Shown: piece by piece, positions 1 through 64,000 of the stretch
Layout of the letters: each line of letters begins with the position of its first letter
Position numbering within the stretch: position 1 is the first letter of the stretch
Assembly: GCF_026210795.1 (NCBI RefSeq)
Contig: NC_089429.1
Location: forward strand, 4,650,001-4,714,000
Reading direction: 5' to 3'
Source: Rhizophagus irregularis
Taxonomy: Eukaryota
Length of the DNA: 64,000 nucleotides
The notes under the pieces: model-generated
The model's database searches: none
What the model saw: only the letters and a program-made list of their open reading frames with translations
What the model was told of the DNA's origin: nothing
Program-made: the position numbers and the translations under genes

Positions 1-1567
1 TCATCCACATTTAAATCTATTGAATTTTGCCAGACTCGACATGTCGAATCCTAATAATAATAATAAAATTGTATTAGAGAGTAACAATAAATGAGTAACA
101 ATAAGTTAGAGTGAATAATAAAAAAATAATACCTCTGAAATACTGATGAGATAATTGTCTAAAATTTGACAATCCCAAACACGCGCCATATGTCCATAGA
201 ATATAAGAGGATTAGATCTATAAAAATCAGACTACCGATTTAAGAGAATGTTTTTGATTTAAACATAATCTCCACTTAAAAAGTTCGACAAAGAAATCGT
301 AGAAGAAATAGATGTCTACTTACTTTTCATTTCTGTCAGTCTTCCAAACGCGAATAGTTCTATCGTCTGATACCGAAGATATTATTTTTCCATCATCACT
401 AAAATTTACTCCAAATATAACACCCTAACCATACATAAACTAAAAATTAATTTAGTCCAATTAAAACATCATTCTGATATTTATAGCTTACTTCATGTCC
501 AATGAGCTTCTTAAATACAACTCCATCTCCAAATTCATTCTTTTTCATAACGTCCCATAGATGAACTTGATTAAATACCGTACCGGAAGCTAAAATTAGT
601 TCATTCAGAGTATCCCCAAAAAATCTTGCAGAATATAATATACAACGTTCTTCGCATTGAATAGAATAGACGCAGGTTTTATTTTGAATATTATAAATTT
701 CAACAAAATTATGAGCAAAAGCTATCGCTAATTCTGCTGGATTAGTTATAGATGACTATAATTTTGAAAAAATTGGAAATTAAAGTTAGATTAAAAAAAA
801 ATAAATAAAAAAATGTAGATAAATTGTTTTATTTCTTACTCCAACAAAATCCACAGAATTAGTAGATGTAGATGTCGAATTGTTAATATAACCATATAAC
901 CATTTGACATCATGAACCCAATCTCTTAATGGTGATAACCTCGACCCTAAGGTAATTGAAACTCTAGGTAGCTCTAACCTATTTTTAACCAATAAAAGAA
1001 ATAAGAAATACAGGAATATGATGTGGGTAATATGAAAATTCTCGAAAAAGTAAAACCATCAACATACCTGTCCTTATAATAATCTATACTAATGTTAACA
1101 ATTTGAATAGTCTTTGATCCGTAAATGGCCAATAATCTCTGTTCTTTAATAATACTATTATAGTACGTCTTGTTATTTTTGTTTTCTTCTACAGTTATTT
1201 CTTCTTTCTTTACAAATTTAACTTTCAAGAAAAGAATCAAAATTTAGTTATCAATCATTAAAATATGAGCAAACCTAACGATTGTGTTTTGGATTACCTG
1301 GTACAATCCTATATATTCTCCAGTATTCCATAATAGGATGACTATATAATAAATTTCCAGTTGGAACATAAAAAACTTTAAAATAAGGTCCTTGACCAGA
1401 TAACAATATTATGTCATTATGAAAACATAAAGATGTTATTGGACCTGCGTAGAAAAGTTTCTGAAACTGAAAAAAATAAAATTGATAAGTACTACAATCG
1501 TTTTTAATTACGGAATTTTTTTCGTAAATAACGACAATCAAAAAAAATATACCTTTTGAGTATCCAT
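1..1567 (-). CDS. WDR6: WD-repeat protein of the WDR6/Trm734 family, multi-exon, 3' end outside the window
   Basis: Minus-strand exons separated by GT-AG introns read CILYSARFFGDTLNELILASGTVFNQVHLWDV, LIGHE, IFGVNFSDDGKIISSVSDDRTIRVW and ARVWDC, typical of WDR6/Trm734. Probable ATG at 1567. Confidence 0.8.
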
Positions 1568-1714
1568 ACTTTTATTTCATTAATTTAAAAGAGAAAGTGA
1601 AAAAGATAATCGAATCTTAAAATGTACGAAATTTATCCTTTTTTGTAGTTATCAATGATGCAGATTACCCAGATAAAATTTATTTTTAATTTTTTTTTTA
1701 AAAAAAAAATCGAA

Positions 1715-4700
1715 ATGATTTTTCGACCGATTCTTTCTAATTTTAAGCCACAATTTTACAGCAATATCCATATATTTAATCGAAATTCATATATTTTAAA
1801 TAGAGTAAACCGATCTTTATATATAAATTATGATAATTTAATAAAATCATTACAGAAAAGAGATCAATCATCATCGTCGAATTCGGTAAAATTCTGTTGT
1901 TTCGTGAAAATTTTTCTTAATTCATAAAAAATAACGATTTGAATACTTTATTTTAGAACAAAAATATAGATTTATCTAAATTTCCTGCTGAAAACATTAG
2001 GAATTTTAGCATTATTGCTCATGTAGGTACGTTATAATTTTTTATTTTCTCAAAAAAAAAAAAATATTTTTTGATATTAATTCTACTTATATAATTTACA
2101 GATCATGGGAAAAGTACATTGGCAGATAGGTAGAACTTATACTAGTCGATGAAACTCATTTTATCAAATATAAGAAATAATTTTAACAATTTGTCGTTAA
2201 ATTGAAGGCTTTTAGAACTTACAGGTAGGAACGTTATGTTTCGTCAATTGCATCTTAATAATGGAATTAGGGCTAATTTTATTTTCTATAATAATGAAGG
2301 AACAATTTCTTCTAATCATTTACACCAACAGGTGCTAGATAAACTTACTGTTGAAAGAGAAAGAGGGATTACAGTAAAAGCTCAAGTATGGTATATTTAT
2401 TTGCATCAATAATGCTGCATTGTATTTATTAAAAGTTTATTCATTTAGACATGTTCAATGTTTTATAAATATAATAACAAAAGTTATTTACTTAATTTAA
2501 TCGATACGCCAGTAAGATATTTTCTTTATCAATTTCTTATAAATTTTAAATGAGTTGATAAGTTTAAATTAAAATTTTTATTTAATAACATAGGGACACG
2601 TTGATTTTAATTATGAGGTGTCAAGATCACTAGCGGCATGTCAAGGAACAATATTATTAGTAGATTCATCACAAGGGATTCAAGCACAAACTGTCGCTAA
2701 CTTCTTTCTGGCTTTTAATGAAGGATTGACTGTCATACCTGTTATAAACAAAGTACGGACGTAAAGTTTCTTTTTGATTATTCGATGTATTCAAACAAAC
2801 TTATTTAATTTACAGATTGACCTTCCTACTGCTGAACCTGATCGTGTCGTAAATCAAATCGAAAGTACATTTGAATTGGATGTTTCGAATATTGCATTGG
2901 TATGAAATATTTAGTATTGTTCCTCATGCTTTTTTTTTGTTTTTAAGCCGTTTTATAATTAATTACGATGTATTCAAGATTTCAGCTAAATCTGGAGTCG
3001 GCGTTGATAAAATTTTACCAATCGTAATCGAAAAGATACCTCCGTATGTTTTATTTAGTTTACTTTATTTCAAATTATGACATATTGTTTGGCAAAATTT
3101 TAATTAATTAATTAATTTTAGACCCAGTGGAAACATTAATAAGCCTTTAAAAGCTTTTCTTTTTGATTCATGGTATGATACATATGTTGGTGTTGTTTGT
3201 GTAATGGCAATTGTCGATGGAAAATTACAAAAAGGTAATTGTCTTTTTTTGAAATGTGTTCTTAATGTTAAATTAATAGTTAACCATTAAATTTTTTAGG
3301 TGATAAGATAATGTCGGCATATTCAGAAAAAAAATATGAAGTTATTGATATTGGCATTATGCATCCTGAACAAGTTACGACCGGATATTTGTATGCAATA
3401 AAGCTCTTATTATCATAATATCTTTATGTCGCACGAACTAAATTATTCTTATAAATTTAGACATGCTGGGCAAGTGGGATACGTTATTTGTAGCATGAAG
3501 GTCGCAGCTGAAGCTCATATTGGTGATACATTTTATCATATCAAAAATCCAGTGGAACCCCTGCCAGGATTTGAACCTGCAAAATCCATGGTATGAATTA
3601 GTTGAAATTCCTAATTCTCTAATATGATCTTAAAATCGAAATACGGTGTTTTGGTAAATATGCTAAAAAAAAAATTAAATCAAATTTGTTAATTGTATAA
3701 TTTGTAGGTATTTGCCGGTGTATTTCCTACAGATACAAATGAATTTAGCCGATTGGATGAATCAATCACCAAATTGACATTGAATGATGCTAGTGTTTCT
3801 GTTCAAAAAGAGACAAGGTATGAAATCAAATTGATGTGCATATAAAAATAAACATTTTAATAATTTAAATAATTGTTTAAAGCATGGCTTTGGGGCAAGG
3901 CTGGCGTATTGGATTTTTAGGAACACTGCACATGGATGTATTCAGACAAAGATTAGAAGAAGTAAGTGTACTTTAAGCGCTTGAATCGTGCAAACTTCTT
4001 AAGGAAGATTAAAAATCCTTTTCTCTTGTGATAGGAACATGACGCTAATATAATTATCACTCGGCCGACAGTTCCTTATAAGAGTGAGTTTAATAACAAA
4101 TTATATTTTGCTACATATTATAGGTTTATTTTGATTAACTTGATTTAACTTAATTTTAGTAATTTATCGTGATGGATCATCAAAGTTAATTCGTAATCCG
4201 GCTGAATTTCCGGATTCAATGGAAATGCAAAATAAGGTGGTTGAATTACAGGAGCCAATTGTTATGGCTACCATTATATTACCAGAGGTATGTCAAATAA
4301 TAAAATTGATTAACTTTTAAAAATTACTTATACTTTCCTTATACTTTCTTTTAGGATTACATGGGTTCTGTTATGGATCTTTGTGGAGTATGTTTATTTT
4401 ATAATATCAAGTAACGTTTTATTGAACTATTACATTCACTCTCTAATAAACATTCTTATTTTTAAGTCTCGTAGAGGAGAACAGTTGGAGTACAATTATA
4501 TGGACGAATCGCGTGTCATTATGAAATATTGTATACCACTAGCAGAGATAGTAACAGATTTTCATGATGAATTAAAATCAAAATCTAGCGGTTATGCAAG
4601 GTTTGGTAATCCAATCTTTAAATTTTAACCACGAATCGTGTATATGTTAACTAATATCCAATTATGTTATTTTAGTTTAGATTATGAGGATATAGGATAT

Positions 4701-5455
4701 CAAACAACCGATATTGTTAAAGTAATGCTATCTAATTCTCATTAAGTCCTATTACGTCAATAAACATTAGTAATTATGGTTTTTTAATACAGTTGAATGT
4801 GCTGATTAATAAAAAACCTGTAGATGCCCTGGCAGCAATTTTACATCGATCTCAAGTTACACATGTTGGAAGAGAATGGGCAAAAAAATTAAGTGAAGTT
4901 ATACCAAAGTAAGTATATTTAATATTAAATAGATTATTATTATATAGAATTTTGTATATATTAAAATTTTTCTATAAAATTAGACAATTGTACGAAGTCG
5001 TAATACAAACAGCCGTTGGAGGAAAAGTTATTGCTAGGGAGACGTAAGTTCTCTATCGTTATCATTTGCAATTATTTTGTGATTGACGTAATTCCATCGG
5101 AATTGATTTTAGAATTTCTGCTATGCGAAAGAACGTTACCGCAAAATGCGTAAGTCATAATTTATTAATGAATATTTTTCGTTAAAAGAAATGTTCTAAA
5201 ACACAAATCTAATTTTTAGTATGGCGGAGATGTAACTCGTAAAATGAAATTACTTGAAAAACAAAAAGAAGGGAAAAAGAAGATGAAGATGATCGGTATG
5301 TTATAGTCTAGATTACTTATTAGTTGAATGCAGAATGAATTGAAAATGTTTATTTTGTAACAATCCTAATTTATTTATTAGGAAATATTGAATTACCTCA
5401 AAAAGCATTTTATGATTTCTTATCAAAAGGTTCTGGTACATCAAAAAAGAAATAA
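1715..5455 (+). CDS. GUF1: Mitochondrial translation factor GUF1/LepA (EF4), more than 20 short introns
   Basis: Spliced exons give [91 protein letters not shown] and [32 protein letters not shown]-terminus resembles a mitochondrial presequence; TAA at 5453-5455. Confidence 0.95.
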
Positions 5456-8200
5456 AAAAGATTTTCACAAAACAAAATAGATCAAGTTTTAAACCCGTAT
5501 AATAAACATTTTTTTTGATATCATTAAAAACTTTGATGAATTTCGTTGATAATTGTTAAATAAAATAAATTTTGATATTAAAAATAATATAAATTCAGTT
5601 TATTTGTTTATAGAAATTAACATGCACGTTGATATGGCTTTCATAATTATAAAAAATTATCCATGTCAATGTACGAATATTTTAATCGAACGTATACTCA
5701 GTGAAGTATCATAAAGTACCATAGAGTTTCTAAACGAATGTGACAAAGAACCTTTCCAGACAAAAATAGATACACATTTAAAAGGTCTCGACTCTCGAAA
5801 ACATTATTAGAAGTGATAAAGGAAAATGAGATAGCATATTTTCGACAAATTTAAAATGGCAAATAAAAATTTTTCTATCATTCAATCTTTAGTCAATCCA
5901 AACTGATGGCAAGGTACAGGCAATATTTTAGTTTTGCTTCAAGTTTTTTAGAGAAATCAGATGGTCGTGCTGTTGAAAAAATGTTAATTACTTGATTCTT
6001 CTTTAGATACTCGACTGCCTGACCGCCAACTTGTCGTAGATCGAAATGAGCAATGAACCATCATTTAATATTTATAATTCAACATTTTCAAGAAGCGCCC
6101 AGAAAACTGGAGCAATCAATAATGAACCTTTTAGCATTGGTAATTCAAAGAGAAACCCGGGGAGGGAAGTTAGATACACTTTTGTTTTAGCTAAAAGTCA
6201 ATCCTTTAGGACTATTATAGTAAGAATTAACAACCCATTTTTCACATCTAGATCCCTCCTCCACGTGCTGTCATCCCTTTCATCCTTCGCCATGAATGCA
6301 TGAACATCAGATGAATTCCTCCGTTTCTCCAACCACAAGAATTGAGAAACCGATAGTGATGTCCGTGATGATTCTAACGCAGATATCCATAGCCCTAAAG
6401 ATTTTATATGGACGATAAACTGAAATGGAGACCAAAGACGAACATGTGGAGGATGTCATTTATGAGTTCGGCAGATCGTATCTCATTGAAAATTCTTTTC
6501 ACTCTTGTGTGTTCTCTAAATGACGTCTAGAAAATACTCGTTCATCAATTTGGATGACCGCAAAATTATGGGACTCTTCACAGGAGGAGATTAAATCTAC
6601 AAACATTAGGTACGATCCGGTACCGATGAAGGTGTGGAACTTGTCTAAACGCGTTTAATAAAGTGTTGTCTGTCGCTTGAAAACCGCCTTTATTGTTCAA
6701 TTAAACGACTTTAAACAAATTTCAAATTTGCATGATATTCGTGCATGCTCCAGGATGCCAGATACATTTTTCAAACAGACTTTTCGACCGACGCAATAAT
6801 TTACGTTATTCATTGTCTAAGTATTTCTAATGCATGAGGGGTATTATGCACTAATACTGAGCTTAGTTTATCTGGCAGGACGAAAGGCACTCAGCATTAT
6901 TCATTTCTAAAACTGGCATAACGTCAATCTCTGGGTCCTATTGCTGACACAACTTTGAAACATAAATGAGTCCGTATTTATGTGCGTAATATGCCCACTA
7001 TATGAAAAAAAGGTTGTGTGCGAGAATTATGAATTGTGATACACAATTAAAATATTTTTTTTCTTTTTTTTTAATAATTGTATGTGCGGGTACTGTGTGG
7101 ATTGCATACAGCTTAAAGAATTATATGCGGAAATCTTTCATGTTTAACAGCATATGATCACATCGTTAAAATCATAATATTATCAGGTGATAACTTACAT
7201 AAACTCTGCATTAATAACCGCATGTTGTCGTTAATATAAAGGAGATTCCTACAGTATTGTAAGTAGTGACGGAAAAAAAGAAAGCATAAATACACGGACA
7301 GAAAAGAACTTGGGTGATGTCCTGGTTTGATCATCAGAAAGAGCACCGGTTAGGCATTCTATAATAGCAAGATAGGGCCTAGATGGCTTGTCAAGATTGG
7401 ATTGAAGGTGCAAATATACTTTATAATATGTTTATTGCAACTCTGCAGTCAGGTAAAAAATAATTCAAAAACTAGAGATATCATACATGAAGATATATAG
7501 AAAAAATTTTTTTCCTGTTATTTCTTCTGTCATTAATGACATAACACATCCTTTTAACAAATATTTAATGATATTGGACAATTTGGCTGTCCTATCAACA
7601 CTAATATGGGGCAGAGTCACAGAGAATTCTGTCTCCTTAAATTCTTGTAGCTTAGAAATTCATTATTTTGAAAATTGCGCTGCATGGAAAAAAGCAATAA
7701 ATAAATTAAGGAACCTTACATATATTTAATCTCTACTTGGAAATTTAAAAGTAAGTATTTCAGTTTTTATCAAATCAATTAGTTTAATGGGACCTATGTA
7801 ACCTAATTACCAAGGGAGATTCCAGAGGATGTTGAGTCATTTGTATTAGTCATTTGCATTGGCTTAGAACTAATTGACTCATAATTTTTTCCCAATACTA
7901 CTTGTAAACTAATTCTACTAATTCTAAATATCTTTTAAAATTCACAAGAACAATAAAGATAATAAATATAGTATAAAATATTCCACAACTTAAAGAAGTA
8001 GTAATTATAAATCTATTTTTTACAACACTTATAATACTTCAATTCTTGTAAGAAATTATGTAGGCATTTTGAGAGACCTTGTTTATAAATTTATCATTCA
8101 ACTTTTTTTTATTTAGTTAAAAATTTAACATTTAGGTCATATTTTGTATTTACTTATTAATTTATAATAATTACAGTATATTCTAAATCTTAATAGTAAA

Positions 8201-8733
8201 GTTATGCCGTTTTCAAACTTTAACAAAGAATTTTTTCCAATTTATGGTCTCGCCGCTGCGATCTTTTCACCTCCTGGGAACGATCAAAAGGTATCTCCCG
8301 AAAATCGAAATGTCACCCAAGTTCTGTCCTCCCATCACGCCGACCTTCTCTTCTACACCCTTCTTCTTGCACTTCAGATTCTTCCTTTCGTCCATACACC
8401 CGAATAATCCATTGAATTCACTCGCTTGTCGCAAGGATAGGATTGGCTCACAAAGATTTCGGATTTTCCGTCACGTCGAACAGTTCGAGGATTTAAGTTT
8501 ATAGGTGGAATTTTACTTAGGTACTAACTAAATTCTTCGGATAGTTTGCCCGGAATTTGTTCTTTTAGAATTCAGGTTGGGGCATACGGTACTTACGATA
8601 CGGATTTGGGATTTAGTTAGGTTTACTTAGATTAGATTTCTTTGATTTGTATTATTTTATCGTGCGACTATTTAATTTGTTATGTTAATTTTGATTTTAT
8701 TATAATAAAGTTTTAGCATAATGCTGTGTTTGC
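8201..8733 (+). mobile_element. 5'-truncated non-LTR (LINE-like) retrotransposon fragment with 18-bp target-site duplication
   Basis: GC-richer island flanked by the exact direct repeat CTAAATCTTAATAGTAAA (8183-8200 and 8734-8751). One frame reads IFSNLWSRRCDLFTSWERSKGISRKSK, resembling the WxxR motif at LINE ORF2 C-termini. Confidence 0.65.
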
Positions 8734-10449
8734 CTAAATCTTAATAGTAAAATTAAATTAATAATATTTCAGCATCTTAATGGCAGTTGTTTCTCAAATG
8801 GACGATTAGATGATTTAGATGATCCAAATTTTTTGGAACAACCCTCAGGTAGTAGTCATGTATCATATGATTGTCGATCATTGTGTTTTTCAGCTTTTGT
8901 AGGATACTTCTAGAAATAAAATCTAATTGTTTCGTTTTGATGACCATTATGCGTACCTACAATGATGTGGATTTTAGTCTAGGTCGTAATTCATAATCTC
9001 ATACATTATGGTTTCAACACAATTTTCAAATTGCAAACTTTTCAAAAACGACCAAGCTCATTTTTAAGAAATTTACGAAAGTTACGATAACAAATATTGC
9101 GAAGAGCAGAAAATTATCTCAATTATAATATAAAATGATGTTGCCAAAAATCAAAAAATGAAGGATTAAGAAATTCATAATAGAATATTATCGTTATAAA
9201 TATGTACCAAAAATTTTCCTAAATTTTCGCCAATATTTTATAATAATTAACAATAAACTACGTTCGTTCGTAAGACAACAAATTATTTGAGATGATCTTC
9301 ATTCATAATTCTAAAATATAGATTAAATTTAGAAATTTAGAAATTTTGATTTTTCCTGATTAGGACTAAAAAAAATCGCAGATAATTTTATATATATTGT
9401 AACTAGAAAAATGAACATTTATCAAAGTTTTTCCCAGGAAATTTTTTATGGGGTCAAGAGTCCAATCAAGACTACTTTGAACCATATTATGAAGAAATAT
9501 CATAATAACAGGTGTTTATAATTTGTAGAAAAAGAAATTTGGACGGAATATGTTTTTTTTGCTTTCGTAATTTTTTTTTTCAATTAATGTAGGATGTAGG
9601 AGCAATTTTTTAGATTGATAAAATTTTTTTATGAATAAAAATATTTTGACAATTAGTTTAAGAAAAGAAATTTTGCAGTTTTGAGATATAAGTGAATTTT
9701 TGTATGAATGTACATATTTAATTTCGCTAGGAATCTTTATAAGAAATCATTCGGCAACCATGCGATTCGATTTGAGCGTAAAGAAAAACTTCAACGATGC
9801 GTCACAATAAAACGCATAATTGTCGCGAGTCGCGACTGAGGACAAAAAAAAATGTGTTGTATAATTATTTTTGAAAGAAAAAAATATTTGTAGATAAATG
9901 CGCAATCGTCTTTATTACTTGGTCTATGGCAATATATAAATATATTCGACTATATTATAAAAATCATAACAGATAAAGGGGACTGTTTTTGGTTAGCATA
10001 AAAAACAGATATACAGTGTTACGAAGGTAATATTCTGATTAAAGTTTTCTTATTTAACTTCATTATAAATCAACAAATAAAAAAATGCTGTGAAAAAAAT
10101 TGCAATGGATCCTTCCCCCCCTTTTTTTTAAAAAAAAACTAGGAAAAGAAAAAAAAATCAGAAATCGGAAAAAAATAATAAAAAAAAAATTTTTTTTTTT
10201 AATAAATATATATTTAACGTGGCAAGTTTAGGACATCTCATTTCAATCCAATACAATGATCGATTCGTGAGACTTGTACATCCGAATAATTTTAATTTCT
10301 TTAAGTGATGACATGATTTTCAATTACCCTATCAGTAACTGTATAACAATTATAAAAATTAACGTTCTCAAGATTTGGTATGTTTGGAAAAAGATCGCAT
10401 TTCCTCAGTGACATGATTTTTTCTGTGAATTCCCGATAAATCAAGTCTT

Positions 10450-10704
10450 TTAACAAAATATCCATAAAATTTTGTTGAGGTTTTGTAAAAGAAATTTGGG
10501 TACATCTTTTTCTTCTTCTTCTTTTGAAGTTCTTGAAGTGGGAGACTTTATTACGTTCAAATATGCTTTTACAAATCTACTCCAATTATCTAACGCTCGA
10601 TTTCTTCTCGTTTTCGTTATTAGCTGTAATATTTCATGAAATCTTGAAAACGTTTCAAACTTATTAAATTCTACTGTGCGCCATATGTAATTATATGGTG
10701 CCAT
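10450..10704 (-). CDS. Hypothetical small protein (84 aa)
   Basis: ATG-initiated ORF with protein-like composition; no recognisable domain. Confidence 0.3.
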   Translation of the reverse strand: MAPYNYIWRTVEFNKFETFSRFHEILQLITKTRRNRALDNWSRFVKAYLNVIKSPTSRTSKEEEEKDVPKFLLQNLNKILWIFC

Positions 10705-11249
10705 GTTTGATTAACTTGTGCGCATAATAATAAATCTTAAACGGAATCTAAAAAAAAACTAAATATGTTTACGAGAATCATAACGACAATGCACCTCCAT
10801 TTATATCTGCTGCGGCCGTACAGGAATTTATATCTCACTCATTGTTTGTTACTTCCATTAATTTTATAGATAAAATAAGAAAAAGGTACTTCACAAAAAA
10901 CTTGATTGAGATTGAGATTGAATATAGAATTTCTTTTAATATGAAAATTCTATATGAAGTATTAGTGGTACAAGCACGTATCATTTCGGAGTAATTACCA
11001 TATATGGCTTAAGGAATATTTCGGATATAAGGTTAGTAATACAAGGAAAAAAAAACCAAAAATAACGTTTTAGTGTTACAAACTCGCGAACAAAGAAGTG
11101 AATCATAGAAGATATATAATCTGGTTAATATTTTGAGGAATATTAATTTTTTTTTTCTTACATATAATACAACTTAATAAAAAAATTTTTTAATTTAGTT
11201 GTTTATACACCTACAGTACCTCGCGAGCAGAAGTCAAGCATTTTTAAAT

Positions 11250-11831
11250 ATGAATTCACAAGGTCAGTTTTCTGATTCAGAAAGCAACCAAAACCCTCTT
11301 ATTTCTACTGCTTTCAATCCACAAGACACTCCCGTTTCATTTCATGAAAGACAAGAAAGTTCAATTGCTCCGAGCGAGACTAATATGACGCAGCCTCCTG
11401 ACTCTCAGCCTCAACCAACAGTTACCAACGCATATTTACAACCCGATTCTTCCGCAAATCTTAGAACTCGACCCGTTCATCCTACTGATTTTTTCTTTCG
11501 ACCACCAAATGATTATTATCATTATCATGTTATTTGCAAGGAAATCTCAAACGATAACGTTGCATATTTATTAAATAAATCATTAAAAGAACGTAACGCT
11601 CAATCTAATGAAGGTATTTTCTATTATCAGCAACAATATAATAACCAACTTTATCAGGTATCATACGAAATTGTTTCTCCTCTCTTGGTCAATAATTGTT
11701 TGAGTAAAAATTTTCTTGGGATTGAATTTCAACAAAATATGGAACAAGAGCATTTAGTATTAACTTTTGATCAAAGAGAATATCTTGAATGTCACTTAAA
11801 GAAATATTTAAGTCAATATTTATTAGGCTAA
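11250..11831 (+). CDS. Hypothetical protein, probably lineage-specific
   Basis: Single-exon ORF from ATG 11250 in very AT-rich surroundings; S/Q/P-rich N-terminus followed by a globular-looking region (FFFRPPNDYYHYHVICKEIS). Confidence 0.6.
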   Translation: MNSQGQFSDSESNQNPLISTAFNPQDTPVSFHERQESSIAPSETNMTQPPDSQPQPTVTNAYLQPDSSANLRTRPVHPTDFFFRPPNDYYHYHVICKEISNDNVAYLLNKSLKERNAQSNEGIFYYQQQYNNQLYQVSYEIVSPLLVNNCLSKNFLGIEFQQNMEQEHLVLTFDQREYLECHLKKYLSQYLLG

Positions 11832-12000
11832 GCAATTTACTTTTTATACAAAGAATTTTTCATTTTCAACGACTTATTTGCTTTTTATTTGTTATCTTTA
11901 TTATTATTATTTTTTTTTTGATAAAAAAATTATAGGGCTATATATGATATTCAATGTGACTTTTTTTTATTATTTATTTTTTACAAAATGTATTAATATA

Positions 12001-12112
12001 CAGTTTACCCTCTCTATAGTGAATTTTTATAGTGAATAACTTTGCTATAATGAAGAAAAGTTCAGGTACAGATTTTTTTATATAATAAAATGACTATAAC
12101 GAGGGTGAATTG
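12001..12112. mobile_element. Tc1/mariner(pogo)-type MITE, same family as 23209 and 26827
   Basis: Imperfect TIRs CAGTTTACCCTC ... GAGGGTGAATTG flanked by TA; internal sequence matches the other two copies in opposite orientation. Confidence 0.6.
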
Positions 12113-13708
12113 TATATAACATCAAGGTTTAAATAAACAATAACATTTTACTTGTTAATCCAACAGTTTAACATTACTTAATAATAATGTTTTAATAAAT
12201 AATTACCGTATTGTTATTAACAATATTAGTTGTTTGTCCTTAAAATCATTCATGAGTCACACATGTCGATCAAAATCATTCCCTTTTTTTGTTTATAAAA
12301 ACTTTAGTCGAGAAAATATTAATTGTACAAAAAGCGCAGTACGCACAAAAATCTACATGTATTTATAAACTTTATTCAGCGTTGTAATTATTGGTGAAGC
12401 TGGTAATTTGTGTATTCAAAGAACTTTATTTTGAGAAATAATTTGATCATTAGTACCCGTATTTGAAGACTTGAGAAACTACGCATTTATAAATATTTTT
12501 ATTTTCTTGATAATTTTTGTAATTTTTCTTTTGCTATATATATTGTATTCTAAGTAGATTAAACAAGTTATATTCCACAGATAGCTAAGTGTTTGAATCG
12601 TACTCAATACACGTTTTCACATATTTAAATTTTTTTTATATTTTACATTGTGCTCTGATCACGGGATCGGTATTCTGCGTACAATACGGTCCTGTTTTGC
12701 CATATTTGCTAACCAAATTAAGACCTACTTCTGGAATACAACTTTTTATTACAACGGCCAATCACAATAAACAACACTATGAAATTTAGATCAGCTGATT
12801 ATTGATAAATAATGCCGATCTTCTCTCTTCCGTTTTTACGAATGAAACAGTTATTATTTTTTCAGTAGTAAAATAAAGCAGTTCTTTATAGTGAATTTTT
12901 TATTATTTCAATAAATATAACTTGCTATGTTTGATTATCGAATCAATTTTTATGATCATACTGTAATTACAGTATATACAAAATTATCATCATATAGTAC
13001 AAAGTTAGGCGTAATACAATCGGACATAAAATTAAGCCAATCTATTTTATCAAATATTATTTTAATCACAAAGCCACTTTAATATCATCGATATGTAAAT
13101 TAAGATTCCTTTATAATGAGAATTCAGAAAAAAAGAATTTCTTAACTGTTAAATATATTTAAATTTGAATTTAATATAATACGGCGACTATACGTTTATA
13201 GTTTTATTTATATTAGTGTATTAATATCGATAATATCGATAGGCGCGCAGTCACTGATTATCTATGCAATATAAAAACATAAACAAAGAAATAAAATGGT
13301 TTTTATGTTGATTAATCGGAATCGAAAATCGAATTTTAGAATCGAGATTTGAGAAACGATTAATCGTGATTAGTCGATTCTATAGAAGGTTGGAATTGAA
13401 AGAAATTAGAAGTTTCTAATAGCTTTCAATTTCCCAGTACACATCATTGCCTGTTAGTCTAACTGAACTACCCAAATTTTTATGTGATACAATGTTTACA
13501 GTGACCTCTTTTACATTATATACAATTCTTGTTTTATGAGTGATACGCTTTTACAATATTAGAAAATAAAATTTGAGTACGTACATTTTATAGTAATTAA
13601 TCAATTTACCATGTGCTAAATCAAAAAATATTGGTACTGTACGAAAGTATATTTAAACATTTAATAAAAATTAATACAAATAATAAATAATAACATAATA
13701 AAACGAAT

Positions 13709-15035
13709 TTATAATTTTCCTAATCTAGTACCAGCATTAATTCTAACGATTTCACCATTCATGTAAGTATTCTCAATCAAATGAACAACTAGCTTATTAA
13801 ATTCACCATCTGGTTTACCAAATCTAGCGGGGTACTCAATTTGACTTATCAATTTTTGTTTCATTCTTTCATTTATAATGGCAGATAGAGATTCTATTAC
13901 ATAAAAATTAAAAATAAATATAACTTTAATTAATATTAACATAGTAAATATTAAATAAATTATATTTAATGTTAATAATACCAAATAATCCGGGAGCAAT
14001 AGTAACAACTCTAATGCCAAATCTAGATAAATCTCTCGTCATAGGTAAAGTCATTGAAGCCACACCACCTTTAGATGCGGAGTATGGAACATTTCCTGTT
14101 TGTCCATATTGATAAGTGATTGATGATATATTTATTATTACACCTCTTTCTCCTAATTGAAATATTAACGTTAATCATAATATATTAGTCATATATTAGC
14201 TAAAATATTTAATAAATAAAAGATATTTTACCTTCTTCTAATGGTTTTTGTTTAACCATTTATGCAGCTACTAACCTACATACGTTAAAAGTTCCAACCT
14301 AAATAATAAAAAATATGCGTGTGAATCGTTTTATTTAATTATTTGATTAAAAATTTGTATTTACCAAATTAACGTTAATAGCAAATTTAAATGAATCTAA
14401 ATTTAGTGGCATCCCTTTTGAATCAACAATCTATTCAATTAAAAATAATTTCAATTAAATATATTGTGTAAAAAAAAAAATTTAATACATAACTGAATAT
14501 GAAAACATACTTTTCCTGTTACAAGTACACCAGCACAATTTAAAACTCCACGAATATTCTCCCCAAATTTATCAATTGCTTGTTGAATAGCTTTAGTTAT
14601 TTCTTCCTAAAAATAAAAAATAAATTCAAATTCTTTGTGCATTTTAACGAAAATAATATTTTTTTTAATTAAAGATTGGAAAAAAATTATAATACATACT
14701 TCTGATGTTACATTCGCTTGAACAAATAAAACATTTTTTTCTTGTTCTTTAAAAAACGTTTTTTCCGTCATCTTTTAAATCAATTACCTAATCAAATTTT
14801 TTTTTAAAAAAAAAAAAGAAAGAAGGAATAAAAAAATAATAATAAAAAAAATAAAATAAAATAATTCCAATGTATATTGATATTTACCGCTACATTTGCT
14901 CCTAATCTTAATAATTCTTGAGCTGCCTCTAAAAAAGAAGATCTAACGTAAATACAGTATTTTTTTTTTAATAATGAAGTTGATATTTATTACTTACTCC
15001 CCAGTAACAATAAATGTATTCCCTTTAATTTGCAT
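13709..15035 (-). pseudogene. HSD17B10-like short-chain dehydrogenase, copy 1, pseudogene
   Basis: Same exon structure as the other copies, with YSASKGG and [12 protein letters not shown] 20-nt deletion in exon 2 removes the SGLG of the Rossmann motif and shifts the frame; CAA>TAA at 14260-14262. Confidence 0.8.
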
Positions 15036-15399
15036 GATTTGCAGTTCACGAAGAGAGGAATTTAAAAAAGGTTAAAGTACTATAGACCTTAAAAGTTTAC
15101 CATGGTAGTAGTGTCGGGCGCAAGATTGTTTATTTATAATACGATTGTGATTTTCATTATGAAAAGCTAGTATATTATCGAAAAATTTAAGCTATATTAT
15201 AATCACTTTATAATCAATCTATAAGAAGCCTAAATTGTAATAAAGATTAAGCAACATAAAAGTTTTATGTCGACATCAGTATAGATTAATTTAATTATTA
15301 ACTAGAGTAACTTGGTAATTATTAGTGAGTTATAATCATTATACTGTCAGATTGACTCGAAAATTTTGGGTCGGGTCATCAAACGTTTTTATAATTAAA

Positions 15400-16895
15400 T
15401 ATAAAAAAAATTGATTTTTTTATTAAAAACGTCAGACTTGACGTTTTTGTAATTAAAAAAACAAAAAAATGACTTTTTTAGTTAAAAAACGTCAGGCTTG
15501 ACGTTTTTGTAATTAAAAAATCAAAAAAATGACTTTTTTAGTAAAAAACGTCAGACTTGACGTTTTTGTAATTAAAAAATCAAAAAAAAAATGACTTTTT
15601 CAGTTAAAAAACGTCAGACTTGACGTTTTTGTAATTAAAAAATCAAAAAAAATGACTTTTTCAGTTAAAAAACGTCAGACATGACATTTTTGTAATTAAA
15701 AAATCAAAAAAATGACTTTTTCAGTTAAAAAACGTCAGACTTGACGTTTTTGTAATTAAAAAATCAAAAAAATGACTTTTTTAGTTAAAAAACGTCAGAC
15801 TTGACGTTTTTGTAATTAAAAAATCAAAAAAATGACTTTTTTAGTTAAAAAACGTCAGACTTGACGTTTTTGTAATTAAAAAATCAAAAAAATGACTTTT
15901 TTAGTTAAAAAACGTCAGACTTGACGTTTTTGTAATTAAAAAATCAAAAAAATGACTTTTTTAGTTAAAAAACGTCAGACTTGATGTTTTTTAATTAAAA
16001 AATAAAAAAAAATGATTTTTTTAGTTAAAAAACGTCAGACATGACATTTTTGTGATTAAAAATAAAAAAAAATGATTTTTTAATTAAAAACGTCAGATTT
16101 GACATTTTTATGATTCAAAAAATTATTTTTTACGTTATATTTGACAATTTTGTAATTAAAAATCAAAAAAATTGATTTTTTTAGTTAAAAACGTCAGACT
16201 CGACGTTTTTGTAATTAAAAAATCAAAAAAATGATTTTTTTATTAAAAACGTCAGACTTGACGTTTTTGTGATTAAAAATCAAAAAAAAATATTGGTTTT
16301 TTTTAATTAAAAATGTCAGACTTGATGTTTTTGTGATTAAAAATCAAAAAAATATTGATTTTTAATTAAAAACGTCAGACTTGGCAGTTGGCATTTTGTA
16401 ATTAAAAATCAAAAAAATATTGTTTTTTTTAATTAAAAACGTCAGCCTTGACGTTTTTGTAATTAAAAAATCAAAAAAAATGATTTTTTTGATTAAAAAT
16501 GTCAGACTTGATGTTTTTGTAATTAAAAAATCAAAAAAAAAAATGATTTTTTTGATTAAAAACGTTAGACTTGATGTTATTGTAATTAAAAAATCAAAAA
16601 AATGATTTTTTTGATTAAAAACATCAGACTTGACGTTTTTGTTATTAAAAAATCAAAAAAATGATTTTTTTAATTAAAAAATGTCAGACTTGACATTTTT
16701 GTGATTAAAAAATAAAAATTAAAAAAATATTGGTTTTTGTTTAATTAAAAACGTCAGACTTGACGTTTTTGTAATTAAAAAATCAAAAAAAATGATTTTT
16801 TTAATTAAAAACGTCAGACTTGACATTTTTGTGATTAAAAATCAAAAAAATATTGGTTTTTTTTAATTAAAAATGTCAGTCTTGACATTTTTTGT
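15400..16895. repeat. Tandem array of about 25 palindromic ~60-bp units
   Basis: Repeated core AAAAACGTCA-GACT-TGACGTTTTT with A/T-run linkers of variable length. Confidence 0.95.
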
Positions 16896-17211
16896 TAAAA
16901 TAATAAAAAATGAAGAAAAAACGTTTTTGTGTTATTTTTTTTATAATTTTATATGGAAAAATGCTAAAACGTTTTTTTCTTAATAGTAATGCAAAAAAAA
17001 AAGTTTTTGGCATTTTTTTTAATAATATTATATGAAAAAACGCTGAAACATTTTTTTTACAATTTTTTTATTTTTTTGCAATATTTTATGAAATTTTAAT
17101 GATCAACAAAAAAATGAAATTATGCAAATATTGAATGATGCAACAATTTAACAGGGACTTTTAGTGGCACAGGAAGAGTTTTTGCGAAAAGTTGGCATTA
17201 GAAGTTTTTTT

Positions 17212-17299
17212 CATTGTCATTGTCATTGTCATTGACATTGACATTGACATTGACATTGACATTGACATTGTCACTGACATTGACATTGTCATTGACATT
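17212..17299. repeat. (CATTGA/CATTGT)n hexanucleotide microsatellite
   Basis: Directly visible tandem hexamers. Confidence 0.95.
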
Positions 17300-17726
17300 T
17301 ACATAAAGTTATATAAGATTAATCTGAGAGTTTTTTACCAAAAAGGAAATTTTTTTATAAAAAGGGAAATGATTTTCAATTTCGAGGCAATTCAGCAGGT
17401 GTTTTAATAACAAATTGAGAAATGATTTCCATAGAAAATCTCGTGACAAAATTTATAATAAATTTAAAATAAATGATCAACAAATGATCAACAAAATCGT
17501 TACTAGTTTTATAAAAAACGCCCAATAATATCTTTTTATTGTTTTAATTTATGCCGATACTAATAAAAAATAATAAAAGCTACATAGAATAATTTATAAT
17601 CACAAAAATCTGATATAAAAATATTTCCTCATCGGTATTATGTTATACCGATGATTTTTTTTGTAAATTATTCCACCGGTATAAAATCCATCGGTGTGTA
17701 TATACGCCATACACAATGAGATAATT

Positions 17727-18158
17727 AAAGTTATTTCTTCCTAAAAACAAATAATAAAATCGGTTCAAATCTTTTATCGGTAGATCTTAATAAAACAAAT
17801 ATATATAATACACACCCCAGATGTTACGTTCGCTTGGGCAAATAAAACATTTTTTTCTTGACCTTTAAAAAATGATATTCCGTCATCTTTCAAATCAATT
17901 GCCTATAAGAAAAAATCTTTTTAAAATAAATAAATAAATAAATAAATAAAAATTAAGATTTCAATATGTATAATAATATTTACCACCACATTTGCTCTTA
18001 ATCTTTATATTAAAAAAAGTTCCGTTTTAAATTAAATATTTTTTTTTTTTTTGAGGTAATGGATTATGATTATCGGCAGCTCAAGAATTATTAAGTCAAT
18101 CAATTACAAATAATATTTACCCCCCAGTAACGATAAATGTATTCCCCTTAAGTTGCAT
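17727..18158 (-). pseudogene. SDR copy 2: 5' exons only, with an internal micro-inversion
   Basis: [13 protein letters not shown] exon and following exons match the paralogues; homology stops near 17727; about 18007-18095 is inverted. Confidence 0.75.
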
Positions 18159-19149
18159 GATTTGAAGTATAGAGAGTATCGGACGCTAATAATCGGCGTT
18201 TTAATTATATAAGATTAGAAGTCGAATCAAGCCTTGGTTTATTTATTTATTTTTTTGGAATATATGAAATGCTAGACTGGACAGAAGTTTAAAGATGGAA
18301 TACATATTGCTTGACGTTAAACGTCATATCATTTGACTCTGGAGTACAAAGTACGGTTGTTAACATCATGTACCGACAAAAAAAAAAGATGTGATTTAAA
18401 GGAGATATTTAAAAAATATTACAAATGTTGAAACAATATTATAAGATCATGTTCAATAAAAAAAAAACAAAACAGAAAACTTAAAAATGATAATTACTAG
18501 ATATTCCGATATAACAGGAACTACTATATATAATTCCTTAACTCCTTTAAGTAATACTAATGGGGAGAATTATGTTTTTAAGGCTAAGAAATTATTAGAG
18601 GAGCCATAAGATCGTTTATGGTTAAAGAAAATTTGGCCAAATTTCAAAATTATTGAAAAAGATGAACAATACTAAAAAAATCATACTACATCATAATACA
18701 GGATGAATAAAAGTGTTGATGAGCCTAATAAATCGCTCTTATGTATAGGATATTATAAAAATAATTAAGAATAAAAAGCTAATTACAGGAAATCAAGTCT
18801 ATAAGATTGCAAATTATTTTAAATATTAACAAAAATAATCAATTTATTTAGCAATAAAATAGGAAAAAGAAATAAATTTTATTATTTATAAAATGACTGT
18901 AGCAATAAAAAAATAGCAAAATTTAGTAACATAATAATCTATTATTATGAATAATAGAATAATAGTGTATAAAATGAATTTTTAACATTTTTTACCAACG
19001 AAAAAAATAAATATGATTTCGCACTATCGAAACATAATTACCGAGAAAAATCATCTGTGCAGATCACGTGTAGCCTGGAAACAAATCTGACGTTGTTTTG
19101 GACGTTTACCGTACAATGATTTATTTTTCGTGCTTTTACAACTTTAAGA

Positions 19150-19203
19150 TTAGGGTTAGGGTTAGGGTTAGGGTTAGGGTTAGGGTTAGGGTTATGGTTA
19201 TGG
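19150..19203 (+). repeat. Interstitial telomere-type repeat (TTAGGG)7(TTATGG)2
   Basis: Directly visible; ordinary sequence on both sides. Confidence 0.95.
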
Positions 19204-19336
19204 TTGTATTAGAATGTATAATTTGTTTGGGTACATATATTTATAATTTACCAAGTGCAAAATCAACAAAATAATATTGGTACTGTAAGATAGTAAGTAC
19301 ATATTGAAATTTAATAAAAATAATATATAGTAGATT

Positions 19337-19470
19337 ATAAAATAAAAATAACTTAATAAATAAAATAACTTAATAAATAAAAATAACTTAATAAATAAAA
19401 ATAACTTAATAAATAAAAATAACTTAATAAATAAAAATAACAATAAATAAGAATAACTTAATAAATAAAT
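19337..19470. repeat. ~18-bp AT-rich minisatellite just downstream of SDR copy 3
   Basis: Repeated AATAAATAAAAATAACTT units. Confidence 0.85.
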
Positions 19471-20815
19471 TTATAATTTTCCTAATTTAATACCAGCGTC
19501 AATTCTGATGATTTCACCATTCATATAAGTATTCTCAATTAAATGAATAACTAGCTTATTAAATTCACCATCTGCTTTACCAAATCTACCAGGGTACTCA
19601 ATTTGATTTATCAATGTTTGGGTTAATCTTTCATCTGCAGCAGCTGATACCATTGGAGTATCTAAAAAATTTCAAAATGATAAATATTACTTTAATCAAT
19701 ATTAAACATAATTATTAAACAAAATAATGTATAATGCTATAAATACCAAAAAATCCGGGAGCAATAGTAACAGCTCTAATACCAAATTTAGATAAATCTC
19801 TCGTCATAGGTAAAGTCATTGAGGCCACACCACCTTTAGATGCGGAGTATGAAATATAGCCTACTTGTCCATCTTGATAAGCGATTGATGATATATTTAT
19901 TATTACACCTCTTTCTCCTAATTGAAAAATTAATCATAATATATTAGTCATATATTGGCCGAAATATTTTATAAATAATAAAAGAAACATTACCTTCTTC
20001 TAATGGTTTTTGCTTAACCATTTGTGCAGCTACTAACCTACATACGTTAAAAGTTCCAACCTAAATAATAAAAATATGTGTGTGTGAATCATTTCTATTT
20101 AATTATTTGATTAAAATTTTATATTTACCAAATTAACGTTAATAGTAAATTTAAATGATTCTAAATCTAATGGCTTTCCGTTTTGATCAACGATCTATTA
20201 TTATTCGATTAAAAATAATTTCAATTAAAAGTTTCATAACAAAAAACACAAATAACTGAATGTAAAAACATACCTTCCCTGCTATAAATATACCACCGCA
20301 ATTTACAACTCCACGAATATTTTCCCCAAATTTATCAATTGCTTGTTGAATGGCTTTAGATATTTCTTCCTAAAAGCAAAGAAAAATTAAAATCGGTTCA
20401 AATCTTTTTTAGTAAAAAAAATGTTTTTTTTTTCATTAAAAATTGGAAAAAATTTTAATACATACTTCAGATGTTACGTTCGCTTGAACAAATAAAACAT
20501 TTTTTTCTTGACCTTCAAAAAATGATTTTCCGTCATCTTTCAAATCGATTACCTATAAAAAAAAAATTTTTTTTTTAAAAATAAATAAATAAATAAATAA
20601 ATAATAAAAAAAATCCTATTATATACTATAATAATATTTACCACCACATTTGCTTCTAATCTTAATAATTCTCGAGCTGCCGATAATCCTAATCCACTTC
20701 CTCTAAAAAAAAAAATTTAATTTAAAAACAGTACTTTTTTCTTACTAATATAGTCATTTAATTACAATAATATTTACCCTCCAGTAACAATAAATGTATT
20801 CCCTTTAATTTGCAT
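19471..20815 (-). CDS. Short-chain dehydrogenase, 3-hydroxyacyl-CoA dehydrogenase type 2 (HSD17B10-like), copy 3
   Basis: Spliced [58 protein letters not shown] and [14 protein letters not shown]; no lesion noticed. Confidence 0.85.
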
Positions 20816-20893
20816 GACTTGCAGAATAGAGAGAGTTGAACGCTAATAATCGACTATTTTAAATATGCTGATCATTGATTTAACTGTATAAAT

Positions 20894-21915
20894 TCGCAGT
20901 AGTATGCTTTTTCGCGGTAGCCTTCCTTATTTATTCACTTTTTCGCTCAATTAGTAAGTGATCCACTGATCTTCATGCAGATTTTCATCTTTTTGGGAAT
21001 GCACCATGTGAATTTCGTAGTTTATAGCTAAAAAAAAATAAAAAAATCATTGCTATTGCTATTCCTATAGCTATAGAAATTGCTTCTTTTGTCATCATTA
21101 GAATAAAATCACAAATTATTCACTTCTGTGCCACTTTTAATGCATTTTTAATTGTACCATCAAAAAAAAAGTTTTTGTAAATAAAAAAAATTTAATTTCC
21201 GTTGATCAATAAAAAATTTCATTGATCAACGAGAAGACCATTTTTCAATAAAGATGATTACATATCAGTTCAGATTATTATTAAAAAAAATATTTCATTT
21301 TATTTATTACATTACGCATTATTTATTTATTCAAAAAAATAAATATATTATTAATAATTTATGCCATTTATTATTTATTTATTAAAAAAAACTTTTTATA
21401 TATTTAATGATGTATGATATATCTACAAGATTTATTTTTTAAAGGATGGCCTTTTTTTTGGGATGGCCTTTCTTTTTAAATAAAAAAAAGAAATTTGAGA
21501 AATTTCTTGGTACAAAATTTTATTGTTTATTTAATTAATTAAAAAAAAATTGGTTTGGTAAAATTTACAACCCAATCAAAAAAAGGAAAAATTTGAAAAA
21601 AAAAATAGTTCAGTAAAATACAGCCAACCAAAAAAGATAATATTATTTGTAAGCTATAATTATATTAATAAAATATCAGATATAATATAAAAAATGCAAT
21701 TTTATATTTAAAATTCATATTTATATATGCTTATTTTTTGTTTTCTTATTTTTTTATTAATAGAATTAAAAAAGATAATTTTTTTACAAACCAAGTTACA
21801 TACCTTTAAACAGTATTACATCCAAAAAATATTTACATTTATTAAAGAGAAATCCTTTTAGTCATACAAAAAAATCACTTAGGGGGACGAAGTCCCCACA
21901 AATCGCAACTTCTAG
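20894..21915 (+). mobile_element. Non-autonomous Helitron-like element
   Basis: Absent from the paralogous site near 25735-25760 (TATAAA|TTAATTATTAAATTAG). Begins (T)TC, ends with hairpin GGGGAC-GAA-GTCCCC then CTAG at 21912-21915; no TSD. Confidence 0.8.
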
Positions 21916-23208
21916 TTAATTATTAAATTAGAAGTCGAAATCCATTTTTTTTTTGGAATAGAGAAATAAACATAGTGTTACACAGTAAAATGTCGTGCAG
22001 CAATCACATGGTATAACCGGACCCGTGATGTAGCATATATAAGATATATAACATATGTAGCATATATTTAATAAGTTAATATGTGCCATATGTTAAACAT
22101 TTTTAGTTTGGAATTTTATGTATATATAGACCTGTAATAAAGAGCATTTAGGATAAGAACGTGTGTGAAGAATTTAATTAATAAAAAGTTTCAGTTATCT
22201 TTTAATATACACCTTAATTTTAAGTTTAGTTTTATATGGTTAATCTGCTTTCCTTTATTTGTGTCTGATTGTATGCGCCAGTATGAAGCGATACTCTATT
22301 CACATCTGATTGGATTGATTTTAACATATACGTTGATCTTTAAAATTAACCTTCTGCTTTATTATAAATAAACATTTTTTAATGTATAGCTTATTTTTAA
22401 GCATACAAGAACTGATAGTAACATCACATGGCATACCGCGTGACTATAATAAATTTTAAAAACCCTGATTTGGATTTCAGTTAATTATAAATTTTTTACT
22501 AAAAAGTTATGTTATAAAATGCTGCCAAAATTATAAATTCATTACTTTATATAATAAATTACACATAAACCAAATGAATTATGGCATTCCAAATTATATA
22601 ATTATGGCATTATAAATAATTTTGGTCACATGTATAAACAACAAAAATAAAGATTTGTGAGATGAAATTTAAAGAAGATATTTAAAAAATGCTGAAACAA
22701 TATTACAAGATGATAATTTGGTATTCCGATACTATTAACAGACTATATAATTTTAAGTAAATACCAATGAACTTTATGAAAGAGAATTATGTTTTAAGAC
22801 TAAGAATTATTAGAGAAATCATGCATGTAATAAGCCATAAGATCATCTATGGGTAAAGAAAGTCTGACCAAATTATTGGAAAAGATGGATGATGATATTT
22901 TACAACACTAAAAAAAATTATCATTTAGTGAACATACATATATGAAAATATCAGTATGTCAAAAACAGCATGATCCTATTAAATACATATATAATAAAAG
23001 TATTGTTATTTATAAGATGTCTAATATGGAAGTCTTGAGCTTATTTATCAGAGGCACAAATTTAATTGGTGAAAAATCACGTGATGGACAGAAACACCCG
23101 TGACTTTAAATTTTAACTTTGCGTAGGAATAAAAATAGCAAAAGTATTAGGTAAAATGCAGTACCATAATAATTTATTATTATGAATAAAATAATAGTTT
23201 ATAATATG

Positions 23209-23374
23209 CAGTTCACCCTTACTATAGTGAATCCCATGGAGATTAAAATTCGTTAGTGAGAAATTCACTATATTGAGGGTCGGTCATTTTATTATAAATA
23301 AAAAAAAATTTGCACCTGAACTTTTCTTAATTATAGCAATTTAAAAGTTAGCTAGCTATAAAGAGGGTGAACTG
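23209..23374. mobile_element. Tc1/mariner(pogo)-type MITE
   Basis: TIRs CAGTTCACCCT ... AGGGTGAACTG, TA on the right flank. Confidence 0.7.
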
Positions 23375-24104
23375 TAATAAGAATTTTTTTTCGGTATACA
23401 TATAAATTGGAAAACTAGATACATTTAGAATTTATGCTAAATTTTTGTCGAGTTTAGGTGTTACGCACCATACAATATGTGGTTTCGCGAGAATAATCAC
23501 CCGATCATTCAAGATGAAATTACTGGAAAGAACAGGTGAGAAGGGAGAACTGTGAAAAATATTACTATGTTTATTTTATATAAGAAGTACAAAGTCACGT
23601 TACGAAAATTTTTTGGCGGTGTTCTTTGGGGTAGTTGCAACAAACCTGGTTACCATTTTCATAATGATGTTGGTAACGGTGTTACTCTTTTTTTAGTTAT
23701 CCATAAGGAACGTAAATCCCGAAACATTATTATTTTGTATATGCTTTGTGTATTAATCATACATGTTATCGATAACACGTTACGATTATGATTGAGACTT
23801 TATTTAGTCCCTTCGAGCGGCAAGCCTTCCAATTCCAGTCCTTTCCAATATTTCAAATGCATCATCACTGCCCGTTAGTCTAGCATCCCAAAATTTCTTT
23901 GTGGGATACACCGTTTACAGTGATTTTTAGTTTTTATTTTATGGATGATACCCTGCAGGCGCATACTATTTTTCGTGCTTTTAACGATATTATAACGTAT
24001 AATAATTTGTTTGAATACATATATTTATAATTTATCAAATACAAAATCAACAAATATTGGTAGTTTAATAAAATAATATATAGATAATATATAGATAATA
24101 AATA

Positions 24105-24253
24105 ATGAATTTTTCTAACTATCACCGGGGTGATGATCACCTGTGACTGAAATTATTACAATCGACCAGCATTAAAAAAATATAGTGCCGGTAAAAATTG
24201 ATAATTCTGGCCAACGGTGATGATCACCCCCGGTGATTTGAAGTAAAAACCAT
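24105..24253. mobile_element. Small foldback/MITE insertion downstream of SDR copy 4
   Basis: Inverted repeats ATCACCGGGGTGAT ... ATCACCCCCGGTGAT; absent at the paralogous site near 27680. Confidence 0.65.
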
Positions 24254-24282
24254 AAATAATAATAACTTAATAATAAATAAAT

Positions 24283-25624
24283 TTATAATTTTCCTAATTT
24301 AGTACCAGCATCAATTCTAATGATTTCACCATTCATATAAGTATTCTCAATTAAATGAATAACTAGCTTATTAAATTCACCATCTGGTTTACCAAATCTA
24401 CCAGGGTACTCAATTTGATTTATCAATTTTTGGGTTACTTTTTCATCTGTAGCAGCTGCTGATGACAATGGAGTATCTAAAAATTTCAAAATGATAAATA
24501 TTACTTTACTCAATATTAAACATGATATTAAACAAAATAATGTGTAATGCTTTAAATACCAAAAAATCCGGGAGCAATAGTAACGGCTCTAATACCAAAT
24601 CTAGATAAATCTCTCGTCATAGGTAAAGTCATTGAGGCCACACCACCTTTAGATGCGGAGTATGAAATAATGCCTGCTTGTCCATCTTGATAAGCGATTG
24701 ATGATATATTTATTATTACGCCTCTTTCTCCTAATTGAAATATTAATCATAATATACTATTAGTCATATATTAGCTGAAAATATTTAATAAATAAAAGAA
24801 ACATTACCTTCTTCTAATGGTTTTTGTTTAATCATTTGTGCAGCTACTAACCTACATACGTTAAAAGTTCCAACCTAAATAATAAAAAATGTGTGTGTGT
24901 GAATCATTTCTATTTAATTATTTGATTAAAAATTTGTATTTACCAAATTAACGTTAATAGTAAATTTAAATGATTCTAAATCTAATGGCTTTCCATTTTG
25001 ATCAACGATCTATTATTATTCGATTAACAATAATTTCAATTAAAAGTTTCATAACAAAAAACACAAATAACTGAATGTAAAAACATACCTTCCCTGCTGT
25101 AAATATACCACCGCAATTTACAACTCCACGAATATTTTCCCCAAATTTATCAATTGCTTGTTGAATGGCTTTAGATATTTCTTCCTAAAAGCAAAGAAAA
25201 ATTAAAATCGGTTCAAATCTTTTTTAATAAAAAAAAATATTTTTTTTTTTATTAAAAATTGGAAAAAAAATTTAGTACATACTTCAGATGTTACGTTCGC
25301 TTGAACAAATAAAACATTTTTTTCTTGGCCTTTAAAAAATGATTTTCCGTCATCTTTCAAATCGATTACCTATAAAAAAATTTTTTTTTAAAAAAAAATT
25401 AAATAAATAAATAATAAAAAATTCCCATTATATACTATAATAATATTTACCACCACATTTGCTTCTAATCTTAATAATTCTCGAGCTGCCGATAATCCTA
25501 ATCCACTTCCTCTAAAAAAAAAAAATTAATTTAAAAACAGTACTTTTTTCTTACTAATAAAGTCATTTAATTACAATAATATTTACCCTCCAGTAACAAT
25601 AAATGTATTCCCTTTAATTTGCAT
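24283..25624 (-). CDS. HSD17B10-like short-chain dehydrogenase, copy 4
   Basis: Same exons and motifs as copy 3 (TGGGSGLG, YSASK); apparently intact. Confidence 0.85.
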
Positions 25625-26826
25625 GACTTGCAGAATAGAGAGAGTTGAACGCCTAATAATCGACTATTTGTTTCTTTTTTTTTTTGTTTTTTAGGTTGTT
25701 AAATGTTTTATTATCATGCTGATCATTGATAAAACTGTATAAATTAATTATTAAATTAGAAGTTGAAATCAAGTCTTGGTGCATTTTTTTTGGAATAGAG
25801 AAATAAACATAGCATCACATTTATGGAAATGGCATACCGCGTGACTATAATAAATTTAAAAACCTGATTTAGATGATTATTTTCGGTTAATTATAAATTT
25901 TTTACTAAAAAGTTATGTTATACATGCTGCCAAAATTATAAATTCATTACTTTATATAATAAATTACACATAAACCAAATGAATTATGGCATTCCAAATT
26001 TATATAATTATGGCATTATAAAGTAATTTCGGTCACATGTATAAACAAAAAATAAGATTTGTGAGATGAGATTTAAGATATTTAAAAAATGCTGAAACAA
26101 TATTACAAGATGATAATTTGGTATTCCGATACTATTAACAGACTATATAATTTTAAGTAAATACCAATGAACTTTATGAAAGAGAATTATGTTTTAAGAC
26201 TAAGAATTATTAGAGAAATCATGTAATAAGCCATAAGATCATCTATGGGTAAAGAAATCTGACCAAATTATTGGAAAAGATGAATGATTATATTTTACAA
26301 CACTAAAAAAATTATCAAACAGCACCAAGAACCGGAAAAATTTGAATTATGATACAGTGTATTGAGAATAGTATTATGCTAAATTTGTAGTATAAATATT
26401 GGTTATTGGATAGGGACGTTAGAGCTACCTGTGTTATTACGCAGACTTCCGAGATCATGTTTATATATAAATAAACCAGTATTTAGTGAACATACATATA
26501 TAAAAATATCAGTATGTCAAAAACAGCATGATCCTATTGAATACATAATAAAAGTATTGTTATTTATGAGGTGTCTAATATGGAAGTCTTAAGCTTATTT
26601 AGTAAATTAAAAGTATATCCGTGATATAGATCAAAAAAATCAGAGGCACAAATTTTAATTGGTGAAAATCACGTGATGGACAGAAACACCCGTGACTTCA
26701 AATTTTAACTTTGCGTAGTACTTATAGCGTCCTTCGCTACTGTAGGAATAAAAATAGCAAAGTATTAGGTAAAATGCAGTACCGTAATAATTTATTATTA
26801 TGAATAAAATAATAGTTTATAATATG

Positions 26827-26970
26827 CAGTTCACCCTTACTATAGTGAATCCCATGGAGCGTTAGTGAGAAATTCAGGGTCGGTCATTTTATTATAAATA
26901 AAAAAAATTTTGCACCTGAACTTTTCTTAATTATAACAATTTAAAAATTAGCTATAAAGAGGGTGAACTG
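26827..26970. mobile_element. Tc1/mariner(pogo)-type MITE, duplicated together with its flanks
   Basis: Same TIRs and flanks as 23209-23374. Confidence 0.7.
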
Positions 26971-27705
26971 TACAATAAGAATTTTTTTTCGGTATACATA
27001 TAAATTGGAAAACTAGATACATTTAGAATTTATGCTAAATTTTGTCGAGCTTAGGTGTACGCACCATACAATATGTGATTTTGCGAAAATAATCATCCGA
27101 ATCACTCAAGGTAAAATTACTGGAAAGAACGGGTGAGAAGGGAGAACTGTGAAAAATATTATTATATTTACTATTTTATATTAGAAGTACAAAGTCACGT
27201 TACGAAATTTTTTGGTGGTGTACTTTGGGGTAGTTGCAACAAACCCGGTTACCATTGTTGGTAACGGTGTTACTCTTTTTTTAGTTATCCGAACCTCCTT
27301 ATTTTGTATAGTATGCTTTGTGTATTAATCATACACTGTTATCGATAACAAAAAATTACACGTTACGATTATGATTGAGACTTTATTTAGTCCCTTCGAG
27401 CGGCAAGCCTTCCAATTCCAATCCTTTCCAATATTTCAAATGCATCATCACTTCCCGTTAGTCTAACATCCCAAAATTTCTTTGTGGGATACACCGTTAC
27501 AGTGATTTTCAATTTTTATTTTATGGATGATCGATACCCTGCAGGCGCATATTTTTCGTGCTTTTAACGATATTATAATGTATAATTTGTTTGGATACAT
27601 ATATTTATAATTTATCAAATACAAAATCAACAAATATTGGTAGTTTTAATAACAATAATATATAGATAATATATAGATAATAAGTAATAATAACAATAAA
27701 TAAAT

Positions 27706-28996
27706 TTATAATTTTCCTAATTTAGTACCAGCATCAATTCTAATGATTTCACCATTCATATAAGTATTCTCAATTAAATGAATAACTAGCTTATTAAATT
27801 CACCATCTGCTTTACCAAATCTACCAGGGAACTCAATTTGATTTAACAATTTCTGGTATACTCTATCATTTGAATTATTTGTTGATGCCATTGGAGTTTC
27901 TAAAAAATTTCAAAATGATAAATAAATATTAAATATTAAATAAAATAGTACGCAATATTATAAATACCAAATAATCCGGGAGCAATAGCAACAACTCTAA
28001 TACCAAATCTAGATAAATCTCTCGTCATAGGTAAGGTCATCGAAGCCACACCACCTTTAGTTGCAGAATAAGTAACTTGTCCTACTTGACCATCTTGATA
28101 AGCGATTGATGATATATTTACTATTACACCTCTTTCTCCTGATTGAAATATTAATCATAATATATTAGTCACGTATTGGTTGAAATATTTTATAAATAAA
28201 AGATATATTACCTTCTTCTAATGGTTTTTGTTTAACCATTTGTGCGGCTACTAGCCTACATACGTTAAAAGTTCCGACCTAAATAATATAAATATATAAA
28301 TATGTGCGTGTGAATTATTTTAATTAAATTATTTGATTAAAAATTTGTATTTACCAGATTAACGTTAATACCAAATTTAAATGTATTCAAATCCAATGGT
28401 TTCCCATTTGAACCAATGATCTATTATTATTCGATTGAAAATAATTTCAATTAAAATTTCATGACAGATAACATAAATAACTGATTGTAAAAACATACTT
28501 TTCCTACTATAAATACACCACCACAATTTACAACTCCACGAATATTCTCCCCAAATTTTTCAACTGCTTGTTGAATAGCTTTAGATATTTCTTCCTGAAA
28601 ACAAAATAAATCGGTTCAAATCTTTTTGTCGGTAAATTTTAACAAAAAAAAATATATATTTAATACATACTTCAGATGTTACGTCCGCTTGAACAAATAA
28701 AACATTTTTTTCTTGACCTTTAAAAAATGATTTCCCGTCATTTTTCAAATCGATTACCTATCGAAAAAAAAAATTTTTTTTTTAAAAAAAAATAAAATTC
28801 CAATATATATATAATAATATTTACCACCACATTTGCTCCTAATCTCAATAATTCTTGAGCCGCAGATAATCCTAATCCACTTCCTCTAAAAAAAAATTTC
28901 AATTTAAAAACAGTATTTTTTTTAGTAATATAGTTCAATTAACTACAATAATATTTACCCTCCAGTAACAATAAATGTATTCCCTTTTATTTGCAT
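27706..28996 (-). CDS. HSD17B10-like short-chain dehydrogenase, copy 5
   Basis: [29 protein letters not shown]; apparently intact. Confidence 0.85.
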
Positions 28997-29313
28997 GATT
29001 TGCAGAATAAGGAATGTCGGACGCCGCTATTAAATATTGTTTAACTATGCCGATCATTGACAAAACTGTACAAATTAATTAAAATTAATTATATGAGTTT
29101 AGACGTTTATTTATTTATTTTTTTTGGAGTAGATGTACATGTTTTAGACGTTTAATAAATATATTTGATACATAATAAAATATAATAAAAAATTTTTTTT
29201 TGGAATAATCATCAATATAATATAGAATAATTTATTTATACATAATTACATAATAAAAAAAAATATTTTTTTTTTTCACATCTAAACTTTAAAAATCTAA
29301 CTTAAATTATAAA

Positions 29314-30969
29314 CTAATACATTTCTTCTATATAACTATAATGTTGAATCTTTAAATCACCATAATTTTGAACCTTAATATTATATGATTCAAATATCTT
29401 AACTTCATCCTTCATAGAAAATAAATCTTTACATTTTTCTATTGAATCATCTGAATCATCCTTCATTTTAAAAGCAAAATAATCAATTTTTTTCTTTTTC
29501 ATAATATATTCTTTTATAAAAGATAAAATATTCTCATTTCCTATTTGAATTTTATTATTAATTAATAATTTCTTAATAAAAGTATTTTGAGAATTTTTTA
29601 AAAATATTTCAAAAATATTTTCATCAATTGAAAGAGATAAATCTAAATATTCCAATTTTAAAGGTAAAATTTGACCTAACTCTTTTAATATAATTGAACT
29701 AATATTAAGAATATCATCATTTGGTTGATTAAGAATATGAAGTCTATCAAAATCAATTATAATATAATTAAGATGATGATTATTAAATTTTTTAATTAAA
29801 TCCATTGATAAATAAATATTTTGATAATCAAAACCTGGTAAATCAAAAAATTTGATATTTTTACAATATTTTATAATAATTTCAAGTAATTGATATTTTA
29901 ATTTATTACTAGTTAATAAACCAATATTTTCTAAATAATCACCAGAAATTTGTAATAAAGCTTGAAAATTATCAATTTGAAATTTTTCTTTCATAAATAA
30001 TGAAGTTAATTTAAATGGTTTGTTAATATTAATAATTTGTTGAATAAAATCATAATTTAAAGAAAAACAATAAAGTATATGAATAGATTTTAAAACATTT
30101 AATTGTTCAATAACTTGTTTAAAATTTGTTATATTTTTAAAATTTATATTATAAAATATAATAGTTTTTAAAGTATTTGAACAATTTGAATTTTTTAATG
30201 ATAAAAATATTGAATTATAAATATGAAATCCAAATAACATTTTTTCAAGATTTTGTTGTGAAATGATTAATTCAGAACAATATTTTATGATTAATAAATC
30301 ATCATAATTCATCTTATGATGAAAATAAAGTATTGAAATTGTTTTACAATTATTATATAAAAATTTTAAAAAATCATAAAATATATTTGTTGTTTTAATA
30401 ATTCCATTAAATGAAATTTTTAAATTTTTAATATTAAGAATTAAATTCTGATTTTGTAATATTAATTCCAATATATCATTAAAATAATCATGATCTCTAA
30501 TTAATATAATTTCAAATATACGTAAATTAATATTATTTTCATTTTTTAATATGGAATTATAAATTATTTTTGATATTTCTTTTATCTTATCAGAATTTAA
30601 AGGTGTTCCTAATTTAATAAAATCAATCCATTTTTCAATATAATGAAAAATTTTCCATGTATTTAAACATTTAATATAATTAGGATAATTAAATAATGTG
30701 TTTGATGGTATTAAATCAATATTAATTTCATATTCAATTAATTTTGTTTTATCATTATCATTTAAATTATATAAAAAATTTCTAATGAAATGATAATTTG
30801 CTGTAGGATTAGAGAATGGATCTTCCCATAATAATGGAATAGCCAAACGACACCATAATCTATTAACTAAAATACATGAATGTAATGTTAAAAAATCGTT
30901 ACGAAAATATTGTATAATTTCATTTAATAATTCAGGTAAATTTCCTGAAAATATTTTTGAACATGCCAT
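29314..30969 (-). CDS. F-box protein with LRR/RNI-like C-terminus
   Basis: 551-aa ORF; N-terminal LPELLNEIIQYFRNDFLTLHSCILVNRLWCRLAIPLLWEDPF matches the F-box pattern. Confidence 0.85.
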   Translation of the reverse strand: MACSKIFSGNLPELLNEIIQYFRNDFLTLHSCILVNRLWCRLAIPLLWEDPFSNPTANYHFIRNFLYNLNDNDKTKLIEYEINIDLIPSNTLFNYPNYIKCLNTWKIFHYIEKWIDFIKLGTPLNSDKIKEISKIIYNSILKNENNINLRIFEIILIRDHDYFNDILELILQNQNLILNIKNLKISFNGIIKTTNIFYDFLKFLYNNCKTISILYFHHKMNYDDLLIIKYCSELIISQQNLEKMLFGFHIYNSIFLSLKNSNCSNTLKTIIFYNINFKNITNFKQVIEQLNVLKSIHILYCFSLNYDFIQQIININKPFKLTSLFMKEKFQIDNFQALLQISGDYLENIGLLTSNKLKYQLLEIIIKYCKNIKFFDLPGFDYQNIYLSMDLIKKFNNHHLNYIIIDFDRLHILNQPNDDILNISSIILKELGQILPLKLEYLDLSLSIDENIFEIFLKNSQNTFIKKLLINNKIQIGNENILSFIKEYIMKKKKIDYFAFKMKDDSDDSIEKCKDLFSMKDEVKIFESYNIKVQNYGDLKIQHYSYIEEMY

Positions 30970-32681
30970 TGGGGAAAAAAAGAAAGGGAGAGAAAAAAAA
31001 AAATATATCAGCCGAATTTTTTTCCATAAGGGTCAAATCCAAAATGCAGGATATGAAATCCGTACTAATATTGAAATGATCATGGTGTGACGGATATTAC
31101 CTTAGTCCAAAAAATTTGTTGATCAACCTATAAATATGGAAAATTTTTATTCCGATACATTTCCTAATAAATTTTAGGCACTAAAATTAATATTGAACAT
31201 CTTGTGATAAATAGCCGTTTTGAACTTATTAATTTTACAAAAAAAGAATTTAACTAATATGTATTAGAATCCTGGAATAAGTAAAGATTATTATGTAGTG
31301 GAACAATTACGATATTAGTATGATCAAATATTTATGGAATACGTCATACCACGCAAGAATATCTTATAATTCCAATTGTATAAAAAAAATCATACATTAG
31401 AAAGTCCGGAATTTCTCAAAGAAAACATTGTCTTTTTACCCCTGATGTACTAAACCATTTCCTCATTCCTGTCCGTAAACACAACTATTGACAATCTGAC
31501 AATGAAAATGGTTTAGGTAAATCACATGCTTTGTTCGACTTGCACTACATATTACATAACTGACATTCTCGAAAATGTCGTCAGGATTTTATGATCTACA
31601 TAATCAACTGGTTAACCTTATTCGGTTCCAGGACGGGGACCTTTTAACTAAATCTAATATAGTAAAGATTTTTATGTTGTGCAGATGATTTTCATTTTCA
31701 TGGCGGAGAATTGTTAAAATACTTTGGAAAAGAATTTCAGGATACGGAAAATATTATGTAAATTATATCATATTAACTATTTATAAAATATTTTCATTAT
31801 ATAAAATCTGCTGATTTTTTTTTTTGAAACGAGCAAAAGTTGGGCAATATTCGAATAGGATTGGTCCGTTCGAGCGTTAGAATGTTGGAGCATGCGTACA
31901 CTGAACAAAAAGTTTTATATATAGACATAATCTAATAGTTTAAAAAAAATAAATGATAATTTTTAGATTTTAAACTTATACTAAACGACAATAAGCTTTA
32001 TGAGTTTATTTTATCGACATTATTTATTATGAGTGTTTGTTTTAGAAAAAATTATTTATTACCACTAATTAAAGGATTATTTTAAATTTATTCCTTGCGT
32101 GTTATGTGTATAAAATTTTACACTTAAAAAGAAAACCAACATTTTTATAAATACTGTATAATCTCATAAATAGTTTTACCGTCAAATGAATTGTAATTTA
32201 TACTTTTTTTAATAGTTATAAAGGAAGAGATATCTCATTGTGTCCCGTTCATAACCCACGCAATCAATTTGTGACTGCTAAAGTAAAGAAAATCTGATTA
32301 TAAACACAAAAAAAATTGTTTCTAACGGTGTCATAAAACATGAGCTATGTGAAGCAAAATTTTTTTTCGTTGCACGTGAATTCTTAAAATAATTATGTTT
32401 GCAACGATTAATATCACAATTATTAACCAATTATAGCAGATGATTGGTAAAGATTTGGTCACGTATAACAATATTATCATGTGACCCATTGACTTTAGCT
32501 TAATTATAGCTTAACGTTAATTATAGCTTATTTTTGATTTTTTTAAAAATAACATTATCGGTATATTTAATATACGGAGCACGATAATTTTACTTAACGA
32601 ACTGAAAGAAAGGCTCAACTCAAATGTTAATAGTCGATAAATTTAAATTTTTGAATTAGTGATTTACTACTCCGTTAAAAT

Positions 32682-32891
32682 AGGACCCAGAAATATATAG
32701 GTTTGAGTTTGCGTATTTTGAACTAAAAAAATCATGAAAATCTTTCCTTTTTTAGATAATTTTGATAATTCCAGTCAGAATTTTATTTCCCATTATAGTA
32801 ACTGACTGACATTATCATAATTCCGGCTCTGAAAAAATGCGTACAACTCATAGTACATCACCTGACCCCTATATATATATTTCTGGGTCCT
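32682..32891. mobile_element. MITE with 8-bp TSD
   Basis: TIRs AGGACCCAGAAATATATA ... TATATATTTCTGGGTCCT; GTTAAAAT on both flanks. Confidence 0.75.
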
Positions 32892-33059
32892 GTTAAAATT
32901 TGATACCCTAAATCAATGACAAAGGATATTTCAATGGATTTACATAATATTTTAGTACAACATAGTACAACATATATATAAATATATGTTTTAATCCAAA
33001 AATCGGACCATTTTTAAATTTTCTTCTTTTTGAGAGAGAAAAAAAAAAATAACTTTAAA

Positions 33060-34454
33060 ATGACAAAAGGATTTTCACTAGAACAAGATTTAAGATTATT
33101 AATAAATAATCCAAAGTATAGCGACGTAGAAATTTTATGCGAGGATGAAAAGAAATTATATGGTTGTAGAGCAATTTTAGCAGCAAGGTCCGAAGTATTT
33201 GATAGACTGCTTTATAATGGAATGAAAGAAAGTTATGATAATAAAATTTCTTTTCCAAAGATTAATTCCGCAGGGATGGAAATCATATTAGAATATATTT
33301 ATACAGGTTCAGTTAAAGTAGAATCTTTAAAAAAAGATATAATTGAAGCTTTTTACGCTGCTGATTATTTTCAATTATCAGACCTTCAGGATTTTATTAC
33401 AAAATCAGTTAAGAATAATAATTTAGTTAAAAATTATTCACCGGAATTATTATCTAAAATTTCAGAAAAAATTCCATTAACAGAAGATAATATTCTTCTT
33501 AATTTATTGGTTGAAACAGTGGCAGTTATGCCATTAAATAATATTGAATTTGGTCGTTTATCTATTACAGGTCTTAAATATCTTTTATCTTGTACACATG
33601 AAAAAGAATTACCTTTTGCAACTCGAGAGTATGAAGTTTTTCGGTATAGTGCAATTCTAGCAGCAAAACAAGTCTCTGATGATACTTGTAAAGCTCTCAT
33701 AGAACTGCTACCAACCTTAGAACAAATAGAAAATTCAATCATAGTGGGAAATAAAATTATCACAGACCGGCAAAAAGTAGCTAAAGAATTAGAACCTTTG
33801 ATTAAGTTTATTGATTTCAGAAGAATTAAAACTAAGATATTAGCCAATTTTATTGAGCCACTAGAAATTATTCCAATTGAAATAATTTCTAATTCTTATC
33901 GACATGTAGCACTATTAAGTAATTTAGATTCATGCGATATTCGTGGAAAACCTATTAATCTATCCGGTTATGTTTGGGATGAGAAAGCATGTGGATCAAA
34001 ACTTATCATTGAAGATAACAGAAAAATTGTACGTACACCAATTGGTTGTGGTCACCAAAATGTTAGAGCCAAAATAGCATTAGAAAGTAATGACATTTTT
34101 GAATGGGATGTAATTATTGAAAAAGTTTGTTGTAATGCTTGGGTTGGAATATGTGCGTCAGAAAATTTTGATTATGATACCTTTGCAGGAATTCAACCTA
34201 CTGGATGGGTATTGGGTGACTGTGGTTTTTGTTATAATTCTAATAAAAAAGTAATGAATTACTGTCCTTCATTTGGTGATGGTACAATAGTTACAGTCCA
34301 TTTAGATATGAATAAAAGAACTTGCGCTTTTACAGTCAATGGTACAAAATATCCAGAAGTATCAGCTTGGAATAATCTACCATCAAAACTTTATCCAGTA
34401 GTATCATTATGTCATCCTGGTCGTTTTCGAATTCAACCTCATCAAAAAAGTTAA
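33060..34454 (+). CDS. BTB/POZ (+BACK-like) - SPRY/B30.2 domain protein, intact copy
   Basis: YSDVEILC...ILAARSEVFDRLLYNGMKES...ILEYIYTG (BTB); FEWDVIIE...WVGIC...VTVHLDMNKRTCAFTVNG...LYPVVSL (SPRY). Confidence 0.9.
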   Translation: MTKGFSLEQDLRLLINNPKYSDVEILCEDEKKLYGCRAILAARSEVFDRLLYNGMKESYDNKISFPKINSAGMEIILEYIYTGSVKVESLKKDIIEAFYAADYFQLSDLQDFITKSVKNNNLVKNYSPELLSKISEKIPLTEDNILLNLLVETVAVMPLNNIEFGRLSITGLKYLLSCTHEKELPFATREYEVFRYSAILAAKQVSDDTCKALIELLPTLEQIENSIIVGNKIITDRQKVAKELEPLIKFIDFRRIKTKILANFIEPLEIIPIEIISNSYRHVALLSNLDSCDIRGKPINLSGYVWDEKACGSKLIIEDNRKIVRTPIGCGHQNVRAKIALESNDIFEWDVIIEKVCCNAWVGICASENFDYDTFAGIQPTGWVLGDCGFCYNSNKKVMNYCPSFGDGTIVTVHLDMNKRTCAFTVNGTKYPEVSAWNNLPSKLYPVVSLCHPGRFRIQPHQKS

Positions 34455-34848
34455 AATATTTATTACAATTTTATGACTTTATATGTATTGTATATCTTTT
34501 TTGAATACAGTAAAACTAATTTAAGAATTATCAATTATACTAATATGTACTAATTGAATTATTAACATCAAATTTATTTAATCTATTGTTAATACTTGTA
34601 CAAGAATTGTTTCGAACTTAATTTTTTATTGAAAATTTAATTGGTAAAAAAGTAAGCTTATCAATGAATGTATCGATACTATTAAAATTATTCATAGTAA
34701 TTAATCATTTTATTACAATGAAAGAAAAATTGCTTTTAAAGATCGATTTGAATGGTTGCAAGAATCTAAAAATTTATACTTCGTTACGATCGTATCACGT
34801 AATAAATTAGTAGGTCTTTTCTTGAAAAGAAGACCGTCTTAAGATATA

Positions 34849-35770
34849 CAGTGGTGAGCAAAATTATTTGGAAAATCGTCACGTGTGTGCAATCACGTGA
34901 TGTGGCTTGTTGAAAATTGCAGATCAAATTACAAAATACTTAATCAAATGCTATACGCCTCCAAATAAATATTCTTTCTTTACACGACCTTTTATATAAG
35001 ACTTTTCAAGAAAAAATAACACAGAAATAAAAGATTTTATTAAAAAATGATAGCAAAAAGTAAATTTATAATTGTGGGTTAAAGAAGCGCAGTATTTGAA
35101 TGGAATTTAACTTCATATCATCACTAGAGTCTCCAGATTTTATTATAGTTTAAAAAATTATAAAACAATAAGAGGATGGGAAGATATGGTTTAAAAACCT
35201 AATGAAAATCGACTAAAAAAATGATATAAATATCGCAATAATTATTAAAATTGATGCATTAAATGGAATTTTATGACAATGACCAATAATCTGGCCGAAA
35301 AACCATGCATTTTAAATAATAATAATTTTCATACATATAATTAAAAAATATTTTTATCATTATTGTTATAAAAAATTTTTTTTGCTTGCTAGCTAATGCT
35401 AAAAATTGAAATCACAAAGAAACTGTTGAATAATTAAAATAAACCATTCTAACATAATCAAAAAATTGTAGAAGTTTATTAACAGAAACACAAATAAAAT
35501 GGAAATCACAAAATTTGGGGAATTTAAAAATGTTAAACGTTAAGGAATGAAAATTTTATTTCCAAAAAAAGTAAAATGATTTGATTAACTCAATAAATTA
35601 ACTTTTAAGGAAATTATTGAATAAGTAAGGAGAGGATAAATTTTATAATTGTCTATAGTTTAAATTTCGTGGTATTGTACTTTTAAATAAATTAAATTAT
35701 TTGCAAATATAATCACTGGTTGCTGAGTAAATTCACTTTAAAGTTTTCCAAATAATTTTGCTCACCACTG
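34849..35770. mobile_element. Degenerate Tc1/mariner element
   Basis: Perfect 27-bp TIR CAGTGGTGAGCAAAATTATTTGGAAAA, TA duplication, empty sites in paralogous DNA near 38950 and 43700. Confidence 0.9.
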
Positions 35771-36049
35771 TACCTTTTTAGTCGTATTATACAAAAATAT
35801 TAATACCTACTAAATTATGTTTATATGATGCAGGAAATTAATGAAGGATAATCTCACCCAATTGAACAGGTCTTAAATTATGAGGCTGAATTTCAATAGT
35901 ATCCGTGCAATTTATGGTTTGAGTTAATTAAATAATTATTTTTTCCAATGAATGCGTAGCCGAAAATATTTCTTCTTTTTCATAAGGATCTAAATTTATG
36001 ATATATATTAAATAAGTCATTGGTAAATTTCACCCTTTTATATATCACT

Positions 36050-36220
36050 ACAACAGTATATTTATTCAGTTAGAAATCTCAATAAATATCTTCAAATTTT
36101 TTTTGTGGCTATTTTATGATGGAATGAAGGAAAGTTGAATTTCTTTTAAAAAAACAATTCCTCTGGAATGAATTATTATGCTAGAATATAGTTATAAAGA
36201 ATTATTATTCAAATATTTAT
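36050..36220 (+). pseudogene. Highly decayed BTB gene remnant
   Basis: TATGATGGAATGAAGGAAAGT and ATTCCTCTGGAATG resemble the LYNGMKES...NSAGME coding region of the BTB paralogues. Confidence 0.4.
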
Positions 36221-36374
36221 ACATAAGCAAAAATCATACCTCACGTTCATTTTTCGATCTCCTGGATTTTGTACCAATTTTATATTCTTTATTTATTTTG
36301 TGGAATAACTAGTATGTTATTATACTATGACAGATGTGTAAATTTTATTCGCTACGCGTAAAGTTCACTGCAAC

Positions 36375-36633
36375 TATAGTTGGGTGCCGAAACTATTCAT
36401 ATGCCGAAACTTATTGACCATATACTGAAAATAGTTCAGCTTTTAGTTTATATAGTTGCCAAATCTGAAAACCTAAACCCATTGCTAATATCCTAAGCCA
36501 TTTCCAAAATCCTAATTTTACTGAAAATTTAACCTAAATCTAGATTTAGTAATGGTCTAATAGTAGTTTGGGATTTCGGCAATAGTTTCTGCAATTGCAT
36601 ATATATGTCGAAATGTTTCGGCACCCTACTATA
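36375..36633. mobile_element. hAT-like MITE with 8-bp TSD
   Basis: TIRs TATAGTTGGGTGCCGAAAC ... GTTTCGGCACCCTACTATA; TSD ACTGCAAC; single-copy empty sites near 38141 and 43046. Confidence 0.85.
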
Positions 36634-36911
36634 ACTGCAACATTTTATGATGTAATTTATTTATAAAAATAAGATTCATTCACCCCAACTTTCAAGTGTA
36701 CTTAGTGTTTAAGGTTTGTAGGTTTGTATTATTTTTACGTTAACAATTAATGGTGGATTTAATATATAGTAATTTCTCTTATAATTGTTTCTTTGGGATT
36801 TATTTATAATTGTGTAATACAGTTGTTGCTTCTAAGACAAAAAAAAAATTATTACTCTATAAAAAAGTATGGTTCCTAAAATGGTTTTGTAAAATAAGAT
36901 CTATTTAATAT

Positions 36912-38064
36912 TGTCACGGGATATTTTTTTTATTTTTATTTTATTTATTTTTATTTTTTTATTCTATTTTTATCTTTTAGTTATTTTTAGTTATTTTTAG
37001 TTATATTACCTGTAGTTGTTTTTAGTTGTTTATAGATTAGATAAAAAGCGGATGCTTAGCGATATAAAGTGGCTGAATATAAGTGGCTGTATAGACAAAT
37101 GTGCCCAGATCGCCACAATTGGCCGGGAAATGATATTGGCCGGGAGACAATTATGTCCGAAGGACAGATTCGTCCTAAAAATTTAATGTTATATAAAGGG
37201 CCGATGTTGGAGGATAAAAGTTCATGATAAGTTTAGAATTCGTCTAGTTTTATTGTTATAAGATAGATATCGGGATATTACAGAATCGTATTCTTTTATT
37301 AACGAATAAACCTGTCGATTTGCTTCCGAATTATTATTTATACACGATTTATCGCATTTTATCACATTATTTATTATTGTTTATTATTGATTTATTATCA
37401 TTTATTAACACTTGTTAACTTTCGTTATACATCGTTGATTTGCTATATACATTTATAATTAATCGATATTATAAACATATTATCCGATTTACCCTTAATC
37501 CATAATATCATTAACTATCGTTTATAATCGCCCATTATTGTTTACCGTATAGACTTTCACTTTATCATCAGTTATATACTTATATATCGTCATATTATTT
37601 TATCGTTCATCAACCGATCCTTATATTTATTTCTGTTACTACCTACCAAACGTCATAAATCGGTGGTAACAATATCGTATTCTTGCTTAATTGTTAATAT
37701 TAAACCGCCGATCTGTCTCCGTATTGTTCATATACATTTTATTATATTTTTTTATATACACTGTTTATTATTGTTTATTATCATTTTATTATCTTACCCT
37801 ATAATTATCATTTATTACCATTTGCTAATTATTTGTTATACATCGTTGATTAATCGTATACATTTTATAATTAATTATTTATTAATTGTTTTTATACACC
37901 ATCCGAAATACCCTCAATTTATCATATCACTTTTTATCGTACATAATCGTTTATTATCGTTTATTTTTATCTTATCGTTTGTCATACATCGTTATATTAC
38001 CCTGCCATTTATTAACCGATCCTTATATTTCTTTCTGTTACTAACGTAGAAACCGGTAGTAACA
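36912..38064. mobile_element. Probable solo LTR with an internal ~390-bp duplication
   Basis: TGTCAC...GTAACA termini flanked by ATAT; the terminal segment occurs twice (ending about 37671 and 38064). Confidence 0.5.
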
Positions 38065-38356
38065 ATATCATATGAAAGCTGCGCCTTCATAATGATCCGA
38101 AAGTTGGCCTTATTCTTATAAATAAATTACATTATAAAATGTTGCAGTGAACTTTACGCGTAGCGAATAAAATTTACAATCGCTATATAAGAATTATTCC
38201 TTACTATTAAATAATATAAAAGTTTGTTCATAAATAAAATTTCTGTGCACATCATAGTAGTATAATAACATAATTATTCCACGAAATAAATAAAGAATAT
38301 ACTAACATAGCTCTACTTCTTTATAATATTATAACAATTCGCTGTCATAAACTTTA

Positions 38357-38498
38357 CAGAAACTTCAAGATCGTAGCGATGGCTTAATGCGCAGTAACTG
38401 CATATATGTAATTTCTTTACGATTACATCATGTGGTCACTATGTATTTATAACGCAGTTACTGCGCATTAAGCCATCGCTACGATCTTGAAGTTTCTG
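38357..38498. mobile_element. Foldback MITE with ~45-bp perfect TIRs
   Basis: CAGAAACTTCAAGATCGTAGCGATGGCTTAATGCGCAGTAACTGC and its exact reverse complement, flanked by TA; absent near 43185. Confidence 0.85.
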
Positions 38499-39361
38499 TA
38501 AAGAAGTTCTTGCAAACGAAAATAATTGAATAATCTGCAGCATTATATTGACTATAATTAATAATTCTTCTCAAAGATTTCAAAGTTGAATTGATACAAA
38601 ATCCAGGAGATTGAAAAATGAAGACGTCGGTTAATAATGGCGTATGATTTTGCCTGTATGAATATTTGATTAACATTCCATCATAAAATAGCCGGCCAAA
38701 TATTGCTATAATTGCAAAAAAAAAAAGATTTGAAGAAAGATATTTGTTAGAACAAGATTTGAGATGTCTGATAGTAAATATATAATGGTTGATATAAAAT
38801 TTTGTGAGTGAAAATTACTAACGATATCACAAATTTAAAAAAAGAGAAATATCTTTAGCTGCGCATTCACAATTATTTGTTAGAAATAAATTTCTTGCAT
38901 GATATAAACGATAATCTAGATCTTAATTTTCTTATACAATACGACAAAAAAGGTATATTTTGAGACGGTCTTCTTTTTCAAGAAAACACGATCGTAACGA
39001 AGTGTAAGTTCTTAGATTCTTGTAACCATTCATATTGAACTTTCGAAGCGAATTTTTTTTTATAATAATATGACAAATTCTGCATGATTTTAATAGTACA
39101 GATACATTTATTATATTTATTGAATATTCTGACTAAGCTTACTTTTTTACCGACTAATTACATTACTCAATAGAAAATGATATTCGATACAATCCTTTTA
39201 TATCACGTACTAATATTAATAATAGATTAAACAAATTTGATTTTACGAGGATATAAGAAATTAGCTTCAGTTAATAATTTAATTGGTATGCATAATATGA
39301 TACTATAATTCAATGATTTGATTTCAAAAAAAAAAATAGTCATAAAATTTGTACTAGCGTC

Positions 39362-40759
39362 CTAATTTTTTTGATGAAGTTGAATTCGAAAACGACCAGG
39401 ATAATTTAATGATCCTACTGGATAAAGTTTTGATGGTAGATTATTCCAAGCTGATACTTCTGGATATTTTGTACCATTGATTGTAAAAGCGCAAGTTCTT
39501 TTATTCATATCTAAATGGACTGTAATTATTGTGCCATCACCAAATGGAAGACAGTACTTTACTGCTTTACTAGAATTATAACAATCACCATTGGAACCCA
39601 TTACCCATCCAGTAGGTTGAAATCCTGCAAAGGTTTCATAACTTAAATTTTCTGACGCACATACTCCAACCCAAGCACAACCACTAACTTTCTCAATGAT
39701 GACATCCCATTCAAAAATGTCATTACTTTCTAATGCTATTTTGGCTCTAACATTTTGGTGATCACAACCATTTGGTGCATGCACAATTTTTCCGTTATTT
39801 TCAATAATAAGTTTTGATCCACATGCTTATTTATCCCAAACATAGTCGATTTCATTAATTTGTCGTTTTCCACGAGTATAACTTAAATTTAGATTATTTG
39901 GTAGCGCCGCATATCGATAAAAGTTAAAAATTATTTCATTTGAAACAATTTCTAGTGGCTCAATAAAATCGGCTAATATCTGAGATTTAATTCTTCTGAA
40001 ATCAATAAACTTGACCAAAGGTTCCAATTCTTTAGCAACTTTTTGACGATCAGTAATAAATTTATTTCCCACTTTGATTGAATTCTCTACTTGTTCTAAA
40101 GTTGGCAACAGTTCCTTGAGAGTTTTATATGCATCATTAGAAACTTGTTTTGCTGCTAGAATTGCACTATACCGGAAAACTTCATATTCCGGGGTTACGA
40201 AAAGCATTTCTTTTTCATGCGTAATAGATAAAAGACATTTAAGACCCGTAATAGACAATCGACCAAATTCAATATTATTTAATGACATAATTGCTACTGT
40301 TTCAACCAATAAATTAAGAAAAATATTATCTTTCGCTAATGGAATTTTTTCCGTAATTTTAGATAGTAATTCCGGTGAATAATTTTTAACTAAATTAGTA
40401 CTCTTAACCGTTTTTGTAATAAAATCCTGAAGGTCTGATAATTGAAAATAATCAGCAGCGTAAAAAGCTTCAACTGCATTATCTTTTGTTAAAGATTCTT
40501 CTTTAACTAATCCCGTATAAATATATTCTAAAACAATTTCCATTCCAGAGGACTTAATCTTTGGAAAAGAAATTTGATTATCGTAATTCTTTTTCATCCC
40601 ATTATAAAGCAGTCTATCAAATACTTCGGACCTTGCTGCTAAAATTGCTCTACAACCATGTAATTTCTTTTCATCTTCACATAAAATTTCTATGTCACTA
40701 TACTTTGGATTATTTATTAATAATCTTAAATCTTGTTCTAACAAATATCCTCTTGTAAT
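39362..40759 (-). pseudogene. BTB-SPRY paralogue with in-frame stop and lost ATG
   Basis: TAA at 39827-39829 where the 44-45 kb copy has TCA; ATT at 40757-40759 where the paralogues have ATG. Confidence 0.8.
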
Positions 40760-41421
40760 TTTTCAAGAAACTTTTTTTTTTTAGAAAAAGTAATACTTTT
40801 TTTCAACCCATTTATGAATATTTATATGTTCTGTACTATGTTGTACTAAACCAAAAAATGCATATCAAACGAATTTTTAGCTGCGCCTTCATAATAATTT
40901 TGCACGTGCTTTGGTCACGTGTTCTCCAAACTTTCTCGTATTTTTATTGAATCAATAAAATACGATTTCCCTAAATACAATTAAATATGTGAGAAACCCA
41001 CATTGGTGTAATTTACATACTAATTCTTTAATATTAAACGAGATTAAGAACTTTGGTTAATGACATTATTAATCGGTCTTTAACCAATACATTTTAATAC
41101 ATAATTTTAAATTTCAATGGATTAGCCGATAATTTTATTGAACCTTACTATTTCTATGTTAATTATTTATGCTTTGTAATTTTGGTTTAAAATAAACTTC
41201 ACCTCCTCAAATAGATCTTATTTTACAAAACCATTTTAGGAACCATACCTTTTATAGAGTAATAATTTTTTTTGTCTTAGAAGCAACAACTGTATTACGC
41301 AAATATAAATAAAATCCCAAAGAATCATCTTTTTCTTATTAAAGAGAAATTAATATATTAAATCCACCATTAACGTAAAAATAATACAAACCTTTAAACG
41401 CTAAATATACGCACTTGAAAG

Positions 41422-42996
41422 GATTATATATTTTCACAATTGAATCTACAGAGAGTGCAGAGTATAGTCTACTTGTCAATACTATACAATTGTGCTGATT
41501 TTATGCAATACTATTATACTCTATAGTATAGTGACGAAATACTGTATAGTATTTTAATTATTTTGTGATTTGCGTAGAGTTTACTTCTTCATAATTAAAT
41601 TTAAATTTGAAAAATTCGAATAATCATGTGCATAATTCGATCAACAACTTATGAATAACTCTAAAAGGTCTCAAGCCAAAATTTTTTTTCCCACTTAAAA
41701 TTTTCTCTCTTTAACTGAACCAGTACTAATTTTATTTTTTTAACCGGTTTCTCTTTCAAAATGCAATCTGATGATTTTTGTGATTTATTCGAAGAAAGAT
41801 ATTTAAGTGATAATGGAGATAATGATGTCCCAATTAATCTTATTTGTTAATTATCATTAATTAATAAAAAATTCTATTTTTTTCATTTTATACTATTCCT
41901 TGGATACAAGCGCGCGTTGTTAAATATTTTACATTCCTTTATCAGTGAAGATATCTGGTACAAAACTCCAGATAAATACCAATGTGGCTGAATCATGCCA
42001 TGCAAATGAAAATCGAGACGGTAAATCATTATCGCTTGAAGCTGTAATTTTAGGGTAAAATACTAATTAATTTATTTATTTATATTTAATTAATATTTTA
42101 TCATTATTATTTAGAGCTATAAAGTATGATACATGTCAAACTCAGTATTAAAAAACCGGGAAAGATCTTGGGTTGTAGCAAGAAATACGTAGATCCAGTT
42201 AGTATTATTTTAAAAGCTGGTGAAAATTTTTATTTACTATATTTTTAACTTTATTTTATTTTTATAGTAAAACTAATAAGGTTGAGCCGTCTGCACTGAA
42301 AAAAATAATAAATCGAAGAAAGTCACACAAACTTCAACATCTTCAATTGTAAATGATGATCTTGAAAAAGAAAAACAAAAAGATTTCTTTGAGAGAGAAA
42401 TTAGAACTAGAAGAGAAAGAGCTGAAACTTGAGAAGGAAAGGTTGGAAATTCTTAAATTAAAGCGAGAATTAGGAGTTACGGAATAGGTTTTTAGACATG
42501 ATAAATATTTAAAATATTTAAAAAATAAATGCTGAGCGTTTATTTTTTTATTTCTTATTTAGTATTAGATTAGATATACTTTATTTCTTTTTATAGAAGA
42601 TCTTTTTACCTTTTACAAAAAGCTTTGATAATTGTTTTGAAATAGACACTTGAAATTATGTAATATAAATATTTCTAAATAATTGAAAGAAAGTAAATTT
42701 TAAAGAAATATTAAAAATTTTTATTATATTTATAAAATTTGTATCACAAAGAAAATTTGTCATATCGCAAAGAATTTTTCCATTTTCATTATTTTTTTGA
42801 GTCGAAAAAGCCAAAAGGGTATTTTCGGAAATAGTTATACTACTGTTATACTACAATGCAATATTTATCTGAGTATTCGAAAATTTGAGACGTATACTCA
42901 ACAAGTAATGCTGAGTTTTGCAGTTCACAGTTTTGCTAAATTATACTATACTGAACTCAGCTAGGCGAGTAGACTCAATTGTGAAAGGAATTACCG
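41422..42996 (+). mobile_element. Internally deleted Mutator/MULE-like DNA transposon
   Basis: Subterminal inverted repeat TTTCACAATTGA(A/G)TCTAC; flanking direct repeat ACTTGAAAG (8-9 bp); empty site near 36685; remnant peptide TNVAESCHANENRDG resembles the catalytic-Glu region of a transposase. Confidence 0.65.
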
Positions 42997-44028
42997 ACTT
43001 GAAAGTTGGCCTTATTCTTATAAATGCTAAATTGCATCATAAAATGTTGCAGTGAACTTTACGCGCAACGAATAAAATTTACACATCATAGTATAGTAAC
43101 ACAATTATTCCACAAAATAAATAAAGAATATGACATAGTTCTATTTTATAATATTAAAAATTTAAAACAATTTCAGTTACAGTCATACTAAAGTCATTGC
43201 AAACGAAAATAATTGAATTATTTGCAGCATTATTGATTATAATTAATAACTCTTTTTAAAGATTTTAAAGTTGAATTGGTATGTACAAAATCTAGGAGAT
43301 CGAAAAATGAACGTGAAGAATGATTTTTTTTGCCTATGTTTCCTTCATTCCATCATAAAATAGCCACAAAAAAAAATTTGGAGATAATTATTGAAATTTC
43401 TAACTGAATATACTGCTGTAGTGATATAAAATAAAGGATGAAATTTACCAATAACTTATTTAATATATATCATAAATTTAGATCCTTATGAAAAGAAGAA
43501 ATATCTTCGGCTACGCATAACGCATTCATTGGAAATAATTATTTAATAAACCAAACCACAAATTGCACGAATACTATTGAAATTCAGCGTCATAATATAA
43601 GACTTGTTCAACTGAGTGAGATTATCCTTCATTAATTTCTTGCATCATATAAACATAATTTAGATATTAATATTTTTGTATAATAAGACTAAAAAGGTAA
43701 ATCTTAAGACGGTCTTCTTTCGATCTTTAAAAGCAATTTTTCTTTATTGTAATAAAATGATTAATTACTATGAATAATTTTAATAGTATCGATACATTCA
43801 TTATATTTATTGATAAGCTTACTTTTTTACCAATTTTAAAAATTTTCAATAAAAAATTAAGTTTGAAACAATTCTCGTACTAGTATTAATAATAGATTAA
43901 ACAAATTTGATGTTACGAGGATATAAGAAATTAGCTTCAGTTAATAATTTAATTGGTATGCATACTATACTATAATTCAATGATTTAATTTCAAAAAAAA
44001 AAATAGTCATAAAATTTGTACTAGCGTC

Positions 44029-45426
44029 CTAATTTTTTTGATGAGGTTGAATTCGAAAACGACCAGGATAATTTAATGATACTACTGGATAAAGTTTTGA
44101 TGGTAGATTATTCCAAGCTGATACTTCTGGATATTTTGTACCATTGATTGTAAAAGTGCAAGTTCTTTTATTCATATCCAAATGGACTGTAATTATTGTG
44201 CCATCACCAAATGGAAGACAGTACTTTACTGCTTTACTAAAATTATTACAATAACCATTGGAACCCAATACCCATCCAGTAGGTTGAATTCCTGCAAAGG
44301 TTTCATAATTTAAATTTTCTGACGCACATACTCCAACCCAAGCACAACCACTAACTTTCTCAATAATGACATCCCATTCAAAAATATCATTACTTTCTAA
44401 TACTATTTTGGCTCTAACATTTTGGTGATCACAACCATTTGGTGCATGCACAATTTTTCCGTTATTTTCAATAATAAGTTTTGATCCACATGCTGATTTA
44501 TCCCAAACATAGTCGATTTCATTAATTTGTCATTTTCCACGAGTATAACTTAAATTTAGATTATTTGATAACGCTACATATCGATAGAAGTTAAAAATTA
44601 TTTCATTTGAAACAATTTCTAGCGGCTCAATAAAATCGGCTAATATCTGAGATTTAATTCTTCTGAAATCAATAAACTTGACCAAAGGTTCCAATTCTTT
44701 AGCAACTTTTTGACGATCGGTAATAAATTTATTTCCCACTTTAATTGAATTCTCTACTTGTTCTAAAGTTGGCAACAGTTTCTTGAGAGTTTTATATGCA
44801 TCATTAGAAACTTGTTTTGCTGCTAGAATTGCACTATACCGAAAAACTTCATATTCCGGGGTCACGAAATGCATTTCTTTTTCATGTGTAATAGATAAAA
44901 GACATTTAAGACCCGTAATAGACAATCGACCAAATTCAATATTATTTAATGACATAATTGCTACTGTTTCAACCAATAAATTAAGAAAAATATTATCTTC
45001 CGCTAATGGAGTTTTTTCTGTAATTTTAGATAGTAATTCCGGTGAATAATTTTTAACTAAATTAGTATTCTTAACCGTTTTTGTAATAAAATCCTGAAGG
45101 TCTGATAATTGAAAATAATCAGCAGCGTAAAAAGCTTCAATTGCATTATCTTTTGTCAAAGATTCTTCTTTAATCGATCCCGTATAAATATATTCTAATA
45201 TAATTTCCATCCCGGCAGAATTAATCTTTGGAAAAGAAATTTGATTATCATAACTTTCTTTCATCCCATTATAAAGTAGTCTATCAAATACTTCGGATCT
45301 TGCTGCTAAAATTGCTCTACAACCATGTAATTTCTTTTCATCTTCACATAAAATTTCTATGTCACTATACTTTGGATTATTTATTAATAATCTTAAATCT
45401 TGTTCTAACGAATACCCTCTTATCAT
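44029..45426 (-). pseudogene. BTB-SPRY paralogue with in-frame TGA between BTB and SPRY parts
   Basis: TGA at 44530-44532 where the 39-40 kb copy has CGA; frame otherwise open. Confidence 0.75.
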
Positions 45427-45616
45427 TTTTTCAAGAAATTTTTAGAAAAAATAATACTTTTTTTTTCAGCCCCATTTATGAATATTTATATATTCTGTAC
45501 TATGTTGTACTAAACCAAAAAAAAGCATTACGTGCATATCATATGAATTTCAGTTAGCTGCGCCTTCATAATGAACCGATTAGATTCGGCAGGTAGTAAG
45601 TAAGTAACGGAAATTG

Positions 45617-45910
45617 GCTAAGGCCGCACCAATTCAATTTTTCGTTTAACATAACCCCCTCCCCCCCTGTTTTTGGATTTTTTATGTAAAAAAAATACAT
45701 GTAATTTAGGCCGGAATTATACAAATCTTTAAGTCTTGGCCGTAATTATCATCCAAAATTTTTGCTCACTCTTTTGGTCAAAATTTTGGCCAATATTAAT
45801 GGTAATTCTGGTCATGTATTGTATTTTATGTATTATTTTTTGTCCTTCCCCCCCCCCCCTAGATTGGGGCCCCTATGTTATGTTAAACAAAGAATTGGCT
45901 TGGAGCAGCC
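45617..45910. mobile_element. MITE-like element
   Basis: Imperfect inverted ends (CCAATTC...GTTTAACATAAC / GTTATGTTAAAC...GAATTGG); TAAGTAAGTAACG near both flanks. Confidence 0.45.
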
Positions 45911-46049
45911 TAAGTAAGTAACGTAAAATTACTGTTTTAGGTCAATTTACGCCCTATGAAAAAAAATCATCCAATTTTTGTACAATATTTGTTCAAGTTC
46001 GTGTGGAAATTGTACAATTATTGCAGATTTTTGGATAAAAATAGCTATG

Positions 46050-46250
46050 AAGTTTTCCAAAGCATATTAAAAGTATGCAATTTTTGTACAACTTAAATTT
46101 AGGATATAGAAAATGTTCAATTTTTGTGTGATTTTTATACAACTTAAATTTAGGATACAGAAAGCATTCAATTTTTGTACAATAAAAATTGTGATTATTG
46201 TACAACTTGAAAATAGACTTAAATTTAGGATACAGAAAGCAATTTTTGGG
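46050..46250. repeat. Short degenerate tandem repeat
   Basis: Three copies of ACTTAAATTTAGGATA(C/T)AGAAA with CAATTTTT linkers. Confidence 0.7.
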
Positions 46251-47569
46251 TAATCCTACTATACTACTTTCCAATGGTTACATTTGACCACTTTTAGGGT
46301 CGAATAGACCACTTTTAACCATTACAAATAGATTTTCCTAAGTAAAGTGATTTATGCAGTAAGGTTACACAAAATTCAACTGCATATTTGCTTATAAACA
46401 GGCATCTTCCGGACCCATTGGTGAAATTTTTGTATCATCTTGTAACTAAAAAAAAAGTCAAAAACTTTTTATTAGGTTACACAATTAGTTCTGACCGGAA
46501 TTATAATTTGGCCAGAATTATGCGGTAAAAATCAACTCTTAAAATTATATATGTTGATCACGTGATCTGATCGTCAAAATAAATATGACGACGCGAAATG
46601 TTTTTGTTTGTTTTTTTAACCTTTTAACTTTTCTTCAACTTTCTTTTAAAATATTAGGTAAGAAAAACTTGTGTTCTTTATCTTTTTATTTTCCTAACTT
46701 TTTACATTTTAATGTTACTAACTTGCTTTCTTCACTAACTTCATACTTTTTTTTTGGGTTTTGTTTTTTATCGCACCCGCGATATGTCGCAAGGGCATGC
46801 GCCTCCTAATTTTATTGGCGAAAAATTTTTTTGTGGCGCGTCAAATTTCAATTGTAACACGATCTTAAAAAATTTTTTTTTAAAAAATTCTTCGATCTGT
46901 TTTGGTTTCTTTGTCCCTACCCTTTAATAAAAACAAACCTTTACATTTCTTTTCTAATTACGTTTTCATTAAAAACATTGTTTATCATGTTTATATTCGA
47001 TGGTTGGTTTCTTTTTTCTTCTTTTTTGTCTTGTTTTGAAAACTACACTAAAGGTTTTTTTTCTTTTTTCAGGTCCTTTGCGTTGTGGATTTTGACGTTA
47101 ATATCATTTGAAAAGAGACTTTTCGTTCTTTAAAGACTCAGTAGGTGAAGTTTAATACACCGTGTTTAATAACCTTAAAAACACTATTAACGATTTTTTT
47201 TTTTACTTTAGATTCTTTCACTTTAGATTCTTTTCACAACGGAAGTTTAATGTCAATTTCGTTACTCTTCCTTCTTCTCATTTGGAAAAAATATTGGTAA
47301 GTGTCGGTTATATAGACTATGAACTAATTTAAACGGCCTCTTCAAAGTTTTTGTATATGTATTAACCTCTTGTAAACAATATTAACCAATTTTTTTCTTT
47401 TTTTTAGGTTCTTTAATTTGATTTCCTTTCTAAAGAAGACCTCTTACTTTCCACTTTGGCGAAGTCTCAGTAGGTGTTATTCAGGTTGTTGGTGTACGGG
47501 AAGCTTTTAGAAACAACACTAACAAGTGTTTTTTCTTTTTTTTTAGGTTTTTTTTCGTTGTAAAAGCTA

Positions 47570-47940
47570 AGATTTACCGCCAATTGTGTTTTTTTTCATT
47601 TCGGTAGGTGTTATATAGGTTAATAGTGCATGTAATAACCTGTTATAAATGATATTAATGAGTTTTTTTCTTTTTTTAGGTTCTTTCACGTTGTTAAAGC
47701 CAAACTTTAAAGCTGATCTCATTTTTAAGGTACCTTTGTTACCTTTCACTTCGGTAGGTGTTATATGGGCTAATGGTGTATGTAATAACCTATTATAAAT
47801 GATAATATTAATGAGTTTTTTTTTCTTTTTTTAGGTTTTTTTCACGTTGTTAAAGCCAAACTTTAAAACTGATCCCATTTCTAAGGTACCTTTGTTACCT
47901 TTCACTTCGGTAGGTGTTATATGGGCTAATGGTGTATGTA
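47570..47940. repeat. Left inverted arm of the MULE: tandem repeat units
   Basis: Tandem units starting TTCGGTAGGTGTTATATGGGCTAATGGTGTATG; the reverse complement recurs at 51137-51590. Confidence 0.85.
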
Positions 47941-48211
47941 CTATATAGTAGTCTTTAAAATGAATTAATGGTTTTTTTTTCTTTTTTAGATTCATACGGA
48001 TGTAGTTCACCCGACAATGATGATACAGCAAGTGTAACAAGTACGACTAGTGAACATGAAAAATGCACATGGAAACTCTGATGTCTTCTATTTCGGAGAT
48101 AATAAATAGATTAGTGGTGTATGTATATCTTTGGGAAGTATTAGTGAAGATTTAATTAGGAGGCTTAATAAACTTTATTGTCAAATTTAAAGATACTTTA
48201 GCATTTGATAA

Positions 48212-50631
48212 CTATCTTAAAATATTACAATTTCGCTTATTATGACCCATATCACCACAATTTCCACATTTATATTGTTTACTATTTACTGAAGTCGTAG
48301 TCTTTTCTTTTTCATGGCTTGCTTTAATTCGTTTTGTACCCTTCGGGCATCCTTTAGACCTGGTTTGTTTATTAGGATTATTGAGAATAAAAGGAAAATT
48401 TTCCTTATCAGATTCATCATCTTTTGTATCTTCTAATTCGATATTTTCATTTTGTTCTTCATCTTGTTCTTCATCAACATCTTTTAAGTAATTCTCCAAA
48501 ATATGTATTATACGTATATCCCTTTTACTAACAGCTTTCATAGTAGCTTTATGTGATAAGCCAGCAATTTTACCATATAATTGTATGTCTGTAAGTTGTT
48601 CATGCCGAGTAATAAATTCTTGTGATGTTTTGCAAATTGCAGTTAAAAATGGAACATTATGTTGAGAAATAAGAGGTGTAATCTCATTTTCAAATTTGCT
48701 AGCAACTAAAAATTGCTCTTTACTAGGATCTTTATCTCTATAATACCATTGTGAAGGAATAAGTCTTAAATGGAATCTTGCTGCAGGACTACGAAGCATT
48801 ATTTGAAAATAATGCCTGCAAATAATTCCTCGATTAATAAGAGATAGACAAGAGCAATAATGAGATCCATTTATTAATAAGATAATAAAATGTTTCTCAA
48901 CAAGTTTGTTTTCAACATTTACAGCCCACATAGATGAAATTTGATCTTTATTAATGTTGGAAATCATACATGCTGCAGTTATTTGACGAGCATCAGATAC
49001 ATCTTCCAAATATTGACCTAATAAGAGATCATACTGCAAACACATGTAATAGCAATGTTAAATCAAGTAAAATACAAACATAATAAGTATACAATTATTA
49101 TTGTAATATATACTTTATCAAATTCATCAATTACTTCTTGGGTAACTTGTACAGCATTATAAAAAACACACTGACGAATTTCATCTCTTTGAAGTTCTAA
49201 TATGGCAGGAGGCAAATATTCTTCAAGTTTTTGGTTAATAGAAGTAAACATGAACGCAGCAGTGGAAATCTGAGTAGGCATACAGGGAATAGCAGCTTTC
49301 CATAACACAAGTTGATATTTTTTGTTTTCTGCCATTTGTCTTCTCTCTATTACATCCCCAAGTTCACATAAAGAAATATTAGAGTTAAAAATATAACTTT
49401 TAATCCATGCATTAATGCTTTCTACAGGAGAAGATGCATGGAGTCCTGCAGTAAATTGGTGACATGTCCAAGGATGAGCCCATGATTCTTTAGTATTATA
49501 AAGAGTATTTATCAAATATTGCTGTATTTCAGGATATTGAGTAATTAATTTTCTCCATTCTGATTCAAAGGAAAGTGTGTTTAGTGTATTACGTACAGCA
49601 TGAAATTTTGTAAAAAACTCTTGAAATTTATTTCCAATTAGTTTTTGAACCTTTTTAATCAAATTTTGGCTAATATGAAAAGTGCAATGCATCGGGTATG
49701 TGGTAGGAAATGTAGACCTAATCGCAGCATATACAGCTGGATCTGCATCTGTCATTATTACTTGTGGATACACATTATTTGTTGCTAAATTGAGTTGTTC
49801 AAATGACCATTCATGTGATTCTTTTGTTTCATCAATTAATAATGCTTGTGCAACAAGTCTTACATTCCGATTTTCATCAAGAATAATAAATAAACTTAAA
49901 GCCATCTCATACCTATTGGTTTTACAAGTTACATCTTGTACCACAATATCTGAATACCGATACCATAATTCTAACTGAGATGGCGTCATCCAGAATAAAT
50001 GTGTAAGAGTATTATTATTATCAAATTTGATCGCAACCTTCCACATTGGATTATTTTGTGATAATTCAAGTAATTTCGTATACAATTTAGCTGCATCATT
50101 ACTATCATCTTTATTTTGTGGACGAAAATGTTGAATTGCTTTATACAAATCATTATCATAAATTATTTGTCCTGGGAACTTTGCTTCAAGATATTGTCTT
50201 TGTGTAGCAGCTCCCATTCTGCATTTAATAGTAAGAAATTCAATCTCCTTCATAATTTCAGGAGGTATGTATTTGTTATCTCCAAATTGAATGATATTAG
50301 GATTAAGATTATGTGAATGGATATCATGAAGTGTTGTAATATAAACATATTTAAAAGGATTTTTAGAGGTAGGTTCTGATAAATTAATATGCCAAGCACA
50401 GCCTAGACGTTTTGTTGTTGTCTCTTTATTGGATTTTGTAACATAATTACCATGATGTTCACATTGTGCAGTACGTCTACGAAAAGTTCCATCAGATTTT
50501 TTCTCAACACGACTATATATGATATTAAACCCTTGCTGCTTTGCCCGACTTTCAATAGTTTCAAATGCTTGCTTCCAAGTGGTGAAAGCCTTTCCTTGAT
50601 ACAAAACTGGTTCAGAGTTTTCTTGTTGCAT
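48212..50631 (-). CDS. FAR1-type Mutator/MULE transposase, two exons
   Basis: FAR1-like C...CxWHI...HxH region, DVTCKTNRY, VIMTDAD, HCTFHI, PVESINA, SWIM finger CSC...GIICRH and CGNCGDMGHNKRNC knuckle. A phase-0 GT-AG intron at 49034-49113 joins the two ORFs. Confidence 0.9.
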
Positions 50632-51136
50632 TGTAGTAAACAAAGGTATAAGGTGTGTAAAAAGCAAAAAAAAATAAAGGGACGTACAAAAAAATTAGGT
50701 AAACAAATAGTAACTTTTGTGTTACAATCACAATTCATATATTTACTAGCCAATAAAATTAAGCATTGTCCGCACACTAATATTTTCGTTTATTCAGAAC
50801 TAAAACCAAGTTAATGACATTTATAAAAGCAATAACATATACTATTAGTCCTATCAACACTTTACCGAAAATGAAAAGTCTTTTTTTAACAAGATTTAAA
50901 ATTAAAATTAAGCTTCTGCAATAAAAGAAGTCTTTTAATATAATATTTACCAACTCTCTATCAAAATAAAAAGACAATACCATCAAGAAAGTAAGAAAAG
51001 TAAGGATTAATCATTAATTATTAGACCTTTTCTATATAAGAATTTTATGTGTATGTAATTAATTACTTTATTAAAAAAATTGTTAAGCATCCTGGTTCCT
51101 AATTTATATACTTTAATCATTTCCAAAGGCTGTTTC

Positions 51137-51590
51137 ATACACCATTAGCCCATATAACACCTACCGAAGTAAAAAATAACAAAGGTACCAAAAAAATGGA
51201 GAAAAAAGGATTTATACCATTTATCCTGGTAGAGCGTTAGAATTTTTCCGCCAAACAATTTCTACTAGTCCTTTATTACCTGGTATGTTTCGTCCGACGG
51301 TATCAGCTTTAAAGTTTGGCTTTAACAACGTGAAAACCCCTAAAAAAGAAAAAAAACTCATTAATATTATCATTTATAATAGGTTATTACATACACCATT
51401 AGCCCATATAACACCTACCGAAGTGAAAGGTAACAAAGGTACCTTAGAAATGGGATCAGTTTTAAAGTTTGGCTTTAACAACGTGAAAAAAACCTAAAAA
51501 AAGAAAAAAAAACTCATTAATATTATCATTTATAATAGGTTATTACATACACCATTAGCCCATATAACACCTACCGAAGTGAAAGGTAAC
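51137..51590. repeat. Right inverted arm of the MULE, cut off by the Polinton-like insertion
   Basis: Reverse complement of 47570-47940; the last unit breaks at GAAAGGTAAC(A) instead of continuing AAAGGTACC. Confidence 0.85.
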
Positions 51591-52060
51591 AGTCGTCGGG
51601 CTGGATGTGGGAGGTGCAAGCACCACCCACCTCTGGGTCTAACGACCCGTCGCAGTACCTATTTGGACCTTGCAGGTCCCAGGAATCCCCATATATACTA
51701 CCACCATGGCCACAGTGGCCATGGCTGGTCACACTACTTTCCAACTCCTTTTTTTTATCCATTTTTTCTTATACATAAAACTACTATGACCACTATGACC
51801 ACTATGACCAGACTACTAAAAAGTGGATAAAAACGCGAATAAAGCCAAAATCAGACAGAATATCCGGTCATAGTACTGGCCACAGTTCGAAAAACTTATG
51901 ATAATACTATGGCCACCTTAGTTAGCCCCTCAGGCTCCAAAACCCGATTTAAGCTATGACCACCCTTTATCTACATACCTGGGACACCGAACTATGCCAC
52001 TGAACTATGACCGCCGAACTATGACCGCCGAACTATGACCACCGAACTATGGCCACTTTC
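51591..52060. repeat. Non-coding left terminal region (probable TIR) with reiterated ACTATG(A/G)CC motifs
   Basis: About ten ACTATGACC/ACTATGGCC copies, including tandem GAACTATGACCGCC units near 52002-52055. The matching right TIR is not in the window. Confidence 0.6.
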
Positions 52061-52113
52061 CCCGTCAGAAAAAATAAGTAATTGAACAATGGGTATACCA
52101 TAAGTAATATACA

Positions 52114-52551
52114 ATGATGAACTTACACGCAGCCACTTATCTTGCCAAAAACCTCGGACTTGATCTTGTAGACATCTATGGAATCCGTAAATGGATCCAA
52201 ATGCGGGCATCGCCCCTCAACGACCCGGATATAGTAGCAGAAATAGTCAGAAACCTTCCGGCCAAAGAATTTGGAAAGCACCTCAAAATAAACAGACTCT
52301 GGTACAATTGTTGTAAAGCCGAGTTGTGGAAGCGATATGAGAAAGCCGAGGAGGCATACGACAGGGCAGTAGAAAAGAAGGAAAAAGCGGGGGATGCTCT
52401 TGGTCAATCATTTGAGGAAGAGGGTATTGGAAATCGTGAACTTCATGAGCTTAATTGGAAGGAGTATCAAAAGGCTTATAAAGAGTTAACGGACGCTAGA
52501 AAAGAGCAAATAATGGTAAGGTGGGCTCTTGAGCGGTGTGGATTTCACTAG
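52114..52551 (+). CDS. Small F-box-like protein with helical C-terminus
   Basis: PDIVAEIVRNLPAKEFGKHLKINRLWYNCCKAELWK fits the F-box pattern. Confidence 0.55.
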   Translation: MMNLHAATYLAKNLGLDLVDIYGIRKWIQMRASPLNDPDIVAEIVRNLPAKEFGKHLKINRLWYNCCKAELWKRYEKAEEAYDRAVEKKEKAGDALGQSFEEEGIGNRELHELNWKEYQKAYKELTDARKEQIMVRWALERCGFH

Positions 52552-52786
52552 ATATACGTGGATTGAAAAGGGGGAAGGGAAGATTTAGAGCAGTCGTAAA
52601 GGTTCGTGGTTTATAGTTTTTTTTTACCCCTAAAAGATAACCAGATATAACCGGAGGACCGCAGAACCGCAGGACCACAGGACTACAGGAGGGTAACCTG
52701 GTAGGAGTGCAGATCTTTGGAAAAAAATATTCGGCAATTGAAGATTAGGTAACTATAAATTAGTACTCGATTTGATAGAACAAAAA

Positions 52787-55215
52787 ATGGCCGCTCAAGT
52801 TCCAGCAATCTTTAACCCCAACAACCGTTTCTTCTACGATGACCTTCTTAAAAAGTGTATAGGTACACACACAAAAGAAAGCATCAATTCAGCAATCTCA
52901 GCTTCTGTGGCTTTCATCACCACGAAGTCCGGCATGTGGATCAGAAAAAGAAGGCTTATAATGGAAGCATATACTTCGAGTTTGCTGCAGATCTCAAGGG
53001 AATTTCTACTAAGCACAAGGTAAGTATTCGGTCAGATGCAGGAGAAGATGATGGTATGACCACATCCATCAAGTTAAAGGACCTTCTTATCCAAGCCTCA
53101 GTCACAAAGATCTGTTATACAGATGTTAATTTCATGCCTTATCCCCCAAATGCACCAAAGTATAATCCTGAATTCTTCAATCTCTTTCTAGGTTTCAGGG
53201 CTCAACCCGCTGAGCACATCAAACTGAACCTAGTTAATCCAATCATTCGACATGTTCATGAGGTATGGTGTGCAGAGGACAAGCAGTTAACCACGTACAT
53301 CCTCAACTGGCTTGCATTTCTGGTTCAAAATCCTGACAAAAAACCCGGTACAGCAATTATTATGCGCAGTCCCCCCAGATGTGGTAAGAATATCTTAACC
53401 GATTTTATCGGAGAACGTATTCTCGGCCGTGAAAACTTCCTCTCCACTACGCGTCTTGAAGATGTAATGGGAAGGTTCAATGCGGCTGTTCGTGCCAAAA
53501 AACTCATTATCCTCAATGAATGTGATATGACAGGCAAGGAATGGCATGGAGCAAATAATTGACTCAAGAGTTTAATCACTGAGCCTTACATCTCTATCGA
53601 GGAAAAAGGAATAGATGTGAAGGTTATTGATGACTTTGCTGGCTACATGATCCTGAGTAATCATGCTATGCCAATTCGCATAGAAATGGGAGATGAAAGA
53701 TTTGTAGCTCTTAACGTCTCAGCCAAATATAAGGGTAATCGAGAATACTTCAGTTCTCTAGTAAAAGTATTAGAAAATCCAGATACAGCCAGTTCCTTCA
53801 TGTCCTATCTACTTAGCCGAGACTTAACTAGCTTCAATCCCCGATCTATTCCTGATACTCAAATGAAACAGGAGCTAATTGAAGCAAGTATTCCAAATCC
53901 CCAGCGTTTCATACAATATTACCTTGAAATGATGTGGCCCGACAATTGTGATACACTTGAAATTCCTTGTACAAATTTCTATAGCACTTACCAGAATTGG
54001 TGCAGTGAGAAGGGCGAAAACAAAACACTTAGTGATAATAAGTTTGGTATGGAGATTAAGCAATTTATTCCTAAAACTCGCCCAAGACGTTCAGGTGCTA
54101 GAATAAACTATTACATACTAGATAAAGCAAAAATTGCGAAGAATTTTAGTAGAGTAATCCAGGAGACACAAGACATACAGGAAGCACAGGTAGATCAAGA
54201 GGAAGTAGAGCCAGTTGTTGAGAAACCTGCTAAGGAAAAACCCGCTTCTGTCGAGAAGAAGCCTACTGAAGAGAAACCAGTTTCCAAAAAGACTCCACCA
54301 CCAGTACCACTTAAGCCCGATTGCTTGAAGGTAAAACCCGCACCTGTCATCAATGAGGATCCTATTCCTGAGGAATCTCCAGCTCCTATAGAGTCAGATA
54401 CTGATGAACCTATAGATAGCTTCTCGGACTGTTATCTATCTGATGAGGAACCTGATCAAGAAAATGAGCCGCCTGCTGAGGAACCTGCATTTAAAGCTGA
54501 TGATGACTATGACGTTTTAGATGACTTGCTATCTGACTCAGATTTTACAACTGTGAACCCAGCTCCTGAACAACAACCCGAGTCTCTCGCAGAATCTTCT
54601 GCATCTGTCACTAAGCCTGACCCAGAACCGGCTCCTGAAGAGCAACCTATCCCAGAACCCGACACAGAACTAGAAGTTGACTGGGACCCTGAACCAAAGG
54701 AAGGTACTCGAGCACACTGGGCTTGGCATGAAAGGCACCGATGGGATTATAAGCCATGGGTCAAGAATTCAAAGGACCAGGTCTTCAATGATCTTTACAA
54801 TACAGGTAAGGATTTATGGGCTAAGTACCAAAACGCGTCAGACGAGTATGACTGGGAAATACTCGCGTTTGAAGTAGAGGAATGTCCCACAACACGTATT
54901 GAAGACGAGTACCAGTACTACCTTAGGGAAGTAGTAGACCGCTTCAAGGACTGGATCGAATATAATGGATACTTATCTAAAACACCTAGCCGTAAAGAGC
55001 TTGCAGATTTAATAAGAGCATATAAGGAGGATCATGATGCCGAGATTATCCCTACTACCTCCGGTTATGAAACTATGAAGATGAATAAGGGTAAGGCACG
55101 AGAAATCCCAGAGGAGTGTCCAAAGACCGAGATGGAACGCCAGTGGGAGGCCGCTAATGGATTTGTAGACGAGCTGGATATTGATGAGGCCTGTGATATG
55201 ATTGACTCCTTTTAA
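52787..55215 (+). pseudogene. Superfamily-3 (D5/NrS-1-like) helicase with long acidic, Pro-rich tail; disrupted
   Basis: ILNWLAFLVQNPDKKPG, Walker A SPPRCGKN, Walker B IILNE, motif C MILSN, winged-helix-like FYSTYQNWCSEKG. Frameshift near 52945 and in-frame TGA at 53560-53562. Confidence 0.8.
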
Positions 55216-55298
55216 TAAGATAAGCGCCTCTTAGTTATCTTATATTTTTTATATAAAAAACCTATATTACAATTGAATACAATTCATAGTTATATCAA

Positions 55299-57181
55299 AT
55301 GGCCTATTCAAAAATTGCACGCGCTTTACCTACAAGACCAGATATCAAAGAACTACAGTATTCAGGCGCAAGATTTTCTAGAGGAGCTATTGCCAGACTT
55401 GGACAGCAACTCCAATCCCGGTATCCGACACATAAATTTCAGATTCTGCTCCCCTATGAAAACTGGAAACCCGGTGGATGGACATCAGGAAACCAACCAG
55501 CCAGCCTCTTCTCACTCTTGGACCACTATGATGAAGCACAACTACCAGATGATGCAGATCCTGATTACTTTGAACGATTCATAATTTATGTGAGAGATGC
55601 TCCACCGGTTGCAGGGGGATGCAATGGAGAGCTAAATGATTGCCTGTATGAATGCCTGAAGCATATCTATGGTATATTCTCTAAAATACCCAAGACTATA
55701 AAAAAGCCTGAATATATCAAAAAGGCATTAGGTCTCAATCGTGATGCTCCAGTTCCAGTCTCATATATGGATAAGATTGAACAACTTGCAGGAAGCCTTG
55801 CACTTAATATTGTAGGGGATTCCACTCGAATTTCCAAGAGCAAATCTGACAGACGTGCAACCCTCATCCTATCTGAAGGCCACTACTCTCTTGCACTGAA
55901 TCCCGGAAGACTTCACCCTAGTAAATTAGATAGAAAACAAAAGTCTCCCTTTGTTTATCGTGAAGATGGGGTTAATAATGTAGTAACAATATACAATGGT
56001 AAGACAGTTAAGTCTCTTACAGTTGGACAGTTTCAGAAAGGTAAGAACTCTGATAGTTACTCCTTCATCCCTATCGAGAAGAATTGTAAAACTGGAATAT
56101 ATGAAACACTTGAGGAAACATACCAGAGGATCCATGAAGAGCGGGATTCCTTCCTACAGGCTACAAAGAAGTTCGGTCTAGGAATCGACTTATCTTACCA
56201 CAACTGGTCATACAAGAGAACTGCACTCTGGCTTTTTGAACGGTTTAGTGTAGGGGTTCCAGCCAATGATCCTCTTGACCCAGTCGAAGCAGAGTGGATA
56301 AGTGATGCAATGATGGGAGGTCTTATCTGGGCAGACAATGAATGGAAGGGCTATGGAAGGCAATACGACGTGACAAGTTTGTATCCAAGTATTCAGCAAT
56401 CAAATGCAAACTTTCCAATCCGACAAGGTAAGTTTCAAATACTCAAAGACTTTGTAGACCATAGAGGTTATGCCTTGTATGGATTATTTCGTGCCAGCTC
56501 CCAGAGAGCGCCCCAAAGGGCAAGGTAAGTGGTAATGACATTCTCTTCCGACAGAATAAGAGGGGAGTCTATACATTCATTGACTTACAACGAGCAAAGA
56601 AACTTGGTCTCGATATACAGTTAATCCAGGATGGAAAGCCAAATGCCTTGATATATGACAGAGAAGCAAGAATTCCTGGGACTGTAATATTTGGTGAGTA
56701 TGTCCACTTTCTCTTCAATATAAAGAACCAGGGTGGCGTGGCCGGTCGTGTTGCAAAGAGAGTTCTCAATACACTATGGGGAGCACTCTGCCAGAGGAAA
56801 CGCAATTACAAGACACTCACCACAGATCAAACAGATCCATTCAAGTTTCCAGAAGGCCACACACTTGACTCCATCGTACCAGTAGGATCTGACCAGTGGC
56901 GATTCCAGTTCACAAACCCAGGTAGTCCCTTCAAGGGTGAGTATCCTAGGATCGCTCCATTCTTATTAGCACATGGACGGAAGACGACTTCAGAGTTATT
57001 AGAACCATATAAGGATAAAGTACGACGCATCCATACAGATGGATTTATTCTAGAGGAACAGCCGAGTAGTCCTACACTTATCACTTGTCCAGAAAATGCA
57101 TCCAAAGCATTGAAAGCTCTCAAGTTTGAAACCGCAGGATACTGCCATGTGAAAAATGCAAACAAGGTTATCTGGACATGA
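55299..57181 (+). pseudogene. Family B DNA polymerase, protein-primed type, split by a frameshift
   Basis: Motifs YDVTSLYPS, AKRVLNTLWG and IHTDG; removing 26 nt (56496-56521) gives one ~618-aa frame. Confidence 0.85.
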
Positions 57182-57294
57182 TTGCCAAGAATGCGGTTGG
57201 ATTTACAGTAGGTATATATATTTTTTCTTGCTTGAATGTAAAGTCAATTTGAAGATTCCTATTTATTACAAAGTACAAAAAAGTATAAGGAATC

Positions 57295-57765
57295 ATGTCA
57301 ACATATACCGAATTAGCAAGCATTATTAACAGCACTGACAGCATTAGTGATAAAGTTATTTATGATGCATCACACAATCAGTTCACCATTGTCTCTGATG
57401 AAACTGTCCTTAAGATTATCCGTGCATTGAAAGACACTATAGTAGTCGCATTAGTATCTGGGTTTAGCAAAACCAGCTACCTTGTCCAGGATCATGTGAA
57501 GTATATCAAGCGAATCCAGACGGCAAATTCTCCTGTATCATATGTGAAGTTCGTGGCCAGAAAACTCTTCCCAGATAATGCAGCATATACTGCTAAGATA
57601 GCAAAGATTCGTGAATCATACAAGAATAAACAAGCTCTTTTAGACAAACTTGAGGCCCTCTTCGAGTTGTATTATAATGTAACTAAGGACTCATTAACAG
57701 GTTCCCCAAAGCGAGCTGTCACTATGAATGAGGCTGAGAAAACCTTAGCAGAACTTCTTGCATAA
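57295..57765 (+). CDS. Hypothetical protein (156 aa)
   Basis: ATG ORF in the gene-dense element with the shared upstream motif. Confidence 0.7.
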   Translation: MSTYTELASIINSTDSISDKVIYDASHNQFTIVSDETVLKIIRALKDTIVVALVSGFSKTSYLVQDHVKYIKRIQTANSPVSYVKFVARKLFPDNAAYTAKIAKIRESYKNKQALLDKLEALFELYYNVTKDSLTGSPKRAVTMNEAEKTLAELLA

Positions 57766-57858
57766 GTGGCTCCTGTATGAATTTAGTTTATATTTATTAT
57801 CCATTTGTAATGGGCATACAGTAATTGAAGATGGCTATAGTATAAGTAACATAACATC

Positions 57859-58275
57859 ATGTTGGACCGATTACCAGTAGAAATAGTCGAACGCATTGTT
57901 GCAAAGATCCCAGATACTGACCTTATTGCAGCGAGTAAAGTAGATAGTGTGTGGTGGCAGGAGGTTCGTCAAGAAGCATATAAGAGATGGAAAAATTATG
58001 CTACTACAATTGGGCATGTCCAAGCTCTTGGAAAGCCGTTTGAAAAAAGGAATATTGACTGGATATCATTTGAAGATGTAAACGACTTCTATAAAAGATG
58101 GATAGACCGCCTCACCGAGGATCAGCTTTATATTATGGAGAAAATGCTTAGGAATGGGATGGTCGTGGACCCCCAAGAGAGGGAAACCATAGAGCATGCA
58201 TTAAGTGAACAAAGATGGGGAGGCGACCCTTGGGGACTGAACTGGGAGTGGAACGAATGGACTCAACAGGAGTAG
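57859..58275 (+). CDS. F-box protein
   Basis: N-terminal LDRLPVEIVERIVAKIPDTDLIAASKVDSVWW fits the F-box consensus. Confidence 0.75.
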   Translation: MLDRLPVEIVERIVAKIPDTDLIAASKVDSVWWQEVRQEAYKRWKNYATTIGHVQALGKPFEKRNIDWISFEDVNDFYKRWIDRLTEDQLYIMEKMLRNGMVVDPQERETIEHALSEQRWGGDPWGLNWEWNEWTQQE

Positions 58276-58276
58276 C

Positions 58277-58435
58277 TTATTTATCGGGTATCCTCATATT
58301 TCTCGACAAGGACTGATGACCATGTAACCTTATCATCAGGTATCCTTGCATTTTTTCGACAAGGATTGATGACCATGTAACTTTATCATCAGGTATCCTT
58401 GCATTTTTTTCGACAAGGACTGATGACCATGTCAC
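58277..58435. repeat. Three tandem ~52-bp units forming alternating hairpins
   Basis: TATCATCAGGTATCCTTGCATTTTTTCGACAAGGA(C/T)TGATGACCATGTAAC repeated. Confidence 0.85.
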
Positions 58436-58493
58436 TTGGTTATTGTAAATTGAAGAAAACTATTAGGTATGTAGACACATACAGAAAAAAGAC

Positions 58494-59075
58494 ATGTCTT
58501 ACCCTTATATAGCTAACCCTATAACTGGACGTCCAATTATTATCGGTGGAGATACCTTTAATCGAATAGTTATGGAATCCCATGATTATATTGATGGAAG
58601 GCTTGTCCGTAGACAAACTGCACCTCCACCTGAAGAGCAACCTGTATATTTAAATACAGATACAGGACGTTATGTTCGACGTGGTACTAGAACATATCAT
58701 AGACTGATTGAGAGTGACTATGAGGTAGTTGAGGATTACTACCTTGTCCATTATGAAGAAGAGGCGCTTATAGAGGAAATCATCAATGAAACACGCTATA
58801 ATGAGGAAAATCTTGATGGGCAGCGGTTAACTTTCAATGATATACAACAAATCAGGGCCGCTATTCAGGCTGACCAAGATGAATATGATGATTTTATCTT
58901 ACAGCAGGATACGACTAACGGGACACCTTCCTCCGGTCCTTCCGGTCGTCCACGAACTTTGGAGGACCATACCCCGAGACTTGCAGAGCTTAATATTGAG
59001 TTGTGTAGGGAATGTCTCATGCCTGTAAGCCCAAGTGACTTAACGGACAAGTTGTGCAAGGACTGCTCTGAATAG
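58494..59075 (+). CDS. Protein with two NPxTGR-type motifs (2-cysteine-adaptor-like) and C-terminal CxxC...CxxC
   Basis: NPITGRPIIIGGDTFNRI and NTDTGRYVRRGTRTYHRL; CREC...CKDC. Confidence 0.65.
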   Translation: MSYPYIANPITGRPIIIGGDTFNRIVMESHDYIDGRLVRRQTAPPPEEQPVYLNTDTGRYVRRGTRTYHRLIESDYEVVEDYYLVHYEEEALIEEIINETRYNEENLDGQRLTFNDIQQIRAAIQADQDEYDDFILQQDTTNGTPSSGPSGRPRTLEDHTPRLAELNIELCRECLMPVSPSDLTDKLCKDCSE

Positions 59076-59120
59076 TTACTTAATTTTGAATAATTCTTTT
59101 TTACATAAAGAAAGATAGCC

Positions 59121-59681
59121 ATGTCAACATCAATCGTAATAAACCAGTACCAAAACTGTGGAGTAATCACTCCAAAAACAGCACATAGAGGATTATCCAG
59201 TGTATTATACAGACAGATTATAAAGAAGATTAGTGATGAGAATGACCCTCTACAAGCCTTGGGACTTGCTAGGGATAAGTTAGTTCAGATCATTCGTCGG
59301 GCAAGTAATGTGGACTTTACACAATTGTTTACACAAAGACTGGATATGAAAATTATAGATGGAGAGCCATATGAAGATATTAGGAAGTGGCTTCTCGAAC
59401 AGCTTATAGCCATAGGTTGTGATAGTGGAGAAATTGCCTTATATCAATTTCTAAGGGGTACATATCCAGATGGTATCGACGAGCCTTTCAATACATTCTA
59501 TAAGAACTATGTAAATCATATAAGTAATTCAATGACTAAGAACTTTGCTTCTCGTGCCTTAGGAGCAATAGGGTTGAAGGCTAAGATGTTAAGGATTGAC
59601 TTTGAAGGCCGTAAAAAAAGTGCTATGATTCTTAGAGCTTCTGCAAACGAATTACTTGATATTCTCACAAGATACTATTAA
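59121..59681 (+). CDS. Hypothetical protein, possible C-terminal winged-helix DNA-binding region
   Basis: 186-aa ATG ORF; FNTFYKNYVN...TKNFASRALGAIG resembles D5 C-terminal helices (weak). Overlaps the ATPase stop by 17 nt. Confidence 0.6.
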   Translation: MSTSIVINQYQNCGVITPKTAHRGLSSVLYRQIIKKISDENDPLQALGLARDKLVQIIRRASNVDFTQLFTQRLDMKIIDGEPYEDIRKWLLEQLIAIGCDSGEIALYQFLRGTYPDGIDEPFNTFYKNYVNHISNSMTKNFASRALGAIGLKAKMLRIDFEGRKKSAMILRASANELLDILTRYY

Positions 59682-60888
59682 TCCCTACTTGTAATGCTCG
59701 ACGGTCCATGTGGCTCTTAGAAAAGATCTGTAGAAGGACTTCAATACCTTCTATTATTTTTTTATTATCCAGAGGGCGACTAGACTTCAGGGCTTCATAT
59801 CGGGAGAATAACTCCTTCACATTCTCAGTTTTCAGAGTTTCAGTCTTTGCAGTCCTACCCTGTACTTTTGCTAAGAAATCCTGAAAGTCAGCTCCTAGGG
59901 TCTTACCAGAAAGTCCATAAGCTTCCCGAAAGACAAATTTAATCCAGGTATCTGTATTCTTGGCTAAGACACCAGGTACAAGTAAATGTTGACGCTCTTT
60001 AGGGGATGGAAATACCCGAGCAAATTCAATCAAGTGTCCACCTTTTTTTGCTTCAAATACAGCTTTCTGACCATAGGGACTAAACTTGGATTGAACTGTG
60101 ATTGAACTGGGTTCAGACTGAGATCGAACTGGGTTCAAACTTGGATCAAACTGAGATTGAACTGAGATCGAACTAGGATTGAACTGAGATTGCTCTGTGA
60201 TCGAACTGAGACTAGTATCCCATCTTACTCGAATGGACAGTGGATCACTTTTGGACCGTCTAAGATCAAACACTACAAATTCACGTTGCAGAGTAAGATC
60301 ATCAATTACTGGTGCTAATGACTCTGATTCTTCTGTATATTGGCGGATGATTCTCTTGGTATCTGTAAGGCTCCCATGACCTCCATGCAGTGAGATGTAG
60401 TTAACATTTTCTCGAATAGCCTTAGGAATGGCAAAGAATCTTTGGGCTACATAAATACATGAAATATTTTTGTGTCGTCCATGTGTAAAGTAACCAGTGA
60501 TGAGATCCTGGATTTTTTTAGGTGCATCCATCAGATCCTCAAAGATTACCACAGTAGCTTGAGTAGGGTCGAAGGAGTCAATCTCTGGAATCTCACTATG
60601 GGTTACTGCAGTGAATGGGATCTTCTCCTCTTCGAAAAAATCATGTACAACTGCCCACTTTGGCTCGTCAAGATATCTGCCAACTAAAAGTACTGCATCA
60701 CATAGTACATACCGATTACCATCCTCCTTTGCCTTCTTGTCACCCATTAACAAGTTAATAATCATAGTTGTCTTACCTGAGTCTGAGCTACCTGCTACGG
60801 CTAATCGAAAGGGCCATGATGGAGCAAACTCATTGCCTTGTCTTGAGTCGGTCGTGTACTCATCCAAATTGTATACATAAAGATCCAT
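59665..60888 (-). CDS. A32-like (FtsK/HerA superfamily) genome-packaging ATPase
   Basis: Walker A GSSDSGKT, Walker B VIFED and THGRHKNISCIYVAQRFFAIPKAIREN (GRH and sensor Q), as in Polinton/NCLDV packaging ATPases. Confidence 0.9.
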   Translation of the reverse strand: MDLYVYNLDEYTTDSRQGNEFAPSWPFRLAVAGSSDSGKTTMIINLLMGDKKAKEDGNRYVLCDAVLLVGRYLDEPKWAVVHDFFEEEKIPFTAVTHSEIPEIDSFDPTQATVVIFEDLMDAPKKIQDLITGYFTHGRHKNISCIYVAQRFFAIPKAIRENVNYISLHGGHGSLTDTKRIIRQYTEESESLAPVIDDLTLQREFVVFDLRRSKSDPLSIRVRWDTSLSSITEQSQFNPSSISVQSQFDPSLNPVRSQSEPSSITVQSKFSPYGQKAVFEAKKGGHLIEFARVFPSPKERQHLLVPGVLAKNTDTWIKFVFREAYGLSGKTLGADFQDFLAKVQGRTAKTETLKTENVKELFSRYEALKSSRPLDNKKIIEGIEVLLQIFSKSHMDRRALQVGINSIL

Positions 60889-60919
60889 TTGAATTTTATT
60901 CTAACTTAGTTTAAATACT

Positions 60920-61717
60920 ATGTCGACATCAACACCAATTCCAGTTTATACTCCTTCAGAACCTACTGGACCGCCTCCTGCACACTTGGCTAATGAAGAA
61001 GACGATGATGAATTAGTTAGAATACTAAAGGCTCATGCAAATTTATTGACTACCAGGGGTCGTTTAACTGTTGATTCAGAGATACAGGAGGCAAATAATC
61101 AAATCAAACATATTATTAATATATTAATGTATCGCTGTAAAGCAAAACATGAAGAACTTGGTATTACAAAAGATTTGTTAGTTTTTGCACAAGGTAAGAT
61201 AAATGCATTTGATGAAACGTTTACTAATTTAGAACGTCAATTAGTTATTATACGTGCTGCCAATGATAATTTCATAGAAGAAAACCATAACCTGCAAAGA
61301 GATTATGATACTATGGTAGAGCTTCGTCGACGGGCTATAGGTGAACGTAATCAGGCACGACATGAACGTAATGTATTACAAGCAGATTATACTCAAGCAG
61401 TAATGGATCGTAATGAGGCTCAAAATGCTGTGAATCGTGGTAATATCCTTCTAAATCATTGGCGGCTGAGGGCTACTCGGACTGGAGGACAACTTGTATT
61501 AGTTAATGCGCAACTTGGACAGGTTAATGTACAGCTAGCACATGCTAATAATAGGGTGCGTTTTGGGATTCAGACATTAGGGAGACTTAGAAATAGACTT
61601 TTCCAACAGATAGCTGCTCTTAGAATTCAGGTACAATGGTTTCGAATTAGACAATTGAACCCTCTTCCACCTCTTTTAAACAATCCACTAGAGACGATAT
61701 GGCTACCACTGCAATAG
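60920..61717 (+). CDS. Coiled-coil protein upstream of, and overlapping, the Gag-like ORF
   Basis: 265 aa with heptad-like ERNQA/ERNVL/DRNEA repeats. Confidence 0.75.
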   Translation: MSTSTPIPVYTPSEPTGPPPAHLANEEDDDELVRILKAHANLLTTRGRLTVDSEIQEANNQIKHIINILMYRCKAKHEELGITKDLLVFAQGKINAFDETFTNLERQLVIIRAANDNFIEENHNLQRDYDTMVELRRRAIGERNQARHERNVLQADYTQAVMDRNEAQNAVNRGNILLNHWRLRATRTGGQLVLVNAQLGQVNVQLAHANNRVRFGIQTLGRLRNRLFQQIAALRIQVQWFRIRQLNPLPPLLNNPLETIWLPLQ

Positions 61718-63153
61718 GATTGCCAATTTTTGAGGGTAAAGCTACTGATGATATTGATACATTTGTTAGGCTTTATATGGGTTATCTTGATACTATTAAT
61801 CTTAACCCGTATGCTGCTGGAGGGCCACCAGAGTCTTGGAAAAGAGCTATGGGTATACTTAGAAGCTGCATGGCCGGTGAAGCGGCTGAATGGTTTGATC
61901 GAGAAATTACAGGAAAAAATTGGGAACTTTCTAGTATTAATTCAGCTGGTGGAGCTAATTTAGCTGCTTTTGTAGCATTAGTAATACCAGAAGGTGCAGG
62001 AGGACCAAATGCAGGTACCTATGTAAATGGGTCTGAAGCACAAATCTATTCAAGAGATATAAATAATGCATTAGCAACTATTAGAGCAACATTTATTCCT
62101 ACCCATGATTTAATAGGTGGAGATAAAGCTTGGGGAAGAGCTGGTGCTCGTCCGACAGATAGAGTTGCTCCAGCTACTGCAGATGCTGGTGTTGCTGCTG
62201 CTAATAATCATCCTATAGTTTTTCCAGGTATTAAACCTAACCAGGCGCTTTATTGGCTTAGAACACAATTTCCAACTATTTTAGATGAAAAGAAACGTAT
62301 CCGTTTTAACAGTCTTTATCAGGAAAATGAGCCAGTTGATGCATTTTATAGAACTGTAAAGAGGGCTGGAAAATTACTAAAACTAACTGATGATCTTATT
62401 ATCGACCAGTTCTTTAGAGGTCTTTCGGCTGATAATATTTTTGAAGCAGAAAGGTTTAGTAATCTTAATCCTGATGACTTGGTTAAACATCTGAGAAATT
62501 TAGAACGAAGAAGGGCTGAAATGCGCTTGGGGTTACAAGATAGAAATCGACGACTTCAAGCAGATTACAGTGATGTAACTCAACCTCCGTTAGGAAAACA
62601 GGAACCTGTCGTACTGACATCAAAGTCATCTGGGGTTACTCAAGAACAATTACAAAAGTTACTTAAGGCTCAAGCTGAGGAACTTACCAAGAATTTTCAG
62701 GTGCAATTTAAACAATTACAAGCTCGGCCAGTTCGTAATCCACCAGTCTATAGACAGCAGATTAAACCTGTTCGACCAAAACCACAGAGACGTGTTGTTC
62801 AGGATCCTCAGGATCCTGATTGGGATGATGGTTATGTAGATCATGATGTTGGTGATGACCCTGATGCTCCTGAGTGGACTTTGGATGATCATCAAAATGC
62901 TATTGATCTTATTATGGGATATAAACGTGGGACGTCTAAAATACTTACAAAACAACTTCAGAAGGCTAAAGATAAACGTGATGATCTGGATTTGGCCCGA
63001 GCAATGAGAAACCTCGATCTTAATGATGATACTATGGACATTGATACTGCGAGTTTTGGTGAAAAGGTAGAATTGAGAGAAAAAGATGGTGATGTCTATA
63101 TGGTTCGTGTTGGGTCAAAAAAAAGTAGGTTCGAGTATCTCAAAACTTCTTAA
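61699..63153 (+). CDS. Retrotransposon (Ty3/gypsy-type) Gag/capsid-like protein
   Basis: LPIFEG...IDTF, MAGEAAEWF, major-homology-region-like LYQENEPVDAFY and DQFFRGL in the canonical order; no CCHC knuckle. Confidence 0.72.
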   Translation: MATTAIGLPIFEGKATDDIDTFVRLYMGYLDTINLNPYAAGGPPESWKRAMGILRSCMAGEAAEWFDREITGKNWELSSINSAGGANLAAFVALVIPEGAGGPNAGTYVNGSEAQIYSRDINNALATIRATFIPTHDLIGGDKAWGRAGARPTDRVAPATADAGVAAANNHPIVFPGIKPNQALYWLRTQFPTILDEKKRIRFNSLYQENEPVDAFYRTVKRAGKLLKLTDDLIIDQFFRGLSADNIFEAERFSNLNPDDLVKHLRNLERRRAEMRLGLQDRNRRLQADYSDVTQPPLGKQEPVVLTSKSSGVTQEQLQKLLKAQAEELTKNFQVQFKQLQARPVRNPPVYRQQIKPVRPKPQRRVVQDPQDPDWDDGYVDHDVGDDPDAPEWTLDDHQNAIDLIMGYKRGTSKILTKQLQKAKDKRDDLDLARAMRNLDLNDDTMDIDTASFGEKVELREKDGDVYMVRVGSKKSRFEYLKTS

Positions 63154-63865
63154 GTCGTCCCCAAATAAGACAGCAGTTAGCTCTTCTAGTGTGCCATTGA
63201 AAGGCAAAGCAACCCCTGTTAAGATTCCTGTGAAAGTTACTGGTAGTAAGTTTACACCTGCAAAAGCTGTTACTAAGAATGACTTATTAAGCCTGTTAAG
63301 GTCTGCAGACTTTAGGAAATTACTCCGTGAGATTCTTCAGGAGGAGTTATTGTCTGCTAGAAAAGTCACAGAGATTCCGGAGGACCTAGTTGAGGAGGAA
63401 CAAGAAGAGGATATCAGGGTAGATGATCCTATGGATATTGACATAGCTCGTTTAGAGAATACTAAAGATCTTTTAGCACTGGATGGGGAGGTTAATGGGA
63501 TAGCAATTCAGTGTTTAGCAGACACTTGTGCTAATGCGTCTTTTATTCAGAGAGAAGCTGCTGAGGAATTAGGGTTGGATATTGACAAGAGTATTACATA
63601 TAACATATCTGGTGCTTCAGGAACAGGTAGGACATTCGGCATGGTAAAGGGAGTGACAATCAAACTTACCCCTGATTATGCTATCACTGAGGACCTTGCA
63701 GTCTTAAGTGGTTACAAGCATAGGGAAATTGGGTTAAGCCGAACGTGTCTGAAACGTTACAATTATGATGTCCATGAATCACGTGAACATATAGCCTTTA
63801 CCTGTGATGGGAAGAATGTTTTTATCCCGATAGTTCCTGATGCTAATCGAGGGGATAAAAAATAA
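63086..63865 (+). CDS. Retropepsin-like aspartic protease, in the +1 frame relative to Gag
   Basis: GEVNGIAIQCLADTCANASFI (DTG-like DTC), flap ISGASG and IGLSRTCL (ILGxD-like). True start uncertain. Confidence 0.8.
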   Translation: MVMSIWFVLGQKKVGSSISKLLKSSPNKTAVSSSSVPLKGKATPVKIPVKVTGSKFTPAKAVTKNDLLSLLRSADFRKLLREILQEELLSARKVTEIPEDLVEEEQEEDIRVDDPMDIDIARLENTKDLLALDGEVNGIAIQCLADTCANASFIQREAAEELGLDIDKSITYNISGASGTGRTFGMVKGVTIKLTPDYAITEDLAVLSGYKHREIGLSRTCLKRYNYDVHESREHIAFTCDGKNVFIPIVPDANRGDKK

Positions 63866-63890
63866 GACCCTTTAATTCTTCTATTTTTTT

Positions 63891-64000
63891 TTATTCCCAA
63901 AATTTGCGAATTAAGTCAGGAACATCCTCCTTCAACTGGTCAGCAGGTTCCCAAGTAGCCTCAGTGTCTGGATAGCGCTCCCACTTAACCAAATACTGGT
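63891..64000 (-). CDS. C-terminal chromodomain of a gene entering from the right, probably the Polinton-type integrase
   Basis: Manual translation QYLVKWERYPDTEATWEPADQLKEDVPDLIRKFWE* matches the chromodomain consensus YLVKWxGY...TWEP; not in the ORF track. Confidence 0.8.
   Translation of the reverse strand, partial: QYLVKWERYPDTEATWEPADQLKEDVPDLIRKFWE

Follow-up and report, generated by a model that had tools for sequence, protein, structure and literature searches.

A32-type packaging ATPases are known to work with jelly-roll capsids, and CA shells are known to form around RNA. Capsid-swap chimeras that pair a DNA replicon with the capsid of a different virus realm have been described (cruciviruses and bidnaviruses), as is dsDNA inside a CA-type shell (caulimoviruses). 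Cruciviruses and bidnaviruses use single jelly-roll capsids, and caulimoviruses make their DNA by reverse transcription; to our knowledge, a packaging ATPase is combined with CA in none of the three.

The element described here resembles two further groups. Ty3/gypsy elements, retroviruses and PEG10 share with it a two-lobed CA, a retropepsin and a gag-pro junction with a -1 frame at an A-rich site. Unlike them, the element has no RT, RNase H, LTR or zinc knuckle, its integrase gene is convergent and lacks HHCC, and its CA carries a large insertion in the N-lobe. Polintons/Mavericks and mavirus-type virophages, as described in the part of PMC4028283 covered, have in common with it pPolB, a chromo rve integrase, an A32 ATPase and TIRs. 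They differ in that the element has Gag and retropepsin in place of a double jelly-roll MCP and adenain ORF.

Judging by its host and size, the length of its TIRs and its set of domains, the family probably belongs to the fungal lineage of pMVRE group 1. In the parts of PMC13215967 covered, members of this lineage come from Rhizophagus, Gigaspora and Diversispora and are flanked by TIRs; many are 13-15 kb long with TIRs of 500-600 bp. They encode a DUF5906 helicase, a chromodomain and DUF5679 and no jelly-roll proteins. DUF5906 is given there as specific to group 1, and a DUF5906 SF3 helicase lies beside pPolB in our family. Retropepsin appears in that paper in a supplementary domain table only, Retrotrans_gag is counted with pPolB just 8 times, and "retro", "protease", "ATPase" and "gag" each occur 0 times in the main text as far as covered; the elements are read as having no structural proteins and as "likely plasmids". 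The elements have probably been catalogued in print already (PMC13215967, parts covered), though without a Gag-shell reading. Gag and retropepsin also stand in a label of Fig. 5 of Starrett et al. 2021 (PMC8502044), where "gag" occurs once in the text covered. That label names NC, whereas the Gags described here have no NC knuckle; the covered text holds no family-wide test, frameshift or replacement argument, and the covered part of the supplement gave no match to the element.

Edges and replication genes of the element

The window, a stretch of 64,000 nucleotides from a Rhizophagus-type host, holds one broken copy of the element. A 156-bp host repeat is interrupted at 51591, which marks the left edge; in run X1, contigs break off as loose ends before 51592, where the element begins. 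GC content from 51001 onward is 0.36-0.44, whereas most bins of the flank lie at 0.16-0.32 and one at 0.38; an earlier note made from the sequence had likewise described a GC-richer block. Contigs of runs X1 and X3 also have loose ends behind 52107-52108, and the leftmost ~516 bp (51592-52107) are probably a TIR, whose right partner would lie beyond the window. Next comes ORF145 (52114-52551, + strand), which has no Pfam match over the cut-off and is skipped in some copies: X1 contigs connect 51958/52042 to 52721.

The replication genes follow on the same strand. A D5-like SF3 helicase with an acidic tail (52787-55215; DUF5906 E 5e-6, Pox_D5 E 2e-7) precedes a short protein-primed PolB (55299-57181), which was recognised by alignment with five intact homologues and is ~625 aa long in relatives. 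The PolB in the window has no Pfam match; its homologue in L040 matches DNA_pol_B_2, and PolB also matches a PHROG DNA polymerase. The earlier note was right to list both genes, with the correction that both are broken here, by frame changes near 52944 and 56514 and a stop at 53560. Break sites differ between copies in contigs of other runs, and intact helicase ORFs of 760-780 aa are present in L035 and L040.

Four small + strand ORFs lie behind PolB: (i) ORF156 (57295-57765), found in some relatives, (ii) an F-box protein (57859-58275), with an F-box match of E 0.0086 in the window and matches over the cut-off in L010 and L035, (iii) ORF193 (58494-59075), conserved, with an N-terminal NPxTxR motif (2C_adapt-like) and a C-terminal Cys cluster, and (iv) ORF186 (59121-59681), conserved family-wide with no family match in profile searches. 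PDB profile searches with PolB, the ATPase and ORF186 returned nothing useful. At the right margin, the - strand (63891-64000) encodes the chromodomain C-terminus that the earlier note had seen. It is the tail of the element's rve integrase, the only part of that gene inside the window, and is 69-77% identical to the tails of relatives' rve-chromo integrases; the full 364-aa protein is present in L010, L024 and L036 (rve E 7e-6, below the cut-off; chromo over the cut-off). The label "Polinton-like" holds for pPolB, rve integrase, A32 ATPase and TIRs, with the refinement that the replication module (short pPolB, SF3 helicase, chromo-integrase) looks mavirus-like rather than canonical Polinton.

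The inventory of a complete element comes from a single TIR-to-TIR pair, two sister copies of unproven host. Their contigs (L036 and L040) overlap at 98.8-99.8%, and the outer ends form an inverted 123-nt match at 100%. Together they encode ORF106, DUF5679, the integrase, protease, Gag, coiled coil, ATPase, an F-box-like protein, a member of the ORF186 family, pPolB and the helicase. The earlier observation was real overall, and its gene set holds across the family, not in the window alone.

Packaging ATPase, Gag and retropepsin

The ATPase (59665-60888, - strand) is a genome-packaging enzyme of the A32/FtsK-HerA type (Pox_A32 E 3e-9), in agreement with its earlier description as A32-like, and has an extra C-terminal helical domain. 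Walker A, Walker B, GRHxN and QxF are near-invariant among 47 homologues. The best fold match of its model is STIV B204, and A32 ATPases are matched as well; the fold of the part ahead of the C-terminal domain is nearest to that of a DNA-packaging ATPase. Exactly 31 nt (60889-60919), the distance first reported, separate the ATPase start from a coiled-coil ORF (60920-61717, + strand). That ORF had been described as leading into Gag. Instead, it occupies its own frame and overlaps the Gag start by 19 nt. Between relatives' coiled coils and the N-terminal end of fused Gags there is a weak sequence likeness (best E 6e-8), which suggests that the ORF was probably once the N-terminal part of an ancestral Gag and has since split off. 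A second frameshift, at a U UUA AAC site close to the overlap, was considered and rejected: the site is unconserved, and the overlap is absent from 4 of 18 loci.

Gag itself (61699-63153, + strand) has no zinc knuckle. Since its Pfam score is below the cut-off (Retrotrans_gag E 0.031), its identity in the window rests on homologues and fold. The AF2 model (pLDDT 84.7) predicts a CA of two lobes, the N-lobe enlarged by an insertion of ~105 aa. In VIA, the best 32 rows are all of the CA family, among them HERV-K (Z 9.4, rmsd 3.1, 81 residues) and MLV (Z 8.9, rmsd 14.7, 184 residues across both lobes), with the Z scores of 8-9 to be read as those of a helical protein. Foldseek with the Gag model gave no CA match at E<=0.001; PEG10 CA was the best match both there and by sequence. 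Model, VIA rows and homologues together favour the Gag/capsid-like assignment made earlier. RGP1, the top PDB profile match of the deep Gag alignment, is unrelated, the matching stretch lying in the coiled-coil part.

The protease is read in a frame other than that of Gag, and the two meet at an A-run (63117-63124, + strand) that is the predicted frameshift site. In the window this run is A8, which sets the protease in the +1 frame; contigs of four runs have one extra A. In 9 of 9 loci the Gag ORF closes at a run of A8-9 and the protease follows in the -1 frame; among other ORF ends, 0 of 157 show this. Downstream of the run there is no clear stimulatory structure (-5.7 to -11 kcal/mol per 70 nt, without a shuffled control). 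The protease ORF (63086-63865, + strand) is of the retropepsin type (E 1e-8; domain ~63440-63862) with its catalytic Asp kept, which confirms the aspartic protease of the earlier note, and a retropepsin lies downstream of Gag in 8 loci. Its stop at 63865 had been reported to meet a convergent gene rather than RT; this holds in the window and in 7 of 8 loci, the contig of the eighth (L007) ending there. In L025 the gene after the protease is a different one, not the integrase.

Nested remnant, hidden jelly roll or resident genes

There are at least two ways in which gag-pro could be other than a replacement morphogenesis module. One is that it survives from an LTR retrotransposon that had inserted into a Polinton-like element. 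The retroelement character of Gag and protease fits this, and nested retrotransposons do occur in such elements: among complete elements, the covered part of PMC13215967 gives a co-occurrence count of 5 for RT_LTR-retropepsin_like. Read together with the counts there of 57 for pPolB-retropepsin_like and 1 for MCP-retropepsin_like, it is in favour of the Gag-shell reading below. However, the position of gag-pro is constant in ~9 divergent families. Gag lies beyond the ATPase, head-to-head with it, in all 14 loci with at least 1400 nt upstream (19 of 53 metagenomic loci overall), and the ATPases of these 14 are ~50-60% identical to that of the window. Other copies thus carry gag-pro at the same place. 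Merely 25-80 nt separate it from neighbouring genes in the window and the listed loci. LTR-like direct repeats >1.5 kb apart are absent from the window block and 8 loci, no RT or RNase H was found after the protease, and an RT-type YxDD pattern occurs once in 10 sequences scanned, in line with the earlier note, which saw no room for an LTR and a convergent gene in place of RT. Gag is under purifying selection (dN<dS in 28 of 28 pairs). The element Gags are one clade without zinc knuckle (CCHC in 0 of 19 versus 7 of 14 fused sister Gags). A nested remnant is therefore largely refuted, and we consider it most improbable; that Gag and retropepsin are resident genes of the element is well supported.

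The other is that a very divergent jelly-roll module hides among the small ORFs and is supplemented by Gag-Pro. ORF186, ORF193, ORF156 and ORF106 have no family match in profile searches and leave some room for it; the first three might include a small jelly-roll protein. Yet all four are <=200 aa, below double jelly-roll size, ORF186 lacks the invariant His that adenain would require, ORF193 and ORF156 are missing from L036/L040, and MCP occurs with retropepsin_like only in the single case tabulated in the covered part of PMC13215967. For a double jelly-roll MCP and adenain the searches point the same way: (i) the inventory of the one TIR-to-TIR pair contains no double jelly-roll MCP and no unassigned ORF >200 aa, (ii) 22 unassigned ORFs from 53 loci match no capsid family, and (iii) no ORF scanned has a Pfam match to an adenain-type cysteine protease. 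A single jelly-roll penton gave no profile match either, though one of the small ORFs might encode it. A hidden jelly-roll module is very unlikely. The earlier note could not see to the right of the window, where an MCP or adenain ORF might have lain; the sister pair has neither. It had also allowed Gag and retropepsin to replace or supplement the jelly-roll module, of which replacement fits better, and we regard replacement as supported.

A proposed Gag-built shell and its meaning

We put at about an even chance the reading that this is a TIR-bounded DNA transposon family of mycorrhizal fungi, with Gag-protease beside an A32 ATPase, whose DNA would be packed in a Gag-built shell. A fuller version is more tentative and falls somewhat short of even: dsDNA viruses of mycorrhizal fungi, with a CA shell, a frameshift-made retropepsin, filling by A32, no reverse transcription and many recently active copies. 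At that same strength, a Varidnaviria-type replicon and motor would be joined to an Ortervirales-type capsid. Gene content suggests a hybrid element with a retroviral-type shell, in which particles may form and the ATPase may drive DNA loading.

The ancestor of such an element could have combined an ATPase with a replicon of mavirus type (short pPolB, SF3 helicase, chromo-integrase). This ancestor would have taken up coiled coil-gag-pro once, from a Glomeromycotina lineage of retroelement-type Gag, and would have shed its jelly-roll capsid proteins (MCP and penton) along with the cysteine protease. Among proteins of 1564-4465 aa, no long version of the fused sister Gag carried RT, which counts weakly against placing that sister class in RT-bearing retrotransposons. 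Gag would mostly be made alone, with a minority Gag-Pro fusion through slippage at the A-run fixing the shell-to-protease ratio in a retrovirus-like manner. Gag would assemble and the protease would trim it. With the RNA-binding knuckle gone, the ATPase would load the pPolB-replicated linear DNA of ~14 kb, and the chromo-integrase would reinsert it. By computation, 14 kb would fit a cavity of 38-46 nm at 50-30% fill.

CA lattices known so far co-assemble with their cargo, and we know of no CA lattice with a portal or ATPase-driven loading. This favours an alternative in which Gag-Pro is resident and particle-forming and the particles are not ATPase-filled virions. They might enclose DNA-protein complexes or transcripts of the element, or serve as carriers between nuclei of the coenocytic hypha, the ATPase being a separate DNA translocase. 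The extra helical domain of the ATPase fits this, as does the lack of co-divergence: ATPase and Gag distances are uncorrelated across 8 elements (Mantel rho -0.04, p 0.56), whereas a tight physical partnership would lead one to expect a correlation; swapping of modules would nevertheless account for the result. Against it, Gag has no obvious RNA handle, given the missing knuckle and last 200 residues with little or negative net charge (-9 to +1), and the ATPase stands head-to-head with the module in every informative locus. We consider this alternative unlikely, at roughly one chance in four. The Gag-ATPase pairing is also found with a second, unrelated pPolB of 1176 aa (L021/L033 with L022), and it therefore behaves like a morphogenesis module.

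A less likely alternative, to which we assign a small probability, is a capsid-less plasmid- or transpoviron-like replicon, perhaps carried by a helper virus, with Gag-Pro as an accessory (a retrotransposon restriction factor or a scaffold). In the parts covered, PMC13215967 describes the lineage in fungi as "likely to be plasmids", the element has further accessories, F-box genes among them, and IMG/VR contained no relative (queries: ATPase, Gag, ATPase/PolB/integrase alignments and long PolB). However, both CA lobes, the protease Asp and the frameshift site are kept together while Gag identity between families is 31-76%, a restriction factor needs neither a protease nor a fixed ratio, and an intact packaging ATPase would be useless without a shell. 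In the covered part of Krupovic 2014 (PMC4028283), nine Polintons without MCP also lack protease and ATPase; the ATPase is kept here, which we count in favour of packaging in a Gag shell.

If the Gag-shell reading is true, a packaging motor and a CA shell can be combined and a CA lattice can take in dsDNA, a new way of building a DNA virus particle. It would change how >100 elements of arbuscular mycorrhizal fungi that are catalogued as "plasmid-like" are read (the covered part of PMC13215967 has 110 entries for Rhizophagus). These are of a Maverick class reported to have expanded recently in R. irregularis. Should no DNA be loaded, it would still be unusual for a DNA transposon to have captured gag-pro so long ago and to have kept it so stably. 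The particles may offer a route for DNA transfer between nuclei or strains of these fungi.

The window copy and its flank

A block that begins at 51592 and reaches the end of the window has a higher GC content than its flank and interrupts a 156-bp host repeat. Contigs of run X1, one of the sequencing runs compared with this copy, have loose ends before 51592, and X1 and X3 contigs diverge behind 52107-52108. These breakpoints suggest a terminal inverted repeat (TIR) of about 516 bp at the left end. ORF and domain scans bore out the genes listed for the element in an earlier note (PolB, SF3 helicase, A32-like ATPase, chromodomain C-terminus, Gag and aspartic protease). Among named proteins, Rhizophagus irregularis gene models come closest to the ATPase and Gag (85-97% identity), which makes a Rhizophagus host very probable. 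Both the helicase and PolB of the window copy are broken, at sites where contigs of other runs differ. Some copies skip ORF145 and its surroundings (52114-52721), and in one contig the element terminus joins opposite-strand sequence at 52712. A 53-nt triple repeat lies between the F-box gene and ORF193 (58299-58458) and an 11-nt tandem repeat within the ATPase linker (60055-60240).

The flank contains MULE and BTB genes. Just left of the element, the domain scan found a MULE transposase in two ORFs (48212-50631, minus strand). Host BTB/POZ genes with an SPRY-like second part, the SPRY being named by eye, and an F-box-type gene occupy 33018-34454, 39362-40762, 44029-45441 and 29314-31032; these are typical Rhizophagus expansions. 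Two of the BTB/POZ genes have an in-frame stop between their two parts.

Residency of gag and protease

The earlier note regarded Gag and retropepsin as resident genes. A metagenomic scan with a 47-sequence ATPase alignment yielded 53 loci. In 19 of these, Gag and the ATPase are arranged head-to-head, among them all 14 that have at least 1400 nt upstream of the ATPase start; the 14 include near-copies and were counted as ~9 families, whose ATPases are 48-64% identical to that of the window. The proposed ATPase-Gag-protease-integrase synteny recurs: among eight loci that reach the protease, a convergent chromo-integrase meets it in six, one further contig stops there, and in L025 another gene follows, a 165-aa ORF without family match that converges on the protease (L025:106-600, plus strand). 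At the beginning of the R. irregularis model P0239, of a second Gag subtype, the start of the ATPase is read in antisense (80% over 95 aa), so a named genome shows the Gag-ATPase link too. On a separate contig, L012, a bacterial-type ABC transporter (2041-3045) accompanies a 93%-identical ATPase; this contig is probably a chimeric metagenome assembly.

Could the block be a nested retrotransposon? We rejected this on the constant head-to-head position together with three further observations: (i) no direct repeats more than 1.5 kb apart occur in the window block or eight loci, (ii) an RT-type YxDD pattern occurs once across 10 sequences, and (iii) dN is below dS in 28/28 Gag pairs. In protease pairs, pN is below pS in 15/15; both sets of estimates are crude and near saturation. 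Residency of gag-pro is thus close to certain, and element-borne gag-pro is a real, family-wide, selected feature.

Gag and its junction with the protease

The window Gag ORF scores under the Pfam cut-off. Of 24 alignment members, nine hit Retrotrans_gag at E<0.1, and L025 exceeds the cut-off. A 61-row Gag profile detects the C-lobe of PEG10 CA (E 0.0015). For a structure model of residues 1-294 (pLDDT 84.7), Foldseek ranks PEG10, MLV and HIV CA at the top, none at E<=0.001, and the first 32 VIA rows are all CA-family, in agreement with the capsid identity first suggested for this ORF. They include HERV-K (Z 9.4, rmsd 3.1, 81 residues) and MLV (Z 8.9, rmsd 14.7, 184 residues spanning both lobes). 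About 105 residues rich in Ala, Gly and Asn are inserted in the N-lobe and may project from the shell.

The Gag tree holds 52 of the 61 rows (nine with <200 residues were left out) and is rooted by midpoint only. A branch (92/87) sets the element-type Gags to one side, with all six ATPase-linked rows present in the tree inside a 97/95 subclade. The opposite side holds Gags, named from Rhizophagus, Diversispora and Entrophospora, that carry a fused coiled coil at the N-terminus. A CCHC knuckle is found in 7/14 fused Gags but 0/19 element-type Gags. Members of the fused class (P0285, P0291, P0296, P0297, P0301, P0306) share the CA insertion, and several fused Glomeromycotina Gags have KK near the end. 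Our search found no RT-bearing long forms of this class, which may represent donor retroelements or the NC-bearing element in a figure of Starrett 2021.

At all nine complete Gag ends (five families), an A8-9 run lies within the last five codons, and the protease is in the -1 frame, which opens just 3-12 codons upstream; such runs occur at 0/157 other ORF ends. A lysine run ends 14 of 16 stand-alone Gag proteins. The window has A8, placing its protease in the +1 frame, and one extra A appears in contigs from all four runs compared, though not in every contig. We found no strong hairpin 3' of the run; therefore poly(A) sliding before the stop and polymerase slippage are both possible. The catalytic Asp of the protease is kept in 9/9 rows. 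Upstream, the coiled-coil ORF of most loci runs past the Gag start; because it stops earlier in 4/18 and a Gag ATG is present in 18/18, Gag probably has its own translation start. Automatic R. irregularis models (P0121-P0240) fuse coiled coil, Gag and protease through many differing "introns" across two frame changes; such models appear to be annotation artefacts, and they mask the frameshift.

Proposed capsid replacement and the packaging ATPase

The sister copies L036 and L040 share 98.8-99.8% identity over 5.2 kb. Nucleotides 1-123 of L036 are a 100% inverted match to L040 9718-9840, and therefore the pair spans TIR to TIR, about 13-14 kb. Its ORFs encode ORF106, a DUF5679 protein, rve-chromo integrase, protease, Gag, coiled coil, ATPase, an F-box-like protein, the ORF186 family, pPolB and D5 helicase. 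No unassigned ORF exceeds 200 aa, which leaves none for a jelly-roll major capsid protein (MCP) or adenain, the module the earlier note thought Gag and retropepsin might replace or supplement. Across all 53 loci, 191 of 274 ORFs of at least 100 aa match the known gene set; of the rest, the 22 that also do not overlap any matched ORF gave no capsid, adenain or RT family. A penton-like jelly-roll protein might still hide among small ORFs.

On the best reading, Gag-Pro replaced both the jelly-roll capsid and the cysteine protease, and the ATPase was retained. Gag and a minor Gag-Pro would be produced, the shell would assemble and then be trimmed, and the ATPase would load replicated DNA. Krupovic 2014 notes that in nine Polintons without MCP the protease and ATPase were missing as well.

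Among 47 ATPase homologues, the Walker A, Walker B, GRHxN and QxF motifs hardly vary. The ATPase model best matches the STIV B204 packaging ATPase (E 1.7e-6) and A32 ATPases, VIA groups it with FtsK/HerA proteins, and it has an additional helical C-terminal domain. The combination of an intact ATPase with a lost RNA-binding knuckle suggests DNA as the cargo. The computed cavity for 14 kb of DNA is 38-46 nm; Ty3 and caulimovirus shells are near this size. Across eight elements, ATPase and Gag distances show no correlation, which counts against tight partnership, and DNA could instead be co-assembled or carried intracellularly without the motor. Modules also swap: L021 and L033, which carry Gag and ATPase, are 98% identical to L022, which encodes another pPolB, of 1176 aa and with an endonuclease VII domain (L022:2154-5681, minus strand). 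Together with L049, these loci link the same Gag-ATPase module to this polymerase instead of the short pPolB and its neighbours, giving two polymerase types within one family. From sequence, particle formation by Gag appears quite likely, and loading of DNA by the ATPase has at best an even chance.

PMC13215967 describes mavirus-related elements with flanking TIRs in Glomeromycota (110 "Rhizophagus" entries), many of 13-15 kb with TIRs of 500-600 bp. From host, size and domains rather than sequence, we infer that they are the same family. That source calls a large fungal lineage without structural proteins "likely to be plasmids", which would fit the less probable rival of a capsid-less, plasmid-like life. 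The same lineage, with the domain table (rows 1-35 of 111: retropepsin_like with pPolB 57, with MCP 1, with RT_LTR 5), independently supports the absence of a jelly-roll; its text does not mention Gag, protease or ATPase. A legend entry for retroviral Gag and retropepsin in Fig. 5 of Starrett 2021 (PMC8502044; preprint 10.1101/697771) means that the combination has probably been drawn once. A 2026 preprint (10.64898/2026.06.19.733378) reports Rhizophagus A32 ATPases from fragmented assemblies, and PMC11296320 and PMC8647823 report Polintons or Mavericks in R. irregularis. PMC5751038, PMC4409740, 10.1101/2025.06.16.659975 and 10.64898/2026.10.13.758929 contributed no further information. The elements are thus probably already catalogued; no paper in the literature searched, mostly outside subscription journals, argues for Gag replacing the capsid in them. 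If DNA loading were shown, this would be a new kind of particle.

Follow-up and report, generated by a model that had tools for sequence, protein, structure and literature searches.

A likely giant-virus-type start and stop code in the genes of a Gag-carrying Polinton/Maverick of a Rhizophagus-type fungus

Results

Genes and borders of the element

The right part of the window (the whole analysed stretch of 64,000 nt) holds an element that we identify from its genes as a multi-copy Polinton/Maverick of a Rhizophagus-type fungus. The following features were assigned there.

51591..64000, no strand: Polinton/Maverick-like element, continuing beyond the right window end
52114..52551, plus: ORF145, accessory gene, no Pfam match
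52787..55215, plus: D5-like superfamily-3 helicase (DUF5906, Pox_D5)
55299..57181, plus: pPolB (DNA_pol_B_2, E 4.5e-5, under the Pfam cut-off)
57295..57765, plus: ORF156, no assigned family
57859..58275, plus: F-box-like gene (weak match, E 0.009)
58494..59075, plus: 2C_adapt gene (weak 2-cysteine adaptor match, E 8e-4, below cut-off)
59121..59681, plus: ORF186, conserved family-wide, with a Cys pair in relatives
59665..60888, minus: A32-like packaging ATPase (Pox_A32, E 2.9e-9)
60920..61717, plus: coiled-coil protein gene
61699..63153, plus: Gag-like protein, its predicted model fitting capsid (CA) domains
63086..63865, plus: retropepsin-type aspartic protease frame (Asp_protease_2, E 1e-8)
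63117..63124, plus: A-run at the Gag/protease junction, A8 in the window copy
63894..63998, minus: chromodomain, tail of the rve integrase

The putative left edge (51591) was set where the inverted-repeat arm of a MULE transposon ends, and there the GC content climbs from ~0.26–0.30 to ~0.40. As in other Polintons/Mavericks, the D5-like helicase is accompanied by a protein-primed family B polymerase (pPolB, its polymerase motifs kept across alignment A3), an A32-type packaging ATPase (conserved in alignment A1) and an rve-chromo integrase. Only the chromodomain tail of the latter lies in the window; the integrase is complete (363–364 aa) at the related loci L010, L017 and L040, with rve and chromo domains in L010 and L017 (E 7e-6). 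Terminal inverted repeats were found in one lineage, where L050 at its left end and L017 at its right end share 123 nt with a 100% inverted match. A 6-bp target-site duplication is a further trait of Polintons/Mavericks.

The window copy is decayed. Its helicase is in three pieces, being a single ORF of 760–780 aa in L039 and L050; the helicase search returned no named relative among its matches. The ORF145 cassette is skipped by joints in other copies, and an L039 protein related to ORF145 contains an F-box. ORF186 groups by BLAST with the helicase family, and it obtained no family, structure or atlas assignment (best value 0.88, a lead only; pLDDT 37). No ORF for a double or single jelly-roll capsid or for a cysteine maturation protease was found on the overlapping L050 + L017 map, read from left to right repeat, or at other loci, with a subset of small ORFs folded. 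In place of this polintovirus/virophage capsid, Gag and the aspartic protease occupy the position expected for it. Neither RNA polymerase nor capping enzyme was present among the ORFs of the window or of 59 family loci, and the space between the terminal repeats of the one mapped lineage contains no RNA polymerase gene.

A positioned motif before element genes

A sequence-only reading of this DNA had reported nine WWTTGAA 7-mers ending 21–44 nt before nine ATG codons. All nine were recovered at the same coordinates and with the same spacing, and they precede 9/11 element genes.

52080..52086, plus: AATTGAA, 27 nt before the ATG of ORF145 (52114); TA at +19
52736..52742, plus: AATTGAA, 44 nt before the helicase ATG (52787); TA at +19
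55271..55277, plus: AATTGAA, 21 nt before the pPolB ATG (55299)
57247..57253, plus: ATTTGAA, 41 nt before the ATG of ORF156 (57295)
57823..57829, plus: AATTGAA, 29 nt before the F-box-like ATG (57859); TA at +18
58448..58454, plus: AATTGAA, 39 nt before the 2C_adapt ATG (58494); TA at +18
59084..59090 (entry 59084..59102), plus: TTTTGAA, 30 nt before the ATG of ORF186 (59121)
60887..60916, no strand: back-to-back 30-bp element, ATTTGAA (plus, 60887-60893) ending 26 nt before the coiled-coil ATG (60920) and ATTTAAA (minus, 60916-60910) facing the ATPase
61645..61659, plus: AATTAGA (61645) and AATTGAA (61653, TA at +18), 47 and 39 nt before the Gag ATG (61699)

The word itself is frequent (counted on both strands, 162 matches over 51.6 kb of host DNA, and 21 within the element), and its information is low, with sites above 8 bits at 0.93 per kb of host DNA vs 0.12 in the element. 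Its placement was not reproduced by chance: the fixed motif reached at most 4/11 in 5000 dinucleotide shuffles of the 11 upstream 70-mers, and AT-matched host positions carry it in the same band 3.8% of the time, which bears out the enrichment over such DNA that the earlier proposal depended on. Allowing for the choice of motif (highest count for any 7-mer carrying no more than two two-fold degenerate positions, in any 24-nt band), 150 shuffles gave 4–7/11 vs 9 observed. A matrix built from 71 sites of relatives put all nine window sites among the top 30 of ~24,800 element positions, and in the element this matrix, trained on relatives only, gave its top score to ATTTGAA at 57247. Three nearer ATGs, 1, 2 and 14 nt after a motif, all precede the predicted start.

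The signal in related loci

Among non-redundant starts from related loci WWTTGAA occupied the 21–44 band in 21/98 cases (null mean 2.6; maximum 9 in 1000 shuffles), and among the left-block starts in 12/29 (null 1.3). The motif is thus a conserved, positioned signal across the element family. These relatives were de-duplicated at 75%, which still leaves lineages that are not independent, and the family counts leave out L059, L060 and L062-L064; the seven outgroup loci (L059, L060, L062-L066) have WWTTGAA before 7/77 ORFs. Before pPolB all three non-redundant relatives keep the word, and before the helicase it is AATTAAA in another copy.

De novo EM on the 29 left-block starts converged on TAATT[G/A]AA (LLR 84.8 vs 30–35 in shuffles), the variable position being G in 56% and A in 44% of 25 left-block sites; the degenerate forms WWTTRAA and WWTTRRA used here were defined after the relatives had been seen. 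Most G-form sites (21/23) lie 20–42 nt from the ATG and one only lies nearer than 20. A TA dinucleotide follows at +18 in 18/24 left-block promoters (null maximum 13 in 5000), compared with 20/118 coding-internal and 66/571 host copies; in the window TA stands at +18 or +19 in 6/9 sites. The wider code is likely (T)WWTT[G/A]AA followed by TA at +18 as candidate initiator, and the motif likely represents the upstream half of a two-part core promoter with its TA initiator 18–19 nt on. The distance from G to this initiator is ~21 nt.

The two forms are unevenly distributed. AATTGAA predominates upstream of pPolB, F-box and ORF186 genes, and A forms prevail before ATPase (11/20) and integrase-side genes (5/8). 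A strict early/late split between G and A forms was considered and is not established, since left-block genes bear both (12 G and 10 A of 29) and 3/20 ATPases have the G form.

The divergent ATPase pair and the Gag signal

No WWTTGAA had been noticed before the minus-strand ATPase, and this is correct as far as the exact word goes. The ATPase is nevertheless no exception to the code, as ATTTAAA lies 21 nt before its ATG, though this A-form site ranks only 151 in the matrix scan and has no TA at +18/+19. The two cores of the back-to-back element are 16 nt apart, a spacing kept in 8/20 non-redundant relatives and shortened to 15 nt in 2. We had also considered the copies at 60887 and 61653 as chance matches, their G not being kept in close relatives, and dropped this reading on finding the back-to-back pair conserved and the Gag signal embedded in the upstream gene.

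The Gag signals are embedded in the coiled-coil coding sequence. Relatives down to ~50% ATPase identity carry Gag and protease at the same place, and WWTTRRA occurs 25–62 nt upstream of 14/15 non-redundant Gag starts (band widened after looking), in agreement with the earlier suggestion that Gag belongs to the element's own programme. By Foldseek all top matches of the Gag model were CA domains, the best being the PEG10 CA C-terminal domain (E 6.7e-3), with none at E <= 0.001. The protease has no motif upstream in the window or in relatives (0/7). In all 11 relatives that gave a row the junction A-run is ~A9 with the protease in the -1 frame. The A-run is therefore read as a likely frameshift site, out of register in the window copy, and the protease appears to be made by -1 frameshifting. 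The predicted CA fold, the aspartic protease and the -1 junction are those of Ty3/gypsy or retroviral gag-pro. Reverse transcriptase, RNase H and LTRs were not found: after the protease come a stop, a T-run and then the convergent integrase gene.

T-runs after the genes

52617..52625, plus: T9 after ORF145, candidate terminator
55245..55250, plus: T6 after the helicase
57221..57226, plus: T6 after pPolB
58351 and 58404: T6 and T7 within 53-nt repeats 3' of the F-box-like gene
59097-59102: T6 of the gene preceding ORF186, within the spacer of the ORF186 motif
59757, plus: T7 after ORF186
59619-59613, minus: T7 on the ATPase strand
63884-63892, plus: T9 after the protease

Runs of at least six T were found within 110 nt of 8/9 window genes other than the coiled-coil and Gag genes (relatives 33/59 vs 0/19). 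ORF156 has no T6 run in this interval, and none follows the coiled-coil gene in the window or in 13/13 non-redundant relatives. Within coding sequence 11 sense-strand T6+ runs were counted vs 31.5 +/- 4.0 under synonymous shuffling, 9 of them in ATPase, coiled-coil or integrase genes, while A6+ was not depleted; taken by itself, the window shows no significant T6 depletion (1 vs 3.3, P 0.064). For comparison, T6 runs occur in 255/937 host intervals of 110 nt and after 3/7 host ORFs, and host ORFs show mild T6 and T7 depletion too, but there A7 is also depleted. The same short signal at a fixed distance before nearly every gene and a T-run after it likely constitute a start/stop code of giant-virus type, which suggests that transcription of the element may rely on machinery borrowed from a giant virus.

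Discussion

Comparison with known systems

Mavirus carries an rve integrase, pPolB and a helicase module, as the window element does. The mavirus/EMALE virophages of Cafeteria are also integrated, and a single motif recurs in the promoters of their genes, which is interpreted as dependence on a giant virus; in mavirus this is the CroV late motif TCTA and the capsid is of jelly-roll type, whereas the window element has an early TGAA type, a fungal host and Gag with aspartic protease in the structural block (PMC8547959). Two further small elements, the polinton-like virus PgVV-14T (10.1101/2022.07.28.501842) and the pltv transpoviron of pacmanvirus (PMC11788076), have the helper's early AAAATTGA-type motif upstream of a subset of genes, polymerase or helicase among them; the helper of pltv is related to asfarviruses. 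In both the helper was isolated and the motif is exact but restricted to some genes, whereas for the window element the helper is a putative one and the core WWTT[G/A]AA precedes nearly all genes.

The likeness to giant viruses and linear plasmids, put forward from the motif alone, is one of geometry and fails in exact wording. A TGA core lies upstream of the genes, as in poxvirus, asfarvirus and mimivirus early promoters, and with the TA at +18 and the T-runs the arrangement agrees with that of asfarviruses and poxviruses; exact AAAATTGA was found in 0/9 sites, the G is not invariant, and ATNTGA of yeast virus-like elements matches 2/9. ASFV is described as having TA initiators, short leaders (medians of 14 and 9 nt) and poly-T ends with a median length of 7 (PMC7163114; PMC7458399). 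The layout predicted for the window element, in which an AT-rich upstream element keeps a fixed distance to a TA initiator, leaders are short and transcripts end at T-runs, is shared with ASFV and vaccinia early promoters (PMC7163114; PMC7458399; PMC5294985). The G is invariant in the poxvirus element, whereas G/A varies here, and the asfar/pox sequence comparison is based on vaccinia AAAANTGAAAA and pacmanvirus AAAATTGA, not on the ASFV motif. In vaccinia early and yeast virus-like element promoters G occupies position 7 of 15, with 11–12 nt then to the start, which agrees with our G-to-initiator distance (PMC6211774). The yeast cytoplasmic elements pGKL1/2 are likewise fungal, with their UCS 20–40 nt before the start codons of monocistronic genes, but they bring an RNA polymerase and a capping enzyme of their own and have stem-loop ends, unlike the window element, which is chromosomal, has an integrase and lacks both enzymes (PMC6211774).

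The element almost certainly belongs to the Mavericks/Polintons described as expanded in Glomerales (PMC11952901; PMC8647823). Starrett et al. present in Fig. 5 a Gag/retropepsin element that is almost certainly of the same family; the legend lists Matrix/Capsid/NC/Pro and a D5-like helicase, and the text does not state the host (PMC8502044), with no match for Rhizophagus, Gag or retropepsin in the supplement. The accessible text of these three papers gives no promoter or terminator code for such elements, and our literature searches, with subscription papers outside their scope, retrieved none for fungal Mavericks.

Who reads the code

With a little better than even confidence, we propose that a co-infecting giant virus of asfar-like type supplies the RNA polymerase that reads the promoter, and that the T6-9 runs end the transcripts. 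Initiation would occur at the A near +19, leaving 5' leaders of ~1–27 nt; the left block would yield one transcript per gene, and the coiled-coil and Gag transcripts would be 3'-coterminal, ending after the frameshifted protease. The integrated element would stay silent, as mavirus does, until the giant virus brings polymerase, capping and initiation factors; replication by pPolB and helicase would come next, then possibly packaging in Gag particles and finally re-integration via the chromo-integrase. In R. irregularis a region related to Asfarviridae has been described that contains RNA polymerase and capping genes, and related polB genes occur in all five strains, but the region itself is present in one of the five only and has no major capsid gene, which counts against a helper (PMC10640383). 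Mavericks have recently expanded in this fungus, with many copies weakly methylated (PMC8647823), and a helper-free element explains this as easily. A scan of IMG/VR for the two-part pattern was indifferent (14/80 GVMAG rows vs 9/80 for a G-to-C control, P 0.37, among the matches listed).

A compact host promoter is a serious rival, though a less probable one. In this case nuclear transcription by RNA polymerase II, with host TBP, would use a TATA-like box and TA initiator, T-runs being U-rich 3' processing signals and the element an autonomous nuclear transposon or virus. The A forms (TATTAAA, TATTTAAA) do resemble TATA boxes ~25 nt before TA, close to the -25 to -30 known for such boxes (PMC5294985), and it is they that prevail before ATPase and integrase-side genes; AATTGAA, however, is no TATA box and outnumbers the A forms at pPolB, F-box and ORF186 genes. 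Recent high-copy expansion, the need of a chromo-integrase for the nucleus and the contigs of two metatranscriptome runs covering parts of the element, for which DNA origin is possible, all fit host transcription. Against it stand the overlap of two divergent promoters within 30 bp, the strand-specific T6 depletion and the host ORFs themselves, which have WWTTGAA within 70 nt in 0/7 and WWTTRRA in the band in 1/7 (seven window ORFs with unverified starts). In run X17, taken for RNA by guess, 5/7 of the listed skip joints have CT..AC ends, as expected of introns on the antisense strand, and GT..AG ends on the coding strand occur in none of them.

Binding of the motif by an element-encoded protein that recruits the host polymerase is improbable. 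ORF186 is the candidate, being conserved family-wide with its Cys pair and grouping with the helicases, whose later part matches Pox_D5 and RFX DNA-binding models; this has no backing from family, structure or atlas, ORF186 itself bears the motif, and a binder alone does not explain the fixed TA and the T-runs. We regard it as very improbable, and already largely refuted, that the motif is an AT-rich word placed by chance or a functionless relic: the word is frequent in host DNA and the window copy is decayed, but its placement stays enriched once the choice of motif is corrected for, and the enrichment reappears in diverged loci together with a second fixed element.

Possible significance

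To our knowledge, very little is known of double-stranded DNA viruses in fungi, and the mycorrhizal evidence consists of an integrated asfar-like region. Infections of this kind would have to be frequent if one of the fastest-expanding transposon families of these symbionts runs on a giant-virus code; the elements could then serve as virophage-like defence or be parasites. More tentatively, Glomerales Mavericks might be virophage-like satellites that depend on an asfar-like giant virus infecting mycorrhizal fungi, and in which retrotransposon Gag-protease has replaced the jelly-roll capsid, Gag is wired to a giant-virus-type promoter inside the upstream gene, and the A32 ATPase pumps double-stranded DNA into Gag particles. 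A captured Gag-protease put under the element's own control would be a possible capsid swap between DNA and reverse-transcribing elements. The code predicts a start base at ~+19, transcript ends at T-runs and the same layout in the asfar-like region, all testable with existing assemblies and 5'-end data. A scan of viral contigs with a single ATPase protein gave no matches, and the pPolB alignment led to two viral contigs; one of them, L066, combines a Sputnik-type capsid with the same trio of helicase, integrase and pPolB.

Organization of the element and its family

As far as a MULE transposon the window consists of AT-rich host DNA with a GC content of about 0.26; from about 51.6 kb through the window end GC is about 0.40. 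The main features are:

29314–30969, F-box-like host gene
33060–34454, 39827–40597 and 44530–45426, three host BTB/POZ genes, one with SPRY
47000–51591, MULE transposon (ORFs 49063–50631 and 48212–49045) between inverted arrays of about 150–156-nt units
51591–64000, Polinton/Maverick, starting at the exact end of the 207-nt perfect arm of the right MULE array
60055–60240, 11-nt tandem repeats in the ATPase gene (minus strand), giving a Ser/Gln-rich linker of varying length across the family
63086–63153, Gag/protease junction with eight A, out of register

The BTB/POZ and F-box-like genes belong to families that are typically expanded in these fungi. Pfam matches in the element comprise a D5-like helicase, a pPolB fragment, an A32 ATPase (minus strand), an aspartic protease and a chromodomain, with weak matches to F-box, 2C_adapt and Gag. 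This copy has decayed, with the helicase broken into three parts and a frameshift in pPolB. Many Rhizophagus irregularis proteins match the GC-rich part (ATPase up to 94% identity, Gag up to 97%), and in DNA runs contig depth across the element was well over that of the flank.

Alignment of the ATPase fetched 61 metagenome loci, of which 59 (42–100% identity) were kept and two at 29% set aside. One gene order recurs throughout the family: helicase, pPolB, accessory genes, ORF186, reverse ATPase, coiled-coil gene, Gag, protease and a reverse integrase composed of rve and chromodomain. Two overlapping loci of a single lineage, L050 and L017, match each other perfectly in inverted orientation over 123 nt at their opposite ends; between these ends neither a jelly-roll capsid nor an RNA polymerase ORF was found. 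The predicted Gag model (mean pLDDT 66) hit only capsid CA domains among the matches listed, PEG10 being the best (E 6.7e-3). Of 12 loci tried, 11 gave a row (L008, L010, L011, L014, L017, L021, L027, L040, L043, L052, L061), and in all 11 Gag closes with about nine consecutive A and the protease continues in the −1 frame, likely a programmed frameshift in a DNA element. Taken together, these features identify the element as a Polinton/Maverick carrying a gag-pro block. The family as such is already known, and its Gag block has probably been pictured: as far as the accessible text of these sources goes, Mavericks are known from Glomerales (PMC11952901, PMC8647823), and a Gag/retropepsin element with D5-like helicase is named in one figure legend (PMC8502044).

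A positioned, probable promoter motif

All nine WWTTGAA copies (52080–61653) that the sequence-only reading had noticed before element genes were found at their positions. Since host DNA also contains this word often, its placement was tested rather than its mere presence. It occupies the band 21–44 nt before ATG at 9 of 11 window starts, while none of 5000 shuffles with the motif fixed exceeded 4 of 11 and the best of all comparable motifs in 150 shuffles reached 4–7; both fall short of the observed value, so the positioning is not due to chance. The ATPase, supposed to be without the motif, indeed has no WWTTGAA copy, but the A form (WWTTAAA) is present at 60916–60910 with a weak score (rank 151).

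An out-of-sample set of 98 starts in 35 loci was taken from 186 with intact upstream DNA by removing those at least 75% alike, mutually or to the window; starts were chosen by protein N-terminus after the upstream sequences had been viewed, and a few doubtful ones were kept. The motif and band taken from the window reading precede 21 of these starts (null mean 2.6, maximum 9), including 12 of the 29 left-block starts (null 1.3). The form WWTT[G/A]AA, picked after looking at relatives, precedes 50 of 98 (null 11.6).

Table. Starts in relatives preceded by WWTT[G/A]AA
Left block: 22 of 29
ATPase: 14 of 20
Integrase side: 6 of 8
Gag: 5 of 15
Coiled-coil: 3 of 19
Protease: 0 of 7

The coiled-coil gene favours WWTTAGA, and WWTTRRA is found before 10 of its 19 starts (null 2.4). 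De novo EM on the 29 left-block starts gave TAATT[G/A]AA. A matrix trained on relatives puts all nine window sites among the 30 best of about 24,800 positions, but many host sites score as well: what marks the signal is its position rather than its information content. It is real and conserved, and probably a promoter code.

A candidate initiator emerged when left-block promoters were aligned on the motif, with T at +18 in 84% and A at +19 in 92%. At 18 of 24 promoters a TA begins at +18 (shuffle maximum 13 at any position), compared with 20 of 118 coding-internal and 66 of 571 host copies; six of nine window sites have it at +18 or +19. ATGs almost never lie less than 20 nt from the motif, and the three nearer ones in the window would be left out of a transcript whose start is near +19.

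The narrow space between the ATPase and coiled-coil genes holds two motifs in back-to-back arrangement, separated by 16 nt in the window and in 8 of 20 relatives and by 15 nt in two more; with this geometry the reverse of one core falls on the initiator position of the other. The putative promoter copy at 60887 is rescued by this conserved pair. For Gag, WWTTRRA lies 25–62 nt upstream in 14 of 15 starts, and ten of these have a TA at +17 or +18. Within the coiled-coil gene of eight lineages this motif is formed by Ile- or Phe-Arg codons WTT-AGA. AGA accounts there for 266 of 618 Arg codons, and constraint on the protein as well as common ancestry may play a part.

Runs of T6–9 follow 8 of 9 window genes within 110 nt (coiled-coil and Gag excluded) versus 16 of 213 plus-strand element windows overall. 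In relatives a T-run occurs within 80 nt after 33 of 59 genes other than coiled-coil and Gag versus 0 of 19 for these two. The sense strands of 77 coding sequences, taken from 16 selected loci, contain 11 T6+ runs where 31.5 ± 4.0 are expected, and A6+ is not depleted. Since host DNA is itself T-run rich (255 of 937 windows), these ends support the promoter/terminator reading but do not prove it. No description of the two-part promoter, back-to-back pair, embedded Gag promoter or T-run ends was found in the accessible literature on fungal Mavericks; promoter sharing with giant viruses is an already-known phenomenon.

Which polymerase reads the element

The predicted layout of the element is the one known from ASFV: an AT-rich TGAA core, a spacer of fixed length, a TA initiator, a very short leader and an end at a T-run, with one unit per gene (PMC7163114; PMC7458399). 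The predicted distance from G to start agrees with early promoters of vaccinia and with those of yeast VLEs (PMC6211774). Small elements with giant-virus promoters are known (mavirus/EMALEs, PMC8547959; PgVV, 10.1101/2022.07.28.501842; pacmanvirus transpoviron, PMC11788076), and polymerase and capping genes occur in an asfar-like region described from R. irregularis (PMC10640383), all as given in the accessible parts of these sources. On these grounds transcription by a helper appears the most likely reading, at somewhat better than even chances. Several points speak against it: the G position varies, no window site is an exact AAAATTGA, the A forms resemble TATA boxes, the family has recently expanded to high copy, and a scan of viral contigs for the pattern showed, among the matches listed, no difference from control. 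The identity of the polymerase, helper dependence and Gag packaging are steps that we infer from layout.

The main competing explanation, that host polymerase II reads these promoters, seems to us less likely, though a serious rival. In run X17, RNA by guess only, CT..AC joints at 56712–56821, 57257–57480, 57771–57921, 62613–62688 and 62878–62949 suggest host-made spliced antisense transcripts across element copies; this antisense splicing is the only RNA hint.

Variation among related loci

A viral contig (L066) combines a Sputnik-type major capsid protein with the same helicase, chromo-integrase and pPolB trio; its pPolB is 33% identical to that of the family, and its gene starts are TATA-rich, not WWTTGAA (2 of 12). 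In the L021 lineage (L021:106–1079) the protease has no adjoining integrase; the gene facing it encodes 165 aa and comes from a different conserved family. In L033 (2154–5681) the neighbour of the ATPase is a protein of 1176 aa that matches endonuclease VII, and a 172-aa piece clustered with it (L029:3155–3670) has polymerase-like motifs, which suggests a possible second polymerase type or a nested element. At window 51958–52721 other copies either lack the ORF145 cassette or part from the window sequence directly after the 52080 motif; it seems that accessory genes are exchanged as units of promoter, gene and terminator.
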